Positions 1 to 47,183 of a DNA stretch of 47,183 nucleotides are shown here, in pieces. The stretch is from Deltaproteobacteria bacterium (lineage in GTDB: Bacteria; JAUYMQ01): the NCBI GenBank assembly GCA_030698575.1, contig JAUYMQ010000648.1:1-47183 (forward strand), in the 5' to 3' direction. Made by a program: the position numbers and the translations under genes. Each line of letters opens with the position of its first letter. Within the stretch, counting starts at the first letter, position 1. The notes beneath the pieces were generated by a model that did not search any database, was not told the DNA's origin, and was given only the letters and a program-made list of their open reading frames with translations.

Positions 1-141
1 CGATGAGCGCCCGGAGGCCTTCGGCTCGTGAATCGAGCGCGGCCTGTTGCTCCCCGCCACCCCGGGTCAGCCGCTCGGTTTTTCGCTCGGCCTGTCGCAC
101 ACGGTCGCCCGCGGCATGCGCGTTGGCGCGAGCGCGGTCGA
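1..141. repeat. Exact 141-bp terminal overlap with 47043..47183 (circular closure of the contig)
   Basis: Bases 1-141 (cgatgagcgcccggaggcc...gcgagcgcggtcga) recur identically at 47043-47183. The block lies inside a minus-strand CDS that closes in frame across the junction. Confidence 0.95.
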
Positions 142-1663
142 TCTGGGCGGACCTGATGCTCCGTGCCTTCTCCGCCCCTTGCTGTGCAGCCTCGCACAGC
201 GCAATGGTTTCGCGCGCAGCCACACCGACTTTCCTGGTCCGCTCCAGGTCCTGCTCGATCCGGGCTACAAGGCGCGCCGCCGCCGCGAAATCCTCCTCCA
301 TATCCTCGAGCACGCCGTGCGTGGTCTGGCCGCAGGTGGGGCAGATCCCCGACTCTAGCGCCGCAGCCTGCTGTTGTTGCACCCGCTGGTCCGCTTTGGC
401 GGCCGCCAGCTCCCCGGTGAGCCCGCGATATTCGGCGCCCGACTCGGCATGTACCGCACGCGCCGCTTCGAGCTCCCGCAACTTCTCCGGCGAAACCATC
501 GGCTCCGGCCCGGCCTCGATGGCTACGATTTCGGCGTTGGCCTGCGCGAGCTCTTGCCGGGCCGCCGCCAGCTCCCTGGCCGCCGCCGCTGCTGCTTCCC
601 CGCCCGACTGCTGGGCGAGCCGCTGCATCTCAGCCTCGAGGTTGCCGACTTCGGCGCGACGGGCCTCCAGGCGTTCTTTGCCCCGGCGCTCCTCCTCGGT
701 TGCAGCGGCGTAGGCCCGCCTGACATCGTCCAGGCGTCTCTGCGCCTCGGCGACCGCGCCCTCGGCCGCCCGAACCCGCTCCGCGCGGGTGCGCTCCCAG
801 CGCCGGATGTCCTCACGGCCGCGGTCCAGCTCGGCGCGCACCGCGGCGACGGTCTCGGACGCCCGATAAGCAGCCTGCTGCGCCGCCTCGGCTTCCTGCC
901 GCAGTCCGGCAATCGTAGTCGTGTCGGGCGCGTCCGGAGTCGGGGCCTCGAGGACCGGGTTGGTGGCGAGCACGGCGCTGCGTGCGGCCTTCTGGCGCTC
1001 CTTGCTGGTGATGCCGAGCACCAGCAGCACGTCCCGCACGTCGCCCTCGCTGCCGCCGGCGAGGCCGAGCTCGGAGAAGCGCGCCCGGAGCGCCGGCAAG
1101 TCGAGCGCTAGCTCATCGACCGAGGTCTGCTTGGCCCGGCTGAGGGCGCCGAGCGCCACCTCGTTGAGCAGCCGCTTTGGAGTCCACTCGGACACGCCGC
1201 CGCACAGGCGCAGTATCATCTTCTCGAGCTGGTCCGGCGCCATCGCCCGCATGGCCTCGAGGTCGAGCAGCATCGGCCCGACGTGAGGCGCGCCGTAGCG
1301 ATCGACGAGGGCCTGGCGCACGATGCTGTTTTTTCTCGCGTCGCACCCGCTGAGCTTCACGTTGCGCCGGCCGCTGTCGCCGTCGGCGGCAAACTCGAAG
1401 CTGGCCTGAGCGCCTCCACTGTCGTGCACCGTCACGCCCCACCGTCCGGTAGTGCCGGTCCAGTCGAGGCACGGGCCGGTGGCCACGACGCCCTCGTTGT
1501 CGGTCATCGCGCCGGGCACCTGCTGCGTCGTCGCGAGCAGGATCGCCTGGGCGATCGAGGTCTTCCCGGTGCCGTTCAAACCGCTGATGATGCCCGCCGC
1601 CGGCAGGTCCAGCGTGAGGACGTGCCCGCGGAAGCCAGCGAGCTCGACTTGGGTGAATCGCAT
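1..1663 (-). CDS. Rad50/SbcC-like SMC-family ATPase, N-terminal head plus coiled coil. It continues across the circular junction into 46261..47042, giving 2445 nt and 814 aa in total.
   Basis: My own reverse translation from ATG at 1663 gives MRFTQVELAGFRGHVLTLDLPAAGIISGLNGTGKTSIAQAILLATTQQ (Walker A GLNGTGKTS). A long Ala/Glu/Arg coiled coil follows, with a CPTCGQ CxxC hook-like motif encoded at about 329-343. The ORF track does not list it because the window edge truncates it. The start overlaps the upstream stop (TGATG). Confidence 0.85.
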   Translation of the reverse strand, partial: MRFTQVELAGFRGHVLTLDLPAAGIISGLNGTGKTSIAQAILLATTQQVPGAMTDNEGVVATGPCLDWTGTTGRWGVTVHDSGGAQASFEFAADGDSGRRNVKLSGCDARKNSIVRQALVDRYGAPHVGPMLLDLEAMRAMAPDQLEKMILRLCGGVSEWTPKRLLNEVALGALSRAKQTSVDELALDLPALRARFSELGLAGGSEGDVRDVLLVLGITSKERQKAARSAVLATNPVLEAPTPDAPDTTTIAGLRQEAEAAQQAAYRASETVAAVRAELDRGREDIRRWERTRAERVRAAEGAVAEAQRRLDDVRRAYAAATEEERRGKERLEARRAEVGNLEAEMQRLAQQSGGEAAAAAARELAAARQELAQANAEIVAIEAGPEPMVSPEKLRELEAARAVHAESGAEYRGLTGELAAAKADQRVQQQQAAALESGICPTCGQTTHGVLEDMEEDFAAAARLVARIEQDLERTRKVGVAARETIALCEAAQQGAEKARSIRSAQIDRARANAHAAGDRVRQAERKTERLTRGGGEQQAALDSRAEGLRALI

Positions 1664-1986
1664 CACGCCACCTCCATGGGCACGACCGTGGGCACGACGT
1701 CGCCCAGACGTCTGGCGTTGTTGTACGATCCCACGACCACGGCGCCTCCTAACCGTGGATCGTACGTAGCGATCCACTCAGCTAGGCAGTAGCGGGTTAT
1801 CAGCGCTCCGTACACCCAGATCGGCGCGCGGCCAGATAGGATCACGCCCCTGTCTGGAGGGACCTCGCCGTGGCGAGTGCCGATGCTTGGTAGGGCGAAC
1901 ATGGCCAAGTCGGCCGGCACGATCGGCCCCTCGGTGTCGATTTCCACGAGGGTGTACTTCGGTCCCTCCTGAATGGAGTACTTCAT
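1663..1986 (-). CDS. Csx3/Crn3-like protein (candidate cyclic-oligoadenylate binding protein or ring nuclease), 107 aa
   Basis: Internal ATG at 1986 of track ORF 1663..2316, preceded by GGAGGTGGGGGC. Sequence MKYSIQEGPKYTLVEIDTEGPIVP...VILSGRAPIWVYGALITRYCLAEWIATYDPRLGGAVVVGSYNNARRLGDVV. The SGRxPIW and YDPRLGxAVVV motifs and the length match my recollection of A. fulgidus Csx3. ATGA and TGATG overlaps join it to both neighbours. Confidence 0.6.
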   Translation of the reverse strand: MKYSIQEGPKYTLVEIDTEGPIVPADLAMFALPSIGTRHGEVPPDRGVILSGRAPIWVYGALITRYCLAEWIATYDPRLGGAVVVGSYNNARRLGDVVPTVVPMEVA

Positions 1987-2300
1987 GCCCCCACCTCCAT
2001 CGGTCGAGCGGTGCGGCCGCTGGCGAGCAGTGCCGTCTCGATCACGCCCATGATTGGCCCCTCGATGGGGGCCAGACGGCGCAAATCGGCGAGCCGCCCG
2101 ACGAAGGCCACCCGCCGGCCGGAGACCGAACGGGCGCACAAGCGAACCATGGTCCACTCGGTCGGGGCCTCGACCAGCACGGCCGCTGCCAGGCATCCGA
2201 ATGCCACCCTCCGGTCGCTGGTGTAGTCGGCTGGTGCCCCGCACAGGGGGCACGTAGTGGGGCGGTGGGGTTTGTGGGCCTCGATGTGTACCTCTTCCAT
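1983..2300 (-). CDS. Zinc-ribbon (CPxC) protein, 105 aa, paralogous to 2313..2537
   Basis: ATG at 2300 sits 5 nt after GGAGG. Sequence MEEVHIEAHKPHRPTTCPLCGAPADYTSDRRVAFGCLAAAVLVEAPTEWTMVRLC... The stop overlaps the next start (ATGA). Confidence 0.65.
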   Translation of the reverse strand: MEEVHIEAHKPHRPTTCPLCGAPADYTSDRRVAFGCLAAAVLVEAPTEWTMVRLCARSVSGRRVAFVGRLADLRRLAPIEGPIMGVIETALLASGRTARPMEVGA

Positions 2301-2312
2301 GATTACCTCCAA

Positions 2313-2537
2313 TCACCAGATCCAGACTATTTGCGAGCTCCGCGCCAGTAGATCGCGGAGTTTATCGATTTCCGCGCGCTGCTCGCGCACGACCTCGCTG
2401 GCGTGCCGGCACTGCGTGGTTTCTAGCCACGATCCTCCCACCAACACAGCTACTCGACCGCACCGGTAGCCCACTACCGTCACTGTGCTGTCGAGAATTT
2501 CCGCCTCACAGATCGGGCACTTATCCAGCGCATGCAC
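2313..2537 (-). CDS. Small zinc-ribbon (CPxC) protein, 74 aa, first gene of the leftward operon
   Basis: GTG start at 2537. Sequence MHALDKCPICEAEILDSTVTVVGYRCGRVAVLVGGSWLETTQC... followed by a short coiled-coil tail. Confidence 0.6.
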   Translation of the reverse strand: MHALDKCPICEAEILDSTVTVVGYRCGRVAVLVGGSWLETTQCRHASEVVREQRAEIDKLRDLLARSSQIVWIW

Positions 2538-2558
2538 GTTCGTTCACCATTGCTCACT

Positions 2559-2575
2559 TGTGCAGCGGCTGCACA
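2559..2575. promoter_or_regulatory. 17-bp palindrome TGTGCAGCGGCTGCACA upstream of the leftward operon
   Basis: 8+1+8 perfect inverted repeat located 22-38 nt upstream of the GTG at 2537. It could be an operator or a 5'-UTR hairpin. Confidence 0.4.
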
Positions 2576-2822
2576 TCACCTACGCTCCCACCTGCCCGCT
2601 GCCCCGCAACTGCACGCCCTGCCGCGCCGTATCTCCCGCGCGCCGTAGCGAGCGGTACTGGGGTCCACGCTCCGCCACTCGCGGGGCCGGGCACGGGGCG
2701 CTGAGCCGGGCCGTGTGCTCCCTGCATGGGATCGCCCGGGGCGCCCCGCGCCGGCCTGGGCCCGCTGCGGGGGGTGCGTGGGGGGCTGGTTGTCAGGGAG
2801 CAACCGTTCAACGCCCCTATTG

Positions 2823-2873
2823 TTCCGCAACACGAAACATCCTGTCAACAGAAATGTTTCGCAGGGCGGAACA
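2823..2873. promoter_or_regulatory. Composite inverted repeat GTTCCGC-n5-GAAACAT-n13-ATGTTTC-n5-GCGGAAC (candidate operator)
   Basis: Symmetric about position 2848 in the divergent intergenic region between 2537 (-) and 2889 (+). The outer half-sites are identical to the palindrome at 5943-5959. Confidence 0.5.
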
Positions 2874-2888
2874 TGGCTGGAGGATCTT

Positions 2889-3278
2889 ATGGGCTGTCGA
2901 AAGGCCTATCAGACAGCAGGGCGCCCGGGGACCTTCGTGGAACGACGTGGCGATCAGGATGTATTTGAAGTGCGATCTGGGCCGAGGGTGTACCTGGGGT
3001 CGGTCGATGAACGGACCGTGAAGGTTGGCGTCGGCGATGTTGTCCTCTTCTCGCCCGATGCCGATGCAGACCGCCTCGCCGATGGTGTGCTGGTAGTCGT
3101 CAGCCGCCGCATGCCCCATACAGGCACGCGACAGATCCTAGTAGTAGAGGGCCGCGCCCTCCCCGGCGGCACCTGGCAGTACCTCCCCTGCGCGGAAGGC
3201 TTTGCCCCGCTCCTGAGCACGGACCCCGCCGTCGAGCTCGTCGGCGTCGTCGTCGAGGTGCGGAGGGCGTTCCGTTGA
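2889..3278 (+). CDS. Stand-alone S24 (LexA/UmuD C-terminal)-like domain protein, 129 aa, no HTH
   Basis: ATG at 2889 sits 5 nt after GGAGGA. The layout ...YLGSVDERTVKVGVGDVVLFSPDADADRLADGVLVVV...VELVGVVVEVRRAFR parallels UmuD ...GDSMIDGGISDGDLLIVD...GDIVIA...VFGVVIHVVKAMR. Confidence 0.5.
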   Translation: MGCRKAYQTAGRPGTFVERRGDQDVFEVRSGPRVYLGSVDERTVKVGVGDVVLFSPDADADRLADGVLVVVSRRMPHTGTRQILVVEGRALPGGTWQYLPCAEGFAPLLSTDPAVELVGVVVEVRRAFR

Positions 3279-3409
3279 CGAGGGCTGAGGATGACTGGCG
3301 TCTAGCGGGCGATAGCAGGTTGCGTAGGTATTAAGGAAGCACTGGCCGGTGTTGCCCGCTTGTCCCCGAAGCCCGCCGATGATACAAGCCCGACCGAGGC
3401 AGGAGGAAA

Positions 3410-3892
3410 ATGCCAGTGACCGTTCCAATTCAACTCAACACGTGGAGCCAGAAGGCCGCGGGTGATCTGGTCATCTTCAATGTAGGTTACGAGAAGCGGA
3501 GCCTTCACCAACTTTGTGCCACATTGGTTGCCGCCGGGGTCGAAGTTCTGCTCGACGTGCGCGAACGGCCATGGAGCATGCGCCCGGAGTTTCGACGAGA
3601 GCGACTCCGCAAAGAGCTCGATGCCTCGGGCATTGGCTACGTGCATTGCAAGGCTGCCGGGAACCCGTATCGGCCAAAGCCGGGTGAGGTGAAGTCGTTC
3701 GACGATTGCATGAGGGATTACGAGCGCCATATCCGCGCATCTCCTGATGTTGTCGAGGAAATGTCCGGGCTTCTACGTGGTCGGCGCGCAGCGGTTTTTT
3801 GCTACGAGGCTCGCCGTGATCGGTGCCATCGCAGCGTGCTCCTTGACGCCATCGAGCGCATCGCTGGCCCTTTGACCGTCGTCGACCTATAA
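3410..3892 (+). CDS. DUF488 family protein, 160 aa
   Basis: GGAGGAAAATG ribosome-binding site. The motifs VLLDVRERPWSMRPEFRRERLRKELDASGIGYVH and AVFCYEARRDRCHRSVL match the DUF488 pattern DVR..P.S...F...L...GI.Y.H ... C.E.....CHR. Confidence 0.7.
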   Translation: MPVTVPIQLNTWSQKAAGDLVIFNVGYEKRSLHQLCATLVAAGVEVLLDVRERPWSMRPEFRRERLRKELDASGIGYVHCKAAGNPYRPKPGEVKSFDDCMRDYERHIRASPDVVEEMSGLLRGRRAAVFCYEARRDRCHRSVLLDAIERIAGPLTVVDL

Positions 3893-4708
3893 CCCGAACA
3901 TCGTCATCTGGCCGACCTTAGGCACCTTGAGCGAGTCCAATAGCATGAAGTTCGTGAGGTGGGTGCGTGATGTTCCCACGAAGAAGAAGATGTCGTATCG
4001 GGCCGTGTCGAGCTCGCGACGCATCAAGTCAATGACCTTGCCATTCAAGTTCGCGTCCCTGGCGAACTTCAGCTTCCGGTAGAGCTCGTTGAGGCCCCAG
4101 TTGTTGAGGCGCATGTCGTGTCCATTGCATCTGTTGTCATCGCAACGCCATGGAACGTGAAAGCCCATCTCCGGAAAGGCAATAGGCTTCATTTGGCCAA
4201 ACATGGCACCCTGAGCCAACAGTTCGCGTTCGATCGCTTCCCATTCGGCGCGCTCGGACTCGGGCCTGCGCTTGAGGTAGATCTTATCGAGGTTGATCGC
4301 CTTCGGCCTGACGATTGCGAGGGAGCGTTTTGGAAGCTTTCCTTTAGGACGTTCGGCTGTCATGGACTCGATGGAGTCAGCAATGCCTGGTGAACGCTCA
4401 ACATAATTTCGCCGTTCTTCGGGATCCTTAATTACCGGGCCGAGCTCGATCGAGTCGGGATGGATCCGGATGCTCTCGCTGCGTGGATCCTCAGAATGCG
4501 GCGCTGCGTCAACCGTGATCCACTGCCACGCCTTAAACCGCTTGCCTTCGTCGAGATACCGCTTTGGAACCGGGTGCAACCGCACAATTTCCTTGGTGTC
4601 CTCGCGAAGCGCTCCGGTACACGCGACTTCTCGGTACTTTCTTGAGTACCGCGGGTAGGTCGTCCCCAGCACGAGAAGGCGCGATCGGGTCCACATCTTC
4701 GGGTGCAT
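3887..4708 (-). CDS. Hypothetical protein, 273 aa, no family recognised (Cys/His cluster WRCDDNRCNGHD)
   Basis: Clean ORF with AGGAA before the ATG. The composition is protein-like and lies in the A/T-richer island. Its 3' end overlaps the DUF488 gene by 6 nt (convergent). Confidence 0.7.
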   Translation of the reverse strand: MHPKMWTRSRLLVLGTTYPRYSRKYREVACTGALREDTKEIVRLHPVPKRYLDEGKRFKAWQWITVDAAPHSEDPRSESIRIHPDSIELGPVIKDPEERRNYVERSPGIADSIESMTAERPKGKLPKRSLAIVRPKAINLDKIYLKRRPESERAEWEAIERELLAQGAMFGQMKPIAFPEMGFHVPWRCDDNRCNGHDMRLNNWGLNELYRKLKFARDANLNGKVIDLMRRELDTARYDIFFFVGTSRTHLTNFMLLDSLKVPKVGQMTMFGL

Positions 4709-4765
4709 TTCCTAGTCCCATTGCTAGTTGTTGATTGGCCATGTTGACATTCACGCGCGCGGGAC

Positions 4766-4781
4766 GCCGCGAGCACGCGGC
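4766..4781 (-). terminator. GC hairpin GCCGCG-agca-CGCGGC between the SHOCT gene and the 273-aa gene
   Basis: 6-bp perfect stem with a 4-nt loop, 28 nt downstream of the stop at 4809. No U-tract follows, so terminator function is uncertain. Confidence 0.25.
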
Positions 4782-4808
4782 ACCAACTTCGGCCTCCTCC
4801 TTGTGACG

Positions 4809-5132
4809 TCATATCTCCCCCAGCACCGCCTCCCGCCGCGCGCGCCACTCGGCGTCCGTGATGAGGCCGGAGGCTCGAATTTCGTCGAGCTCCTGAAGAC
4901 GGTCCGCCGCACCTCGCCGGGGTGCTATCAATGCGCCTGATGTGGCGATCGCCTCACGAGACGCATTCCGCTTTGCCCGACCGATGAGGTCCGCTCCAAT
5001 AAAGCAGATGATGGCAACCACGACTTGGAGCCATGGGATGATTGCGACCTTGAACATGGCATAGGTGTATAGGGCGCTCACCCCTGCCCACCCAAGAGTG
5101 ATGGCGCCGATGATGGTCAGGACGTAGTTCAT
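4809..5132 (-). CDS. Small membrane protein with a C-terminal SHOCT-like domain, 107 aa
   Basis: Two hydrophobic helices (NYVLTIIGAITLGWAGVSALY and IIPWLQVVVAIICFIGADLI), then ADRLQELDEIRASGLITDAEWRARREAVLGEI. ATGA overlap with the upstream gene. Confidence 0.6.
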   Translation of the reverse strand: MNYVLTIIGAITLGWAGVSALYTYAMFKVAIIPWLQVVVAIICFIGADLIGRAKRNASREAIATSGALIAPRRGAADRLQELDEIRASGLITDAEWRARREAVLGEI

Positions 5133-5533
5133 GGGATCAATCCTATGCTATCGAAGGCGTTCGCATGAGCAGGCATCTTAAAGATGCATTCGTACAAGCC
5201 ACGCCGCGCGTCGGAATTCTTGATGGCCAACGTGACATAGTCAGGGTTTTCCGGAGGGTTGATATCCCAACCTTTGCTTTTGAGAAGTTCGTCCACCGAA
5301 ATTCCAGACCCAGCCATAGCACGTCGACAAGACACCATGTCCCATCCCTTTTCGCCCAGCTCCGTCAGGTCATTGTTGAGGTCGAAGTCCTCAATCGCGA
5401 CGACAGAGTACGACCATCCAGATGCGTCTGGACCCGTTTCCAGCCACGCGTGAATGACCAACGTTTTTAATAGCTCCCAAGTCACAGCGGCCAGCAAAAG
5501 AGCAATTATGACATAACCTTGCATCTTCGACAC
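5129..5533 (-). CDS. Membrane-anchored protein with a DUF4177-like domain, about 134 aa
   Basis: GTG at 5533 sits 6 nt after GGGAGG (the track starts at TTG 5539). N-terminal TM segment YVIIALLLAAVTW. WSYSVVAIEDFDLNNDLTELGEKGWDMVSC resembles the DUF4177 pattern W.Y....LN.LG..GW..V. Confidence 0.5.
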   Translation of the reverse strand: MSKMQGYVIIALLLAAVTWELLKTLVIHAWLETGPDASGWSYSVVAIEDFDLNNDLTELGEKGWDMVSCRRAMAGSGISVDELLKSKGWDINPPENPDYVTLAIKNSDARRGLYECIFKMPAHANAFDSIGLIP

Positions 5534-5535
5534 GT

Positions 5536-5913
5536 TCAACCTCCCGTTTTGTTGTGTCGACGTTGCACGACCTTGATGTGGTCCAATGCCTCGCGACGAG
5601 CATCCGGGTTGAGCCCTTCGAGGATCGTGATGGCCTCCAACGTTTCAGCATCAAGCGTCGCCTCTGGCGGATGGTGGTAGCCGAACAATTCGTACGTTGG
5701 GCATTGGAGCGCATCCGCGAGCACGTCGATGGTCTGGTGCGTCCATCCGATGTTCGAGATCTCCATTCGCGCGATGGTTGATCGGTGCATACCGGCTCGT
5801 TCAGCAAGTTGTTCCTGCGTCAACCCTCGTCGTTTCCTTGCCTCTGCCAGGCGTAGCCGCATCAACAGAGTGTCGCACATGCCGGAGCATTGCTCGATAG
5901 CGCGGCGCGGCAC
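5536..5913 (-). CDS. XRE-family HTH repressor (CI-like), 125 aa, no peptidase domain
   Basis: GTG at 5913 sits 5 nt after GAGG. MRLRLAEARKRRGLTQEQLAERAGMHRSTIARMEIS is a classic HTH_3 motif. Divergent from a Cro-like gene with a palindromic operator between them. Confidence 0.8.
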   Translation of the reverse strand: MPRRAIEQCSGMCDTLLMRLRLAEARKRRGLTQEQLAERAGMHRSTIARMEISNIGWTHQTIDVLADALQCPTYELFGYHHPPEATLDAETLEAITILEGLNPDARREALDHIKVVQRRHNKTGG

Positions 5914-5933
5914 CTTTACCTCATGGTTCTGGC

Positions 5934-5962
5934 TTGACTAACGTTCCGCGTTGCGGAACAAT
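5934..5962 (+). promoter_or_regulatory. Sigma70-like promoter TTGACT-17-AACAAT, with the palindromic operator GTTCCGCgttGCGGAAC (5943-5959) in its spacer
   Basis: The -35 is at 5934-5939 and the -10 at 5957-5962, with a 17-nt spacer. The ATG of the Cro-like gene at 5969 lies 7 nt after the -10, implying a leaderless or near-leaderless transcript. Confidence 0.5.
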
Positions 5963-5968
5963 GTCTGC

Positions 5969-6382
5969 ATGAAGCTTGCTGCGTACAAGAGACAGCACCG
6001 GTTGACCTACGAGAGGCTCGCGAAGCTGCTGGCGATGACGAAGACATCCGCCTGGCGCTACTGCCAAGGCGAGGTGCCCTCGGCAGCCGCCGCCAACCGC
6101 ATCAGTAGGGCGACGAACGGCGAGGTAACGGTAGAGGAGCTCCTCTACCCCACCGGCGTCTCGCCCGGCGCCCGCATGACCCCTCGCGATCCTATGCCCG
6201 AGCTCGAGGACGACGAGCAGCTCGAGGACGACGCCGCCGACAACCCCGCCGCCCCGGGCACCAACCCCTGCGGCCACCCGAGCACCTTGGTGCGCGGTGG
6301 CGTGACGAACTACTGCTCGGGCTGCGAGAGCGACGCCCGGGAGATGGACGCCAGCGGCGGTGCCGACGCTGCGGCGGCTTAG
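5969..6382 (+). CDS. Cro/YdaS-like HTH regulator with an acidic/Cys C-terminal extension, 137 aa
   Basis: MKLAAYKRQHRLTYERLAKLLAMTKTSAWRYCQGEVPSAAAANRISRATNGEVTVEELLYP resembles Cro/YdaS-type HTH proteins. Divergent from the XRE repressor. Confidence 0.65.
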   Translation: MKLAAYKRQHRLTYERLAKLLAMTKTSAWRYCQGEVPSAAAANRISRATNGEVTVEELLYPTGVSPGARMTPRDPMPELEDDEQLEDDAADNPAAPGTNPCGHPSTLVRGGVTNYCSGCESDAREMDASGGADAAAA

Positions 6383-6465
6383 GGCGTGGCGCGGGTGTGG
6401 GATGTGCTGCGGCCGGCCGACGCGCAGGCGAAGGCCACCGCGCAAGCGGCGTAGGAGGTGCGGCG

Positions 6466-6639
6466 ATGCGAGCCCTCGTGAGCTCGACAGTGGCATGGGG
6501 TGCAGTGGCGGTCCTCGAGGTTGCGGTGGTGGTGCTCCGTCGCGCCCGCATGCTCGGGAGCCCCTCCATATCTATTGATGCGTCACAGCATGCCGGCGCC
6601 GCCGGGCTGGCGCACGCAAAGGCGAGGGTGCCGCGGTGA
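6466..6639 (+). CDS. Small hydrophobic protein, 57 aa
   Basis: Internal ATG of track ORF 6397..6639, preceded by AGGAGGTG at 6-nt spacing. Sequence MRALVSSTVAWGAVAVLEVAVVVLRRARML... The stop overlaps the next GTG start (GTGA). Confidence 0.45.
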   Translation: MRALVSSTVAWGAVAVLEVAVVVLRRARMLGSPSISIDASQHAGAAGLAHAKARVPR

Positions 6640-7136
6640 GGAACTCGCACAGGACCCCCAGAGCAGCCCGCGTCGCGTTCTCGCGGGCTGCCGCTGCCGT
6701 GGGCTATCAGGACATCGCCGACCTGTTCGGCTGCGACCGGTCGACGGTCAGTCGCTGGTGCTCCGGCGACCTCCCCCTTTACCTCGACACGGCGGGCGCG
6801 GTTGCGCGCCATCTGCAAGGGGTGGAGTGGAGCGAGGAGGTGCGCTCGATCGGCCGCGGGCTCGCCCAGGCGATCGCCGAGGAGGCCGGCGCCACCCTGA
6901 CGGGGCCAGTCCGGCTGGACGCCGACGCGCTGTCGCGGACGGTCTCGCAGACGGCCACCGCGGTGCTCGAGCGCGCCGGCGTGCTGGTGCGGGCCGCGGT
7001 GGACGCGGAGGCCGACGGCGTGGTGACGCCGGACGAGCTGCGCACGCTGATCCGCCTAATGGCCGAGCACGTGGACTGCTGCCGCGGCCGGCTCGCGGTC
7101 CTCGAGGAGCGGCTGCGGGCCGCGTCGAGCGCATGA
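6636..7136 (+). CDS. HTH DNA-binding regulator (possibly CII/CP76-like), 166 aa
   Basis: GYQDIADLFGCDRSTVSRWCSGD is an HTH motif. The C-terminal helical region contains DGVVTPDELRTLIRLMAEH. Confidence 0.55.
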   Translation: MRNSHRTPRAARVAFSRAAAAVGYQDIADLFGCDRSTVSRWCSGDLPLYLDTAGAVARHLQGVEWSEEVRSIGRGLAQAIAEEAGATLTGPVRLDADALSRTVSQTATAVLERAGVLVRAAVDAEADGVVTPDELRTLIRLMAEHVDCCRGRLAVLEERLRAASSA

Positions 7137-7407
7137 GTTGCACGCCCGGGCGGTCCGCCGTCCGGGGTCCCACTCCCGCGGGGGCCAAGGTCGCGGGACG
7201 AGTCGCATGGGGCGACGGGAAACGTGTGAGGCAGTCGAGCACGCCGTCGCCAGGGCCGCGCCTGCATGTGGCCCGCCTCACCCGTCGAGCGCCGGACGGG
7301 CATCGACTGCAGGCGCCGGGCAGGTCGCCCGACATCCAGACCCCGGCCGGTGGGACGCCGGCCCCAGACGCGGCCCCGAACCCTTCGCGGGTAATGCGAG
7401 GGCCTAG

Positions 7408-7476
7408 CGGTGTCACGGGAGCGCCCCCCACCGCGACGTGTGCAAGAGCGCCGGGCCGGCTGAGAGGCCGGCCACC
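7408..7476 (+). repeat. Copy 1 of a ~70-nt repeat carrying the hairpin GGCCGGC-tgagag-GCCGGCC
   Basis: cggtgtcacgggagcgcccc...gccgggccggctgagaggccggccacc aligns by eye to 7616-7685 with only a few mismatches and one 1-nt indel. Confidence 0.8.
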
Positions 7477-7501
7477 GTCTACATGACGGCGCGACCGCAT
7501 C

Positions 7502-7553
7502 TGGAGGTTGCGCCGTTGAGCGCCGCGTGGAGGTTGCGCCGTTGAGCGCCGCG
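7502..7553 (+). repeat. Perfect tandem duplication, 2 x 26 bp (tggaggttgcgccgttgagcgccgcg)
   Basis: Units 7502-7527 and 7528-7553 are identical. They lie between the two 70-nt repeat copies in a non-coding tract. Confidence 0.9.
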
Positions 7554-7615
7554 GGCAGGCCGCGGGCCGAGGGCAGGCGAAGGCCCCACGCTCTCTGAGA
7601 GGGGAGCCCAGACCA

Positions 7616-7685
7616 CGGTGTCGCGGGAGCGCCCCCGCCGCCGTGACGTGTGCATGACGCCGGGCCGGCTGAGAGGCCGGCCACC
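7616..7685 (+). repeat. Copy 2 of the ~70-nt hairpin-containing repeat
   Basis: cggtgtcgcgggagcgcccccgccgccgtgacgtgtgcatgacgccgggccggctgagaggccggccacc. Confidence 0.8.
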
Positions 7686-8005
7686 AGATCCCCTGCGGGG
7701 GTGGGCAATGACGGGCCGCCGAAAGCCGCCGATGTGGCGATCCACGGTTCTGAGCCCTAACCCGGCCGACCTGCGGCGGCGGAACCGCGGGAGCCGCTCA
7801 CGGGCGAAACTGTGAGCCCACCCCAGGGACACGGGGACGGCGAGGGGGCACGCCGCGACGCCGGCGACGGCGCGGAACCGGGACATAGTGGGTGCCCGGG
7901 CCCCTTTTCGCAGCGGCCTGCCGCTGGTGCTACAGGGCTGCCGGGCACCCTTGATGCACGAAAGACACGGTAGACAGGACGCGCCGCGGCGCAAGGGAGA
8001 GCCCG

Positions 8006-8650
8006 ATGTTCCACGAACAGACAAGACGCTGTGAGCTAACAAAGCTGACGTTCAAGCGGCAGGGGTCCGACGTACTAGCGGACCTGACACTGCGCGTGCT
8101 CCTCCACTGGCAGGAGTCTTTCCGCCTCGGCATCGACACCAACGAGTTCGCCGAGCGGTACGAAAAGGCGTCGCTACGGACTAACCTCGGCTGGTACGAC
8201 CTTGACGTCGATCCGTGCGGCCTCCACCCGCTGAAGCTGCGGGAGCGGTCGCTGGACAAGCCTCAGGTGGACATCGAACTGCCGGCCGCCGCGCGAAGCC
8301 GCCGCAAGAAGCTCGAGGATCTCCTCCCCGGTTTGGGTGCGCAGTCGGCGCTGGTGTGGCTCACCTTCACGGTGGGCGCACCGTTGATCGGCGATTGTCG
8401 CCATCAGGTATGGGCCCTCTTGCGGGCTCTCGGCGAGGTCGTCGACGTGAAGTTCTGGGCCCTGGGTCGCGGCCGCGCGGAGGGCGAGCAGCTCGACGTT
8501 GATGGCGCGATCGTTAAACACACTGAACGCACCGGAGGCCCTGCCCCAGCGGGTGATTTACCCGCCGCAGCGCGCAACGGCGACGGCCGCGTTGCCGACA
8601 CCGCCGACACCGCCGACACCGCCGACACCGAGCAACCATCGCTCAACTGA
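8006..8650 (+). CDS. Hypothetical protein, 214 aa
   Basis: GGGAGAG precedes the ATG and the composition is protein-like. The C-terminal (ADT)x4 is encoded by 4 x gccgacacc at 8594-8629. Confidence 0.6.
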   Translation: MFHEQTRRCELTKLTFKRQGSDVLADLTLRVLLHWQESFRLGIDTNEFAERYEKASLRTNLGWYDLDVDPCGLHPLKLRERSLDKPQVDIELPAAARSRRKKLEDLLPGLGAQSALVWLTFTVGAPLIGDCRHQVWALLRALGEVVDVKFWALGRGRAEGEQLDVDGAIVKHTERTGGPAPAGDLPAAARNGDGRVADTADTADTADTEQPSLN

Positions 8651-8663
8651 CGGGGAGGGTACG

Positions 8664-9170
8664 ATGCGCGAGCTCGCCGACGTCACGCTCCGCCTGCCCA
8701 TCGCGCCCGCGGCCAAGGGCAGGCCCAAGGCGCGAGTGCTGCAGCTTGGGGCGCGGACCATCGCTCAGATGTACACCCCGGCGACCACCCGCGCCTTCGA
8801 GGCGACCATCGCCGACATGGCCGCTGCGCGCCTGGAAGGCCGCATCTTGGAGGGCCCGCTCCGCGTCGACATCCTCGCGGTGCTCCAGCGCCCGCAAGGG
8901 CTCCTCCGCAAGCGGGACCCGGAGGGCATCACCTGGGCCCCGAAGCGTCCGGACCGCGACAACCTGGAGAAGGCGGTGCTCGACGGGCTTTCTGCTTGCT
9001 TCCGGGACGACGCTCAGGTCGTCGCCGGCGAGACCATCAAGGTCTACGCCGAGAAGACTGGCTGCCCCCGCGTGGTCGTGCGCATCCGTCAGCTCGGAGA
9101 GCAAGACCTGCTCGCCGCCGCCAACCCCGAGGCGCTCGCCGCGTCACTCGGGCTGCTCGTGGAGGGGTGA
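8664..9170 (+). CDS. rusA: RusA-family Holliday junction resolvase, 168 aa
   Basis: Internal ATG at 8664 follows GGGGAGGG. PIAPAAKGRPKARV...MYTPATTRAFE...KRPDRDNLEKAVLDGLSACFRDDAQVV matches the RusA motifs (P..K.R., DxDN..K...D.....DD.QV). Confidence 0.8.
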   Translation: MRELADVTLRLPIAPAAKGRPKARVLQLGARTIAQMYTPATTRAFEATIADMAAARLEGRILEGPLRVDILAVLQRPQGLLRKRDPEGITWAPKRPDRDNLEKAVLDGLSACFRDDAQVVAGETIKVYAEKTGCPRVVVRIRQLGEQDLLAAANPEALAASLGLLVEG

Positions 9171-9171
9171 C

Positions 9172-10497
9172 GTGGCGGAGATCACCTACACCGTAGCTCC
9201 CGCTCGGGAGTCCTCCACCCGCAAGTTCGCCAAGCTCAGCCGGGATGCCCGGCTTGCCATCAAGTGCCTGCGGGACCAGGTGGATCGATGGGGCTGCGTC
9301 ACGGCGGACCCCTGGGAGATCCAGGGGATGTGCCTCCGAGACTATTCGGAGGAGGAGATAGGGGCGTGTCTGAGTGAGGCTGCGGGGGCGGGGCTCATCG
9401 TGTTGTATGAGGCCGGTGGAGCACCGTGGGCGTGGTTCCCCGACCACGACAGCATGCACGACGGCTCGTATCTGCGCACCAAGCGCGGCCGCCCAACGCT
9501 CCCGCTGCCCCCCTGTCACCCGACGCTCGCGCAGGAGACGAGTACTCCGGAGCAGGTCCAGAGCACTCCGGAGCAGGTCCAGAGTACTCCGGAGCAGGTC
9601 CAGAGCACTCCGGAGCAGGTCCAGAGCACTCCGGAGCAGGTCCAGAGTACTCCGGAGCAGGTCCAGAGTACTCCGGAGCAGGTCCAGAGCACTCCGGAGC
9701 AGGTCCAGAGTACTCCGGAGAACTCCTCACGCGCGCGACGCGCGGACCTCGACCTCGACCTTGACCTCGACCTCGACCTTGACCGCGACCAGACAGGGGC
9801 GGAGGCGGCGCAGGGATCTAGCTACGCGCGCACGCGCGAGGCCGGGCCGCCGCCGCCGACTGCCGACGGTTATGCCGGTTCTGCGTCTCGCTCGTCGGAG
9901 CCGTCATTGCCCGAGCCCGAGCCCGAGCCCAAGCTCGCCGCGGCTCCGGTGTCTGCCGGCCGGGGCAACCCCGGGGCTACCCCGGGCTCTACCCCGGGCT
10001 CTACCCCGGGGCAACCCCGGGGTGACCCTGCGCTGGACTGCCTGTGGCCCAGCTTCCTCGCCGGGGCGGAGCTGCTCCAACGCGGGGGGCACCCGTGCGA
10101 GATGGGGTCGGTGGCCCGGGAGGCATGGGAACGCACGGTTCGGGCCTTCCCGCAGCTCGACCACGAGACCGCCATCGCCGAGTGGGTCGCGCACTGGTCA
10201 GGACCGAGGGCGAAGAAGCGCTACGGCCCGGTGCTGGATGCGGTGGCGAGCTATCACCAGGCCTGCGACCTTGCGCTGAGGAAGCAACTCGAGCAGGAGG
10301 CACGGCAACGTGAACGGGACAAGCATGTGGGCGCGCAAGCCGGAGACGCGAAGTCTGGCGGACATATTGGCGTCGCTGCCAACAAGCACTACGACGAGGC
10401 AGCGTTCGCCCGAGAGCGAGATCGACGCAAACAAAACGTGGGCGTGTCCGGCGCACGGAAACGTGTGCCGACTCCTGCGGAAACCGGAGGGATATGA
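9172..10497 (+). CDS. Replication initiator/organiser-like protein with a repeat-rich central linker, 441 aa
   Basis: GTG at 9172 sits 5 nt after GGAGGGG. Its position is upstream of a DnaC-like loader. The N- and C-terminal parts look globular, and the centre encodes (STPEQVQ)x8, (DL)n, (PE)n and (TPGS)n. Confidence 0.5.
   Translation: MAEITYTVAPARESSTRKFAKLSRDARLAIKCLRDQVDRWGCVTADPWEIQGMCLRDYSEEEIGACLSEAAGAGLIVLYEAGGAPWAWFPDHDSMHDGSYLRTKRGRPTLPLPPCHPTLAQETSTPEQVQSTPEQVQSTPEQVQSTPEQVQSTPEQVQSTPEQVQSTPEQVQSTPEQVQSTPENSSRARRADLDLDLDLDLDLDRDQTGAEAAQGSSYARTREAGPPPPTADGYAGSASRSSEPSLPEPEPEPKLAAAPVSAGRGNPGATPGSTPGSTPGQPRGDPALDCLWPSFLAGAELLQRGGHPCEMGSVAREAWERTVRAFPQLDHETAIAEWVAHWSGPRAKKRYGPVLDAVASYHQACDLALRKQLEQEARQRERDKHVGAQAGDAKSGGHIGVAANKHYDEAAFARERDRRKQNVGVSGARKRVPTPAETGGI
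9541..9720 (+). repeat. Tandem 21-bp repeats ag(t/c)actccggagcaggtccag, 8 full units plus a 12-nt partial unit (iteron-like, candidate ori)
   Basis: Units start at 9541, 9562, 9583, 9604, 9625, 9646, 9667, 9688 and 9709. Each contains the 8-bp palindrome CTCCGGAG. They are in frame within the initiator-like CDS. Confidence 0.9.
9745..9792 (+). repeat. Hexamer tandem repeat (gacctc/gacctt)n
   Basis: gacctcgacctcgaccttgacctcgacctcgaccttgaccgcgacc encodes DLDLDLDLDLDLDRD. Confidence 0.85.
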
Positions 10498-11125
10498 GTA
10501 TCCGGAGCCCTGCCCTCAGTGCGAACGCGAGCGCAGGCGGGGGAGGCACCCGGGCCACCTGTGGAGTCCCCACGAGGCCGTGGTCAGGGCGAGGATGGTG
10601 GAGCTCAACCGCCACGCCGAAGAGCGGCGCGACAAGGAGGACGGGCAGGCGGACGCGATCGCTGCGCTGGCGAATCTCGTCGCTGGGCGCAGGCCGGGCG
10701 TCTATCTGTGGGGCGAGACCGGCCGCGGCAAGAGCTGGCTGGCCGACCGCGCCGTCATGGCCGCATGGGACCGCGGCATCCCGTCGCTCTGCATCCGCGA
10801 GCGGGAGTTCTTGCAGGCTGCCACGGGGGCGGCGCGGGGCGACGGTGGGTGGTGCGACCAGCTCATCGCAGCGGCAAGATCGGTGTCGCTGCTGTGTCTT
10901 GACGAGTTCGGCCGCACTCGGCGGATAACCGAGGTCCAGCAGGACGCGCTGGACCAGCTCGTGGACGACCGGATGGATCCGAGGCTGCGGACCATCGTGG
11001 TGACCAACATTGACCGAGAACACCTGGCGGCGGACACATGCCGCGGAGCCACGCTGGCGAGCCGGATCGTCGGGCTCTGCGGGCCGCCGGTCTTCATCGA
11101 CGGGCCGGACTGGAGGCACGGATGA
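10310..11125 (+). CDS. DnaC/IstB-like AAA+ helicase loader, 271 aa
   Basis: Walker A is GETGRGKSWLA and Walker B is LLCLDEFG. The N-terminal region has a CPAH...CPQC zinc motif. GTG at 10310 sits 9 nt after AGGAGG (alternative ATG at 10325). It overlaps the preceding CDS by 188 nt. Confidence 0.75.
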   Translation: MNGTSMWARKPETRSLADILASLPTSTTTRQRSPESEIDANKTWACPAHGNVCRLLRKPEGYEYPEPCPQCERERRRGRHPGHLWSPHEAVVRARMVELNRHAEERRDKEDGQADAIAALANLVAGRRPGVYLWGETGRGKSWLADRAVMAAWDRGIPSLCIREREFLQAATGAARGDGGWCDQLIAAARSVSLLCLDEFGRTRRITEVQQDALDQLVDDRMDPRLRTIVVTNIDREHLAADTCRGATLASRIVGLCGPPVFIDGPDWRHG

Positions 11126-11376
11126 CGCGCGAACCGGAGCGCAAGCCGTCGCCCTGCGAACCGGGGGCACCGGTGAAGAACCGCAAGCTGTCGCCGGACG
11201 AGTTCATGCGCGAGATGCGCGAGCTGCTCGGCGACTTCAGCATCGACCAGGCGGAGTTCTTGCGTATGCGTAACTGCTGCGGGGACTGCGACGACGGCAG
11301 CGACTGTGATCGCGAGGCGGCACGCGGCATCGGCGCTACTCCAGAGCGGGACACCGGCGCCCCGGAGGCTGAGTGA
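11122..11376 (+). CDS. Hypothetical protein, 84 aa (Cys/Asp-rich CCGDCDDGSDCD)
   Basis: ATGA overlap with the DnaC-like stop, and GGAGG 5 nt upstream. Confidence 0.5.
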   Translation: MTREPERKPSPCEPGAPVKNRKLSPDEFMREMRELLGDFSIDQAEFLRMRNCCGDCDDGSDCDREAARGIGATPERDTGAPEAE

Positions 11377-11867
11377 GCCACCTCGTCCCGCCGCGGGTCC
11401 GGGCTGATGCCGCCGCGCTCACGCTTGCACGGCTCGGGACCGATGCGGCGCGGGCCCGGCAGCCGGCGTTTCGCTCTGTGGGGCATGCGGCCACCTGGTA
11501 CTTCACCGCGCAACGGCGACACAGTGCGGCCAAGACCAGCCTGGGCGCCGCCACCGAGATCCTCGAGCTCGGCACCTTCGTCGACGGCGGCCGGGGCTCG
11601 GTGGTCGAGGGCTCGTTGTGCCTGCTCGCTGACGTGCACGCGTGCTTGCCCGAGCCACGGGGCGAGCCGAGCTCGACGAGCGTGGAGTGGCAAAAGTGGG
11701 TGGTGTTTTTGGCGTGCCTGCGTGACGGGCACGACATCGAGGGCGCGGCGGGCAAGGTCCGCGAGCTGTTCGACGCGGCCTGCGAGTGGAGTGAAGCGAG
11801 GGCGCTGCTGCTGGTCGCGGTGCGGGACTTCCGCGATAGTCTGCGGCGGAAGGGGTTGCTGCGATGA
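11373..11867 (+). CDS. Hypothetical protein, 164 aa
   Basis: GTGA overlap with the upstream stop. The composition is protein-like and no family was recognised. Confidence 0.5.
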   Translation: MSHLVPPRVRADAAALTLARLGTDAARARQPAFRSVGHAATWYFTAQRRHSAAKTSLGAATEILELGTFVDGGRGSVVEGSLCLLADVHACLPEPRGEPSSTSVEWQKWVVFLACLRDGHDIEGAAGKVRELFDAACEWSEARALLLVAVRDFRDSLRRKGLLR

Positions 11868-12250
11868 CAACGGCGGAGGAGCTCCCCCGCGGCGTGCTGA
11901 GCGTGCTGCGTGAGGTGGATGGCGACCGGAGCGAGTTCGACGAGGACGAAGGAGTCGTCTGGGCCTGTGACGCCCGCGCCATCATCTACCGCGGCATCGC
12001 TGCGATCACCGCTGCCGTCCAGTCGCACGGCATCGGCGCGTACAGCCAGCGCACGGTGCGGCGGATGCTGCGCCGGCGCGAGATCCCGGCGCGGAAGCTA
12101 CAGAACATGTGGACCACCACGAGCGAGCTGCTCGAAGGCCTCCGGGACACGATGACGCGGGCACACGCGGCGGGCATGTGCACCTGCGTCTGGTGCCCGC
12201 AGCATGGCAAAAAGTGGCAGGCGGACAGATTGGCCGCACATGGCCGGTAG
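11864..12250 (+). CDS. Excisionase/MerR-type HTH domain protein, 128 aa
   Basis: ATGA overlap. YSQRTVRRMLRRREIPARKLQNMWTTTSELLEGL resembles Xis-type HTH_17 motifs. The C-terminus has CTCVWCPQH. Confidence 0.45.
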   Translation: MTTAEELPRGVLSVLREVDGDRSEFDEDEGVVWACDARAIIYRGIAAITAAVQSHGIGAYSQRTVRRMLRRREIPARKLQNMWTTTSELLEGLRDTMTRAHAAGMCTCVWCPQHGKKWQADRLAAHGR

Positions 12251-12310
12251 TAGCTGTGCTACAGTAGCTATGCTCACGCGAGTTGTGATCTGAGACCGGA
12301 GGCCGGCGAT

Positions 12311-12808
12311 GTGGCGGTCAAAACGCAGCACGTCACGGCCGACGAGTGGCAGAAACTGCCATGTCACCCTGGGGGCCGGCAGTGGAACGTCCGCCACGTC
12401 ATAGCGGCCAAACTACGCGCGGAAGGCCATGAGTGGAGCGGGATCGCCGCTGAGCTCGGCAGCTCCGAAAACACCGTCATGCACTATCCGTTGCGTTGCG
12501 ACGGATGGCACCTGCTGCACGAGCACTTCCGGGCGCACTACCTCGCGCGCCTGGAGGATGAGCTCCTCGAACCGGGCCTGAAGCGACACCGTCAACTCCT
12601 GGACTCCGCGAACGAGTTCGTCGCCGTGCAGGCGGTCTCGCTGATGTACGCGGAGCGGCGGGCCAAGGCGAAGGAGTTGAACGGCCTGCTTAAGCAGGAG
12701 GCCGACTGCAAGGCCGGCGACGCCGCGGCATCGACCACTACGACCATCACGGTGGTCAACGAGATCCAGGAGCCGAGCGAGCGCGCTGCCAAGACTGCCG
12801 CCGAGTAG
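12311..12808 (+). CDS. Putative terminase small subunit, 165 aa
   Basis: Lies immediately upstream of terL. HTH-like GHEWSGIAAELGSSENTVMHY is followed by a helical region. Confidence 0.5.
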   Translation: MAVKTQHVTADEWQKLPCHPGGRQWNVRHVIAAKLRAEGHEWSGIAAELGSSENTVMHYPLRCDGWHLLHEHFRAHYLARLEDELLEPGLKRHRQLLDSANEFVAVQAVSLMYAERRAKAKELNGLLKQEADCKAGDAAASTTTTITVVNEIQEPSERAAKTAAE

Positions 12809-12811
12809 CTA

Positions 12812-14293
12812 ATGAACACGGCTCGGACCGCGTTCGCACTGTCGCCTCCGGCAGAGCTGGCGAAGGCCACCATCTCGGCCCGTCAGCGCGCGTGGGAGCG
12901 CTGGTTCGCCCAGCGCTCGCTTTCCGATCGACGGCACGACGAGCACGACCAGGGCCGGCTCTTCCGGGTCGAGCTCTGGCGCGACTACGACCCGCACGAG
13001 CAGCAGTACCGGTTCCACCGGAGCCAGGCGCGGTTCAAGAGCCTGTGCGCCGGCCGCCGCGGCGGCAAGACGTATGGCGCCGCCCGGGAGTTCGTCCGGC
13101 GGATCTGGGAGGACTTCGCCGCGGCGGTAGCGGCCGGACGCTCATGGGCACAGCCAAAGCGTTGGCACCCGGCGCCAAAGCCCCTGCTTCACTACTGGGC
13201 AGTCGCACCCACCTACGCGCTAGGGCTCATCCAGCAGCGGGAGCTCGTCGAGATCCTGGCTCCGCACCCGGAGCTAATCCTCGACTGGAACAGCGACCGC
13301 ATCTGGCTTGTAGGTGGCGTCCTAATAGAGTTCAGGTCAGCGGACCGGCCGGACCGGCTCGTCGGCGTCGGGCTCAACGGCATCTGGATCGACGAGGCGG
13401 CACGCGTCAAGGCGATCGCCTGGCTGGACAACATGCGGCCGGCCATTTCGGACAAACAGGGGTGGGCCCTATTCAGCACGACGCCGCTCGGGCGGAACTG
13501 GTTTTGGGAGCAGATATGGGCCAAGGGCGATGCTGGTGAGCCCGGATACGCCAACTTCCACTTCACCTCGGCGGCCAACGTCCGTTGTCCCCAGCTCGCA
13601 GCCGAGGTCGAGGAGGCGCGGCGGACGCTGCCACCGAAATACTTCGCCCGCAACTATCTGGCGAGTTTCGACGCGTTCAGCGGGCAGGTGTACGAGGACC
13701 TGGACCGGCGCGTGCACATGGTGCGGCCCTCGGAGGTGCCGGTCCACCGACTACGGCGCCGCGTTGGGGGCGGGGATTACGGCTTCTCCAATCCGGGTGT
13801 GCTGGTCCAGGCCGGGGTGGACGGCGACGGCACCTGGTGGGTGTACGCCGAGGACTACGCCAAGCGGCTTCCGAGCTACGTTGACCCACCGGGCGACTGC
13901 TGGGTCAAGCGGGCCCGCGCCGCGCAGAAGCAGGGCATTTCGCGGCAGTGGTGGGACCCGAGCAACCCGGGGCACATCGACGCGCTGGCCTCGCACGGCG
14001 TGGCGGCCTACGCCGCCGACAACGAGGTCAACGCCGGCATCCAGAGCGTCGCGACGCTGCTTCACGTGCGGCGGGATATGGGGCGTCCGTCGATGCTCAT
14101 CTCGGCTGACTGTGTCCACCTCTTTCGCGAGCTCGAGGGCTACCACTACGAGACGGACCCCACCACGGGGACCGAGACCGAGCGAGTCTCCAAGGTGAAT
14201 GACCACGCGCCCGACGCGCTGCGCTACGCCGTCCACAGCGAGGCGGTCCGCGGGACGGTGCCCCAGGTAATCCACCTGTCCATGGTGCGGTAG
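12812..14293 (+). CDS. terL: Terminase large subunit, 493 aa
   Basis: Walker A-like CAGRRGGKTYGA, Walker B GIWIDEAARV, and C-terminal nuclease motif NDHAPDALRYAV. Confidence 0.85.
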   Translation: MNTARTAFALSPPAELAKATISARQRAWERWFAQRSLSDRRHDEHDQGRLFRVELWRDYDPHEQQYRFHRSQARFKSLCAGRRGGKTYGAAREFVRRIWEDFAAAVAAGRSWAQPKRWHPAPKPLLHYWAVAPTYALGLIQQRELVEILAPHPELILDWNSDRIWLVGGVLIEFRSADRPDRLVGVGLNGIWIDEAARVKAIAWLDNMRPAISDKQGWALFSTTPLGRNWFWEQIWAKGDAGEPGYANFHFTSAANVRCPQLAAEVEEARRTLPPKYFARNYLASFDAFSGQVYEDLDRRVHMVRPSEVPVHRLRRRVGGGDYGFSNPGVLVQAGVDGDGTWWVYAEDYAKRLPSYVDPPGDCWVKRARAAQKQGISRQWWDPSNPGHIDALASHGVAAYAADNEVNAGIQSVATLLHVRRDMGRPSMLISADCVHLFRELEGYHYETDPTTGTETERVSKVNDHAPDALRYAVHSEAVRGTVPQVIHLSMVR

Positions 14294-14302
14294 GAGCGTA
14301 GC

Positions 14303-15823
14303 ATGCCGAGCACTATCGAGCAGTGGCTGCGCTTGAACGCGGTCGCCGGCGGCAGCGAGCGCTACTACCACCTGAACGAGCTGGAGGCGTGGTACTGGGG
14401 CCTCCAGTACAGCAACCTCGCGCACGGGTGGGACGACGTCTCCTACCCGTTGGGGCACGCCCTGGCTGGCCAGCCCATCCCGACACGGAAGAAGCGTCCC
14501 TCGGTGCGCTATCCTCTGGCGCGGCGCATGGTCACCGAGGCGGCCGATCTGCTCGTCGGTGAGGGGCGGTTCCCATTGCTGACGGTGGACGGGGCGCCGG
14601 ACGCGACAGAAGCGCTGCGGACGCTGCTCAAGAAAGCCCGCGCCACCAGACGGGCGCACCCGCTCGCGCGCATGGGGATTTCGGTGGGCTCGGTTGCCTG
14701 CGCCCTCCACTTCGAGGCTGGGCGTCCGACGCTCATCCTGTACCCGGCCAAGCACTGCGAGCCCGTGTTCGGCGACGACGACCCGGCCGCTGCGGCGCAG
14801 TGGGGCATCGAGTCGGACGACCTCGTGTCGCTACGGGTGCAGTACCTCTTTGTCGAAGAGCAGCTCCGGGCCGGGTCGTGGCGGCGCATCTGGTACGGCT
14901 TTCGTCGGGACTACACGCCAAACGCGATTGTCGACTACGACCGCCCAGAGATCGGCGAGGACGGCGCAGACATGCAGCGGATCCCGACGTTTCGGGAGGT
15001 CCGGCGGGTCGAGCACAACTACGGCTTCGTGCCGGTCGAGTGGTTCCGCACCGAGGAGATCGAGGATACCTCGGATGGCTCCGGGCTGTACGAGTCCATC
15101 CTCGACATCCTGGCGGACATCGACTACGCGCTGTCGAGGCTGGCGGGAGCAGTCGAATACAACACCGATCCATTGATGGTCATCAGGGGCATCCCTCACG
15201 AGGAGATGCGCCATGTCCAGGCTCTGCTCATGACGGGCAAAGGCAACACGCTCAGCCTCGGTGGCGGCCGAATGCAGGGCGACTCGCGCGACGCGACATA
15301 CCTGGAGATCACTGGGAGCTCGCTCGAGGCCGCAACCAAGCACATCCAGGAGCAGCGCAGCCGTGCCCTGGAATGCGCCCAGGTCGTCATCCAGCGGCAC
15401 GAGGAGGGCGTGGGGGCGCAGTCGGGGGTGTCCCTGCGGATGCTCTACCGGCCGATGCTGTCGCTAATCCATGGGTACCGGGAACAGTTTGGTAGTAGTT
15501 TTGAGCGGTTGGCGTCCAAGCTGCTTCGCGCGGCCGACCGGCGCCGGGGCGAGCTATCATTCGTCCTGCCAACCTACAGCGCGGGCGACGTAACCGCAGT
15601 CTGGCCGCCGGTGTTTGAGCTGGCCGGAGAGGAGCTCCAGGCGCACGCGCTGACCATGGCTCAGCTCGTCGGATCCCGCGTACTCAGCCACGAGACGGCA
15701 GTTGAGCGCACCGCAGCGCTTCTGTCCGTCGAGGACGTCGAGCAGGAGAAGAAACGGATCGCGAGCGAGCAGGCGGATCTCGTGGAGGCCGTTCCTTCGG
15801 AGGACGACGGCGGCGAGGTGTAG
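14303..15823 (+). CDS. Portal protein, 506 aa
   Basis: Size and position directly after terL and before a MuF-like gene. AGGAG ribosome-binding site. Confidence 0.7.
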   Translation: MPSTIEQWLRLNAVAGGSERYYHLNELEAWYWGLQYSNLAHGWDDVSYPLGHALAGQPIPTRKKRPSVRYPLARRMVTEAADLLVGEGRFPLLTVDGAPDATEALRTLLKKARATRRAHPLARMGISVGSVACALHFEAGRPTLILYPAKHCEPVFGDDDPAAAAQWGIESDDLVSLRVQYLFVEEQLRAGSWRRIWYGFRRDYTPNAIVDYDRPEIGEDGADMQRIPTFREVRRVEHNYGFVPVEWFRTEEIEDTSDGSGLYESILDILADIDYALSRLAGAVEYNTDPLMVIRGIPHEEMRHVQALLMTGKGNTLSLGGGRMQGDSRDATYLEITGSSLEAATKHIQEQRSRALECAQVVIQRHEEGVGAQSGVSLRMLYRPMLSLIHGYREQFGSSFERLASKLLRAADRRRGELSFVLPTYSAGDVTAVWPPVFELAGEELQAHALTMAQLVGSRVLSHETAVERTAALLSVEDVEQEKKRIASEQADLVEAVPSEDDGGEV

Positions 15824-15825
15824 AC

Positions 15826-16686
15826 ATGCCACCCTCGCCCGAGGACCTCGCCGAAGTCGAACGCATGCTACGCCGGCAGAGGCAACAGATCGATCGCCTG
15901 GAGCTGGCCCAGCGGCGTCGGCTCTACCGAATCCTGCAGACGGCGCGTAAGGACCTCCGCGACCGGCTCGACACGGTGGCAGCAGACACATTCAGCGCGC
16001 AGCACTACCGGGTGGCGCTGGCGCGGGTGCAGGAAGGGATCGGCGCCCTGCAGCAGGACATGGCTGGCAGGCTGGCGGAGGCCAGCGCCGATGCCTACGT
16101 GCTGGCCAACCGCCACCTCGCCGAGCAGATCGCGCTGTTCGCCCGCACCTTCGAGGGCACGGTCCGGGCGACGTCCTGGCAGCCGGTCCTGGCCGTCGAT
16201 GACGCCGTGCTTCTCAGCAGGCACAAAGCCAGCGCCCAAACGTATGGCGCAGGCCTGATCGGTCGCATCCAACAAGAGCTGGCGGCCGGACTCGCCCAAG
16301 AACTGCCATGGGCCGACTTGGAGAGGCGGATAGCCGGGTTGAACGGAATGCTTGGGCAGGACTATGCCGGGATGAACTCGGCGCATACCCACCGCCAGAG
16401 CCGGGCGGAGCGCATCGTGCGCACCGAAATGGCCTACGCATACAACCGTGCGCACCACGAGGATCTGCTCCGCGCCAATGAGGCGGACCCTGGCTACCAG
16501 AAGACCCTAGTGTCCACGTTCGACACGCGCACCGCGGCCGATTCGCTCCCGCCTACGCACGGCCAGGTGCGCGAGTTGAAAGAGCTATTCCGCGACAACG
16601 CGGGCCGCGAGTACCCGCACCCTCCCGCGCGACCGAACGACCGAGAGGTCGAAGTGCCAACCCGTCCCGAATGGCGCGAAGCCTAG
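15826..16686 (+). CDS. Head morphogenesis protein (Mu F / SPP1 gp7 family), 286 aa
   Basis: RAERIVRTEMAYAYNRAHHEDL matches the MuF signature (R...TE...A.N). Follows the portal gene. Confidence 0.7.
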   Translation: MPPSPEDLAEVERMLRRQRQQIDRLELAQRRRLYRILQTARKDLRDRLDTVAADTFSAQHYRVALARVQEGIGALQQDMAGRLAEASADAYVLANRHLAEQIALFARTFEGTVRATSWQPVLAVDDAVLLSRHKASAQTYGAGLIGRIQQELAAGLAQELPWADLERRIAGLNGMLGQDYAGMNSAHTHRQSRAERIVRTEMAYAYNRAHHEDLLRANEADPGYQKTLVSTFDTRTAADSLPPTHGQVRELKELFRDNAGREYPHPPARPNDREVEVPTRPEWREA

Positions 16687-16701
16687 ACAAGGAGGCTGAC
16701 A

Positions 16702-17346
16702 ATGCCATTGCCGAAGTCCCTGCTGGACAAGCTGAAGGCAAAGCTTAAGGACGACAAGGACCTGTTCACCGAGCTGGAGTCGGCGCAAACCGAGGCGAGC
16801 GAGCTGCTCGACACAACCAAGGCCGAGGCCGCCGAGCACAAGAAGAACCTGAGCAAGGCCGAGAAGGACCGCGACAAGCACAGGTCCGACCTGGAGGCGA
16901 AATCGAAGGGCGAGGGCGAGGAGCTCAGCCAGTTCAAGGCGGAGCGCGACCAGTACAAGGCCGCCGCCGAGGCCGCAGACGGCAAGCTCGCAGAGACCCG
17001 CCGAGAGTACGCCATCCGCGAGCAGCTCGTCACGAAGCACGGCCTGCGCGACGGCGACGGCCTCAAGCTGCTCGACACGTCTGGAGTCACGCTCGACGAC
17101 AAGGGCGCGCTGGTCGGCCTGGACAAAGCCATCAAGGGCTGGCGGGAGAGCAAGCCCTACCTCTTTGGTGAGGCGAAGCCGCCTGCCAACGACGGGGGCC
17201 GGGGGCCGGGGGCCGGCGACAACCGAGGCCAGGGCGGCGGGGGCGGCGGCAACCAGCCGACAGCCGCGGACCGAGCGCGCGCGATCCTCCTGCGTCAGGG
17301 AATCCTCCAGGCGCCAGCCCCGCCGCAACACGCGCAGCAGCAGTAG
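16702..17346 (+). CDS. Scaffolding protein, 214 aa
   Basis: Highly charged coiled-coil sequence (KAKLKDDKDLFTELESAQTEASELLD...) with a Gly-rich tail. AAGGAGG ribosome-binding site. Lies upstream of the capsid genes. Confidence 0.7.
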   Translation: MPLPKSLLDKLKAKLKDDKDLFTELESAQTEASELLDTTKAEAAEHKKNLSKAEKDRDKHRSDLEAKSKGEGEELSQFKAERDQYKAAAEAADGKLAETRREYAIREQLVTKHGLRDGDGLKLLDTSGVTLDDKGALVGLDKAIKGWRESKPYLFGEAKPPANDGGRGPGAGDNRGQGGGGGGNQPTAADRARAILLRQGILQAPAPPQHAQQQ

Positions 17347-17407
17347 ACGGCGCGCACACAGCACACCATGACGGCGCGCGGCGCCGCAGCAGCACGGAGA
17401 GAGCACC

Positions 17408-18379
17408 ATGCCCAAGGCACCGAGCTACAGCGTGTCGGCGGAGCAGACCGGCCGCGCCATCCGGACGAGCGACTACGGCGCCCGCTACCTGCAGGGCGTC
17501 ACAGTCGCCAAGGACAACGGTACCACCGGGTTCGGGCAGGTCCTGGCGGGCACGCCGATGGGGCGCATCACCGCCACCGGCAAATACCGCCCGTGTGCCA
17601 AGCAGGCCATCAGCCAGGGTGCCACGGCCGCCGCGCTGCCCGTAAGCGACGCTGCGTGCTTCTACGTCGGCGACGCCGTCGACGTGATCTCCACACTCGG
17701 CGTGGTCGGCTCGGTGAACCTGGTCGCATCCGCTGGTGACGACACGATCGAGGTGGTCGGGCGCAGTCGCGACGGGCTGGCGCACACGGTGGCGCTCGCA
17801 GACCCCGGCGCGAATGACGCTGCTCTCGGCCAGACTGTGACGCGCGCGGCAAACGGCGTGGCCACCATCCAGATCAGCCTCGCCACAGGCGGTGACGGCT
17901 CCATCAGCTCGACGGTGGTGCAGGTCATCGCCGAGCTCAACCGCGGCGAGGCCGGGTCGCTGGTCTACGCCTCGCTGGCCGACGGCGACGACGGAACGGC
18001 TACGACGACCGCTGTGGACGCTGCAGCGCTCGCGGGTGGCCTCGCGCCGGGCGGCACCCTGCTCACCAACTCCACCGTCAGCGCGGTGGCCAAGGCGGCG
18101 AACCCGAACACCGTCACGGTCGGCAGCCAGATCACGGTGGTGTCGGGCGATGTCATCCGCGCTCGCGATGGCAGTCAGACTGCCAGGGGCATCCTCGACA
18201 AGACCCAGTCGACCTATGACCGGCACGCATCGGATCTCGCACAGTCGGCGGTGTACGCGGATGTCAGCGCGGAGATCGGATGGGTGGGGCGCTACCGTCA
18301 GTCGCTGCTGCCCGGCTACGACAGCAGCCTGCTCGTCGACCTCGCTGGCGTCGACCTGGGCGACGACATCCGCATCTGA
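17408..18379 (+). CDS. Head decoration protein-like (lambda gpD-type ends with a large central insertion), 323 aa
   Basis: Lies immediately upstream of an E-type major capsid gene. VLAGTPMGRITATGKYRPC and ARGILDKT...VYADVSAEIGWVG resemble decoration-protein motifs. Confidence 0.45.
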   Translation: MPKAPSYSVSAEQTGRAIRTSDYGARYLQGVTVAKDNGTTGFGQVLAGTPMGRITATGKYRPCAKQAISQGATAAALPVSDAACFYVGDAVDVISTLGVVGSVNLVASAGDDTIEVVGRSRDGLAHTVALADPGANDAALGQTVTRAANGVATIQISLATGGDGSISSTVVQVIAELNRGEAGSLVYASLADGDDGTATTTAVDAAALAGGLAPGGTLLTNSTVSAVAKAANPNTVTVGSQITVVSGDVIRARDGSQTARGILDKTQSTYDRHASDLAQSAVYADVSAEIGWVGRYRQSLLPGYDSSLLVDLAGVDLGDDIRI

Positions 18380-18441
18380 GCTGACGCGCACTGAGACCCC
18401 GTGATCGGGCCTGCCATGGTCCGCCGCAGAGGAGCACCGAC

Positions 18442-19467
18442 ATGAGCGTAGCAGGATTTTCGCTGCTCGAGGACAGCCTGCTCACCGGGTTGGCCCAGCA
18501 ATTCCCATACTCGCATCGCGTCTACCCGATGCTGCCGCTGTTCCCCCGCGTCGGCTACGACACCGACGAGCTAAAGTGGGACATCATCTTAGGCGCCCGC
18601 GGCATGGCCAAGCTCGTCTCGCTCGAGGGCGAGGCCGGCATCATCGCCCGCGACGGAATCAAGCAAGGGCGTGCCACGCCCACCCATATCAAGGAGAAGG
18701 CGCAGCTCACGAACAGCGAGATCTCGCTGCTGCGCGCTCCTGGTGCGACCGGGGCGCCAGGCACCACGGGCAACCCGGAGCAGGCCGAGCGTGCGGTCAC
18801 TCGGCTGCTGCAGAAGCTGCGGGCGCGGCAGTTCGAGCGCGAGAACTGGCTCTGCACGCAGGCGCTCGTCAACGGCTCAATCGCCTACACGGGCGACCAG
18901 GTACAGTTCAACATCAGCTACGGCTTCCCGACTCTGACGCAGCCGAACCCGCTGTGGGACGATGCCAGCGCGACCATCGTCAAGGACGTCGCGGGCTGGA
19001 TCGACGAGTTCGCGGACTCCGCGGGGTACGCGCCCGACACCATCTTCTTCAATCCGAAGATGTGGCGTGAGTATTTCTTCGGGAACACCCAGTTCATGGG
19101 CCTGGTGAAGGCATCTCCTGGCTTGTCCGAGGCGATGCTGCAGGGCAAGACCGAGCCGTTCCGCATCAGCGGCATGGACGTCGAATGGCGGCCAGTCCGC
19201 GGGCAGTACGTGAACGACTCTGGCAACCTCGTGGATCGCTGGCCCGTCAACCAGCTCACGTTCGCAGCGCTCGGGGACACGGGCGTTGGCATGGGGTTCG
19301 CGGAGTGGGGCGTGCTCCAGAACATGGAGAACGGCTTCCAGTCCGGGCCGTCGTCGCGGTCGTGGCAGGAGCAGGGCGACTCCCAGCAGATCTGGGTGCT
19401 CGCGTACGACAACGGCCTGCCCGTCTTCCCTGACCAGAACCGTGTTCAGCGGGTGACAGTCGCGTAG
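18442..19467 (+). CDS. Major capsid protein (lambda gpE-like family), 341 aa
   Basis: Size, position and N-terminal pattern (...PLFPRVGYDTDELKWDIILGARGMAKLVSLEGEAG...) are typical of Phage_cap_E proteins. Confidence 0.75.
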   Translation: MSVAGFSLLEDSLLTGLAQQFPYSHRVYPMLPLFPRVGYDTDELKWDIILGARGMAKLVSLEGEAGIIARDGIKQGRATPTHIKEKAQLTNSEISLLRAPGATGAPGTTGNPEQAERAVTRLLQKLRARQFERENWLCTQALVNGSIAYTGDQVQFNISYGFPTLTQPNPLWDDASATIVKDVAGWIDEFADSAGYAPDTIFFNPKMWREYFFGNTQFMGLVKASPGLSEAMLQGKTEPFRISGMDVEWRPVRGQYVNDSGNLVDRWPVNQLTFAALGDTGVGMGFAEWGVLQNMENGFQSGPSSRSWQEQGDSQQIWVLAYDNGLPVFPDQNRVQRVTVA

Positions 19468-19555
19468 TCGCTGGCAACCCCGACGTTCGTGGACGCCCAC
19501 CGGTCGCTGAGCCCTCCTCGCAGCGGCCGGCGGGGCGACCATCACGGAGGCTCGT

Positions 19556-19792
19556 GTGTTCCCAGACTACACGCTTGACGAATGCAAGACGCGCGTCATC
19601 GAGTTGGACGCGGAGATCGCACGCTTGACGAAGCTCTCCACCTCGTTCTCAGTGGGCAAGAAGAGCTTTAACTACACGGGCCAGCTCGACCAGCTCCGCG
19701 CCGAGCGGGAGCTCTGGGTGTCGCGCTACAACGAGCTGAACAACCCTAACACAGCCAATCCGTTCCAGGGCCCGCGCATCGTGCCGGTGTAG
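19556..19792 (+). CDS. Hypothetical head-associated protein, 78 aa
   Basis: GTG sits 5 nt after GGAGG. The sequence is coiled-coil-like. Confidence 0.5.
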   Translation: MFPDYTLDECKTRVIELDAEIARLTKLSTSFSVGKKSFNYTGQLDQLRAERELWVSRYNELNNPNTANPFQGPRIVPV

Positions 19793-19793
19793 G

Positions 19794-20135
19794 ATGAGCG
19801 CCTGGAAGGACGTTATTGACGCCCACATGGCGTTCCTCGTCGATGTCGACGGCGACCACGACGACGCCGGTAACGCGGTCCGCGAGCGGGACAGCCTGAC
19901 GTTCACGTTCGAGCGAAACAGCCAGCCGCACGAGATCATGGACGCCGATGGCGGCGCGTACAGCCAGGCCGGCACCCTACTCAGCGGCTCGGTCGACCCG
20001 GCCGAGATCATCCTCGGCGTTGCCGATGTCGTGACCATCGAAGGGGTGCGTTGGCGCGTAGTCGCCGTGTCTGACGTCCGCATCGGCGCCGAGCTGATCA
20101 GCCAGGACGTGACCCTTGCGGCGCTGGAGGGATAG
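19794..20135 (+). CDS. Putative head-tail connector/adaptor, 113 aa
   Basis: Called from its position in the head-tail joining block only. Confidence 0.4.
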   Translation: MSAWKDVIDAHMAFLVDVDGDHDDAGNAVRERDSLTFTFERNSQPHEIMDADGGAYSQAGTLLSGSVDPAEIILGVADVVTIEGVRWRVVAVSDVRIGAELISQDVTLAALEG

Positions 20136-20138
20136 GCC

Positions 20139-20666
20139 GTGCCCACCATCACCTTGGGCCAGCTCCCCGGGGAGTTCCGGCTGACCGCGTGGCTCATCGA
20201 GGGCGCTGGAGTGCGGGCGTTGCGCCGAGCTGCACAGAGATCGCGCGTCGAGGTGCAGAAGGTCATTGACGAGACTCAGCCGTACCCGCCTGTGGATACG
20301 GGCCACTATCGCCGTGCGTGGACGGTGGAGAACGTCCCGGACGGTGCCGACCTGTTAAACCCGGTGATGTATGCGCCGGTCATCGAGTACGGGTCGCGAC
20401 CACATTTTGTCCCTTTCGATGCCCTGCTACAGTGGGCTCGCCGGAAGCTCCGGGGCGGCGCTTTGCGGGGCCAAACCAAGGACCGGGCGGCGAAGTCACT
20501 GGCGGCAAGAGCGCAAAAGGCGATTCGCAAACGGGGGACGACACCAAGAGATGTGTTGGGCCGGACGGAGCCAAAGATGTGGCAAGCCGTCCGCCACGCA
20601 CTGGATCATGAGCTCGCACGGGCGGTCCGTCGCGGTGGTGGCGGTGGGGGTGGAGGGCACCACTGA
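20139..20666 (+). CDS. HK97 gp10-family head-tail protein, 175 aa
   Basis: PVDTGHYRRAW and YAPVIEYGSRPH match the gp10-family motifs (vDTG.lr, yA..vEyG). Confidence 0.65.
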   Translation: MPTITLGQLPGEFRLTAWLIEGAGVRALRRAAQRSRVEVQKVIDETQPYPPVDTGHYRRAWTVENVPDGADLLNPVMYAPVIEYGSRPHFVPFDALLQWARRKLRGGALRGQTKDRAAKSLAARAQKAIRKRGTTPRDVLGRTEPKMWQAVRHALDHELARAVRRGGGGGGGGHH

Positions 20667-21283
20667 TGGCACTCTCAGCGCAAAACGCCATCCGCGACAC
20701 CCTCGGCGCCTGGCTGGAGGGGCTTTCTTTCACACCCATAAATGGCGGCGCTGCCTACCAGCTCGCCGCGGTTAGGGCGCGCGGGCCGCAGTCTGGCGAT
20801 GTCGTGCAGTATCCCTCGGCGGCCATCCTGGTCGATGGCGGCTACACCGACCAGGCGCCCGTCGAGGTGAGGGGCACGCGCGCCCCCGACGAAGGGGATG
20901 GCACTTATCTTGAAAAGACGGGGGAGTTCGGCGGCGAGGCGACCATTGCGCTCTACGCGAACGATCCGGAGCAGGAGGACGAGCTGCTTGCGGGCATCGA
21001 GCATGCTCTCGTGCCGGCAGGCTCTCAGGTCCCTCGGCTCGTGCTGACAGCCATCGGTTACCATAACCGGAAGGTCACGGTCCGCCGACGCGAGGTCAGG
21101 CCGGTCCGCTTTCAGGAGACCGCGCAACACGCCGTCTGGCGGACGGTCATCGTCTGCGGCGTAGCCATCGACGTCGTGCGGATTGTGCCGGCAGCCGACC
21201 TGGTACCGCAGCTAGACCTGTCCATCGACGGCGGCGACGAGATCGCGATTGACCCGGTGGAGGGGACCACCGAGATCCCATAG
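20666..21283 (+). CDS. Putative tail completion/terminator protein, 205 aa
   Basis: Lies directly upstream of the sheath gene. TGATG overlap. Confidence 0.4.
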   Translation: MALSAQNAIRDTLGAWLEGLSFTPINGGAAYQLAAVRARGPQSGDVVQYPSAAILVDGGYTDQAPVEVRGTRAPDEGDGTYLEKTGEFGGEATIALYANDPEQEDELLAGIEHALVPAGSQVPRLVLTAIGYHNRKVTVRRREVRPVRFQETAQHAVWRTVIVCGVAIDVVRIVPAADLVPQLDLSIDGGDEIAIDPVEGTTEIP

Positions 21284-21292
21284 GAGTGGCCG

Positions 21293-23434
21293 ATGAGCTT
21301 CGCCCGTTCTTACGACGCCGAGCAGGCGCTGGCGGCCCTCGCCGCGGTGCCGGGTACAGTAGTCATCCGGCAGACGCCGCAGTCTGCGTTCCTCGGGGCT
21401 GGGTATGGGTGTGTTTGTGTGGTGGGTGAGGTCGGCAATGACCAGTTCGGCGACCCCAACAAAACGCTCGTCAACACACCGCGGCAGATCACGAGCGACG
21501 ACCAGATCAGCAGCGACTACGGCGGGTTGTCGGACTACATCGGCTCCGCGGCCGATGGCTGGGAGGGCAACATCGCCAAAGCCCTAGCGTTGCCCGGGCT
21601 CGAGTTCACGAAGTTGGCGCTCGTCACTCCACAGCTCAGCGCGGGGCAGGTCACCTTCACCCGGCCCAACCCCGGCAAAGCCACCGTCACGCCCGGCAAC
21701 GGCGCACCCTGGCGCTTCGACTCGGGCGATACGCTAGGGCTGTCGGTCGACGGCGGGCTTGTGGACGTGGCGACGTTCGACGCAGCGCGGGCTGCGCGGC
21801 AGGGTGCCGGACTTGCCATCGTCGACCTTGCCGGCGATACCCTACAAGTCGCAATCGATGGGGGCCCGACCCAGACGATCACGTTCGAGGCGCCAGGTGA
21901 CCTGGCGGCTGTAGTAAGCGAGGTCAATGCGCAGCTCGAAGGCGGGTACGCCTACGGCAACGGTGGCGAGCTGGTCATCGCCAGCGACACCTATGGCACC
22001 GGCTCGTCTGTCGAGATTATCGGCGGGACCGCGCTTGCCGAACTCGGCCACGCTGTCGGCACGACATCGGGCAGCGGCGACACAGTGAACATTCGCGCGG
22101 TCACGGCAGCGGAGTTCAAGGCGGTCGTCGAGGCGGACATCGCCGGCGTCACGGTGGACGGCGCTACCGGCGCACTCAGCACAGATACGGAGGGGGACGG
22201 CGGGTCAATCCAGGTGGACGCCGGCAGCTCGACCGTCGAAGGGGCGACGAAGCTCAACGTCTCGACCGCCGAGGTAACGGGCGGCTCCGGCGCGGCCGCG
22301 GCCACCAGCGTGCCGGCCGGTACGCGAGTGCGGCGAGGGTCTAGCGGAGCGGTGTATCTGACGCTCGAGGACCTGTCCTTCCCCGCGGGCTCGTCAGGGA
22401 CTTCGCTGCAGCAGTCTGTACGAGTGCGCCCACTCAACGACAGCACAATAGCCAGCAACGCTGGCGCTGTGACGGTCATCGTCGATACGCTCAATGACGC
22501 CACTTTCACGGTCACCAACGCGGCGCCCTTAACCCCACCCGACTTCGACGCAGCATACGCCACCGCCATCGCGGCAACGCTCGCCAACACGGGCATCTCG
22601 GCCGACATCGACATCATCCTGGCACGCCGGCACACGGCTGGGGTGCACACGGTTCTGCGGGCGAACGCTCTGAGCGCCGCCAGCGGCCGACGTGGACGCG
22701 TTGCATTGCTGTCGCCGCCCGTCGGCACGGCAAATGCCACCGCGGCCGGATCGAGCGGCGTGGGCGTCGGCGTGTCTCGGGGGCGCTACTATGGCTACGC
22801 CTACCCAGCGTTCCGGACCGTCCTCAGCGACGATCCGGCCACGAAGATCGACATGCCCGCCGACCTGGCGCTCGCGCACCTCTGCAGCGTCATGCGGCCT
22901 GAAGAGAACGTCGGCGCCGACCGCTCCCGGCTGATCTATGTCCTGGGCCTCGAGAGCGGCCTCGATGTCACCCCTAGCCAGGCGCAGTATCAGGCGTGGC
23001 TCGAGGCCGGGATCGCTCCGCTGCAGATCTCGCAGGGGGCGGCGGAGTTTCTAAACGACCCGACGACCGAGCTCGTTGAGACGGCCTGGAATGAGCTCAA
23101 TGAGGTGAGGATGGCGCTGTTCCTCACCTCCTCGCTACACGACATCGGCGCGAGGTGGGCAAAAAAGCTCAGGAGCGACAGCAACAAGCGAGGGCTGTTG
23201 CTCGACCTCGAGGGCTTCTTCGACACGCTGAACCCCGCGGGCAACCCGGAGCTGCAGCGCATCGCCGGCTACAGCATCGACGACGAGTCGGGCAACACGC
23301 CGGTCACGCTGGCGGCGGGCCTGCACATCGTCAAGATCGCCGTGCAGACGCTGCCGCACATGAACACCATCGTGTACCAACTTTTGGCGGGGAAGACGGT
23401 CAAGGTCACAGCCGCGGCCGCGGCAGCCGGCTGA
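21293..23434 (+). CDS. Contractile tail sheath protein, 713 aa
   Basis: Size, position before the tube gene, and a sheath-type C-terminal region (...YSIDDESGNTPVTLAAGLHIVKIAVQTLPHMNTIVYQL). Confidence 0.7.
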   Translation: MSFARSYDAEQALAALAAVPGTVVIRQTPQSAFLGAGYGCVCVVGEVGNDQFGDPNKTLVNTPRQITSDDQISSDYGGLSDYIGSAADGWEGNIAKALALPGLEFTKLALVTPQLSAGQVTFTRPNPGKATVTPGNGAPWRFDSGDTLGLSVDGGLVDVATFDAARAARQGAGLAIVDLAGDTLQVAIDGGPTQTITFEAPGDLAAVVSEVNAQLEGGYAYGNGGELVIASDTYGTGSSVEIIGGTALAELGHAVGTTSGSGDTVNIRAVTAAEFKAVVEADIAGVTVDGATGALSTDTEGDGGSIQVDAGSSTVEGATKLNVSTAEVTGGSGAAAATSVPAGTRVRRGSSGAVYLTLEDLSFPAGSSGTSLQQSVRVRPLNDSTIASNAGAVTVIVDTLNDATFTVTNAAPLTPPDFDAAYATAIAATLANTGISADIDIILARRHTAGVHTVLRANALSAASGRRGRVALLSPPVGTANATAAGSSGVGVGVSRGRYYGYAYPAFRTVLSDDPATKIDMPADLALAHLCSVMRPEENVGADRSRLIYVLGLESGLDVTPSQAQYQAWLEAGIAPLQISQGAAEFLNDPTTELVETAWNELNEVRMALFLTSSLHDIGARWAKKLRSDSNKRGLLLDLEGFFDTLNPAGNPELQRIAGYSIDDESGNTPVTLAAGLHIVKIAVQTLPHMNTIVYQLLAGKTVKVTAAAAAAG

Positions 23435-23467
23435 TCTCTGAGGCGCCAGACACACTGAGGTACTGCC

Positions 23468-23902
23468 ATGGCAGAGCGAGCTCGCGGCCAGGACACCGTC
23501 TTCACTATGATCTCGGGCGGCGACATCGTGGCCGACTTTTTAGCCCAAGATGTGACCGTCGAGACCGTGATGTCGGTCGACTCGCAACGGTATATCGGGG
23601 AGACGGCCAACCGGTATGCGGAGTCCTTCGAGGGCTATCGACTGCAGGTGTCGGGCCACGCCGAGGGCTCGTCCGCCATCGGTGGGGTGTTGGCGGTGTT
23701 CGACGCCGTCGAGAGGCGGGCGCGAGGCGAGAAAGTGGGCCACACAATCCACGTCAGCTCAACGCTCTTTTTTCCTAACGGCGACCTCCGGTCTTGGACC
23801 GGCAAAGATGTACGGTTCGAGAACCCGAGTTACCAAGTGCGCGGTAACGAGTTCATCACATTTAGCTTTTCCGCCAACTGCTCGGCTGCAAAGCGCTCCT
23901 AA
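23468..23902 (+). CDS. Tail tube protein, 144 aa
   Basis: Size and position between the sheath and chaperone genes. Confidence 0.6.
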   Translation: MAERARGQDTVFTMISGGDIVADFLAQDVTVETVMSVDSQRYIGETANRYAESFEGYRLQVSGHAEGSSAIGGVLAVFDAVERRARGEKVGHTIHVSSTLFFPNGDLRSWTGKDVRFENPSYQVRGNEFITFSFSANCSAAKRS

Positions 23903-23923
23903 GCACTGCCCAGGAGACATAAC

Positions 23924-24316
23924 ATGGCGAAGCCGCACGATGGACCGGCATACCTGGTCCCGTTCCTCGACAAGCACGGTGGGGGCAAGGTGCTGATGCG
24001 CTACCTGCCGATGGCGCAGGAGCGCCGTCTCTATGAGCAGCACAAGGACAATGCGGCTGCACTTGCGGACGAGATAATGTTGCGGGGCCTGGCTGAGGTG
24101 AGCGCCGACATCGCCGCCGGCGCCGGCATCCACGACGGAGAGCTGTCGGAGCACGGCTTGGTCCCGGTCGACGACAACCGGCCCGGCCGAGTCGAGGTGT
24201 GGGAGAGTCTCGGGCCGAAGCGGCGCAAGTGCGTCGAGCTGGCATGGGCGAGCCGCAACACCGTGGACGAGGCAGACCAGGATTTTTTCCTGGCGGGGGT
24301 ATCGGACATCGTGTGA
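23924..24316 (+). CDS. Tail assembly chaperone (G-like), 130 aa
   Basis: Lies immediately upstream of the tape measure gene and contains a slippery heptamer near its 3' end. Confidence 0.7.
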   Translation: MAKPHDGPAYLVPFLDKHGGGKVLMRYLPMAQERRLYEQHKDNAAALADEIMLRGLAEVSADIAAGAGIHDGELSEHGLVPVDDNRPGRVEVWESLGPKRRKCVELAWASRNTVDEADQDFFLAGVSDIV

Positions 24317-24543
24317 TCGCGTTCTGGGCGCCCCCGCCCATCCTCGACCGGTACGCTACCTACCTCAAGCGGCACGGCATCGAGTTACGGTACCGCGCGC
24401 AGAAAGACCTCGACATTCAGCGGGGTGCGGCCATGCGGGCCGGGCGGCAGAGCTGGGAGCTCATCCAGCGCATGACGTTCGTCGAATTCGACGGAATGTA
24501 TCGTTGCCTGGCGGCCTTCGTGGAGAAAACCAATGGCGATTAG
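23924..24543 (+). CDS. Tail assembly chaperone -1 frameshift fusion (GT-like), about 206 aa
   Basis: T_TTT_TTC lies at 24283-24289 in the zero frame. The -1 frame reads FFPGGGIGHRVIAFWAPPP..., matching track ORF 24199..24543, which ends inside the tape measure start. Confidence 0.65.
24283..24289 (+). other. Slippery heptamer T_TTT_TTC (programmed -1 ribosomal frameshift site)
   Basis: Zero-frame codons are GAT TTT TTC (24281-24289). The site fits the X_XXY_YYZ rule. Confidence 0.65.
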
Positions 24544-26182
24544 CCGGGTGCAAGTCATCGCCTTCTTCCGCGCTCGCATGGGGCAGTTTCAGCGGGCGGT
24601 GCGGCAAGGCACGCTCATCGTGCGTGCGCTAGAGCATCGCCTGGCGCGGGTAAAGCACGCGCTCCACGGCGTGGGCCACATGGTGATGTTCCCCGCTGCG
24701 GCGGGCATCGGGTACATGGCGAAGAAGGCAATTGAGCTCAACAAGGAGCTCGAAACTACGAAGATCGGCATCGCGACGATGCTGCAGCAGTCGAGCCGGG
24801 GAGGTCGCGGGCCGTTTGAGGACTTCGCGACCGGGCTCGGCTTGAGCAACCGTTTGATGCGAACACTGCAGGATCGGGCAGCAAAACTTCCAGGCACGAC
24901 CCAGGACTTCCGGCGCGGGTTCGAGCTGCTTCTCCCCGTAGTAGCGAAGACAGGCGGCTCGGTTGAGGACGTGCTGAAGTTGTCCGAGAAGGTGGTCGTG
25001 GCCGCCAAGGTCAACAATGTCTTCGGCGGGGCTGAAACAGTGGCCCGAGATATCAACCAGATCCTGAGTGGCAGCGTCGCCATCAACCAACTCCAGACCT
25101 TCGCGCTGCGCGATGACGCCAAGCGGATTGCGCAGTTGGCGCGCAAGGACCGAGCAGCGGCGCTGCGGGAAATCAGCCAGGCATTGGAGGTGTCACCGGA
25201 GGCCCTAGTGGCATTCGAATCGACCTTCGATGCCAAGTGGTCGACGTTCAAAGACAACCTGTCGAGGATACTAACAAATGTGGGCGGGCCAGCCTTTGAT
25301 GTTATCACGCGCAAGCTTGGCGAATGGAATGCCTGGCTCGCCGCCAATGAACAGAGAGTCAATGCCATCGCCAAAGAGGTCGGAGACAAAATCGTCGACG
25401 GCGCGCGGAAGTTTGTCGGCCTGCTGAAGGACGCGAAGGGTGTCGTAGACGACATCGGCAAGCACTGGGGTCTGATTAAGGACACGATTGCCACGATTGC
25501 CACCGTGTGGCTCGGCGGAAAGGTCTGGGTGGCGCTCAAGAATATCGCCATCGCTGTGGGCACGAACCCGATCTTGCTTGCTGTGTTCGGGATACCTGCG
25601 GCGATAGCGGCGGCGGCCCTTCTCGACAAACAAGACCCACTCGCCGACGCGGCGGTGGAGAAGGGCGCCAAGTTGATCAGGCTCACCCCGACGAATAGAC
25701 AAATCGAAGCGTTCCGCGAAAGGCGACGAGAGGATGCACTCTCTTTTGACGAGCTTCGAGTCTGGACGGCGACGGAGAAGGAGCTGCGCCAGAAGCACGG
25801 CGACCGCTCCGTGTCACGGGACATGGATATGGTTGCCAGAGAGACACTCGTGCGCATCGCGAAGACAAAAAAGGCCGAAATTGAGGCTCAGGTGGAGTCG
25901 CGTAAAAAGTTCGCCGCGGCAGGACAATTCAAAGGCCTACCAGAGACCGGGTTCAACCCCGCGCGATTGTCCGACGCCGATCGGTTGGAAGCGGCGGCCG
26001 AAAATCTGCACAAGAAGTTCAAGAATGCGGATCGGCCCCATATCGACGCCCGCGGCAGTACGTTTCGCATCGAGCAAAACTTCGACGAGGGCGACCCCGA
26101 TCGAGTAGCCCTCGGGATCCGCCGCGGCATCATGCAGCCGTTCCTACCGATGCTGACGAGCACGGTGGGCATCGGGCGCTGA
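24533..26182 (+). CDS. Tail tape measure protein, 549 aa
   Basis: Helical Ala/Lys/Leu-rich protein with a hydrophobic segment (WLGGKVWVALKNIAIAVGTNPILLAVFGIPAAIAAAALL). Lies after the frameshifted chaperones. Confidence 0.75.
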   Translation: MAISRVQVIAFFRARMGQFQRAVRQGTLIVRALEHRLARVKHALHGVGHMVMFPAAAGIGYMAKKAIELNKELETTKIGIATMLQQSSRGGRGPFEDFATGLGLSNRLMRTLQDRAAKLPGTTQDFRRGFELLLPVVAKTGGSVEDVLKLSEKVVVAAKVNNVFGGAETVARDINQILSGSVAINQLQTFALRDDAKRIAQLARKDRAAALREISQALEVSPEALVAFESTFDAKWSTFKDNLSRILTNVGGPAFDVITRKLGEWNAWLAANEQRVNAIAKEVGDKIVDGARKFVGLLKDAKGVVDDIGKHWGLIKDTIATIATVWLGGKVWVALKNIAIAVGTNPILLAVFGIPAAIAAAALLDKQDPLADAAVEKGAKLIRLTPTNRQIEAFRERRREDALSFDELRVWTATEKELRQKHGDRSVSRDMDMVARETLVRIAKTKKAEIEAQVESRKKFAAAGQFKGLPETGFNPARLSDADRLEAAAENLHKKFKNADRPHIDARGSTFRIEQNFDEGDPDRVALGIRRGIMQPFLPMLTSTVGIGR

Positions 26183-26191
26183 GAGGCAGCC

Positions 26192-27349
26192 ATGGCCAAT
26201 CGCACGGCCGCGCTCGCGCTGGCGCTCTATGGTGCGTTCGACCCGCTGGACGCCGAAACCTGGGCGGGGACGCCGTTCGTGATCCGGGAGACCCAGCTCC
26301 GCGGGCTGCAGCGCGTGCTTGAGCTGTCGGGGCCGTGCCTCCCGTTCGCGCCACTGTCTCTGCCGATGCGCCGGCGCGGGCGGACCACCCACTACCAGGG
26401 CCAGCCAAAGGCCGTGCAGCAAGTGCTTGGCTACGATCAGGGCGAGACCACGCTCGAAGGAGTTTGGCGCGCGACTGACCTCACCGTCGAGGACACCTTT
26501 GCGCTGTGGGGGCTGTACGGCGTGGCGGTGACGCCGGTGCTGAGCGTCGACGATCTGCGCGACAAAGTCTACGACATCATCCGCGGCGGCCAGGAGGTGG
26601 CGGTCCGGTGGGCTGGCATGGAGCGGGTCAGCTCCATCATGGACTTCGAGCCGCAGATCATCTCGCGCAAAGAGGTGCGGTGGCGGTGGCGATTCGAGTG
26701 GGCTGGCGAGGGCAAGTTCCCAACCATCCCGATCGAGGACCCGCTCGACATCAGCATCGTCAACGTCTTCGACCTGCTCCAGAAGGCAGCGGACCTGCTC
26801 GCGTTCCCGGCGCAGCTCGCTCTAGACGTCGTGGACTTCATCGAATCGCGTGTGGCAGCTCTCCAGGGCAAGATCCAGGAACTAAAGGAGGCTGTGCAGC
26901 TCTACAGCGCGGCCGTTGAGCGCGCAAGCAAGGTCGCCAACCGCATCACGGGCATCTCGGACCAGATACGCACCGGCGCGTTGGACATCCGCGACCACGT
27001 CGCCGACATGTACGCCGAGGTCGTCAACCAGGGCGAGATCGACGGGGTGCCAGGAGGCCTCGCCACCCGCGCTCGACTGCAGGCATGGATCACCGAGACC
27101 AGCCGAGCCACCGGCACCATGGCGGCGCGGGCCGGAGAGACGGCGGCGGTGTGGCGGCAGGTGGCTCAACCCGACGTGGACGCGATCATCATCGCGCAGG
27201 GGGAGACGGACCTCCGCATGCTCGCTCTGCAGCAGTGGGGCTCGGCTCGTGAGTGGGGCCGGATCGCTGACTACAACGGGCTCGGGCTGTCTGGCTCCAC
27301 CGTGCCGGCAGGGACCACGTTGCTGATACCAGCACGAACGGTGGCCTGA
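26192..27349 (+). CDS. Tail/baseplate protein with a C-terminal LysM domain (DNA-circulation/gpX-like), 385 aa
   Basis: The C-terminus REWGRIADYNGLGLSGSTVPAGTTLLIPA is LysM-like. Lies after the tape measure gene. Confidence 0.5.
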   Translation: MANRTAALALALYGAFDPLDAETWAGTPFVIRETQLRGLQRVLELSGPCLPFAPLSLPMRRRGRTTHYQGQPKAVQQVLGYDQGETTLEGVWRATDLTVEDTFALWGLYGVAVTPVLSVDDLRDKVYDIIRGGQEVAVRWAGMERVSSIMDFEPQIISRKEVRWRWRFEWAGEGKFPTIPIEDPLDISIVNVFDLLQKAADLLAFPAQLALDVVDFIESRVAALQGKIQELKEAVQLYSAAVERASKVANRITGISDQIRTGALDIRDHVADMYAEVVNQGEIDGVPGGLATRARLQAWITETSRATGTMAARAGETAAVWRQVAQPDVDAIIIAQGETDLRMLALQQWGSAREWGRIADYNGLGLSGSTVPAGTTLLIPARTVA

Positions 27350-28972
27350 GTGGCGACCTACTATCCGGCAGCGCTCGTGAGGCTGCGCGTCAGGCTCGAG
27401 GAGCCCACGCGGATGGACCTGGCGATGCTCCCGCGCATCCAGGAGCCTGATGGCCTGGCCGGGCTCGTTCCGCTGCCGTCGCTAGGGCCTGCATCGGTCG
27501 GACTGCCGGCACCGGACGGGCTCAGCCTTGTCGAGGGCGTGCTGCCAAGCCGTGTGGTGTGGCGCAGCAACACGCTGCGCGAGCCCGACGAGGCCACGGT
27601 CGTCATCGACTCGCACTACCTGCCGCTCGACCCGCGCATGGTGCGGCAGGTGGCGGTGGACATCTACATGGGAGGACTGCTGCCGGCGCAGTACGATGCC
27701 GGGATGACGGCTGGCACTGGCGCGGCACTGCTGACCACGCCGGACAAGCTGCGCTTCATCGGGTGGGTGGACGAAGGGGTCTGGGACGTTCATGACGGGA
27801 CGATTTCGCTGGAGTGCCGGAGCCTGCAGGCCCTATTGACCGACAGCAAGATCGGCGCCTCGTTGCTCGGCGACATCGAGCTCGCCCGACCACTCCACGC
27901 AGTCGTGCACGACGTGGTGCAGGCGGCGCCGATGGCCCGCGGCATGACGGTCGTTGCGCGGACGGACAGCCCAGGGACGATACCGGTGCTGGGCACGGTG
28001 GTGCCGCCCCACTGGATCCGGGTCGCGGGCAAGACCAAGGGCGCTCGCATGCCCATCGAGGATGGCGCAGAGAGCTACTGGAGCATCATCGAGAGGTTGT
28101 GCCTCGCAGTGGGGTGGGTGCCATCGGTGCAGCTCGACCGGGTGGTGGTGCAGCCCGCGAAGACCCTGACGGCGGATCGATTCTCCGCGCCGGTGGTGGA
28201 CGTCGCCTGGCCGACGGGGGTGGCGACGCCAGCTAAGGTGCCGTTTCAGCGTACAATCTCGCAAACTGGCGAGACGGTCCGCATCCGGCGCCTGGCGTGG
28301 GGTCACAACCTGGAGACGTTCCGCTTGACGCGGCCATGGGCGGAGACCCGCCGGAAGCCAATCGAGGTGAGGGCCTGGAACAAGGAACTCGGGATCGTGG
28401 CCACCGCGCGCTGGCCTATATTGCCGGAGCCGGCAAGGGTGGCACCATCCGGCCAGAAGGCCACTGAAGAGGTGGATGTCATCGTCGTCTACGGACAGCA
28501 CACACCGGTGACGCTGCTCCAGCTCGCCGAGCAGCTCTGGCACGAGCGTGCACACCGCGACGTCCGAGGCGAGTTCTCGACGCGCGACCTCGCGAGCTTC
28601 GGTGGGGGGGCGCCTGGCGACCTGTACCACGACGACCTGATGGGCCTCGAGGCTGGCGACGCGGTAGAGGTGGGCATCTACGGCGCTCGCAACCAGGCCA
28701 GTGCGCCGGAGGCTGTGAAGGCGCTGAGCGCTCCGGAGCTAGGGGCGTTCCTCGTATCCCGCGGATTCCGGCCCGACGTGGCGGCGCAGTTTGCCGCGGC
28801 CGCACTGACCACGCCACTGCTGAATGTGTTCCGCGTCGTCGCCGCTGAGCACACGTTCGACGCCGAGGAGGGCTACAGCCTGTCGGTGGAGTTCGCCAAC
28901 TACCTCCGTGCCGACCCCGCAGCAGCAGCCCAACAGGCACAGGCAGCAGCGCTCGATGCGACCGCGCAGTAG
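27350..28972 (+). CDS. Baseplate hub / late-control-D-like tail protein, 540 aa
   Basis: GTG start directly after the upstream stop. Size and order match the P2 gpD / Mu gp44 position. Confidence 0.45.
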   Translation: MATYYPAALVRLRVRLEEPTRMDLAMLPRIQEPDGLAGLVPLPSLGPASVGLPAPDGLSLVEGVLPSRVVWRSNTLREPDEATVVIDSHYLPLDPRMVRQVAVDIYMGGLLPAQYDAGMTAGTGAALLTTPDKLRFIGWVDEGVWDVHDGTISLECRSLQALLTDSKIGASLLGDIELARPLHAVVHDVVQAAPMARGMTVVARTDSPGTIPVLGTVVPPHWIRVAGKTKGARMPIEDGAESYWSIIERLCLAVGWVPSVQLDRVVVQPAKTLTADRFSAPVVDVAWPTGVATPAKVPFQRTISQTGETVRIRRLAWGHNLETFRLTRPWAETRRKPIEVRAWNKELGIVATARWPILPEPARVAPSGQKATEEVDVIVVYGQHTPVTLLQLAEQLWHERAHRDVRGEFSTRDLASFGGGAPGDLYHDDLMGLEAGDAVEVGIYGARNQASAPEAVKALSAPELGAFLVSRGFRPDVAAQFAAAALTTPLLNVFRVVAAEHTFDAEEGYSLSVEFANYLRADPAAAAQQAQAAALDATAQ

Positions 28973-29585
28973 ACCACGCCTATCCGGCGCCCTCGAGGAG
29001 CTGGCACACCGCCTGATACAGCGGGCGACCCGCGTGGCGCGCGACATCGTGACGCAGGCGCTGCTCGAGCGGGATCGGCGGGGAGAGCGGAGCCTCCAGT
29101 TCGCGACGGTCGAGGCGGAACCCACTGCGATTCGCCCTCTGGCGCACACCACCTACGTGGACGTGACGTGCCAGCCGTCGGGGCTGAGACTGACCGCGCA
29201 GGTCGCCACATCGGTGGTAGGCGGCATAGGGCCGCTCAGGCCGCTCGAGCCGGTGCTCGTGGCGGTGCCCCGCGGAGAGCTCCTCGGCGAGAGCTGGATC
29301 ATCGCGAGGCTCAACACGGTGGTTAGCCCGGCGCCTCTGCCGACGGCGCCGACGAACGTGCTGATCGAGTCGTTGCAGGGCGTGCTCGAGCTGCGCAGTC
29401 TGCCGGGAGTGTGGCTCAACGGACCGGGAGCGGCGGCCGCGCGGATGGGCGACACGGTGACGCTAAGCGCGGACTGGCTCGCATGGCTGCTGGGGCTTGC
29501 CACCGCTGCGCAGTACCCGACGACGCCGCCGCCGACGCCGATCGGCGCCATCGCCACCGGCAGCGCTCTGACGCAGATCGGGTGA
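28956..29585 (+). CDS. Baseplate spike (gpV-like) protein, about 209 aa
   Basis: Internal ATG at 28956 of track ORF 28824..29585. Lies before a gp25/W-like gene. Confidence 0.4.
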   Translation: MRPRSRPRLSGALEELAHRLIQRATRVARDIVTQALLERDRRGERSLQFATVEAEPTAIRPLAHTTYVDVTCQPSGLRLTAQVATSVVGGIGPLRPLEPVLVAVPRGELLGESWIIARLNTVVSPAPLPTAPTNVLIESLQGVLELRSLPGVWLNGPGAAAARMGDTVTLSADWLAWLLGLATAAQYPTTPPPTPIGAIATGSALTQIG

Positions 29586-29588
29586 CCC

Positions 29589-30308
29589 ATGGCCAGCGTG
29601 ACTGCAGCGGTGGCCGTCGCGAGCAACCGCGTCCGCGTGGTGTTGTCGGCGGCGCCGGCGGAGTCGGGCATCCACTCGGCCGGCCTCGCGAGCAACTGGC
29701 AGATCACCCGCGACCTCGAGGCGCGGCCAGTCGCCGCTGTCGAGCGAGAGTCTGCTACTCGGTGGGTGCTGTCGTGCCCCGTCGCGTGGGATACCGGCGG
29801 GACGTGGCGCGCTGGAGCAGCGACGACGCTCCGGACGCTGGCTGAAGGGGCGCAGTACGACTCGCCGGCGCGACGGGACTTCACGCCGGCGGTGGCGGTG
29901 CCGACGGCGAAGGCCTCGCTGCTACGCGCCACAAAGCGGGACTTCGCCCTGACCACGCTCGCCAGAGGTAGCACTCCGGCTGGCTGCTACTTCGTCGCGT
30001 CCGGCGACTACGCGCTGTGGGCCGGTGACGAAGCGCGCGAGAGCGACTACCTGCGGCGGCTGCAGACTCCGCGCGGCGGGTTTGCGCACGCCCCCGATTA
30101 CGGGGTGGGGCTGCAGCCGAAGCGGCTGGTGAGCGTCCAGCAGCTCCTCGACGCCAAGCGGGAGATCGCCGAGCAGCTCAAGCAGGAGCCGCGGGTCATC
30201 GCGGTCGCCCCTCGCATTCAGCGCCGAGGCACCGGCGTAGTGATCGTGACTGTGCAGGTGCAGACGGCTGACGGGCCGGTGGTCACGGCCGCACAGGTAC
30301 TCGGGTAG
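29589..30308 (+). CDS. Baseplate wedge protein with a gp25/GPW-like C-terminal domain, 239 aa
   Basis: The C-terminal RGGFAHAPDYGVGLQ...AKREIAEQLKQEPRVIAVAPRIQRRGTGVVIVTVQV fits the GPW_gp25 pattern. Confidence 0.55.
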   Translation: MASVTAAVAVASNRVRVVLSAAPAESGIHSAGLASNWQITRDLEARPVAAVERESATRWVLSCPVAWDTGGTWRAGAATTLRTLAEGAQYDSPARRDFTPAVAVPTAKASLLRATKRDFALTTLARGSTPAGCYFVASGDYALWAGDEARESDYLRRLQTPRGGFAHAPDYGVGLQPKRLVSVQQLLDAKREIAEQLKQEPRVIAVAPRIQRRGTGVVIVTVQVQTADGPVVTAAQVLG

Positions 30309-30320
30309 GGTAGGTAGTAG

Positions 30321-31436
30321 ATGGCTGACTTCCCCTCCCGAGACGACCTCGTCCAGATCGGTAAGGACGAGATCACGTCGGGCAACAGCCAGATCGACCC
30401 GAGCGCCGTCGACATTAAGGGTCACCCGGCCAACATCATCGTCCACACGGGCGCATCCATGGCCGAGGAGGTCGCGCGTCAGGGGCTCGTGCTCGAGCGC
30501 GCACAGTACCTTGACACAGCCGGCGACGTGTCGGCCGCCACGCTCGACGAGCTGATCTGGGACCGTTACGGCCTGGTCCGCCAAGGGGCCACGCCGAGCG
30601 TGGGCGAGGTGCGATTCTCCCGGCCGACAGCGGGCTACGGCGCCATCACGGTTTCCGCCGGCACGGTCCTGGTGAGCACGGGCGGCGTGCGGTTCCAGAC
30701 GACCGCAGATGCGTCGTTCGGCGCCGCTGCCACGGGGCCGGTCACAGCGCCGATCCGGAGCGTACAGAGCGGCGCCGGCCAGAAGGCTACCGCGGGCACC
30801 ATCACGGCCTTTGAGGCGCAGGTCGACGATACCTCGGTCGTTGTCACCAATCCGGAGGGCACCGCCGGTGACGCCGACGCGGAGAGCAACACGGAGTTCG
30901 TCGCGCGAGCGCGCAACTTTTTTCCCGCTGCTGCAAAGGGCACCCTGCCGGCGATCGAGTACGGCGCCAAGCAGGTGGACGGCGTAGCCTTCGCGGTGGC
31001 TACTGAGGTCACCGAGCCCGACGGCGCGCCGGCCCGGTACATCAAGCTGCAGGTGGCAGACAAAGACGGTGCGAGCTCGAGCGCCCTGACAGACGCTGTG
31101 GCGCTGGCGCTCCGCGAGTGGCGTTGCGGCGGGATGCGCGTGGAGGTGATTGGGGCGACGGTCACGAAGGTGGCCATCACCATCGCCATCATCACCAAGA
31201 GCGGCTTTGACCCGGCTGCCGTAGCCGACCAGGTCAAGGCTGCCATCGTCGCCGCGCTGGACGCGCTCGGGCCTGGCGAAACGCTCTACTACTCCACCAT
31301 TGTGGCTGCCGCGCAGCAGGTGCCCGGCGCGATAGTCCCGAACGACGCTGTCACGGCGCCAGCCACAGCACTGCAGCCAGACGACGGCGAGGTCTTCCGC
31401 ACGGAGCTCGGCCTCATCACGGTGACCAGCCCATGA
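30321..31436 (+). CDS. Baseplate J-like protein, 371 aa
   Basis: Size and order after the gp25-like gene, with a repetitive beta-rich composition. Confidence 0.55.
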   Translation: MADFPSRDDLVQIGKDEITSGNSQIDPSAVDIKGHPANIIVHTGASMAEEVARQGLVLERAQYLDTAGDVSAATLDELIWDRYGLVRQGATPSVGEVRFSRPTAGYGAITVSAGTVLVSTGGVRFQTTADASFGAAATGPVTAPIRSVQSGAGQKATAGTITAFEAQVDDTSVVVTNPEGTAGDADAESNTEFVARARNFFPAAAKGTLPAIEYGAKQVDGVAFAVATEVTEPDGAPARYIKLQVADKDGASSSALTDAVALALREWRCGGMRVEVIGATVTKVAITIAIITKSGFDPAAVADQVKAAIVAALDALGPGETLYYSTIVAAAQQVPGAIVPNDAVTAPATALQPDDGEVFRTELGLITVTSP

Positions 31437-32377
31437 CGCAGCTCACCGCGCGCACCCAGGACGAGCTGCTCGAGATCGTCCGCCGCACTACGCCACCCAG
31501 CTACTATGAGCCGCTCGAGGCGCACCCCAACAGCGGCTGGGAGATCCACCGAGCGCACGCAGAGCAGGCAGCGCGAGTCAGCCGCGGCATAGCGCAGATG
31601 GAGCAGGACCTGCGGTACCGGGAGGCCACCGGAGCCGTGCGCGCCACCGGGACTGTGCAGTTCTCACGCTCCAGCGCTGCCGCTGGGGTCGTCACCATTG
31701 CGGCGGGGAGCCACGTGCTGACCGATAGTGGGCTGTCCTACCTCACGACAGCGCCCGCGGTCTTCGGCGCCGCCGACCTGGGGCCGGTCGAGGTGGCGAT
31801 CCAGGCGCGGCGGGATGGCTACGCCTACAACGTGGGCGCCGGTGCGATCACGCGCATCGGCACGCTCGCCGAGGGCTCCGGCAGTGACGCGACACTGGCC
31901 GTCACAAATACCGACCCTGTCACCGGCGGCCATCCGGATGCACTCCAGGCGCTCGGCTGGGACCGGGGAATTCCGCGAAGGCGCGGCGAGAGTGACGACG
32001 AGTACCGTGAACGCATCCTCGCGGTCACCGACGTAGTGACGCCGGCGGCTATCGAGCGGCTGATCCAGCGGTGGGGGGTGCGCTACTCCGTGTCGCCCAC
32101 GCTGCTCGAGCCGTGGACCCACGCGATCTACGCCGACGAAGCCTACGCCGACAACGACCCCGAGCTATGGGCCCACAGTAGCGTGACACACCGCGGGGCC
32201 TTCACCGTGTGGCTGCCAGACGTCGGGGATTTGCTGATGCCGAAGACAAGCGTGGCTGCCCGGCTGCTCGACATGCTCGACCGCATCAAGGGCGGCGGAA
32301 TCGCGATACGCATCGTGCAGTGCGGCGTGGATCCGGCGGACGCGCTGACCGACAACTACAGCAACGACCTGGTGTAG
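31433..32377 (+). CDS. Baseplate/tail protein (gpI-like position), 314 aa
   Basis: ATGA overlap with the J-like gene. Called from position only. Confidence 0.4.
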   Translation: MTQLTARTQDELLEIVRRTTPPSYYEPLEAHPNSGWEIHRAHAEQAARVSRGIAQMEQDLRYREATGAVRATGTVQFSRSSAAAGVVTIAAGSHVLTDSGLSYLTTAPAVFGAADLGPVEVAIQARRDGYAYNVGAGAITRIGTLAEGSGSDATLAVTNTDPVTGGHPDALQALGWDRGIPRRRGESDDEYRERILAVTDVVTPAAIERLIQRWGVRYSVSPTLLEPWTHAIYADEAYADNDPELWAHSSVTHRGAFTVWLPDVGDLLMPKTSVAARLLDMLDRIKGGGIAIRIVQCGVDPADALTDNYSNDLV

Positions 32378-32378
32378 C

Positions 32379-33674
32379 ATGGCGATCAACGACGGAGGTC
32401 CGAAGCGGCACAATCAGCCGACAGGGATGCAGATCCTGAGCACGGACTTGAACCGCATCTCACGCTACCTGTCGCGCGCTCTGCTCGAGGTGCTGAGGCG
32501 GGTGTACCAGGACCAGTCAGCCACACAACAGGACGGCGTGTTATATGGCCTGACCGTGAGCCTTGCCAACTCCGGCGAGATGGCCGTGGACGTGGCGCCG
32601 GGCCTCGGATTCGTGCGCTCCGCAGATCCGGCCGCCGACAATACGTTGGACTCAGATTACCTGTGGTCGGAGCTGTTCGACGCAGCGACGGATGCCTCGA
32701 TTGACCCAGGTGACGCAGCAAACCCTCGGAAGGACGCGGTCTACCTCGAGTACGGCGCCGGCGTGATCGATCAGGAGCAGCGCACGGTCAAAAATCCCGT
32801 CACGGGGGAGGTGGCGAATGCTCTATCGGACGTCTCGCGAGGCCCGCGCCCCTCCATCGGAGTCGCCAAAGGCACTCCGGCATCCGCTCCGTCGGTGCCG
32901 TCGGTGCCGTCTGGTGCGATCCGCCTGGCCACGATTACCGTGCCAGCCGGGGCGGTAGCGCCGGGGGAGCTGACCGTCGCTGATGCGCGCAATATGCTCC
33001 CAACGCCGAGCCGTCCCAACAACGTGCTGGCGACCAGCCTGAAGGTCTTGTCAGGGCTATTTGGTCTCGACGCGATAGGCAACGCAGTTGTTGCGGCGCT
33101 GACCGCAGCGTCCGCCACGGTAGAGGGCGGTATCGACGCCGGCGGCAACATCAACTCCGACGCTCATATAAGCGCCGCCGGCAATGTGGCTGCGGGCAAC
33201 AACGTCAATGCCAACGGTGATGTGAACGCTGGTGGTGGTGTAATTGCGCAGGGACCGATTTCAGGATCTTCCCTGGCCTGTAGTGGGGTCATGGAAGCGG
33301 CACTCGGGGTGCAAACAGGCGGGGGCGTAGTCGCCCAAGGTGCGATGTACTCGGAGGGGTTCCGGGCCTTGGTCGCCGCAAGCTCTGCGGATTACGACAT
33401 TATTACTGGCATCAGGTCCACGCTGGAGGGAGGTGCAGGCGGGTCTGCCGTGGAGCATGTCAGCTTACTGCATGGGCTCCCTGCGTTCAATCAGGCGACC
33501 GCTGTCGTAATCCCCAGCATCGCCGAATCGTTCCCACCACTAATCGCGCGCCCGTCAAACATCGACTCCGACTCCGTGGTAATCAGCATCAGGCGAGCGG
33601 ATGGAGCCTCCCTGGAGGCCCTGGATACGGACGGTGCGAGGATGCACGTCCTAATCCTAGCGCACAAATCCTAG
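32379..33674 (+). CDS. Tail fiber / receptor-binding protein, 431 aa
   Basis: Lies after the baseplate genes. Contains a Gly/Ala/Asn repeat segment (GGIDAGGNINSDAHISAAGNVAAGNNVNANGDVNAGGGV). Confidence 0.5.
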   Translation: MAINDGGPKRHNQPTGMQILSTDLNRISRYLSRALLEVLRRVYQDQSATQQDGVLYGLTVSLANSGEMAVDVAPGLGFVRSADPAADNTLDSDYLWSELFDAATDASIDPGDAANPRKDAVYLEYGAGVIDQEQRTVKNPVTGEVANALSDVSRGPRPSIGVAKGTPASAPSVPSVPSGAIRLATITVPAGAVAPGELTVADARNMLPTPSRPNNVLATSLKVLSGLFGLDAIGNAVVAALTAASATVEGGIDAGGNINSDAHISAAGNVAAGNNVNANGDVNAGGGVIAQGPISGSSLACSGVMEAALGVQTGGGVVAQGAMYSEGFRALVAASSADYDIITGIRSTLEGGAGGSAVEHVSLLHGLPAFNQATAVVIPSIAESFPPLIARPSNIDSDSVVISIRRADGASLEALDTDGARMHVLILAHKS

Positions 33675-33682
33675 AGGCTAAT

Positions 33683-34012
33683 ATGACCTTTAATTTCGCG
33701 GCCGACAGCCCTCTATCAGCCGCCGGCCAAAATGGAGCCGAGTTCGTCTCCCCCGCCCTCGATGCGAGTGGGCACGACGAGATCGCGGTCATCTGCCACG
33801 CCGATCAACCCGGCGCGTACCAGGTCGAATGGGGCCACTCATTCAGCGGGGTCGTCTACTGGGACGGCGCAAGCGATGAGGTGGTTCTCGCGGCAGAGGC
33901 GCGGGAGGCACTCGTGCTGCCGGTGTACGGCCGGTGGGTTCGCTTCCGCTTCCGTAATGCCGGAGAGGCGCAGACCACCTTCCGCTGCAGCGGCCGGTTG
34001 CACAGGAGATAG
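33683..34012 (+). CDS. Hypothetical protein, 109 aa
   Basis: Clean ORF within the tail fiber block. Confidence 0.45.
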   Translation: MTFNFAADSPLSAAGQNGAEFVSPALDASGHDEIAVICHADQPGAYQVEWGHSFSGVVYWDGASDEVVLAAEAREALVLPVYGRWVRFRFRNAGEAQTTFRCSGRLHRR

Positions 34013-34014
34013 GC

Positions 34015-34653
34015 ATGGCTCTTAGAGTCGGCGGCACACGCATCAGCCAACTCAGCGACGCGCTATTGCCCGCGGGCTCGGGCCAGAGCGTGATGCACAC
34101 CGGCAACGCGCCGGGCCCTCCGGGCACAGGCACATGGCGCAAGGGCAATCAGTCGGTGGACTCCGACGGCGTGCTCTGGATCTGCACCGCCTCCGGCTCG
34201 CCGGGGACGTGGGCGCGGGTCGCCGGCGGCGGGGCTGAGCCTGGGAGCCCCCCGGAGCCGTACAGCGGCATCAACGCCGACGACCTCGAGGTTTCCCGCG
34301 GGCACATCCTGCGCTTGGCCGGGACCGGCCCGAGGCGCTTCGTCCTTGCAATCGCGGACACCATTGAGCACGCCGCTGCGGTGGGGGCCGTGGCCAGCGG
34401 CGCCGACATCGAGGCAGGCCAAGCCATCGGCGTCTACACCTACGGCGACTTCCCCGTGCGCTTCGAGGCCGGCCTCGAGCTCACCGAGGGTCAGATGGCG
34501 TGGCTGTCCCGGACGCAACGGGGCGTGGCCACGAACGTCCCGCCTACGGAAGACCAGCCGGGCAAAGAGCTGGGGCAGATCCTTGACGCGAGCCCGTACG
34601 CGGCTGACGGAGTCGCCGTCGTCGCGTGGGATCGCACACTTCCATCAACCTAA
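34015..34653 (+). CDS. Hypothetical tail-fiber-associated protein, 212 aa
   Basis: AGGAG ribosome-binding site. Lies between the fiber genes. Confidence 0.45.
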   Translation: MALRVGGTRISQLSDALLPAGSGQSVMHTGNAPGPPGTGTWRKGNQSVDSDGVLWICTASGSPGTWARVAGGGAEPGSPPEPYSGINADDLEVSRGHILRLAGTGPRRFVLAIADTIEHAAAVGAVASGADIEAGQAIGVYTYGDFPVRFEAGLELTEGQMAWLSRTQRGVATNVPPTEDQPGKELGQILDASPYAADGVAVVAWDRTLPST

Positions 34654-34670
34654 CCTAAGGAGGGCCAGGA

Positions 34671-37016
34671 ATGGCAACCTACAAGGCGCGATACCTCAGC
34701 CGGGCCATCGGCACGGGGGCCATGCTCCTCACGCTTGGGGCCGGCGACTACCTTGAGGCCGGCTCCGGCATCCGCTCGCTGAGCGGACAGGTGCTGTCGC
34801 TGGCATCTGGTGACGGCACCGATGGTGTACAGGTCGAGGAGGACCTCAGCGTCCTCGGCGACCTGACGGTAACCGGTAACGTCTTCGTGCAGGGCTCGCG
34901 GATCGAAATCGACTCGACCGTGTCGCTGAACAAGGACAACCTGCTGGTGCTGAGCTCGGAGCCAAGTGCGGCAGTCGACGCCGGGTGGCTCGCGGAGCTC
35001 TACTACACCGCCTGGGGTGCGGCCGACGAGTCGGACACGGCTCAGGACGGCGGTGCTGCCACAATTACGTTGGCGGCGGGGGCATCCGCGGCCGACGACA
35101 ACTACAACACCTGGGCAATCGCCATCACCGGCGGTACCGGCGCCGGTCAGCAGCGAACGATTTCGGATTACAACGGGACGACCAAGGTCGCTACGGTCGA
35201 CCGCGCATGGGACACGCAGCCCGACGCGACTTCGACCTACGCGCTGCACCAGACCCCAAACCGCTACCGCGGCATCCTCTACGACACCTCCGAGGGCGTC
35301 TTCGCTGCCCTGCAGACGGCTGCCGACCCCGGAGCGGGCGCCACAACGGTCGCCGACTACATCGGCCTGCACGTCGGAGGCTTCGAAGCGGACGACGCGG
35401 TCACGCTGTCGAGCACCCTGGCTGTGCAGGACACCGCGACGATGCGGACGATCTTGCCGGAGGCGGACAGCCAGTATGACCTCGGGTCGGACGCCGTTCG
35501 CTACTCGACGATCTACTGCGATACCATCGACGCAGCTACGTCAGTAATCGCCGGGTCTACCGCGGCCGTGTTCACGGTCAACTCGGACGCGGCGGCTGGT
35601 GGGGACGAGGACACGATCCTCCGGTTCAAGGCTACTGACGCAGCCGGTGAGACCAACAGCGTCTTCACCGGAGACATCAAGCTTGCCGCGACCGGAGGCG
35701 TACCGGCGTGGATGATCTACGTCGACGACGACGGCACCGCGGCCGAGGCGATCGTCTGCATCGGGCTGTATGGGGAGACCACGGCCGGCGTGGATGCTGC
35801 GCTGCTGTTTTCCGGCGCCAATGATGCCGGCCAAAACCGCGTGCTTTACGCGAAGTTCGACGCACAGGAAGAAAAGCTCACGCTCGGCCACAGTGACGGT
35901 AACGCGACCGCCATTGAGCTCGCCGGCGCAGTGACGTTCGGCTCGACGTTTACCTACAACGTCGGAGGATCGGCCTTCGCCGTTGACGCTTCCTCGGTTT
36001 CGCTTGATGCAACTACATCAAGCAACCTCACCGTCACCGGAGATGGGCAGAGCCTCACGCTGGCGGCGGCTGGCGGCGGTGTGCAGCAAGCCATCCTGAG
36101 CTCGGCGGGTACTGGGGTCAACGCACTCTACTTCAATGCTTCCGCTGGTGGAATCGACATCGACTTCGCCACTGGCATCGCGATCGATGGTGCGGGTACC
36201 TCGAACTTCACCGTCGATACCGGCAACCTCACCCTCAGCACGACTACGTCGGGCAACCTGGTCCTGTCTGCCGTAGGCTTGATGGACATCAACGCCAGCG
36301 CCAGCCTCGACATTGACGTCACTGGTACGTTCGACATGCTGTCGAGCGGTGCTTTCTCGATCGATGGCACCGGGGCCAGCAACCTCAGCGCAACGTCCGG
36401 CAACCTCACCCTCAGCACGATCACGTCCGGTGACTTGATTCTGACAGCAGCCGGGAAGGTTGATGCGTCGGGCGGTACCCTGGACGTGCCGGCGGGAACG
36501 GGCTTTTCCATCGCTGGTACCGCGCTGACGACCGCAGCGTTCACCGCGGCGAACCTCGACGACCTCTTGGACGGCTCCGACGCGAGTAGCCTGCACACCC
36601 ATACCGGCGCGCAGGAAAGCTACGCCAACAGCACCGGCGCTGAGATCGCCGCGTACGAGTTGGTCTACATCAGTGGGACCAACGCCGTCACAAAAGCCAT
36701 CGCCACGTCGGCGGCAGCGTCGATGGCAATCGGTGCACCGCAAGTGGCAATTGACAACGGAAACTCCGGCAACGTCAAAACCACGGGGAAGATCACGGCC
36801 AAGTTCGTGGCCGGGCTCGTTGGTGGGGCCGCACCGGCGGCGGGGATGCTCGCCTACGTCAGCAAGACGGCCGGGTCCGCTACCACGGACGTGTCTGGAT
36901 TCACCGAGGGTTCGGACCAGATCACGGTGTGCGGTGTCATCGCTGATGCGAGCGGGTACGCCGGCGCCGGTACCTGCGTGATCCAGCCTCTCCACACCAT
37001 CCCGCAGACCGTGTAA
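34671..37016 (+). CDS. Large tail fiber / beta-helix structural protein, 781 aa
   Basis: AAGGAGGG ribosome-binding site. Internal repeats such as GTSNFTVDTGNLTLSTTTSGNLVLSA and GASNLSATSGNLTLSTITSGDLILTA. Confidence 0.6.
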   Translation: MATYKARYLSRAIGTGAMLLTLGAGDYLEAGSGIRSLSGQVLSLASGDGTDGVQVEEDLSVLGDLTVTGNVFVQGSRIEIDSTVSLNKDNLLVLSSEPSAAVDAGWLAELYYTAWGAADESDTAQDGGAATITLAAGASAADDNYNTWAIAITGGTGAGQQRTISDYNGTTKVATVDRAWDTQPDATSTYALHQTPNRYRGILYDTSEGVFAALQTAADPGAGATTVADYIGLHVGGFEADDAVTLSSTLAVQDTATMRTILPEADSQYDLGSDAVRYSTIYCDTIDAATSVIAGSTAAVFTVNSDAAAGGDEDTILRFKATDAAGETNSVFTGDIKLAATGGVPAWMIYVDDDGTAAEAIVCIGLYGETTAGVDAALLFSGANDAGQNRVLYAKFDAQEEKLTLGHSDGNATAIELAGAVTFGSTFTYNVGGSAFAVDASSVSLDATTSSNLTVTGDGQSLTLAAAGGGVQQAILSSAGTGVNALYFNASAGGIDIDFATGIAIDGAGTSNFTVDTGNLTLSTTTSGNLVLSAVGLMDINASASLDIDVTGTFDMLSSGAFSIDGTGASNLSATSGNLTLSTITSGDLILTAAGKVDASGGTLDVPAGTGFSIAGTALTTAAFTAANLDDLLDGSDASSLHTHTGAQESYANSTGAEIAAYELVYISGTNAVTKAIATSAAASMAIGAPQVAIDNGNSGNVKTTGKITAKFVAGLVGGAAPAAGMLAYVSKTAGSATTDVSGFTEGSDQITVCGVIADASGYAGAGTCVIQPLHTIPQTV

Positions 37017-37081
37017 TAACCCGCCGCGGGCGGTGATCTGACTGTTCGCGGCTCCTTTCCCCGACGTCTAAGGAGGGCACC

Positions 37082-37552
37082 GTGAGTGAGCGCAAGTGGA
37101 TAGGTTGGGACCGGGCGGCCTCCGGGCCGTGGTCCGGCGCCCCAACACCGACGCCGCTGCTCACGGTTGCCTCTGCCGCGGGTATCTCAGTCGCCGATGA
37201 CGCCTACACCGCGGACGGCTCACCGGTGGCCGATCGGGACTGGCCCTTCGTGTTCGATGCCGACGCGGCCAACTCCACATATGGCGCCGGCAAGTGGGAG
37301 CTTCGGCTCGCCTACGCTGTCAAGGTCGACGCCGGCACGGGCTACCTCCGCCTGCGCCAGGTCGACGGTACTGCGACCATGGGTAATGAGGCGTCACTTA
37401 CCGCCACCTCGCTGACCGCGGCCGTGGGTGCTGCGGCTACGACGAACCTCCCCGCGTCCGGTGTGGTCCGGTGCCGAGTACAGGCTAAGGTCACGACCGG
37501 GAACACCCTGACTATCGAGAGCCTGCGCGTGGAGGCGCGGGCGAAGGAGTAG
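37082..37552 (+). CDS. Hypothetical protein, 156 aa
   Basis: GTG follows AAGGAGGG. Lies downstream of the fiber gene. Confidence 0.45.
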   Translation: MSERKWIGWDRAASGPWSGAPTPTPLLTVASAAGISVADDAYTADGSPVADRDWPFVFDADAANSTYGAGKWELRLAYAVKVDAGTGYLRLRQVDGTATMGNEASLTATSLTAAVGAAATTNLPASGVVRCRVQAKVTTGNTLTIESLRVEARAKE

Positions 37553-37559
37553 AGCAGAC

Positions 37560-37952
37560 ATGGGTCGCAAGAACAGGCTGTCGCCAGTGCCATCACCGAA
37601 AGCCGACGACGAAGAGCAGGAGGCGGTGGACGCTAAGCAGGACACCGGGCCTGAGCCCGCACCGAAAGACGGCGACGATGGGGATCCACCCGGCTACTGG
37701 GCGCGAGAGAACGACCTCGAGGACCTGCTCGATGCCGAGGGCGTGCATGCCAAGGCGCTTGGAGACCTCGGGCGCTTGTTGGCGCCGCTGCTGGTGCATC
37801 CGCAGGTCGCAACGGCTGCCAATGAGATCCGCATCGCCGGTGGCGTGCGGGAGAAGGCGCTTCGACGCCTGTTCCGGCGGGCGAATGTGCCTGAGAGCAA
37901 GTGGAAGACCGCGCAGCTCGACCCGGGGACCGGCAAGATCACGGTCCCATGA
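37560..37952 (+). CDS. Hypothetical protein with an acidic N-terminus, 130 aa
   Basis: AAGGAG upstream. No family was recognised. Confidence 0.45.
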   Translation: MGRKNRLSPVPSPKADDEEQEAVDAKQDTGPEPAPKDGDDGDPPGYWARENDLEDLLDAEGVHAKALGDLGRLLAPLLVHPQVATAANEIRIAGGVREKALRRLFRRANVPESKWKTAQLDPGTGKITVP

Positions 37953-38182
37953 GTCAGACCGACATGCGGGCGGGGGTCGCGGACCCGATGGAGCACCGCC
38001 GGCTGAGCGATCCGTGGCCGGTGCTCATCGTGCCGGTCCTCGCGGTCGAGCAGATGACAGACAAGCAGCTCCGCGCGGTCCTCGCGGCCGAGGCGGAGAA
38101 GGCGCAGGGCGAGCAGAGGACCGAGGCCGAGCGCGGCGCTGAGGACCATGGAGGTCTGCAAGTGAACGTCACGACAGCATAG
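37949..38182 (+). CDS. Hypothetical protein, 77 aa
   Basis: Internal ATG at 37949 with an ATGA overlap to the upstream stop. Contains a short hydrophobic stretch, PWPVLIVPVLAV. Confidence 0.4.
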   Translation: MSQTDMRAGVADPMEHRRLSDPWPVLIVPVLAVEQMTDKQLRAVLAAEAEKAQGEQRTEAERGAEDHGGLQVNVTTA

Positions 38183-38214
38183 GGGTTGACGTCGTATCGC
38201 CGATCGACGAGGAC

Positions 38215-38499
38215 GTGCGGTGTCGTGACCCAGACTGGGACGAAATCGCCGTCGCTACTTGGGCGCCCAAGTCCGACGGCGGGCGCTATCGGCTCGACAC
38301 GCAGGCAGCGATGATAGCGACGCGCGAGCTCGTGCATGAGCTGTGCGAGCGGTTTGGCGTGCCTGAAGTCTGGCCGTCGGAGCGCGAGACGCTGTCAGAC
38401 GCTCGGGTGCGAGAGCCCGGCGTCTACGCACACGGACATTTATCTACGACGCGCTGGGACGGCCACGCACTGCTTGACGCGTGGGAGTCTGCAGCATGA
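38215..38499 (+). CDS. Hypothetical protein, 94 aa, resembling only the C-terminal half of an amidase_2 (T7-lysozyme-type) domain
   Basis: EIAVATWAPKSDGGRYRLDTQAAMIATRELVHELCERFGV...GVYAHGHL parallels T7 lysozyme SIGVCLVGGIDDKGKFDANFTPAQMQSLRSLLVTLLAKYEGAGLRAHHEV. An in-frame TAA at 38179 prevents extension upstream. Confidence 0.35.
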   Translation: MRCRDPDWDEIAVATWAPKSDGGRYRLDTQAAMIATRELVHELCERFGVPEVWPSERETLSDARVREPGVYAHGHLSTTRWDGHALLDAWESAA

Positions 38500-38720
38500 C
38501 CGACTATCGACAGGCCAGCTCGTGCCATACCGAGGCCGAGGTGACCCGCTGGATACCTGAGTCACCGACGCATCCAGGGGTGTATGCCGTCGCAGCCCGC
38601 ATTCGTCCCCGTCGAGCACGGGTTCATGTCGACGCAGGAGGATCACCCTCCGCGGCCACGCTGCCGCTACGCTGTGTGGATCCTGACTCCGAAGAGGTAG
38701 ACGGCCTGGTGGTGGCCAGA

Positions 38721-38814
38721 GCCTGCGGAGGACCAGGGATCCTCGGCAGCAGGCACGGCGCCCTAGACCCCCCCGATGCGGCTTGCGGAGGACCCCGGAT
38801 CCTCGTCGGCAGGC
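38721..38814. repeat. Two 34-bp direct repeats (38721-38754 and 38781-38814, 29/34 identical), each with an internal GAGGA...TCCTC inverted repeat
   Basis: gcctgcggaggaccagggatcctcggcagcaggc versus gcttgcggaggaccccggatcctcgtcggcaggc. They lie in the convergent gap between plus-strand and minus-strand genes. Confidence 0.7.
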
Positions 38815-38836
38815 GGCCCGTCCGTCATCCATCCTC

Positions 38837-39304
38837 CTACGGCCGGAATCTCACCCCCGCCTTCCTCGCCAGCCAATGGACCGTCGCCTCTGGCGCTACC
38901 CCCAGCTCCTGCGCGAGCGTCCGATACAGCCCTGGCTCTCCCCTACGTCTTGCCACCTGCTCCCGCACGTATTTTACCCTCTCCCTGTGCCGCGCCCTGC
39001 GAGCCGTCTCCTCCGGCTCCGGAGCCTTCGACCGGTACCCAAGCTCCAGTGCGATCTCCCGGATGGTTCTCGGCGAGTACCCGGTCTCGCCGGCGAGCGG
39101 CTCGGCATCAGGACGGTCTGGCCAGGCCTCGCGGACTCGGTCCCTAACCTGCTCCGGTGTCATCGGGTGGCGGCGGAGCCCGAGACTGTGGGCCGTGTTC
39201 GTCGCCTGTCGCACGGTGAGGCCGAACTCAGCAGAGACGGCCCGAGCGCCGCCCTCGCGGTAGATGGCGGCAAAGCGGGCGCGGCGCTCGGGAGTCCAGC
39301 GCAT
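38837..39304 (-). CDS. Multi-HTH DNA-binding protein with a GcrA-like N-terminus, 155 aa
   Basis: Internal ATG at 39304. MRWTPERRARFAAIYREGGARAVSAEFGLTVRQATNTAHSLGLRR resembles the GcrA N-terminus (W T.ER...L...G.SA..IA..LG.V.RNAV..K.HRLGL). Two further HTH-like segments follow. Confidence 0.5.
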   Translation of the reverse strand: MRWTPERRARFAAIYREGGARAVSAEFGLTVRQATNTAHSLGLRRHPMTPEQVRDRVREAWPDRPDAEPLAGETGYSPRTIREIALELGYRSKAPEPEETARRARHRERVKYVREQVARRRGEPGLYRTLAQELGVAPEATVHWLARKAGVRFRP

Positions 39305-39561
39305 TATACGGCGACCAAGTCCACGGCCCATGGCCCATTGGCGTCGCCGATCCCGACGAGCCCTCCATCGGGCTTGCGGGCGATGCAGATGTCGTTGCTC
39401 GCCTCCCGTGCGTGGAGCACCTCCCACCCCTCCCACAGCGCGGCCTCTTCGGCCGTCATGTTCTCGTCGCCCACCGCGCAGCCACGGCCCTCGTCGTTGC
39501 CCTCGGTCCACTGGGTTTGCAGATATCCATCAGCGTGTTGTCCCATCTGTCGCGTGCTCAT
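39304..39561 (-). CDS. Small strongly acidic protein, 85 aa
   Basis: ATG at 39561 sits 6 nt after AGGAGG. By my count it has 15 Asp/Glu against 5 Arg/Lys. TAATG overlap with the downstream gene. Confidence 0.55.
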   Translation of the reverse strand: MSTRQMGQHADGYLQTQWTEGNDEGRGCAVGDENMTAEEAALWEGWEVLHAREASNDICIARKPDGGLVGIGDANGPWAVDLVAV

Positions 39562-39637
39562 CACTCGCCTCCTGTGTTGCCGGTCCCTCACCCTACCGCC
39601 ATGTTAGCGCCACGCTAACACCAGGTCAAGCGAAAGG

Positions 39638-39898
39638 TTAGCGCTCCGCTAAAAAAGTCGATCGGGCCGCAGCGAGCAGCTCTGGGTGTTCTTCCCACGC
39701 GGACAGCAGCAGCATCACCGCCCGCGGCGCGACCACCGAGACCTCTCCCCCGCGGCGCCGGTCGGTCCTGCGACCGGTGCGCCAGTAGGATACGGTGGGC
39801 ACGGATACGTCGAGCAGTGCGGCGAGATCCTCACCGGTCAAGTGGAGTCGAGCGAGGAGACCGGCGAACTCTGAGGCAGTTGTGGTGATGTCCATCAC
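39638..39898 (-). CDS. XRE/Cro-like HTH protein, 86 aa
   Basis: LTGEDLAALLDVSVPTVSYWRTG is an HTH motif. First gene of a 3-gene minus-strand operon beside the att region. Confidence 0.6.
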   Translation of the reverse strand: MMDITTTASEFAGLLARLHLTGEDLAALLDVSVPTVSYWRTGRRTDRRRGGEVSVVAPRAVMLLLSAWEEHPELLAAARSTFLAER

Positions 39899-40073
39899 GA
39901 TCTATTAGCGCGGCGCTATGGCTCCGTCAAATGCTCGGCGCTCGATGGCGAGCCTAGCTCCGCGCCGGAGGAGAACCCTGAATCCTCGCCGGTCGCACAG
40001 CAAAACCACGATTGCGCACCGAAACGCCGTCCGGCATGTCCAGAGACGGTGCGGTTGTGCTGTGTTTTCGGCC

Positions 40074-40123
40074 GCAGAATCGCACTCTGGAGGCCGTCGG
40101 TTCGATCCCGATCAGCTCCACTA
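40074..40123 (+). other. tRNA-Ala(CGC)-like 3' half (anticodon arm, T-arm, acceptor 3' strand), the candidate attP core
   Basis: gcaga-atCGCac-tctgg aggcc gtcgg-ttcgatc-ccgat cagctcc a. The anticodon loop is canonical (U33, CGC, A37), the T-loop is TTCGATC, and the acceptor 3' strand CAGCUCC carries U70 as in tRNA-Ala/tmRNA. No matching D-arm or 5' acceptor lies upstream. It sits 81 nt from the integrase stop. Confidence 0.6.
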
Positions 40124-40203
40124 ATTCCGCCGCTTTGCATGTATGGCCACCGGGTTCCTGTGCGGTCCCGCACATAAACCGCGCAGGAATCCCGGAGGCC
40201 GAT

Positions 40204-41397
40204 CTAGTCGTCATCCTTGCCACCCATTACCGTCAGCCGAGCTCCCTGGAGAGCCCGCCGAAGGTGCGCCCCAATCGCTTGCGTCGCCGGGTCCGACTGC
40301 CCCGGAAGCGCGTGCCGATAGACGCGGCTCGCCGTTCGCTCGTCCTCGTGCCCGAGCAGGCTCGCCAGCGCGCGCAGGTCGCCGCCGGCCAGTGTCGCAG
40401 CGGTGTGCCGCAGGCCGTACGGCGAGACGTATGGAACTCCGGCCAGCTCCGACGTGGCGCGGATGCGTCGCCGTAGCGGCTTGGCGTCGCAGGCCTGGCT
40501 CTCGTGCCTCCGCCCGAGCGGGAACAACAGGCCCGCACCGCCGGCCTCAGCGTCGCGCCGGTTGACCCACGCGCGTACCACCTCGAGGCACGTGTCATCC
40601 GCGATCGTGAATGCACGCACCGCGCGGCGCGACTTCACCCGCTCGCCTTCGCGCGGGCGCACGTAGACCACGCCGCGCATGGCGTCCACATCCGCGACGC
40701 GCAGGCGCAGCGCTTCTCCCGGCCTCGGTGCGTGGCAGAGCACGATGGCGAGCGCTGGCCACTCGGGCCACCGCTTCTCGAGCTTGAACACGGCCCGAAA
40801 CCAGCGGTCGAGTTGGTGCGGGTGTAACCACTCGCGCCCGTGCTCCCCCTCCGGGCGTTTGATGTCCGCCCACGTCACGGACGGTGCATGGCCGCAAGCC
40901 ACAAGATGTCTCTGCATCGCTGTAACCGCGTCGAGCTCCGCCGCTACGGTGCGCTGCGAGATCTTGGAGCCCGTGCGCGAGCCGTCCATCTTGAGCCTGG
41001 CGTCTCTGTAATCAATGCCCTGCTCGCGCGTAATGCGCAGAGGGCACGGCTCGCCCAGGAGCCTACCGACCGCACTGAAGCGATCCCGGTAGGTCGTCAG
41101 GCCACTCTCGGCGTCGCCCTCGTCCTTGCGCCATGCCAAAAATTCGGCCACTGCCTCGGTCCATGTGGTCGGTGCCGTCAGCCGTCCCGCGAGGAGCTCC
41201 TCTGCGATGCGCCTTGCCGCGGCTTCTGCCTGCTTTTGTGTGGTGGCGATCGGAAGAGGGATCTCGCGCGTGCGAGGGCGTCCTCTGTCACTGTCCCAGG
41301 TGGTAGTGACGACGATCCATCTGTGGGTGACGTCGCCGTCCCACTTGTTGCGCCGCCAGCTTGCGACGGCGCGGTCTCCTGTGTACTTCCGGCCCAT
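40204..41397 (-). CDS. int: Tyrosine recombinase (phage integrase), 397 aa
   Basis: ATG at 41397 follows GGAGG. Catalytic-type motifs are GEALRLRVADVD, YGLRHTAATLAG and LLGHEDERTASRVYRH. The first 181 codons of track ORF 40204..41940 are an Arg-rich non-coding-looking extension. Confidence 0.9.
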   Translation of the reverse strand: MGRKYTGDRAVASWRRNKWDGDVTHRWIVVTTTWDSDRGRPRTREIPLPIATTQKQAEAAARRIAEELLAGRLTAPTTWTEAVAEFLAWRKDEGDAESGLTTYRDRFSAVGRLLGEPCPLRITREQGIDYRDARLKMDGSRTGSKISQRTVAAELDAVTAMQRHLVACGHAPSVTWADIKRPEGEHGREWLHPHQLDRWFRAVFKLEKRWPEWPALAIVLCHAPRPGEALRLRVADVDAMRGVVYVRPREGERVKSRRAVRAFTIADDTCLEVVRAWVNRRDAEAGGAGLLFPLGRRHESQACDAKPLRRRIRATSELAGVPYVSPYGLRHTAATLAGGDLRALASLLGHEDERTASRVYRHALPGQSDPATQAIGAHLRRALQGARLTVMGGKDDD

Positions 41398-41609
41398 TGG
41401 GTACCTCCAGCCCCGGACCGGCGTCTCGGTGCCGGAGGCAATGATGCGCCGTCGTCCGTCACCTCCGCAAGGGCCCTTTCGGCCTCGGCAAGCTCGGCTT
41501 CCACGGCGGCGCGGGCCGCTCGCAGCTCCCCAACTCGGCGGAAAAGGTAGGCACGGGCTGTGGTGGGCATGCCGGCGGGCTCCGAAGCGTCGCGATCGTC
41601 GCCCATCAT
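41178..41609 (-). CDS. Possible small coiled-coil ORF coupled to the upstream gene (uncertain)
   Basis: ATGATG at 41609 overlaps the upstream TGA. MMGDDRDASEPAGMPTTARAYLFRRVGELRAARAAVEAELAEAERALAEV looks real, but the frame stays open 220 nt into the integrase CDS. Confidence 0.2.
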   Translation of the reverse strand: MMGDDRDASEPAGMPTTARAYLFRRVGELRAARAAVEAELAEAERALAEVTDDGASLPPAPRRRSGAGGTQWAGSTQETAPSQAGGATSGTATSPTDGSSSLPPGTVTEDALARARSLFRSPPHKSRQKPRQGASQRSSSRDG

Positions 41610-42568
41610 GCCGCGGCCGGCTCCTGGGCGAGCTGCTCGATCGCCGCCCGCTCCTCGTCTGTTGCCGGGCGACCCGCGATGATGTCGCCGATTCGTCGCA
41701 ACGGGATGCTCGTCTCCTCCGCAAGCCGCCTGTTGGTCCACCCCGTGTCGACCAACGCCTGAAGCTGGCGCGGCAGGCCCGCCGCGCGGTACGGCTTTGG
41801 GGCAGCGAAGCGATCTGAACGCCCAGTCGTGGCGGGCTTCTGCGAGGGGCTCGCCACGGCTGGCTTCCGCGCGGGGGAATCAGTAGGTGGCGGCTCAGGC
41901 TCGACGGGTGTCGGATCTGACGGCGGACCGGCCGAGCCATCCGGCGCTGTTGAGTGGCTGCCGTTGCCGCCGCATTTCAGCACGTGGCGCCAGAGCTGCG
42001 CACAGCTAAAGGCGCTGTGGCACCGAGGGCACTCCTCGTTGGTAGGTGCCCGCGCCGCATCGAGGCTGCGAAGCTGCCCGACGTGCGGGAACGGCGGCAC
42101 ATCGACCGGCTGTTTTGCCGCACGCGCTCGAGCTCCATACTTCTTCAGAGTTTTATCGACGGCGTCGCTGCCACCGCCAAGCTCCGCCGCGATTTCCGGC
42201 GTTGCCCTGCCGGCCTCGACAAGGTCAGCGATCGCGTCGAGGCGCTTCTGGTTGCGCCACTTGGCCGTTGGGTTGACGCTGCGAGCGACCTTTTGCTTAG
42301 ACTGACTGCGCTTCGCCGGCGCCGGAGGCTCCGCCGGCGCCTGAGGCTTCTTCGGTCGCTGCGGCGCTGGCTGGGGTTGCGCCGAAGATGCGGAGGCATC
42401 GAGCGCAGGCTGCACGCCGGTGCCAACTATCCACGCATCGACCTCTTCACGCAGGGCAATTGCCAGGGTGGCGCGGATGAGGGCATCAAGCTCGACGATC
42501 GTCGCAGCCGCCTGGTCCCGAAGGGCGGTGATCAGCGGCTCGTGTAGTTTGGTTTGGGTCTTAGGCAT
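41606..42568 (-). CDS. Multi-domain DNA-binding protein (RHH-like N-terminus, two HTH segments, CPRC...H...C zinc finger), 320 aa
   Basis: KLHEPLITALRDQAAATIVELDALIRATLAIAL is RHH-like. ATPEIAAELGGGSDAVDKTLKKYG and TNRRLAEETSIPLRRIGDIIAG are HTH-like. Confidence 0.55.
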   Translation of the reverse strand: MPKTQTKLHEPLITALRDQAAATIVELDALIRATLAIALREEVDAWIVGTGVQPALDASASSAQPQPAPQRPKKPQAPAEPPAPAKRSQSKQKVARSVNPTAKWRNQKRLDAIADLVEAGRATPEIAAELGGGSDAVDKTLKKYGARARAAKQPVDVPPFPHVGQLRSLDAARAPTNEECPRCHSAFSCAQLWRHVLKCGGNGSHSTAPDGSAGPPSDPTPVEPEPPPTDSPARKPAVASPSQKPATTGRSDRFAAPKPYRAAGLPRQLQALVDTGWTNRRLAEETSIPLRRIGDIIAGRPATDEERAAIEQLAQEPAAA

Positions 42569-42573
42569 TATCG

Positions 42574-43533
42574 TCAGTCTCCTCGCCGCATCTCCGGAGG
42601 GACATCATTCCACCCCAGCGCTGCGAACACGTCTTGCTCGGTGGGTGTAAGCAGCACATTTCCGGCCTGCCCGTGCAAGGCGCAGTCAAACACCCGGAGC
42701 CTCTGCCGGGCAGCAGCCCGCATCAGTTCCCGTGAAAAATCCGCCGGCCCCGTGCGGATCGCGAGCAGTAGCCCCCACTGGGCAGGAGGGCGGCAAAGGA
42801 ACAGGTCGAGCGGGCACCGGAGCGCCGGCACCTGGTAGCGTCTGTAGCGGTCGCCGCATTTGGAGGGCCGCGCGAGCATCCCTCGCCGAACCAGGTCAGC
42901 GAGCACGGCGCCGAGGTCCTTGGCCAGCTCTGCGACGAGTCGGCGCAGCTCGAGCGTGGTGGCGAGGAGCCGGTGCTCCGCCTCGTCGTGGCGCAGCGAT
43001 AGACGCTCGAGCACCTGGACGCGAGCTTGCATCCGCTCGAGGCGCTCGAGCGCGTAGTCAGCGGGGATGCTCAGGTGCATAGTCGAGGCCTGCGTTGGCC
43101 CATCGCACTCGAGCGCGGAGGCAGGCTCGCAGTCCTCAAAACAAATCGTATGCGTGACGGCGAGCGATCCGGATGCTGCGCGCTTGAACGTGGCCAGTAC
43201 CCCGACGCCATCGCACTCGTGCGCCGCCGTGCCCTCGACCCACCCGACGCCGTCCTCCGTGACCCCGCCGACAATCCTCCACGCGCCGCCGCACTCGTCG
43301 CAGGGGATCCGATCGCGCTCCTCATGCTGGCGCAGGGCATCGTCGTATCCGCGCTCATACATCTGGCATCCTTCGCACAGTAGGCGCACGTGATCTGCGA
43401 CATCAATCGCAGCGGCGCGCGTCTGGTCGTATGTGCAACCGCACGCATCACACGGGCCTCTGGTCCACGGCTCTATGCGCCTCATACGCACGTCGGAGAC
43501 TGCCACCGGCTGTGGGACTGATACGACGTTCAC
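42574..43533 (-). CDS. Cys-rich protein with a Pol X (Pol beta-like) C-terminal palm/thumb remnant, 319 aa
   Basis: GTG at 43533 follows GGAGGTGG (GTGA overlap). The C-terminus CPLDLFLCRPPAQWGLLLAIRTGPADFSRELMRAAARQRLRVFDCALHG...LLTPTEQDVFAALGWNDVPPEMR parallels the PolX pattern RVDLRVVP...FGAALLYFTGSK.HN..LR..A...GLKLNEYGL......EEEIYAALGLPYIPPELRE. Confidence 0.55.
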   Translation of the reverse strand: MNVVSVPQPVAVSDVRMRRIEPWTRGPCDACGCTYDQTRAAAIDVADHVRLLCEGCQMYERGYDDALRQHEERDRIPCDECGGAWRIVGGVTEDGVGWVEGTAAHECDGVGVLATFKRAASGSLAVTHTICFEDCEPASALECDGPTQASTMHLSIPADYALERLERMQARVQVLERLSLRHDEAEHRLLATTLELRRLVAELAKDLGAVLADLVRRGMLARPSKCGDRYRRYQVPALRCPLDLFLCRPPAQWGLLLAIRTGPADFSRELMRAAARQRLRVFDCALHGQAGNVLLTPTEQDVFAALGWNDVPPEMRRGD

Positions 43534-44198
43534 GCTCCACCTCCCGACTGCGGCGGCTGCGACGCACGCCACCGCTGGTAGTTTTCCTCCTGCGCTGCTG
43601 CCTGTCGGTGCAACCAGGCATCCGCCTCGTGGGCGTCGACGGGGAGATGCTGACATCCTGGATGCGTCCGCAGATGCCAGAGCAGCGCGCCAGTCATCAG
43701 GCAGTCCGCACTCGCCCGGTGGGCCTGGCCGGGACAGCGGATGCCGAGCCGAGCGCAGACGCTGGTGAGCCGGTGGCGGCCCGGGCCCCGCCAGTACCGC
43801 CCCACCGCGTCGAGCCGCACGATGACCAGTGGGTCGATGACTGGCTTGCCCGCGGTGGCCTCGTCCCAGGCAACCCCAAGGCTGCGACTCAGGATTGGCT
43901 CGTCGTAGCAGAGAAAGTTGTAGCCGACGAGGACCTCCGCCTCGTCCACGTGGTCGAGGAACCGCTCGGCGACGTCCTCGATGCGCGACTCCCGCGCCAC
44001 CATGGCGTCGGTGATGCCGTGCACGGCGGAGGCCTGCTCGGGGATCGGGATGCCAGGATTGATGAGCCTCCCCATTCTTGCGCCGGGGCGCCCCCTGTCG
44101 AACGGGACGGCGGCCAGCTCGACTATGGCCGCTGTGGTGGTATCGATGCCGGTGGTCTCGGTGTCGATGACGAGCCAGCGCGCCTCCCAGATGTTCAC
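43530..44198 (-). CDS. DnaQ-like DEDDh 3'-5' exonuclease, 222 aa
   Basis: GTG at 44198 follows GGAGGGG. ExoI is LVIDTETTG, ExoII is GYNFLCYDEPIL and ExoIII is HRASADC. Confidence 0.8.
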   Translation of the reverse strand: MNIWEARWLVIDTETTGIDTTTAAIVELAAVPFDRGRPGARMGRLINPGIPIPEQASAVHGITDAMVARESRIEDVAERFLDHVDEAEVLVGYNFLCYDEPILSRSLGVAWDEATAGKPVIDPLVIVRLDAVGRYWRGPGRHRLTSVCARLGIRCPGQAHRASADCLMTGALLWHLRTHPGCQHLPVDAHEADAWLHRQAAAQEENYQRWRASQPPQSGGGA

Positions 44199-44208
44199 CG
44201 TGCCCCTC

Positions 44209-45258
44209 CTATGCCCACGGGTCGAAGTCGCCGCCGGCCGCCGGCCCCTGCGCGGGGGGCGCCGTCGTCGCAGTCGTTGTTGGTGCAGGGGTTGCCGTCG
44301 TCGCACGCGTCGCGCTCATGGCAGTGAAGGGGTCGTCATCGCCTTCCAGCGGCTTACGCTGTACGGACGCGGGGTTGCGGTCGGTCGGGAAGAGCCGCGC
44401 GGTGCGCTCGCCGTTTTTTTCCATCTGGTGCGCGGGGGGCGCCGTCGTCGCACGCTCGGATTGTGCAGGCGTCGCCGTATCATCTGACTCGGCCTCGTCG
44501 GCCTCGTTGTCGATCCAATCGTGGGCCTCGACCAGCTTGGTCGTGGGGAGATCGCCGAGGCGGACGAGTGTGAAGTCCTGCAGGAGGTTTTGCTCGGCGT
44601 CGTCGTCGATCTCCCTCAGGCGCTGGCGGAGAGCGGCGACGTCCGTGTGTGAGATAGTCTCTGGCTGCCGTCGCCGGCGGCTGGTGGGGCGCTCGGGTTC
44701 ACGGTTTGTCTTCTGTGAGCGCCGTGGAGCGGGCTCGTCGTCTTCATCCTGCGGGAAGTCCTCGCTACCGATGTGGCTCAGATCCAGTATGTTTGTGGCC
44801 CGGATCTCAGCCATCTCACTATCGGTGATCTCCTCCTCCGGCGTGATCGAGTAGGTGGTCTTCGGGTCGCCCTTCTGCCCCACCCGCTCGATTTGATACC
44901 ACCACAGCTCGCGACCGAGCTTCTTGGTGGCTCGGCAGACTAGCTTGAACCAGCCAATTCCACCCTCCACAACCTTCATCCGACATTCGTCCCGGACGTA
45001 GAAGCACACCATGACCTTGACGCTCTTCCGGCTGCCCTTGCGGCACGCGCGGCAGTCGGACCCGCCGCAGTCGACGTAGGTCTGCCCGGTCCAGTGTACC
45101 TCCCGGATCCGCGGGTCACCCACGAACGCCCCCACCACCGTATCCTCGTCATCCTCCAGGCGGACGTAGATCGATGCCCTCTTGGCGATGTCCTTCGCGG
45201 TCGCCAATGCGGCGTCCCACGCGTCCGCACCTCGCGCCCGTCCGTTGCCTCTTGCCAT
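44209..45258 (-). CDS. Putative ssDNA-binding/annealing protein with a Zn motif and a long acidic/TAP-rich tail, 349 aa
   Basis: ATG at 45258 sits 7 nt after GGAGG (alternative GTG at 45261). It contains CGGSDCRAC, lies next to the YqaJ exonuclease, and ends in GGDFDPWA. Confidence 0.35.
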   Translation of the reverse strand: MARGNGRARGADAWDAALATAKDIAKRASIYVRLEDDEDTVVGAFVGDPRIREVHWTGQTYVDCGGSDCRACRKGSRKSVKVMVCFYVRDECRMKVVEGGIGWFKLVCRATKKLGRELWWYQIERVGQKGDPKTTYSITPEEEITDSEMAEIRATNILDLSHIGSEDFPQDEDDEPAPRRSQKTNREPERPTSRRRRQPETISHTDVAALRQRLREIDDDAEQNLLQDFTLVRLGDLPTTKLVEAHDWIDNEADEAESDDTATPAQSERATTAPPAHQMEKNGERTARLFPTDRNPASVQRKPLEGDDDPFTAMSATRATTATPAPTTTATTAPPAQGPAAGGDFDPWA

Positions 45259-46250
45259 CACTTAACCTCCGAAACCGTAAAACGACGGTAGCTGGACGTC
45301 GCGCAGTACTCCGCCGCGAGGTCCGGTCGCTCCGCCCGCAGTCGTTTGATGTCGATCCGCTCGGACTGGACAGTCGTCCACCGCACCAGGTGGCTGCCGG
45401 CAGAGCCCTTCTCGTGCTCTCCGAGCATTGTTTTGATTTGATTTTCCACCGCGGTCCGCCGCCGCTCGAGTGCCTTCTGCTCGTCGCAGATGGACTCCCG
45501 CTCCGCGATGAGCGACAGCGCGTCCGCCGGCAGCCGCACGATGTCTGGGGTGGACTCGGCCCACAGCAGCGCCAGCGCTTCCGCGGTGCTCTCGGTGTCG
45601 TCCACCGGGGGCATCTCGCCCGACTGCACGTAGCCCCAGAACTCGCGTTCCTGCTGGAGCAGCCAGGCGATGGCGTCCTCGTCGCGGTTGACGATGCGCT
45701 CTTCATAGTGGTTGCCGCCGAGCAGGACGGGGACGTAGGCCCGCTGCACCATGGGCCCGAGCACCGCGAGGTAGTGGAGGGTCTGCCAGTAGTAGTCGGC
45801 CGGCACTCCACCCGCCCACTTGCGCTTCATGTACTCGCCGCCGGTCTTCACCTCGACGAGCACCGGCCGCCGGTTCTCGTCCAGTGCAATGCCGTCGAGG
45901 TTGGCGAGAGCCCACGGCACATCGGGGTGGCGGAGGGTGGCCCCGACGCGGTGGACGGTGAGCTCCGGGTGCGACTCGGCGAACTTCTGGAGCACCGTCG
46001 CCTCGTGGCGGTGCCCCCACTCCATGGGCTCAGTCTGCTCCCGAGGTGGGATCCGGTCGGTCTTGTCCGCCCAGAGGTAGACCCGCGAGCGGTAGTCGCT
46101 CTTGCCAACCGCGGCCGCGGCGTCGGATCCGCCGATGCCACCCTTGCGCAGCTCGAGCCATCGCTCGTGCGTCATGGCGTCGTGCCAGCCGATGATCCCC
46201 GCGTGCCCGACGCGCGTTGCAGTCCGGGGGATGGTCTGTATAGCGCCCAT
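45258..46250 (-). CDS. YqaJ-type (lambda Exo-like, PD-(D/E)XK) recombination exonuclease, 330 aa
   Basis: Internal ATG at 46250 follows GGGGGGTGG. ERWLELRKGGIGGSDAAAAVGKSDYRSRVYLW, EWGHRHE and LDGIALDE...VLVEVKT are YqaJ motifs. Confidence 0.8.
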   Translation of the reverse strand: MGAIQTIPRTATRVGHAGIIGWHDAMTHERWLELRKGGIGGSDAAAAVGKSDYRSRVYLWADKTDRIPPREQTEPMEWGHRHEATVLQKFAESHPELTVHRVGATLRHPDVPWALANLDGIALDENRRPVLVEVKTGGEYMKRKWAGGVPADYYWQTLHYLAVLGPMVQRAYVPVLLGGNHYEERIVNRDEDAIAWLLQQEREFWGYVQSGEMPPVDDTESTAEALALLWAESTPDIVRLPADALSLIAERESICDEQKALERRRTAVENQIKTMLGEHEKGSAGSHLVRWTTVQSERIDIKRLRAERPDLAAEYCATSSYRRFTVSEVK

Positions 46251-46260
46251 GCCACCCCCC

Positions 46261-47183
46261 CTACACCGCCAGCCGGCGCTGCTCGATGTCCACCACCACC
46301 GCGCCGGGGCCCCACCCTGTGGGGTCGACGGCGAACACGAGCACCTGGTCGAGGTGGCCCCCGTCCACGAGCCAGCGCGCCAGGCGCCAGAAAGTGGCTC
46401 GGTTCTCCGCGTCGAGGGCCTCACCACCGTCCAGCACCACCACCCGGCAGGGCGACTGCGCCAAACGGTGGAGCGTGGCACTCAACATGATCATCGCCAT
46501 CGCGAAGTGCCCCGCGCTGAGGCTGGACAGCGGAGCGAAACCGCGGACCGTCTCATAGCCGAGCCCGAAGCGGGCGCCGAAACGCGCCGTGAAGGTGCCG
46601 ATGTTGACGCCGTACTTCTTCGCGAGCTTGTCCATCGGTCGCGTGATCGGGGCCACGAGCCCCTCGAGCACCTCGCGCTCGAGGCCGTGGGCCGCCGCCG
46701 CCACGGACCTCCAGATATCCCCCCACGCCTGGGCACGCAGCCGCTTGCACTGCGCGTCTGCCTTGCGCTGCGCGTCCTCGTCCGCCAGCGCCCGCTGCGC
46801 CTGAGCGGAGTGGTAGGCCTCAGATGCCTCCTTCGCCGCGCGCTTGGCGTGCTCGCTCTGCTCCTCGGCTGCCAGCAGACGGCGTGCGACCTCCGCGGGC
46901 TCGGGCGGTCTGCCGGTGTCGTCGGCTGAGGTGGCGACGAGGGCGCGCTTCGCCGCCGCGAGCTGAGCATCCGCAGCCTCGAGCTGCTCGAGAGCCTCAC
47001 ACCGTCGGGTGGCTACCGCATCGAGCTGCTCGGCGAGCTCGGCGATGAGCGCCCGGAGGCCTTCGGCTCGTGAATCGAGCGCGGCCTGTTGCTCCCCGCC
47101 ACCCCGGGTCAGCCGCTCGGTTTTTCGCTCGGCCTGTCGCACACGGTCGCCCGCGGCATGCGCGTTGGCGCGAGCGCGGTCGA
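46261..47183 (-). CDS. Rad50/SbcC-like ATPase, C-terminal coiled coil plus head (same gene as 1..1663)
   Basis: Track ORF 46261..47142. It has the signature-like LSAGHFAMAMIMLSATL and the Walker B/D-loop VVVLDGGEALD. The frame stays open to the window end and continues at position 142 after removal of the 141-bp overlap. Confidence 0.85.
   Translation of the reverse strand, partial: DRARANAHAAGDRVRQAERKTERLTRGGGEQQAALDSRAEGLRALIAELAEQLDAVATRRCEALEQLEAADAQLAAAKRALVATSADDTGRPPEPAEVARRLLAAEEQSEHAKRAAKEASEAYHSAQAQRALADEDAQRKADAQCKRLRAQAWGDIWRSVAAAAHGLEREVLEGLVAPITRPMDKLAKKYGVNIGTFTARFGARFGLGYETVRGFAPLSSLSAGHFAMAMIMLSATLHRLAQSPCRVVVLDGGEALDAENRATFWRLARWLVDGGHLDQVLVFAVDPTGWGPGAVVVDIEQRRLAV
47043..47183. 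repeat. Second copy of the 141-bp terminal overlap
   Basis: Identical to bases 1-141. Confidence 0.95.

Follow-up and report, generated by a model that had tools for sequence, protein, structure and literature searches.

Cyclic oligoadenylate signalling is the basis of type III CRISPR immunity. In the literature on this signalling, the viral counter-measures that act on cyclic tetra-adenylate (cA4) itself, i.e. AcrIII-1, AcrIII-2, Crn4b, Csx16 and Csx20, are all nucleases. AcrIII-1 (the DUF1874/Crn2 viral ring nuclease) and AcrIII-2 (a viral SAVED ring nuclease) are virus-encoded, multiple-turnover enzymes that remove cA4 against type III systems, and the active site of AcrIII-2 is a composite one, located between stacked subunits. 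Phage sponges such as Acb2, Tad1 and Tad2 sequester a second messenger without degrading it, and are directed mainly at the signals of CBASS and Thoeris (cyclic di- and trinucleotides, gcADPR). Csx15, a CARF-family cA4 binder and very slow ring nuclease, holds cA4 between head-to-tail dimers in a sponge-like manner, and when over-expressed it is able to neutralise type III immunity that depends on cA4 (PMC13148439). It is a cellular, CRISPR-associated protein that was reported to be absent from phage genomes (PMC13148439).

The closest described family is Crn3/Csx3, represented by Archaeoglobus fulgidus AF_1864 (AfCsx3; PDB 3WZI, 6YUD and 6VJG; PF09620, TIGR02579). Its genes are typically associated with a type III CRISPR-Cas locus, with csx1 or csm6 as neighbours. 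Most of the AfCsx3 contacts to cA4 are made from the D69 face, by I22, S44, G45, R46, I49 and R71, whereas His80 forms a hydrogen bond to a ribose 2'-OH of cA4 from the H60 face (PMC7371418). Activity is undetectable in the H60A mutant, strongly reduced in H80A and reduced in H57A, and D69 and R71 are also catalytically important (PMC7371418). Nevertheless, the H60A mutant still binds cA4 (crystal structure 6YUD), and its solution becomes milky when cA4 is added, a change that the authors ascribed to the formation of long fibres bridged by cA4; activity is restored if H60A is mixed with D69A (PMC7371418). In cyanobacteria the Csx3 domain is also found linked to an ATPase, in the Csx3-AAA and AAA-Csx3 fusions, which are single polypeptides with AAA+ domains and occur in CRISPR neighbourhoods.

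The DNA analysed here (the window, 47,183 nucleotides in length) is a complete circular phage genome of 47,042 bp, as bases 1-141 are identical to bases 47043-47183 (a 141-nt terminal overlap). The first-pass annotation, made from the letters alone, had described a phage-encoded Csx3/Crn3-like protein in an early leftward operon. Both the phage origin and the location were borne out: the genome contains genes for the large terminase (TerL), the portal, the major head protein and an integrase, and the csx3 gene belongs to the early operon that runs leftward, with a divergent regulatory region upstream of it. The genome also codes for RusA and a cII-like regulator, and the phage is temperate and lambda-like. 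The features around the gene are as follows.

1663..1986, minus strand: csx3/crn3-like gene, 107 aa, the main feature
1992..1998, minus strand: Shine-Dalgarno sequence GGAGGTG, 5 nt 5' of the csx3 ATG and within the 3' end of the upstream gene (direct reading)
1983..2300, minus strand: upstream gene of a Cys-containing protein of 105 aa (zn105), with CPLCG...C...C and an N-terminal HIEAHKPH; context gene
2819..2848, minus strand: candidate sigma-70-like promoter TTGACA-18-AACAAT, upstream of the leftward operon (consensus match only)

In contrast to the typical Csx3/Crn3 gene, the phage csx3 is not located beside a type III CRISPR locus; neither a cas gene nor a CRISPR array was detected in the part of the phage ORFs that was scanned. 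Like the AcrIII-type anti-CRISPRs it is a viral gene of an early or accessory region, where it adjoins recombination genes. No sister phage was found that would show which genes stand in the place of csx3 elsewhere: bases 1-8000 gave no relatives by megablast against GenBank phages, nor did TerL against GTDB genomes, nor the ATPase and the YqaJ exonuclease of the same operon against IMG/VR. No tRNA gene was found, either, that might have pointed to an attachment site or a host.

The ORF at 1663-1986 translates into the 107-aa protein quoted in the first-pass annotation, with the C-terminal tail PTVVPMEVA. Its GC3 is 0.79, a value within the range of the phage genes (0.76-0.89). We consider the gene to be live and well adapted, since the ORF is intact, GGAGGTG stands 5 nt upstream and GC3 is like that of the phage genes. 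This match in GC3 also rules out a recent horizontal acquisition of csx3; we note that a low-GC island adjoins, the composition of which, unlike that of csx3, does not match the phage genes. The ATGA and TGATG overlaps that had been pointed out are both present, i.e. the zn105 stop overlaps the csx3 start and the csx3 stop overlaps the start of the downstream ATPase gene. However, overlap together with a strong GGAGGTG Shine-Dalgarno sequence was seen at each of the three operon gene starts checked (zn105, csx3 and the ATPase), so translational coupling is not specific to csx3. With respect to the upstream gene, annotated earlier as a zinc ribbon, a Cys-containing 105-aa protein is indeed there, but its rubredoxin-like match in Pfam is weak and below threshold, and it has no PHROG, NCBIfam or PADLOC match. 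None of the PHROGs families covers the Csx3 protein or either of the two small Cys-containing proteins.

The 107-aa protein is a true full-length Csx3/Crn3 homologue. It matches the Pfam profile Cas_csx3 (PF09620) with 81.4 bits (E 4e-23, cut-off 21), the NCBIfam equivalog TIGR02579 with 79.2 bits (cut-off 55.4) and the PADLOC Csx3 models with about 80 bits. The whole-length likeness to AfCsx3, pointed out in the first-pass annotation, is confirmed by phmmer against the A. fulgidus PDB chains (6yud, 3wzi and 6vjg), with E 1e-15 over residues 1-102. The AF2 model (pLDDT 87.4, pTM 0.81) has the Csx3 fold, i.e. a STAS/CARF-like alpha-beta domain. In a Foldseek search of the PDB its top 13 matches were all AfCsx3 chains, the best with TM scores of 0.82/0.90 and an rmsd of 1.3 A; the TM to 6YUD is 0.82-0.90. 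The resemblance therefore extends over the full length and beyond the two short motifs, and the family, the fold and the size are those of the stand-alone, single-domain AfCsx3. The NCBI annotation already names the protein Crn3/Csx3.

The distribution of conserved residues was investigated on a family alignment of 52 sequences, in which 20 columns are invariant or at least 90% conserved. The phage protein keeps 17 of the 20, and it is conspicuous that the three missing ones are exactly H57, H60 and H80. The positions concerned are the following.

1828..1836, minus strand: S51-G52-R53 (Af S44-G45-R46), conserved cA4-contacting motif of the D69 face (alignments and PMC7371418)
1747..1761, minus strand: D76-P77-R78-L79-G80 (Af D69-P70-R71-L72-G73), conserved catalytic/binding Asp and Arg of the D69 face
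1795..1797, minus strand: codon ACC, Thr64, in place of the family-conserved His57 (alignment)
1786..1788, minus strand: codon TGC, Cys67, in place of the essential His60 (alignment)
1723..1725, minus strand: codon TAC, Tyr88, in place of His80 (alignment)
1855..1875, minus strand: seven-residue insertion R38-H39-G40-E41-V42-P43-P44 (alignment gaps)

The cA4-contacting residues of the D69 face, together with D69 itself, are identical at 7/7 positions (Af I22, S44, G45, R46, I49, D69 and R71 correspond to I22, S51, G52, R53, I56, D76 and R78). The Asp of YDPRLG is thus kept and the residue aligned with H60 is a Cys, both as noted at the outset. The alteration of the catalytic site goes further than was seen at that stage: the H60 face (the presumed Mn face) has lost each of its three histidines, and the changes at H57 and H80 had been missed. 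The insertion R38-P44 is absent from every homologue aligned and contains H39, the sole histidine of the protein. By the alignment and the topology of the AfCsx3 fold this loop should face the H60 side, although pLDDT is lower across the block. As a rough, post-hoc illustration, if three losses fell at random among the 20 columns, the set H57/H60/H80 would be hit in 1 case out of 1140. In terms of its alignment the pattern looks like a targeted loss and not like decay.

This pattern bears on the reading that the protein still has the Csx3 fold but no longer handles cA4, being a decaying relic, a binder of another ligand or a partner in protein-protein interactions, for example by capping or co-assembling with a host Crn3. 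The missing catalytic triad and the singleton status of the protein, which has no close relatives, would agree with such a role, and the restoration of activity in the mixture of AfCsx3 H60A and D69A means that a protein without the histidines could co-assemble with a host Crn3. We nevertheless consider it improbable: 17/20 conserved positions including every published cA4-contacting residue are kept, the fold is predicted with confidence, and the codon composition suits the phage genome while the ribosome-binding site is strong. A binding face would not survive random decay. Roles against CBASS, cGAMP or Pycsar signalling, of which CBASS and cGAMP had been raised initially, were dropped, as nothing in the data points to them; the face that is conserved is the cA4 face.

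The loss of H57, H60 and H80, the retention of the binding face, and the ability of AfCsx3 H60A to bind without cleaving make cA4 sequestration the best reading of the protein. From these we tentatively infer cA4 binding, non-cleavage, oligomerisation and an anti-CRISPR role, i.e. a phage protein that holds the messenger of type III CRISPR and does not cut it. The suggestion of a binder or sponge rather than a nuclease thus became the best-supported mechanism, held with less than even confidence. The protein would be synthesised early from the leftward operon of this temperate, lambda-like phage, would dimerise like Csx3 and would bind cA4 on the conserved D69 face (I22, S51-G52-R53, I56, D76 and R78). 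In a normal Csx3 the opposite H60 face of the next dimer supplies the three histidines that complete the active site, that is, the presumed Mn2+ site and the ribose contact. Having Thr64, Cys67 and Tyr88 at these positions, the phage protein may sandwich and hold cA4 uncut, so that the type III second messenger would be sequestered, probably in head-to-tail oligomers bridged by cA4. The cA4-activated effectors (Csx1, Csm6, Can and similar ones) would stay off during phage replication, and the outcome would be a sponge-type anti-CRISPR derived from a ring nuclease. With somewhat more reserve we suggest the evolutionary course behind it, namely that phages captured Csx3/Crn3 and that here the loss of the Mn-face triad may have produced a non-catalytic cA4 sponge that polymerises on its signal.

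The closest functional analogue of this proposal is the AfCsx3 H60A mutant (6YUD; PMC7371418), which lacks the essential histidine and is an engineered precedent for binding cA4 without cutting it. In its residue pattern the phage protein would be a natural version of this well-studied mutant, with the difference that the mutant is a laboratory construct with one substitution, whereas in the phage protein, a natural variant, three histidines are replaced. A cellular precedent is offered by Csx15, which sequesters cA4, assembles into head-to-tail filaments and is able to neutralise type III immunity in vivo (PMC13148439), although it belongs to another family. The composite site between stacked subunits is shared with AcrIII-2, the SAVED domain of which is only distantly related, while the fold of AcrIII-1 is unrelated; moreover, both are active nucleases and the phage Csx3 is without the catalytic histidines of its family. 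Acb2, Tad1 and Tad2 have unrelated folds and are not of host ring-nuclease descent. One argument that counts against sequestration is the doubt of the White laboratory, who regard the cyclic oligoadenylate output of type III systems as so high that sponging is perhaps 'fruitless', and who also point to the absence of Csx15 from phages (PMC13148439). If the protein is a sponge, it would contradict this current view of sponging as futile against type III, and it would provide a simple, testable case of an enzyme turned into a sequestering anti-defence protein as well as a cA4-trapping reagent of 107 aa. It would also be the first sponge-type anti-CRISPR aimed at the cA4 signal of type III systems, and the first such sponge of ring-nuclease origin.

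The main rival to sequestration is that the protein is still an enzyme, a viral ring nuclease of the AcrIII-like Crn3 type with a re-wired chemistry of cA4 cleavage. Ligands for a metal or a general base could come from H39, E41 and D45 together with Cys67 and Tyr88, or else the reaction could be metal-independent and use D76 and R78. The retained D76 and R78 correspond to residues that are catalytically important in AfCsx3, and the only histidine of the protein lies in the unique insertion, by topology on the H60 face. With D76 kept, and with H39 and E41 in the insertion and D45 nearby, the metal site may have moved and some nuclease activity may remain, and these same residues count against the sponge. 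All other Csx3 proteins on viral contigs keep every aligned triad histidine and are presumably enzymes. The viral proteins listed above that are known to counter type III signalling are nucleases, too. We still regard a re-wired nuclease as unlikely. All three of the family-conserved histidines are replaced, H60A alone abolishes the activity of AfCsx3, and H57A and H80A lower it. Cys and Thr are poor Mn2+ ligands, and the insertion, the placement of which derives from topology, is modelled at lower confidence.

The first-pass annotation had also proposed that the Csx3-like protein is functionally coupled to an SMC-type ATPase and to nucleases. The genes concerned lie across the circular junction.

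1..1663, minus strand: Rad50/SbcC-like ATPase, N-terminal 554 of 814 codons, with Walker A GLNGTGKT and a CPTC zinc hook in the coiled coil; context gene
46261..47042, minus strand: C-terminal part of the same 814-aa ATPase, with the LSAGH signature and the Walker-B region VVVLDGGEALD
45258..46250, minus strand: YqaJ/RecE-like recombination exonuclease (YqaJ 107 bits, phrog_434 311 bits), the next gene downstream of the ATPase; context gene

The ATPase (member P0202) is present as described, but its length of 814 aa is right only because the contig is circular, the gene running from 1663 to 1 and then from 47042 to 46261. It matches AAA_23 in Pfam and the SbcC-like phrog_77 in PHROGs, and it heads a recombination/replication module that comprises the YqaJ/RecE exonuclease, an SSB-like protein and a DnaQ exonuclease. 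A search with the full-length ATPase returned only itself, the candidate list being probably dominated by low-complexity coiled coil; neither the N-terminal head domain as a query nor phmmer against the PDB gave homologues.

That Csx3 serves as the cyclic-nucleotide sensor of a phage system made up of this ATPase and the downstream nucleases appears very improbable to us. The two genes do share one operon and a TGATG overlap, Csx3-AAA fusions do occur in cyanobacteria, and the viral locus L010 has an SbcCD-like gene at a distance of 3.4 kb from csx3. Yet at 100 other Csx3 loci no homologue of any csx3 neighbour of this phage was found nearby, be it the ATPase, the YqaJ exonuclease or the Zn-proteins, and at 99 other loci the 2.5 kb around Csx3 are free of large ORFs that have a Walker A at the N-terminus. 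The adjacency to an SMC-like ATPase thus does not recur at the other loci examined. The ATPase stands in a standard-looking block, and overlapping genes with strong Shine-Dalgarno sequences are common to all the operon starts checked. As for the parallel drawn to the Csx3-AAA fusions, the phage protein matches the PADLOC fusion models, albeit more weakly and through the Csx3 domain. However, the fused ATPases of the literature are AAA+ and not ABC/SMC-type proteins, whereas here a single stand-alone Csx3 domain is followed by a separate gene for a Rad50/SbcC-type ABC ATPase (AAA_23/SbcC-like with a zinc hook).

So far, the phage protein has been seen in one sample only and is a singleton, which counts against the sponge, and its next relative among 1.84 billion representatives was found with E 8.5e-20. 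Among the relatives listed the closest is 56% identical (a partial match) and the others are 31-52% identical. All three histidines are present in 116 of 135 stand-alone homologues and none of the three in 8; within the latter group the D-face residues are kept in 5 cases. The existence of this minority speaks for the sponge reading. No cas context was visible at the 5 loci looked up for the other 7 proteins without the histidines, and the neighbourhood of the best of these relatives (L017) gave no informative PHROGs match.

As for viruses in general, no Csx3 was found in GenBank phages (tblastn, 50,697 records) or in BFVD (fold search), and Crn3 is missing from a published survey of 28,114 cultured phage genomes, in which ring nucleases of other families are listed. 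The present genome and 14 IMG/VR contigs that encode relatives show nevertheless that phages do carry Csx3. An apparent Nudix-Csx3 fusion in two of the viral loci (L004 and L008) was rejected, as Pfam detects the Csx3 domain alone. None of the IMG/VR relatives is substituted at an aligned histidine (two of the matches are too short to cover H80). The usual viral solution thus appears to be an active enzyme, and this too speaks against the sponge reading of the present protein. If the sponge reading is true, the stand-alone Csx3 proteins of uncultured phages would represent an unrecognised AcrIII family with two flavours, i.e. enzymes in which the His triad is intact and sponges without it. On the phage-like contigs L001, L005, L007, L010 and L011, Csx3 is located amid early replication and recombination genes, a setting that agrees with a general anti-defence role of viral Csx3 proteins.

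The ORF at 1663-1986 (-) encodes a 107-aa protein, MKYSIQEGPKYTLVEIDTEGPIVPADLAMFALPSIGTRHGEVPPDRGVILSGRAPIWVYGALITRYCLAEWIATYDPRLGGAVVVGSYNNARRLGDVVPTVVPMEVA, that belongs to the Csx3/Crn3 family, with significant matches over its full length. It was matched by Pfam Cas_csx3 with 81.4 bits (E 4e-23), by the NCBIfam equivalog TIGR02579 with 79.2 bits (cut-off 55.4) and by the PADLOC Csx3 models with approximately 80 bits, and phmmer against PDB sequences returned Archaeoglobus fulgidus Csx3 only (AfCsx3; 6yud, 3wzi, 6vjg, 3wzg and 3wzh; E ~1e-15, residues 1-102). An AlphaFold2 model built from 50 homologues (pLDDT 87.4, pTM 0.81) was compared with the PDB using Foldseek: the top 13 matches are all AfCsx3 chains (TM 0.82/0.90, rmsd 1.3 Å), and after these comes the cA4-binding protein Cat1. 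The first-pass annotation had aligned the protein along its whole length with AfCsx3 and proposed profile and structural checks; the alignment was essentially right, and both checks point to Csx3. We note that the name as such is already in the database, i.e. the NCBI pipeline calls the identical protein MDP3940586.1 (MAG 'Deltaproteobacteria bacterium') a Crn3/Csx3 ring nuclease; the new part is the erased catalytic face in a phage copy.

In AfCsx3 two dimers sandwich cA4. Most contacts are made by the D69 face (I22, S44, G45, R46, I49 and R71, with D69 beside R71), and the next dimer contributes the H60 face, i.e. H57, H60 and H80, which were called absolutely conserved (PMC7371418). Activity is lost in the mutants H60A and D69A and falls strongly in H80A and R71A, and catalysis requires Mn2+ or Co2+ (PMC7371418). 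In the alignment, the D69-face residues are all identical in the window protein (I22, S51-G52-R53, I56, D76, R78); the Asp of YDPRLG, previously described as kept, is D76, the equivalent of D69. The positions of H57, H60 and H80 are occupied by T64, C67 and Y88, read on the DNA as ACC, TGC and TAC. The replacement of H60 by Cys had been noticed before, and the observation is stronger than was stated because the whole triad is lost.

A family alignment of 52 sequences has 20 columns that are invariant or at least 90% conserved. The window Csx3 retains 17 of them, and the three missing ones are exactly the H57/H60/H80 triad. Such a pattern is not that of decay; three random losses in 20 columns would hit this set in 1 of 1140 cases, a rough, post hoc figure with no formal test behind it. 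A non-cA4 role or a relic is improbable in our opinion, given that the cA4-binding face is perfectly preserved. The single histidine, H39, is part of an insertion of 7 residues (38-44) that has no counterpart in any homologue aligned. In the fold topology this loop precedes the strand ending in the SGR motif, so it should be placed on the H60 face. It is conceivable, if unlikely, that the protein is still active as a nuclease and that its ligands have moved (H39, E41, D45 and C67): D76 is retained, the other viral Csx3 copies resemble enzymes, and type III systems are considered in the field to make too much cOA for sponging to be effective.

The most economical reading, which we favour only tentatively, is that the window Csx3 acts as an anti-CRISPR by sequestering cA4. 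Its D-face, being intact, would bind cA4, the altered H60 face would fail to complete the Mn-dependent active site, and the hydroxyl of Tyr88 may still reach the ribose contacted by His80 in AfCsx3. Binding without cutting has a precedent in the engineered AfCsx3 H60A, which bound cA4 in the 6YUD crystal, did not cleave it and turned milky with cA4, interpreted by its authors as cA4-bridged fibres. An in vivo precedent for the proposed role is Csx15, a filament-forming cA4 sponge that can neutralise a type III system at high expression (PMC13148439). The earlier suggestion of a sponge is thus plausible and gains a specific structural rationale (D-face intact, triad gone); the accompanying ideas of ATPase coupling and of action against CBASS are both unsupported. 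The GC3 of csx3 is 0.79 and its codon composition matches the phage; the strong ribosome-binding site, early expression and phage-like codons would fit a working gene. As a candidate for a new type of protein acting against type III CRISPR, it is clean and cheap to test, although its being a singleton and already bearing the Crn3/Csx3 name in the database tempers this.

The window Csx3 is an orphan branch of the family. When 1.84 billion representative proteins were searched exhaustively with phmmer, 425 members of the family reached E <= 1e-3, the best match besides self having E 8.5e-20; identity to relatives is 31-56% among the matches listed, and the protein was seen in one sample only. 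Among 135 alignable stand-alone single-domain homologues, 116 have all three histidines, 12 are without H60 and 8 have none. The D-face G/R/D/R is kept in 5 of these 8, window Csx3 included, and no cas genes were found on the contigs of 5 of the 7 others, which are short and carry small hypothetical genes only. Complete triad loss was absent from 80 GTDB-genome and 14 IMG/VR Csx3 loci, where single substitutions of H57 or H80 occur in a few cases.

At one of the five triad-less loci just mentioned, L017-L019 (2472-3506 of L017; GCA_036704145.1, contig DATNQG010000280.1), two divergently transcribed Csx3-domain paralogues are both triad-less, with D/C/R and S/R/T at Af positions 57/60/80. The pair lies among hypothetical genes, ~7 kb from an AcrVA2-like gene, and may represent an anti-defence island of a mobile element in which Csx3 variants are paired. 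Many proteins of 380-550 aa from the representative search (P0052-P0199) have two tandem Csx3 domains that retain D-face and H-face residues separately, e.g. SGRHHDRP then EGPQHDRH, which suggests single-chain pseudo-dimers with labour divided between the domains.

No Csx3 was found by tblastn in 50,697 GenBank phage records, no structure with the Csx3 fold at E <= 1e-3 in BFVD and no matching family in PHROGs; annotated crn3 is present on three plasmids. In a published survey covering 28,114 genomes of cultured phages, AcrIII-1, Csx20 and Csx16 were present and Crn3 was not listed (PMC12409355); later viral additions to the cOA counter-measures are Crn4b and AcrIII-2, a viral SAVED protein. 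Csx3 relatives do occur on 14 IMG/VR contigs, at least 5 of them clearly phage-like, with csx3 among early genes. The neighbours are primase and UvsX (L001), DnaQ and RecT (L005), Sak4, a Cas4-like exonuclease and a helicase (L007), an SbcCD-like gene (L010) and TerL (L011). Since these copies are on phage-like contigs, while the survey of cultured phages listed none and the GenBank phage records gave none, a family of viral Crn3 ring nucleases not yet described may exist in uncultured phages. None of the IMG/VR viral copies has a substitution of an aligned histidine (two matches are too short to include H80). Phage-borne Csx3 is thus real yet undescribed in the searched literature, and the window form is distinct and disarmed.

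The window is a lambda-like temperate tailed phage. It has genes for the large terminase, portal, major head protein and head-morphogenesis protein, as well as an integrase, a cII-like regulator, RusA and a DnaC/IstB-like loader, which bears out the phage origin assumed for csx3. Bases 1-141 are exactly repeated at 47043-47183, therefore the genome is circular (or terminally redundant) with 47,042 bp. Neither a CRISPR array nor, among the ORFs scanned, a cas gene was detected, and no close relatives were found in GenBank phages, IMG/VR or GTDB genomes. Along the minus strand the genes are, in order:

2313-2537 (-), possible 74-aa Cys-containing ORF
1983-2300 (-), 105-aa Cys-containing protein (zn105)
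1663-1986 (-), csx3
1663->1 then 47042->46261 (-), 814-aa ATPase spanning the circular junction
then (-), YqaJ/RecE-like exonuclease, SSB-like protein, DnaQ-type exonuclease
then (-), two unknown proteins, integrase

A sigma-70-like promoter (consensus match) lies at 2848-2819, and GGAGGT(G) Shine-Dalgarno sequences stand 5 nt upstream of the starts of zn105, csx3 and the ATPase, the three checked. The ATPase, split in the NCBI record into two 'partial' proteins (MDP3940585.1, MDP3940640.1) because the gene crosses the junction, carries Walker A near its N-terminus, an LSAGH signature and, within a long coiled coil, a CPTC zinc hook, and matches AAA_23 and the SbcC-like phrog_77. By these features it is of the Rad50/SbcC type, as first annotated, heading a recombination/replication block. 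The ATGA and TGATG overlaps on both sides of csx3 are real, and from them a Csx3-like sensor coupled to the SMC-type ATPase and nucleases had been proposed. We consider this very improbable: gene overlap is common to all three starts checked in this operon, homologues of the window neighbours are near Csx3 in 0 of 100 other loci, a survey of 99 loci found no Rad50/SMC-like ORF within 2.5 kb of Csx3, and the domains in Csx3 fusions are, according to the literature, AAA+.

The CPTC motif is encoded at ~330-350 (-), mid coiled coil, and the Walker-B part within 46261-46500 (-); the latter, VVVLDGGEALD, has Gly at the usual catalytic-Glu position of such ABC ATPases. Homologues of the ATPase were not detectable in PDB sequences or protein database searches, nor those of zn105 in any library searched. 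The N-terminus of zn105, MEEVHIEAHKPH, has three His within the first 12 residues, then CPLCG; any interaction of zn105 with Csx3, which lacks the triad, would be purely speculative. zn105 (1983-2003 (-)) and Csx3 (1663-1680 (-)) share the C-terminal ...PMEV(G)A. The last codons of both genes embed the next gene's Shine-Dalgarno (ATGGAGGTGG), thus the Csx3 tail, which is disordered in the model (pLDDT ~53), was probably shaped by translational coupling rather than protein function. The leftward operon of csx3 encodes a 360-aa protein (42574-43656 (-)) in which several CxxC pairs occur together with a DNA-polymerase-beta thumb domain at the C-terminus (PF14791, E 7.5e-8).

A convergent pair at 3410-3892 (+) and 3887-4708 (-) matches both PDC-M19 candidate defence components, i.e. 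a DUF488 protein (PDC-M19A, E 1e-24) and a 273-aa protein (PDC-M19B, E 8e-33; also phrog_25907). It lies within a low-GC island at ~3200-5900 (53-60% GC vs 67-75% around) that also encodes a SHOCT membrane protein, a 136-aa protein and an HTH regulator, and looks like prophage-borne defence cargo beside the immunity region. In the rightward early region, a 583-aa ORF (8746-10497) contains a 21-nt tandem repeat at 9540-9720 (+) (8.6 copies, 96% identity) encoding STPEQVQ repeats, after which come Asp-Leu repeats and a repeat of 11 nt (9745-9790, 9960-10022).

Follow-up and report, generated by a model that had tools for sequence, protein, structure and literature searches.

The gene pair discussed here has its closest described relative in PDC-M19, a two-gene phage defence candidate of the PADLOC collection (Payne et al. 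2024, bioRxiv 10.1101/2024.01.29.577857). The candidates of this collection (PDCs) were defined as genes that lie embedded within BREX, DISARM or type I restriction-modification (RM) loci, and are predictions by guilt-by-embedding. A search of the literature on PDC-M19, DUF488, DuOB and DUF4326 found no functional study or anti-phage report. A second related arrangement is that of the Pfam families DuOB (PF22557) and DUF488-N3a (PF22751), which couple a dual-OB protein with an enzyme of the DUF488 clade. Both families presumably derive from the 2023 analysis of RapZ-C, DUF488 and DUF4326 by Burroughs and Aravind, who reportedly predicted DNA-end processing in virus-host conflict. In viruses DUF4326, the sister family of DUF488, occurs in fusions with Macro, NADAR and SLOG domains, and processing of ADPr-linked phosphate was proposed as its role (PMC9503650).

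The window, a contig of 47,183 nucleotides (JAUYMQ010000648.1), belongs to a temperate phage and carries terminase, portal, major capsid protein and integrase genes. Gene A (3410..3892, + strand; ORF call) encodes a DUF488 protein of 160 amino acids, and gene B (3887..4708, - strand; ORF call) encodes a protein of 273 amino acids. The two genes converge and overlap by the 6 nt CTATAA (3887..3892), in which the TAG stop codon of B (3889-3887) abuts the TAA stop codon of A (3890-3892), leaving no room for a terminator between them. The start codon of A, an ATG at 3410, is preceded by the Shine-Dalgarno sequence AGGAGG, and a gap of 100 nt separates B from the gene upstream of it. Scans detected no intrinsic terminator-like site across 2400-6500 and no sigma-70-like promoter for B, results that are uninformative for a high-GC deltaproteobacterial phage.

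Protein A matches Pfam DUF488 (PF04343) at E 1.6e-20, with 74.4 bits against a cut-off of 22.2 bits. The motifs by which the sequence-only reading had recognised the family are indeed found in the translation as DVRERPWS and CYEARRDRCHR; D49-V-R51 and C131-x-E133-x5-C139-H-R141 are intact, and the alignment reveals that D49, R51, C131, E133, C139, H140 and R141 are invariant among the homologues. The match to DUF488-N3a reaches 23.9 bits, below the cut-off of 27 bits, and covers residues 97-150 only; that to DUF4326 (PF14216) is sub-threshold as well. The PADLOC profile PDC-M19A (PDLC04505) matches A at E 1.2e-24 over profile positions 145-284 of 294 only, and PDLC04504 is matched over positions 82-224 of 234. 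The part of the PDC-M19A profile that lacks a counterpart in A is an N-terminal region that corresponds to the Panacea domain present in long forms of A, which is recognised in those relatives as SocA_Panacea at E 1.4e-9. Like PADLOC M19A, the phrog_14939 profile extends at the N-terminus, and on a Streptomyces plasmid the A gene encodes an Xre HTH fused to DUF488. By Pfam, the contig's A is a short form that has neither the Panacea nor the HTH domain of these relatives, and lacks a PanAT-like antitoxin domain.

For DUF488, membership of the rhodanese-phosphatase superfamily has been proposed, which has a Cys-based phosphatase fold and an active-site loop with Cys and Arg. The AlphaFold2 (AF2) model of A (pLDDT 82) has a Rossmann-like alpha/beta fold. 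Foldseek matches of the model to KAP (1fpz, probability 0.98), SsoPTP (0.87-0.95), PRL-3 and CbiL-type methylases are weak, all with E > 1e-3 and TM 0.3-0.48, and the scores of P-loop GTPases are similar. The C-x-E-x5-C-H-R loop differs from the canonical C-x5-R motif of phosphatases, and the sequence of A found no match in the PDB.

Protein B had been described as unclassifiable, which holds for Pfam and NCBIfam, where no family match was found. It does not hold for PADLOC, whose PDC-M19B profile (PDLC04508) matches residues 8-250 on positions 3-244 of 269 at E 8.2e-33, nor for PHROGs, with phrog_25907 at E 1.7e-33. B was found in no housekeeping or structural family, its match being a component of a phage defence candidate. 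Judged by these profile matches, the A/B pair appears to belong to a computationally catalogued candidate defence module. Both proteins match the two components of PDC-M19, the genes form an adjacent two-gene module joined by the 6-nt overlap, and relatives are embedded in, or adjoin, loci for RM and other defences. The pair differs from PDC-M19 in three respects: the match of A is confined to the DUF488 half of M19A, without the N-terminal Panacea-type domain; the genes are convergent rather than in A->B order; and the pair lies in a phage immunity region.

The AF2 model of B (pLDDT 93.6, pTM 0.89) contains two OB units. The best Foldseek matches are all tandem-OB proteins, namely TEBP-alpha, HIN-200, RPA70 and, from the viral library, LEF-3, at probabilities of 0.95-1.0. 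B thus has a predicted tandem OB fold, a type of protein whose targets are ssDNA, the ends of DNA or its backbone. TEBP-alpha of Oxytricha, DBD-A/B of RPA70, the HIN-200 proteins AIM2 and IFI16, and baculovirus LEF-3 likewise carry two OB barrels per chain; for RPA70 the TM reaches 0.42-0.46, and the HIN-200 proteins, as innate-immune DNA sensors, offer a functional parallel. These binders nevertheless share only 6-13% identity with B at a global TM of 0.25-0.46, and a B profile searched against PDB sequences returned noise only (best E 0.59). The only Pfam family that recurs in the B family is DuOB, in 6 of 117 members, all weak and below the cut-off (best E 1.3e-4). Protein gp43 of the Gordonia phage Nymphadora matches it at E 2e-3, and the contig's B yields nothing at E <= 0.1. 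Since B and A miss the DuOB and DUF488-N3a thresholds, the kinship to that pair is at the level of fold and distant family.

The Cys/His cluster noticed earlier, WRCDDNRCNGHD, is located at residues 187-198 of B. In the family alignment C30, C189, C194 and H197 are conserved at 98, 88, 85 and 92%, respectively, so that this Cys3-His cluster is a probable zinc site. R43, D74, R76 and W204 are invariant. The face of OB1 with which OB folds canonically bind their ligands (loops L12 and L45, strand beta3) carries conserved aromatic, Arg, Asp and Glu residues. We know of no such Cys3-His cluster or invariant Arg/Asp/Glu set in TEBP-alpha, RPA70, HIN-200 or LEF-3. The Arg/Asp/Glu invariants also raised the idea that B is an OB enzyme resembling staphylococcal nuclease, which is speculative, no nuclease being present among the best 50 Foldseek matches.

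In the contig the pair lies beside the genes that control lysogeny. A cI-like Xre-family repressor (5536..5913, - strand) is supported by HTH_31 (E 4e-11), HTH_3 (E 7.5e-11), the NCBIfam phage RstR-like family and PHROG repressor families. The divergent early-lytic regulators are a Cro-like HTH protein (5951..6382, + strand; HTH_31) and a CII-like activator (6636..7136, + strand; Phage_CP76 and the CII-like phrog_101), and a promoter-like site is located on the + strand at 5934-5962. The repressor, Cro-like and CII-like genes define a lambda-type immunity region. Leftward from the repressor, all on its strand, follow a protein of 136 amino acids with a hydrophobic segment at its N-terminus (5129..5539, - strand; ORF call), a 107-aa predicted membrane protein (4809..5132, - strand) and B as the last gene of the string. 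The first of these shares 4 nt with the repressor gene and 4 nt with the next gene, and its product has no family match in Pfam, PADLOC, NCBIfam or PHROGs; the second has a weak C-terminal SHOCT match (E 2.7e-4, under the Pfam cut-off) and no match in PADLOC, NCBIfam or PHROG. On the other side of A, the gene at 2715-3278 had been called S24-like, a label that receives no support from Pfam, NCBIfam, PADLOC or PHROGs.

Prophage-mediated defence genes adjoin the repressor in lambda, as cI-rexA-rexB, and in actinobacteriophages. B lies on the repressor strand, 3' of the repressor and outside the structural and replication modules, which we take to be the position of rexAB downstream of cI. The likeness to rex, non-essential genes on the repressor strand just 3' of the repressor, extends to Nymphadora. 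There is no sequence or fold kinship to the Rex proteins, and the second gene is convergent here. In Nymphadora, BatStarr and their relatives the repressor gp44 is followed by B (gp43, 1-nt overlap), to which the DUF488 gene gp42 is convergent, and then by the integrase; the cultured Gordonia terrae phages with this repressor-linked layout are Nymphadora, BatStarr, Eviarto, TimTam and Herod. The repressor-adjacent, lysogeny-linked placement proposed earlier therefore recurs in independent phages, in which the pair comes straight after the immunity repressor.

The linkage of A and B was examined in a genome-locus scan for B queried with 13 close sequences. DUF488 directly flanks B in 51 of the 61 loci, and DUF4326 takes its place in three more (L050, L058 and L059), so the co-occurrence asked after in the sequence-only reading is borne out. 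An intact B without a DUF488 or DUF4326 neighbour is present in six loci (L009, L011, L016, L020, L056 and L057); a match at L016 suggested by BLAST clustering was a shadow-ORF artefact, and the HMM result was taken. Conservation between loci is restricted to A and B, the neighbourhoods differing otherwise. Pairwise identities of the two proteins correlate (r = 0.80, Mantel p = 0.001, 49 loci); A and B diverge together, and the partner can be exchanged for DUF4326. The gene order has been reshuffled several times with the linkage retained. Convergent, 3'-overlapping layouts are seen across phyla, on plasmids and in the Gordonia phages, the 3' ends overlapping by at least 4 nt in 11 of 14 convergent loci.

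A full HMMER scan revealed a B family of 1,795 representatives (clusters at 50% identity) in many bacterial phyla, where word-seeded homology searches had returned four relatives each for A and B. Conjugative plasmids from four bacterial phyla carry the pair, as do prophages and IS-flanked islands; most loci are chromosomal. B is rare in phages, turning up on only 2 of the 2.9 million contigs in IMG/VR and in 7 of the 50,697 phage records. The immediate neighbours of the pair elsewhere include type I and IIG RM, Mrr, SIR2/ThsA, Shedu, AbiP2/DRT, TIR, DrmMI/DrmC and MADS genes, and in one locus (L002) the pair is directly 3' of an HsdM-type methylase; other flanking genes are housekeeping ones, such as aconitase, chaperonin and SAICAR synthase. 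Many known defence genes thus flank the pair in other genomes, in a plain listing of flanking genes rather than an enrichment over the genomic background. The adjacency, the linked divergence, the defence neighbours and the Gordonia phages together support the earlier view of the pair as horizontally acquired two-gene cargo beside the lysogeny repressor, which might serve prophage-encoded defence or exclusion.

On balance we lean towards the explanation that A and B form a self-contained, horizontally mobile conflict module of the PDC-M19 kind, which here would most likely serve prophage-encoded defence or superinfection exclusion. The pair is probably expressed from the prophage; from the gene order, B would be co-expressed with the repressor in lysogens. 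It may recognise foreign DNA that is entering or replicating, by its exposed ssDNA or its termini, and deliver or license A, which in turn could strip or transfer a terminal phosphate or sugar-phosphate on nucleic-acid ends, or on a nucleotide or an ADP-ribose-derived ligand. Such an action would block circularisation, replication or packaging of the foreign DNA, while the integrated prophage and the circular chromosome would offer no such substrate. The convergent, 3'-overlapping layout without a terminator may allow independent regulation of the two genes, possibly with mutual antisense read-through. A new immune mechanism in the full sense, in which the tandem-OB protein senses free ends or ssDNA and directs a DUF488/DUF4326 protein of Cys-phosphatase fold to edit termini, with the convergent overlap acting as a lysogenic/lytic antisense switch, is in our estimate improbable. 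Were the end-editing true, cos ends could, for example through removal or transfer of a terminal phosphate, become unligatable or unprimable, and foreign DNA would be restricted without nuclease cleavage or cell death.

The pair could also be a toxin-antitoxin or addiction system, in which B is a growth-inhibiting toxin that binds or modifies DNA and A an enzymatic or binding antitoxin that reverses or blocks its action, as in DarT/DarG and PanAT; the main role would be to stabilise a mobile element, and any defence would act through abortive infection. The SocA_Panacea domain of long A forms, the matching N-terminal extensions of the M19A and phrog_14939 profiles and the plasmid Xre-HTH-DUF488 fusion, a typical antitoxin architecture, point in this direction, Panacea being a promiscuous antitoxin domain (PMC8832971). 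These fusions in the relatives fit a possible toxin-antitoxin logic better than a simple sensor-effector one. An enzyme with a nucleic-acid-directed partner, borne on plasmids, prophages and IS-flanked islands, is a further likeness to PanAT and DarTG; the convergent and independently regulated genes would resemble poison-antidote RM systems, and the polar residues of B are unusually invariant for a passive SSB. The contig's A, however, has neither Panacea nor HTH, the fold of B resembles binders rather than known toxins or enzymes, and the variable, often convergent gene order is atypical of type II operons. The six loci with an intact B and no DUF488/DUF4326 neighbour speak against B being a toxin that kills on its own. 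We therefore rate the toxin-antitoxin reading as rather unlikely.

A benefit to the phage or plasmid itself would be conferred if B coated the element's own ssDNA or ends and A cleared blocking groups that host defences leave behind, such as 3'-phosphates or ADP-ribose-derived adducts, amounting to DNA-end protection, repair or counter-defence. The closest structural matches of B include a viral replication SSB, LEF-3, and a telomere end-binding protein; the fusions of DUF4326 in viruses and its proposed role on ADPr-linked phosphate agree with this, and the phages and conjugative plasmids with the pair enter cells as linear or single-stranded DNA. The same phage contig has a Csx3-like gene of possible anti-CRISPR function. 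Most loci are nevertheless chromosomal, often beside RM, Shedu, SIR2, TIR or DISARM genes, B is rare in phages, and in both phage lineages the pair occupies the repressor side of the lysogeny region rather than lying among replication or early genes; we find this explanation quite improbable. That A and B are accessory proteins of housekeeping DNA repair, present in the phage by chance and without a role in conflict, appears very improbable. Proteins with OB folds are classic components of DNA repair, as are end-processing enzymes, and some neighbours are housekeeping genes, yet the distribution is patchy, the neighbourhoods differ from locus to locus, the pair rides on plasmids, prophages and islands with an atypical GC content here, and it was its embedding in defence systems for which PADLOC picked it.

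Returning to the favoured reading of a mobile conflict module, what was already known is the listing of PDC-M19 as a predicted PADLOC defence candidate. The lead is now sharpened to a high-confidence dual-OB model of B with a probable zinc site, a partner from the DUF488/DUF4326 clade, and cultured Gordonia terrae phages with the same layout. An anonymous hypothetical gene pair thereby becomes a system testable in existing lysogens and phage collections, with a B family of ~1,800 clusters at 50% identity that moves via phages, plasmids and defence islands. If the defence role is true, it would be the first function for DUF488, and possibly one of defence by nucleic-acid end processing.

The bacterial partners of B always come from the DUF488/DUF4326 clade, whereas archaeal plasmids carry B homologues beside an unrelated partner. 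In a Sulfolobus plasmid this partner was considered as a PD-(D/E)xK nuclease from a D...E-x-K pattern seen by eye; the assignment is without Pfam support, and it is accordingly not used as evidence.

The base composition sets the region apart from the rest of the contig, the GC content of which is 0.671 with an SD of 0.039 in 500-bp windows. The low-GC island that had been placed at 3280-4708 does include A (0.592, z -2.0) and B (0.567, z -2.7), but this end is too early. At ~0.57 the island reaches from ~3300 to ~5950, is the longest low-GC stretch on the contig, and extends over the pair itself, the two small membrane-protein genes and the repressor. The minimum of 0.51-0.52 occurs at 5100-5600, outside the A/B pair, and the gene at 5129-5539 is the contig's lowest in GC (0.511). 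We also note that the G+C counts given earlier for 60-nt lines, 32 at 4021, 32 at 5161 and 50 at 7141, were reproduced exactly on recounting.

The DUF488 gene (A) and the 273-aa gene converging on it (B) form a mobile, co-inherited pair. Among 61 loci encoding B relatives, taken from GTDB species genomes, DUF488 directly flanks B in 51, which agrees with the two-gene unit suspected in the sequence-only reading. In three loci (L050, L058 and L059), the direct flank of B is a convergent gene of DUF4326, the Pfam sister family; the identification is confirmed for L050 (E 4e-21) and L059 (E 1.5e-23), and L058 was assigned through clustering with these two. DUF4326 has been proposed to process ribose-linked terminal phosphates (PMC9503650). 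One locus, cut by the contig end, shows no partner, and six (four from Myxococcota and two from Planctomycetota) have none. All-against-all clustering of every ORF reveals no family common to different loci other than B and A. Pairwise identities of B correlate with those of A over 49 loci (r = 0.80, Mantel p = 0.001), and therefore both genes travel and diverge together.

In the window, A occupies 3410-3892 (+, 160 aa), with AGGAGG preceding its ATG, and B occupies 3887-4708 (-). Both ORFs are real, as is the 6-nt overlap ascribed to them from the sequence, in which the stop codons abut inside CTATAA. Layouts were counted for 55 pairs from all fetched loci, including the window and one shadow-ORF artefact (L016): 35 are B->A (with the artefact), 14 are convergent (with the window), six are A->B and none is divergent. 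These layouts are interleaved on the B tree, indicating that the linkage was retained through several rearrangements. Among the convergent loci, 11 of 14 show a 3' overlap of 4 nt or more. Plasmids have the convergent layout too: the genes overlap by 4-44 nt at their 3' ends in Streptomyces, Arthrobacter and Pseudomonas, and lie 8 nt apart on Rhizobium pRL8. Its recurrence across loci and plasmids makes the layout of the window a conserved variant and no accident. We also note that in L056, a solo-B locus of a Planctomycetia MAG, an XPB/Rad25-like helicase gene (3996-5909, +; domains ResIII, XPB_DRD and Helicase_C) lies directly upstream of B and may encode an alternative partner. In L048, and in its near-duplicate L049, the opposite strand carries a second DUF488-containing gene immediately downstream of the B->A pair (1579-2616, -, in L048). 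Two hits to PADLOC PDC-M45B (E 4e-56) among the flanking ORFs are probably due to this gene, so that paralogues of DUF488 may join up in candidate systems of a related kind.

That A is a true DUF488 protein is clear from its score (74 bits; Pfam cut-off 22 bits), and its D-V-R and C-x-E-x5-C-H-R motifs are intact. It matches PDC-M19A, the DUF488-type component of the PADLOC two-gene phage defence candidate PDC-M19, with E 1e-24 over the C-terminal half of the profile only, and is distantly related to Pfam DUF488-N3a, below the family threshold. Judged by its motifs, A appears to be an intact DUF488 enzyme, whose place DUF4326 can evidently take. The AF2 model (pLDDT 82) assumes a small Rossmann-like alpha/beta domain with weak Foldseek matches to the Cys-phosphatases KAP and SsoPTP, CbiL-type methylases and also P-loop GTPases. 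Burroughs and Aravind reportedly placed DUF488 in the rhodanese-phosphatase superfamily in 2023; the modelled fold is compatible with that placement, though not proof of it.

B had been described as lacking a recognisable family, and indeed neither Pfam nor NCBIfam yields a match; however, it matches PADLOC PDC-M19B almost end to end (E 8e-33) and phrog_25907 (E 1.7e-33). A full HMMER scan gives 1,795 representatives of the family at 50% clustering. No Pfam domain was found in 69 retrieved homologues except P0218, itself perhaps a B fragment fused to partial DUF488, or a chimera of the two. Only DuOB ("Dual OB-containing domain") recurs as a Pfam signal in the family, with sub-threshold hits in 6 of 117 members, and the relation of the window pair to DuOB is likewise distant, the threshold not being reached. 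The AlphaFold2 model of B, built from a 62-sequence alignment (pLDDT 93.6, pTM 0.89), has as its best Foldseek matches in the PDB exclusively tandem-OB nucleic-acid binders, namely Oxytricha telomere end-binding protein alpha, HIN-200 domains (p205, MNDA, IFI16, AIM2-type), RPA70 DBD-A/B, LEF-3 and RADX, and in the viral library it matches baculovirus LEF-3 SSBs. The model points to a tandem-OB nucleic-acid-binding fold that is probably zinc-bearing. R43, D74, R76 and W204 are invariant in the family, and P19, S22, E27, P46, R50, E78, S79 and R99 nearly so. Mapped on the DSSP string, most of these residues fall on the canonical binding face of the first OB barrel (strand beta3 and the loops L12 and L45), while W204 and the Cys/His residues belong to the second half. 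C30 (98%), C189 (88%), C194 (85%) and H197 (92%) constitute a probable zinc site joining the two halves. Such a conservation pattern is unusual for a passive SSB.

The window, the entire 47,183-bp contig of a "Deltaproteobacteria bacterium" MAG, encodes terminase, portal, major head protein, tyrosine integrase and RecE-like exonuclease, and thus represents a temperate phage or prophage. Its immunity region is lambda-type, with a cI-like Xre repressor (5536-5913, -), a divergent Cro-like gene (5951-6382, +) and a CII-like gene (6636-7136, +). B is the final gene of the leftward string on the repressor strand, and A approaches it from the opposite side. Between the repressor and B are situated two predicted small membrane-protein genes (4809-5132 and 5129-5539, both -). 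Overlaps of 4 nt join them to each other and to the repressor gene, so co-transcription with the repressor is likely. One product has a weak SHOCT match, apart from which neither matches a family; each gene is by itself a candidate for superinfection exclusion. Their GC (0.51-0.61) is the lowest of the entire contig, with the minimum of 0.511 in 5129-5539. The GC counts that the sequence-only reading gave for the lines at 4021, 5161 and 7141 were exact on recount, and the region from ~3300 to 5950, averaging 0.574 against 0.671 for the contig (SD 0.039, 500-bp windows), is the longest low-GC run, which also takes in the two membrane-protein genes and the repressor. The "S24-like" label attached to 2715-3278 found no database support.

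B is rare in phages, with two IMG/VR contigs and seven GenBank phage records. The Gordonia phages Nymphadora, BatStarr, Eviarto, TimTam and Herod carry the pair: the immunity repressor gp44 is followed by B (gp43) with a 1-nt overlap, convergent gp42 (DUF488, PF04343, E 1.2e-29) shares 10 nt with gp43 at the 3' end of the latter, and the integrase is just past. Together with the window, this layout indicates that an actinobacterial phage group and a deltaproteobacterial phage share a repressor-linked slot for the pair; in phages, it sits on the lysogeny side of the immunity region. In the Nymphadora RefSeq record NC_031061.1, gp43 is labelled "hypothetical" and is a B homologue; gp42 (5825-6277, -) bears the label "HipA toxin" but is actually DUF488 PF04343. 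The IMG/VR contig L067 has the gene layout of the Pyrinomonadaceae locus L015, and in both, as in L012, an IrrE-like peptidase is directly upstream of B.

B also occurs on 23 plasmids, 11 of them conjugative. On archaeal plasmids, among them L070 (Sulfolobus islandicus pSOG2, 2998-4358) and L075 (Saccharolobus shibatae pBEU9E1, 2567-3858), an unrelated 163-168-aa protein replaces DUF488 downstream of B. This partner matches neither Pfam nor the DUF488 HMM, and a D...E-x-K motif spotted by eye hints at a PD-(D/E)xK nuclease. Among the sampled loci, the pair lies directly behind an HsdM-type methylase in L002, and AbiEii, a methylase and an IS element are near it in L001. A raw tally over the 116 immediately flanking ORFs, which is not background-corrected and contains housekeeping genes too, includes Pfam matches to N6_Mtase, Mrr_cat, SIR2_2, Shedu SduA and IrrE-type M78 peptidase, and PADLOC matches to type I and IIG RM, SduA, AbiP2/DRT, TIR effectors, DrmMI/DrmC, type IV REase, MADS mad2 and other PDCs.

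We propose that B, expressed together with the repressor, would recognise foreign ssDNA or DNA ends and recruit or license A to process terminal phosphate or sugar-phosphate groups, a reaction that would find no substrate on the integrated prophage or the circular chromosome. The abstract of Burroughs and Aravind is said to predict "DNA-end processing in conflicts", and the proposed activity of A would agree with this and with the proposal for DUF4326. A toxin-antitoxin or abortive-infection logic, with A as the enzymatic antitoxin of B, stays a serious rival on account of the domains fused to DUF488. The long A forms in A->B loci are fusions with an N-terminal SocA_Panacea domain (L028, 5126-5989; L030, 5092-5967; L031, 5096-5971), which explains the longer PADLOC and PHROG profiles, and the Streptomyces canus plasmid L072 encodes an Xre-HTH-DUF488 fusion (4783-5475, -). 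Panacea is a promiscuous antitoxin domain (PMC8832971), and these fusions suggest an antitoxin role for A, or regulation of the antitoxin kind; intact solo B genes exist, which argues that B alone is not lethal. The contexts in chromosomal defence islands and the place of the pair on the lysogeny side make it less likely that the genes benefit the phage itself, through end protection or as counter-defence.

The pair is best filed in the PDC-M19 candidate family, as a convergent variant with a short A. By its models, it would work in the manner of a binder of RPA, TEBP or HIN type linked to an enzyme with the Cys-phosphatase fold. PDCs are predictions by Payne et al., drawn from genes that lie inside BREX, DISARM and type I RM loci; most PDCs stand as predictions to date, and we found no experimental test of PDC-M19 in the literature. 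Membership in an experimentally defined defence family cannot be claimed because no such family exists, and since the module is already catalogued, the window pair is no discovery of a new kind. The overall picture of horizontally acquired cargo beside the repressor, possibly a defence pair, is backed by the comparative evidence, with defence function as a prediction only. PDC-M19-type modules make up a large, mechanistically blank family that is now directly testable in Gordonia terrae lysogens.

Other features of the window deserve mention. The integrase is internal (40204-41940), an SbcC-like ORF (2-1777, -) extends past the left contig end, the RecE-like exonuclease (45258-46481, -) is near the right end, and comparison of the ends gave no obvious terminal repeat; instead of a prophage with host flanks, this may be a phage genome that is permuted or incomplete. 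In the 583-aa ORF 8746-10497 (+), nine STPEQVQ heptads in tandem precede a (DL)n run, and ORF 8006-8650 (+) upstream ends in TADTADTADTE repeats; both may be shadow ORFs in GC-rich DNA. A Csx3-like gene (1663-1986, -; ~107 aa) within the longer ORF 1663-2316 matches Pfam Cas_csx3 PF09620 (E 3e-22, 78.7 bits against a 21-bit cut-off) and no PHROG. Csx3 proteins are cyclic-oligoadenylate ring nucleases, so the phage-borne copy could have a predicted function against type-III CRISPR.

Follow-up and report, generated by a model that had tools for sequence, protein, structure and literature searches.

A repeat-bearing, GC-rich non-coding tract with sense-strand hairpins in the early region of a novel temperate phage

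Why does a compact phage genome carry, in the middle of its early region, a long stretch of GC-rich and repeat-bearing DNA in place of a gene? This question is raised by an 869-nt tract at 7137-8005 (+), extending from the stop codon of a CII-like regulator gene to the start of a gene with no assigned function (referred to here as orf8006), in a window of 47,183 nucleotides, that is, the whole stretch of deltaproteobacterial metagenome-assembled DNA that was analysed. The tract lacks coding signal, and it carries repeats and hairpins that are unique in the genome, the latter with a restriction to one strand. To our knowledge, gene control in phages of Myxococcota-like hosts is almost unstudied. 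If the hairpins are functional, they would provide a first look at early-gene timing in a phage of such hosts, and an element unrelated to the enterobacterial paradigms; otherwise, the tract would represent a rare case of approximately 2% ballast DNA in a compact phage genome. The tract is an orphan, and its immediate value is therefore modest. The structure, the surroundings, and the possible functions of the tract are considered below, together with the outcome of several proposals made previously by a model that had read the DNA without database searches (the sequence-only reading).

Phage genome, early-region layout, and non-coding status

The window constitutes a complete phage-like genome. 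Its first ~141 nt are repeated at its end, indicating a circular or terminally redundant molecule, and the end-to-start junction is bridged at 100% identity by an independent Logan assembly (run SRR13727534). The phage is novel and temperate, the latter property being deduced from a tyrosine integrase gene at 40204-41940 (-). No DNA match to the window was found among 50,697 phage records using blastn, and the large terminase shares no more than 29% identity with that of any known phage. The nearest relative of one gene of the window is located on a contig binned as Myxococcota, and the host is probably a myxobacterium rather than an enterobacterium.

The early region displays a lambdoid arrangement. 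A cI-like HTH gene is encoded at 5536-5913 (-), and the rightward order begins with a PR-like promoter (TTGACT-17-AACAAT, 5934-5962, +), the probable source of transcripts crossing the tract, followed by a cro-like HTH gene (5951-6382, +), a 57-codon ORF (orf57) with a hydrophobic product between the cro-like and CII-like genes, the CII-like HTH regulator gene (6636-7136, +) as the upstream neighbour of the tract, the tract itself, orf8006 (8006-8650, +) as its downstream neighbour, and the genes for RusA, a replication initiator, and a DnaC-like loader. The tract had been placed between the early regulators and the replication genes, and this position is borne out, as it follows the CII-like gene and precedes the recombination and replication genes. 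The CII-like protein matches phrog_101 with an E-value of 5.8e-7 and PF06892, the 186 CII family, with an E-value of 2.4e-4, the latter being under the curated cut-off. orf8006 belongs to a tiny family, and its start and ribosome-binding site are kept in one relative; its product has a predicted structure (pLDDT 71.6) that gives no hint of function, and no match to it was obtained in PADLOC, Pfam, PDB sequences, or Foldseek. On a crude gene map, the tract is the largest gap of the genome, and the other gaps are mostly shorter than 70 nt.

The absence of a credible reading frame, proposed in the sequence-only reading, is confirmed by five independent checks. GC content by codon position is flat in the tract, and none of its ORFs shows the GC1/GC2/GC3 pattern seen in real genes. 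Codon log-odds, for which 31 confident genes served as the training set, reach at most 0.15 in all six frames, compared with an in-frame mean of 0.40 in real genes, and the power of the 3-base periodicity is 0-3 in the tract versus 19-23 in the flanking genes. The concatenated six-frame translation of the tract retrieved nothing among 5.8 billion proteins, a database that includes the annotated proteins of the same contig. On these four lines, a coding sequence and a decayed gene were both rejected, and the Logan gene caller independently left the same 870-nt gap. The GC content of the tract is 75%, compared with ~67% for the genome, and is at least 69% in each 100-nt segment; it is higher than the coding mean of 67% and lower than the GC at third positions (~85%). 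The Logan assembly of the same sample (SRR13727534) is 100% identical over the tract, and the repeats described below are therefore not an artefact of one assembler.

Repeats and hairpins within the tract

Two copies of a ~70-nt module, first recognized by eye, are present at 7408-7476 and 7616-7685 and share 90% identity (4 mismatches and 2 gaps). The 28 nt at the 3' ends of the modules are identical (7449-7476 and 7658-7685), and both copies end, as had been read, in the hairpin GGCCGGC-TGAGAG-GCCGGCC. The 21-nt core pattern has two matches in the window, with 0.01 expected. Tandem duplication of a whole 209-nt unit was considered and rejected, since similarity is confined to the 70 nt.

Briefly, module copy 1 (7404-7480, +) is predicted to contain a P1 helix (7407-7412/7429-7434), a weak middle hairpin, and a terminal P3 hairpin, and copy 2 (7612-7689, +) is predicted to contain P1 (7614-7620/7639-7645), an inner helix (7623-7627/7634-7638), and P3. 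A covariance model of the module scores the copies at 98 and 103.6 bits, respectively, and finds only these two in the window. The P3 hairpin of copy 1, GGCCGGCU-GAGA-GGCCGGCC at 7454-7473 (+), presents a GNRA tetraloop with U.G closure and has a pairing probability of 0.99; that of copy 2, at 7663-7682 (+), is identical to it. A second stem had been proposed in each copy, GTCACGG/CCGCGAC in copy 1 and GTCGCGG/CCGTGAC in copy 2. This stem has to be abandoned, as its pairing probability is approximately 0 and it includes an A.C mismatch in copy 1; local folding favours the P1 helix instead, GCGGUG/CACCGC in copy 1 and CACGGUG/CGCCGUG in copy 2, with a pairing probability of 0.91-0.97.

The copies differ in P1 by one compensatory change of a G-C to an A-U pair and by one change of a U-A to a U-G pair. 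A single compensatory pair between two paralogues is not significant, being reached in 248 of 500 shuffles. The divergence of the copies is uneven, with 7 differences in the 5' 44 nt versus 0 in the 3' 28 nt (Fisher p=0.038). Compared with shuffled sequences, the two modules are more stably folded on the + strand (z-scores of -0.9 and -2.0), which is not the case on the - strand (+0.3 and -0.3).

The loop of the P3 hairpins recurs in a third hairpin, GCTCTC-TGAGAG-GGGAGC at 7590-7607 (+), which is newly reported here. It combines the loop of P3 with an unrelated stem and, because it requires a U.G pair, forms on the + strand only. Only the 8-mer CTGAGAGG is common to this hairpin and the modules, and its interpretation as a decayed third module was rejected because its flanks have no similarity to the modules. 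When both strands of the window were scanned for hairpins with a TGAGAG loop and a stem of at least 6 bp, three were found, all on the + strand and all within the tract. As sense RNA, all three loops form a GAGA (GNRA) tetraloop closed by U.G, and nothing recognizable is formed on the opposite strand. With copy 2 removed, two independent hairpins with one common 6-nt loop occur in 0.47% of dinucleotide shuffles, a statistic that was computed post hoc, once the pattern had been seen. Hairpins with a stem of at least 6 bp and a 6-nt loop of any sequence amount to 6 on the + strand and 3 on the - strand of the tract, with 2.6 expected, and G.U pairs are required by 4 of the 6 on the + strand.

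Between the modules, the 2 x 26-bp tandem repeat reported previously proved to be exact (unit TGGAGGTTGCGCCGTTGAGCGCCGCG, 7502-7553, +; TRF 100%, score 104). Each unit contains GGAGG-N8-TTG, and the mini-ORFs of 9 and 18 codons that would start from these sites are deemed to have arisen by chance. An imperfect 12-bp inverted repeat, which as RNA would be a hairpin with two G.U pairs (GACGGCGCGACC / GGTTGCGCCGTT, 7485-7517, +), is formed by 7485-7496 and 7506-7517; its right arm is the start of the first tandem unit, and the centres of its half-sites are 21 bp apart. A weak and older internal match links 7281-7324 with 7538-7577 (p about 0.03).

Three further hairpins are located nearer to the flanking genes. 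Immediately downstream of the CII-like gene, 8 nt past its stop codon, lies CCCGGGCG-GTCCGC-CGTCCGGG (7145-7166, +), with one G.U pair and without a U-tract. The hairpin GCTCACGG-GCGAAA-CTGTGAGC (7796-7817, +) requires a G.U pair and is hence specific to the + strand. The long stem GGGTGCCCGG/CCGGGCACCC around CAGCGG-CCTG-CCGCTG, which had been noticed previously, was recovered as a 61-nt irregular hairpin at 7890-7950 (unstranded), consisting of a 10-bp outer stem and the inner CAGCGG-CCTG-CCGCTG. It ends 45 nt upstream of the orf8006 ribosome-binding site, with folding z-scores of -2.9 (+) and -3.9 (-).

Known signals and relatives

The sequence-only reading had offered one or more structured non-coding RNAs, a large RNA, a second origin, and a partition-like site as explanations of the tract. 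One large structured RNA is unsupported: the folding z-score of the whole tract, -2.0 (+) and -1.6 (-), is within the range of 12 control segments of 869 nt (down to -5.4), and sliding-window z-scores are ordinary for the genome, with mild values only at 7360-7600 (+). The tract had also been said to match no known RNA family, and the Rfam 15 search that had been asked for agrees, with 0 matches in the window at gathering thresholds; for the tract, none was obtained even at E<=10, the best sub-threshold scores being 13-15 bits versus thresholds of 47-153. No tRNA or tmRNA was found. The general proposal of structured RNAs is accordingly retained in part: the large single RNA and the put type discussed below are lost, whereas smaller cis-acting elements are plausible, given the three shared GNRA loops and one compensatory pair.

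Signals that would start or stop transcription were likewise sought. Neither a promoter matching the early type of this phage (TTGAC[A/T]-17/18-AACAAT) nor a sigma-54 promoter is found inside the tract, and intrinsic terminators, defined as a G-C hairpin and a U-tract, have 0 sites in 5400-8700; the bases directly 3' of the hairpins are ACCG, CCAG, and ACCA, with no U-tract. The tract is a poor candidate for a Rho loading site, as G exceeds C on the + strand in nearly every 100-nt segment. A second origin finds no support, since the tract has neither an iteron array (2 x 26 bp only) nor an AT-rich stretch, and it is further disfavoured because a classic 21-bp x 8.6 iteron array is located instead inside the replication-initiator gene at 9540-9720. 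The partition site fares no better, with no ParA/ParB-type protein among the genes scanned against Pfam, which represent part of the genome. Two other classes were rejected: a CRISPR array or solitary repeat, because the spacing is 209 nt and the exact 21-mer occurs in no array of 185,579 GTDB species genomes, and a Type III toxin-antitoxin system, because orf8006 has no database match and is separated from the repeats by 450 nt.

No homologue of the tract or module DNA was detected in phage or plasmid records using blastn, or in IMG/VR, JGI metagenomes, and GTDB genomes using exact and degenerate patterns. The exact 21-mer hairpin matches five GTDB genomes and one IMG/VR sequence, all with unrelated flanks, and these six are generic G-C hairpins. 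Close relatives of the CII-like protein, orf8006, and the large terminase are absent from IMG/VR, and profile scans of IMG/VR and JGI for related phages yielded none. The protein search with the CII-like protein matched itself alone, and an exact-sequence look-up of the 145-aa protein gave no record.

orf8006 has five relatives among 1.84 billion representatives, and no tract-like sequence is present on their contigs. Upstream of the relative on contig L001, at least 213 nt with 49% GC contain six CCGTTAC repeats; upstream of that on contig L010, 402 nt with 50% GC contain nine GTGGGGA repeats and follow a DUF927 primase-helicase gene; on a third contig, no gap precedes the gene. Since the DNA upstream of these relatives is quite different or absent, the tract does not represent a conserved leader of orf8006. 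The iteron-rich L001 and L010 regions resemble the tract in that they are non-coding, repeat-bearing, and directly upstream of the same rare gene family, although they have ~50% GC and 6-9 copies of a 7-8-mer, whereas the tract has 75% GC and long hairpin modules with no such array. A repeat-bearing non-coding region thus recurs upstream of the orf8006 family, with a content specific to each phage.

Possible functions of the tract

The tract is tentatively interpreted as an untranslated spacer of the rightward early transcript with cis-acting RNA hairpins. The flanking genes are all on the + strand and no internal promoter or terminator signal was found; therefore, the tract is most simply placed inside the PR transcript. 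Transcription from the PR-like promoter at 5934-5962 would run through the tract, and the nascent sense RNA would fold into a row of stable local hairpins, three of which (7454-7473, 7590-7607, and 7663-7682) would expose the same U-GAGA-G loop. The identical loops may be sites at which a single factor, an RNA-binding protein or the elongating polymerase, recognizes the RNA repeatedly, and binding of this factor could control elongation, processing, or decay at the tract. The recombination and replication genes downstream may thereby be tuned in amount and timing against cro and cII. A function is favoured on the basis of the shared sense-strand loops, the strand bias of the G.U-containing hairpins, the robust local folds, the uneven divergence, and the compact genome. 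Against this interpretation, the tract and module have no homologue, the folding z-scores are ordinary, no candidate loop-binding protein was identified, and the upstream DNA of the orf8006 relatives is unlike the tract; furthermore, slippage in unconstrained DNA would also yield an exact 26-bp and a 90% duplication, and the shared-loop statistic is post hoc.

The main rival, possible and yet doubtful, is a functionless and fast-evolving spacer, in which the repeats would have arisen by recent slippage or unequal recombination and would be unselected; such a spacer could be a remnant of illegitimate recombination at a module boundary. This explanation accommodates an orphan without a homologue in any collection searched, the unrelated DNA upstream of the relatives of the flanking gene, the unexceptional folding stability, and the nested local duplications (the exact 26 x 2, the 70 nt at 90%, and the weak 7281-7324/7538-7577), and 75% GC is roughly where unconstrained DNA may be expected to drift in such a genome. 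However, 869 bp of ballast is unusual in an otherwise tightly packed genome, and neutral duplication would not be expected to give the same loop on a different stem, hairpins restricted to the sense strand, or unevenly diverged copies.

The tract may alternatively act as DNA, as a cluster of sites for the CII-like activator or another phage regulator that would drive an activator-dependent promoter, for example that of a leftward establishment transcript antisense to cII and cro; this is considered improbable. The product of the upstream gene resembles the 186 CII family, and the 12-mer RACGGCGCRACC is present once inverted (7485-7496) and twice direct (7506-7517 and 7532-7543). The inverted half-sites are 21 bp apart, centre to centre, corresponding to two helical turns, which is the geometry reported for 186 CII sites and is taken as a lead only, and each tandem unit contains TTGC-N4-TTGA. 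By contrast, when up to 2 mismatches are allowed, the window shows no enrichment of the 12-mer (11 occurrences versus 7.0 expected), no recognizable -10 element is located at a suitable distance on either strand, the Pfam match of the CII-like protein is under the curated cut-off, and the three shared-loop hairpins are left unexplained.

Quite improbable, too, are one or more free-standing non-coding RNA genes, encoding either small RNAs ending at P3 or a large RNA of GOLLD/ROOL size. The size and phage location of the tract are typical of large phage RNAs, several GNRA-type loops are present on one strand, and 3' ends could lie at the hairpins of 7454-7473 and 7663-7682; nevertheless, no Rfam 15 family is matched even at the permissive threshold, no promoter-like site is found in the tract, the hairpins lack a U-tract, and the whole-tract z-score is within the control range. 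Single-stranded DNA signals, either the ends of a miniature IS200/IS605-type element (7408-7685) or strand-specific priming signals, are very improbable. Two similar modules in direct orientation, 209 bp apart and bracketing 139 bp, would suit such an element, as would a structure specific to one strand and the proximity of the replication genes, although no further copy is present in the window, the five GTDB matches and one IMG/VR match of the 21-mer have unrelated flanks, and neither a transposase nor a phage primase was identified in its vicinity.

The HK022 put RNA, which comprises two long stem-loops in a V shape, acts in cis on the zinc-binding domain of the RNA polymerase beta-prime subunit and suppresses termination. 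put RNAs are ~70 nt long and are present once per early operon just downstream of PL and PR (PMC9378689). The suggestion that the modules are polymerase-binding antiterminator RNAs of this type is not borne out and must be judged extremely improbable: like putL and putR, they form a pair of similar, structured ~70-nt sense RNAs within temperate-phage early transcripts, with matching size and copy number (PMC9378689), but both lie in tandem within a single operon, 1.45-1.7 kb beyond the PR-like promoter and thus more than 1.4 kb from it, and the covariance model finds no copy in the PL-like leader (2313-2818). The predicted architecture also differs: the module has the length of put and is predicted to fold into three hairpins (P1, the weak middle hairpin, and P3) and not the two stem-loops of the V shape; furthermore, the probable host is a myxobacterium and not an enterobacterium.

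The interpretation of the tract as an early-transcript spacer with cis-acting hairpins would instead imply a function analogous to that of boxB/nut, put, REP-type mRNA stabilizers, or RNase III sites, and the tract is a member of none of these groups. A bolder form of it, to which we attach a low probability, is that the ~72-nt module and the extra hairpin represent a new class of phage cis-acting RNA signal, in which a factor of the phage or the host, or the polymerase itself, would recognize U-GAGA-G. Such a class would carry transcription over the long untranslated spacer and gate the replication genes, and would be a myxobacterial-phage counterpart of nut and put without a sequence relationship to either.

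Lambda-type nut sites comprise boxA and a boxB hairpin to which N binds. As in lambda nut, predicted sense-strand hairpins with GNRA-type loops are present in more than one copy in an early operon, between the early regulators and the delayed-early genes. Unlike in nut, the stems consist of 7-8 bp of G-C instead of 5 bp, a true GAGA tetraloop with U.G closure takes the place of the pentaloop, and all copies are within one operon. No conserved boxA (CGCTCTTTA-like) was seen 5' of the hairpins on inspection, the sole CGCTCTT being on the opposite strand of copy 1 and lost in copy 2, and no N-like arginine-rich antiterminator was recognized among the early genes by Pfam or PHROGs.

Intercistronic hairpins can determine how stable the mRNA segments on either side are relative to each other, or how they are processed. 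Like REP/BIME elements and the RNase III sites of phages, for example in the early region of T7, the tract has stable G-C hairpins without U-tracts between cistrons. REP elements exist in many dispersed copies, often as inverted pairs, whereas the elements described here are confined to one tract; only two copies of the module are present in the phage, and none with matching flanks was found in GTDB genomes. In its predicted fold, the 7890-7950 hairpin is similar in size and shape to an RNase III substrate.

Genome ends and the leftward early region

About 141 nt are common to both ends of the window (1-141 and 47043-47183), and L009, a contig of an independent Logan assembly of the same sample, spans the junction between them; the phage genome, of about 47.04 kb, is therefore circular or terminally redundant. 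The non-coding gap ranking second in size (2313-2888, about 576 nt) lies between divergent genes and contains a PL-like promoter on the reverse strand (2848-2819, TTGACA-18-AACAAT), of which the -10 element is identical to that of the PR-like promoter (5934-5962, forward strand, TTGACT-17-AACAAT), together with a palindrome that resembles an operator (about 2822-2872, GTTCCGCAACACGAAACAT...ATGTTTCGCAGGGCGGAAC). At 2500-2818, the leftward leader is GC-rich, like the 869-nt non-coding tract at 7137-8005, but otherwise has nothing in common with it.

The leftward early operon holds the gene for a stand-alone Csx3-domain protein of 107 aa (1663-1986, reverse strand; Pfam PF09620, E=3e-22; PADLOC Csx3, E=2e-23). 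Since Csx3 proteins are cyclic oligoadenylate ring nucleases, the copy on this phage is a candidate for inhibiting signalling by type III CRISPR systems. Left of the cI-like gene (5536-5913, reverse strand), in the lysogeny-side region, two convergent genes match PDC-M19, a candidate defence system, in both its components: an A-like gene (DUF488; 3410-3892, forward strand, E=1.2e-24) and a B-like gene (3887-4708, reverse strand, E=8e-33).

Mini-ORFs of the tract and the downstream gene

Each 26-nt unit of the tandem repeat in the tract carries GGAGG-N8-TTG, which yields overlapping forward-strand mini-ORFs of 9 codons (7516-7545, MSAAWRLRR) and 18 codons (7542-7598, MSAAGRPRAEGRRRPHAL), and the TGA stop of the second falls within the loop of the third hairpin (7590-7607). 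These mini-ORFs probably occur by chance; alternatively, they may encode leader peptides.

The gene directly downstream of the tract, orf8006 (8006-8650, forward strand), has no match in Pfam, PHROG, PADLOC or PDB, and its predicted alpha/beta fold (pLDDT 71.6) gave no match in Foldseek. Its family is very small (5 representatives among 1.84 billion proteins), with conserved motifs including LIGDCRxQVW, and the usual neighbours of the family gene are recombination genes, encoding RNase T-like exonuclease, RecT and RusA. The tail of orf8006 itself contains an in-frame tandem repeat of 9 bp x 4.1 encoding ADT repeats (8594-8630). The non-coding DNA adjoining orf8006 relatives on the 5′ side is AT-richer and contains dense, phage-specific short repeats in both orientations, namely six copies of CCGTTAC in contig L001 (1-213) and nine of GTGGGGA in contig L010 (5599-6000), each directly upstream of the relative; these regions look like operator or origin arrays.

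Repeats within the replication-initiator gene

A direct-repeat array of 21 bp x 8.6 (96% matches) is located at 9540-9720 inside the replication-initiator ORF (phrog_1408) and is probably the replication origin, lambda O likewise being the parallel for an origin within an initiator gene. The end of contig L009 falls within this array. The initiator gene also contains further in-frame short tandem repeats, of 6/18 bp and 11 bp (9745-9790 and 9960-10022).
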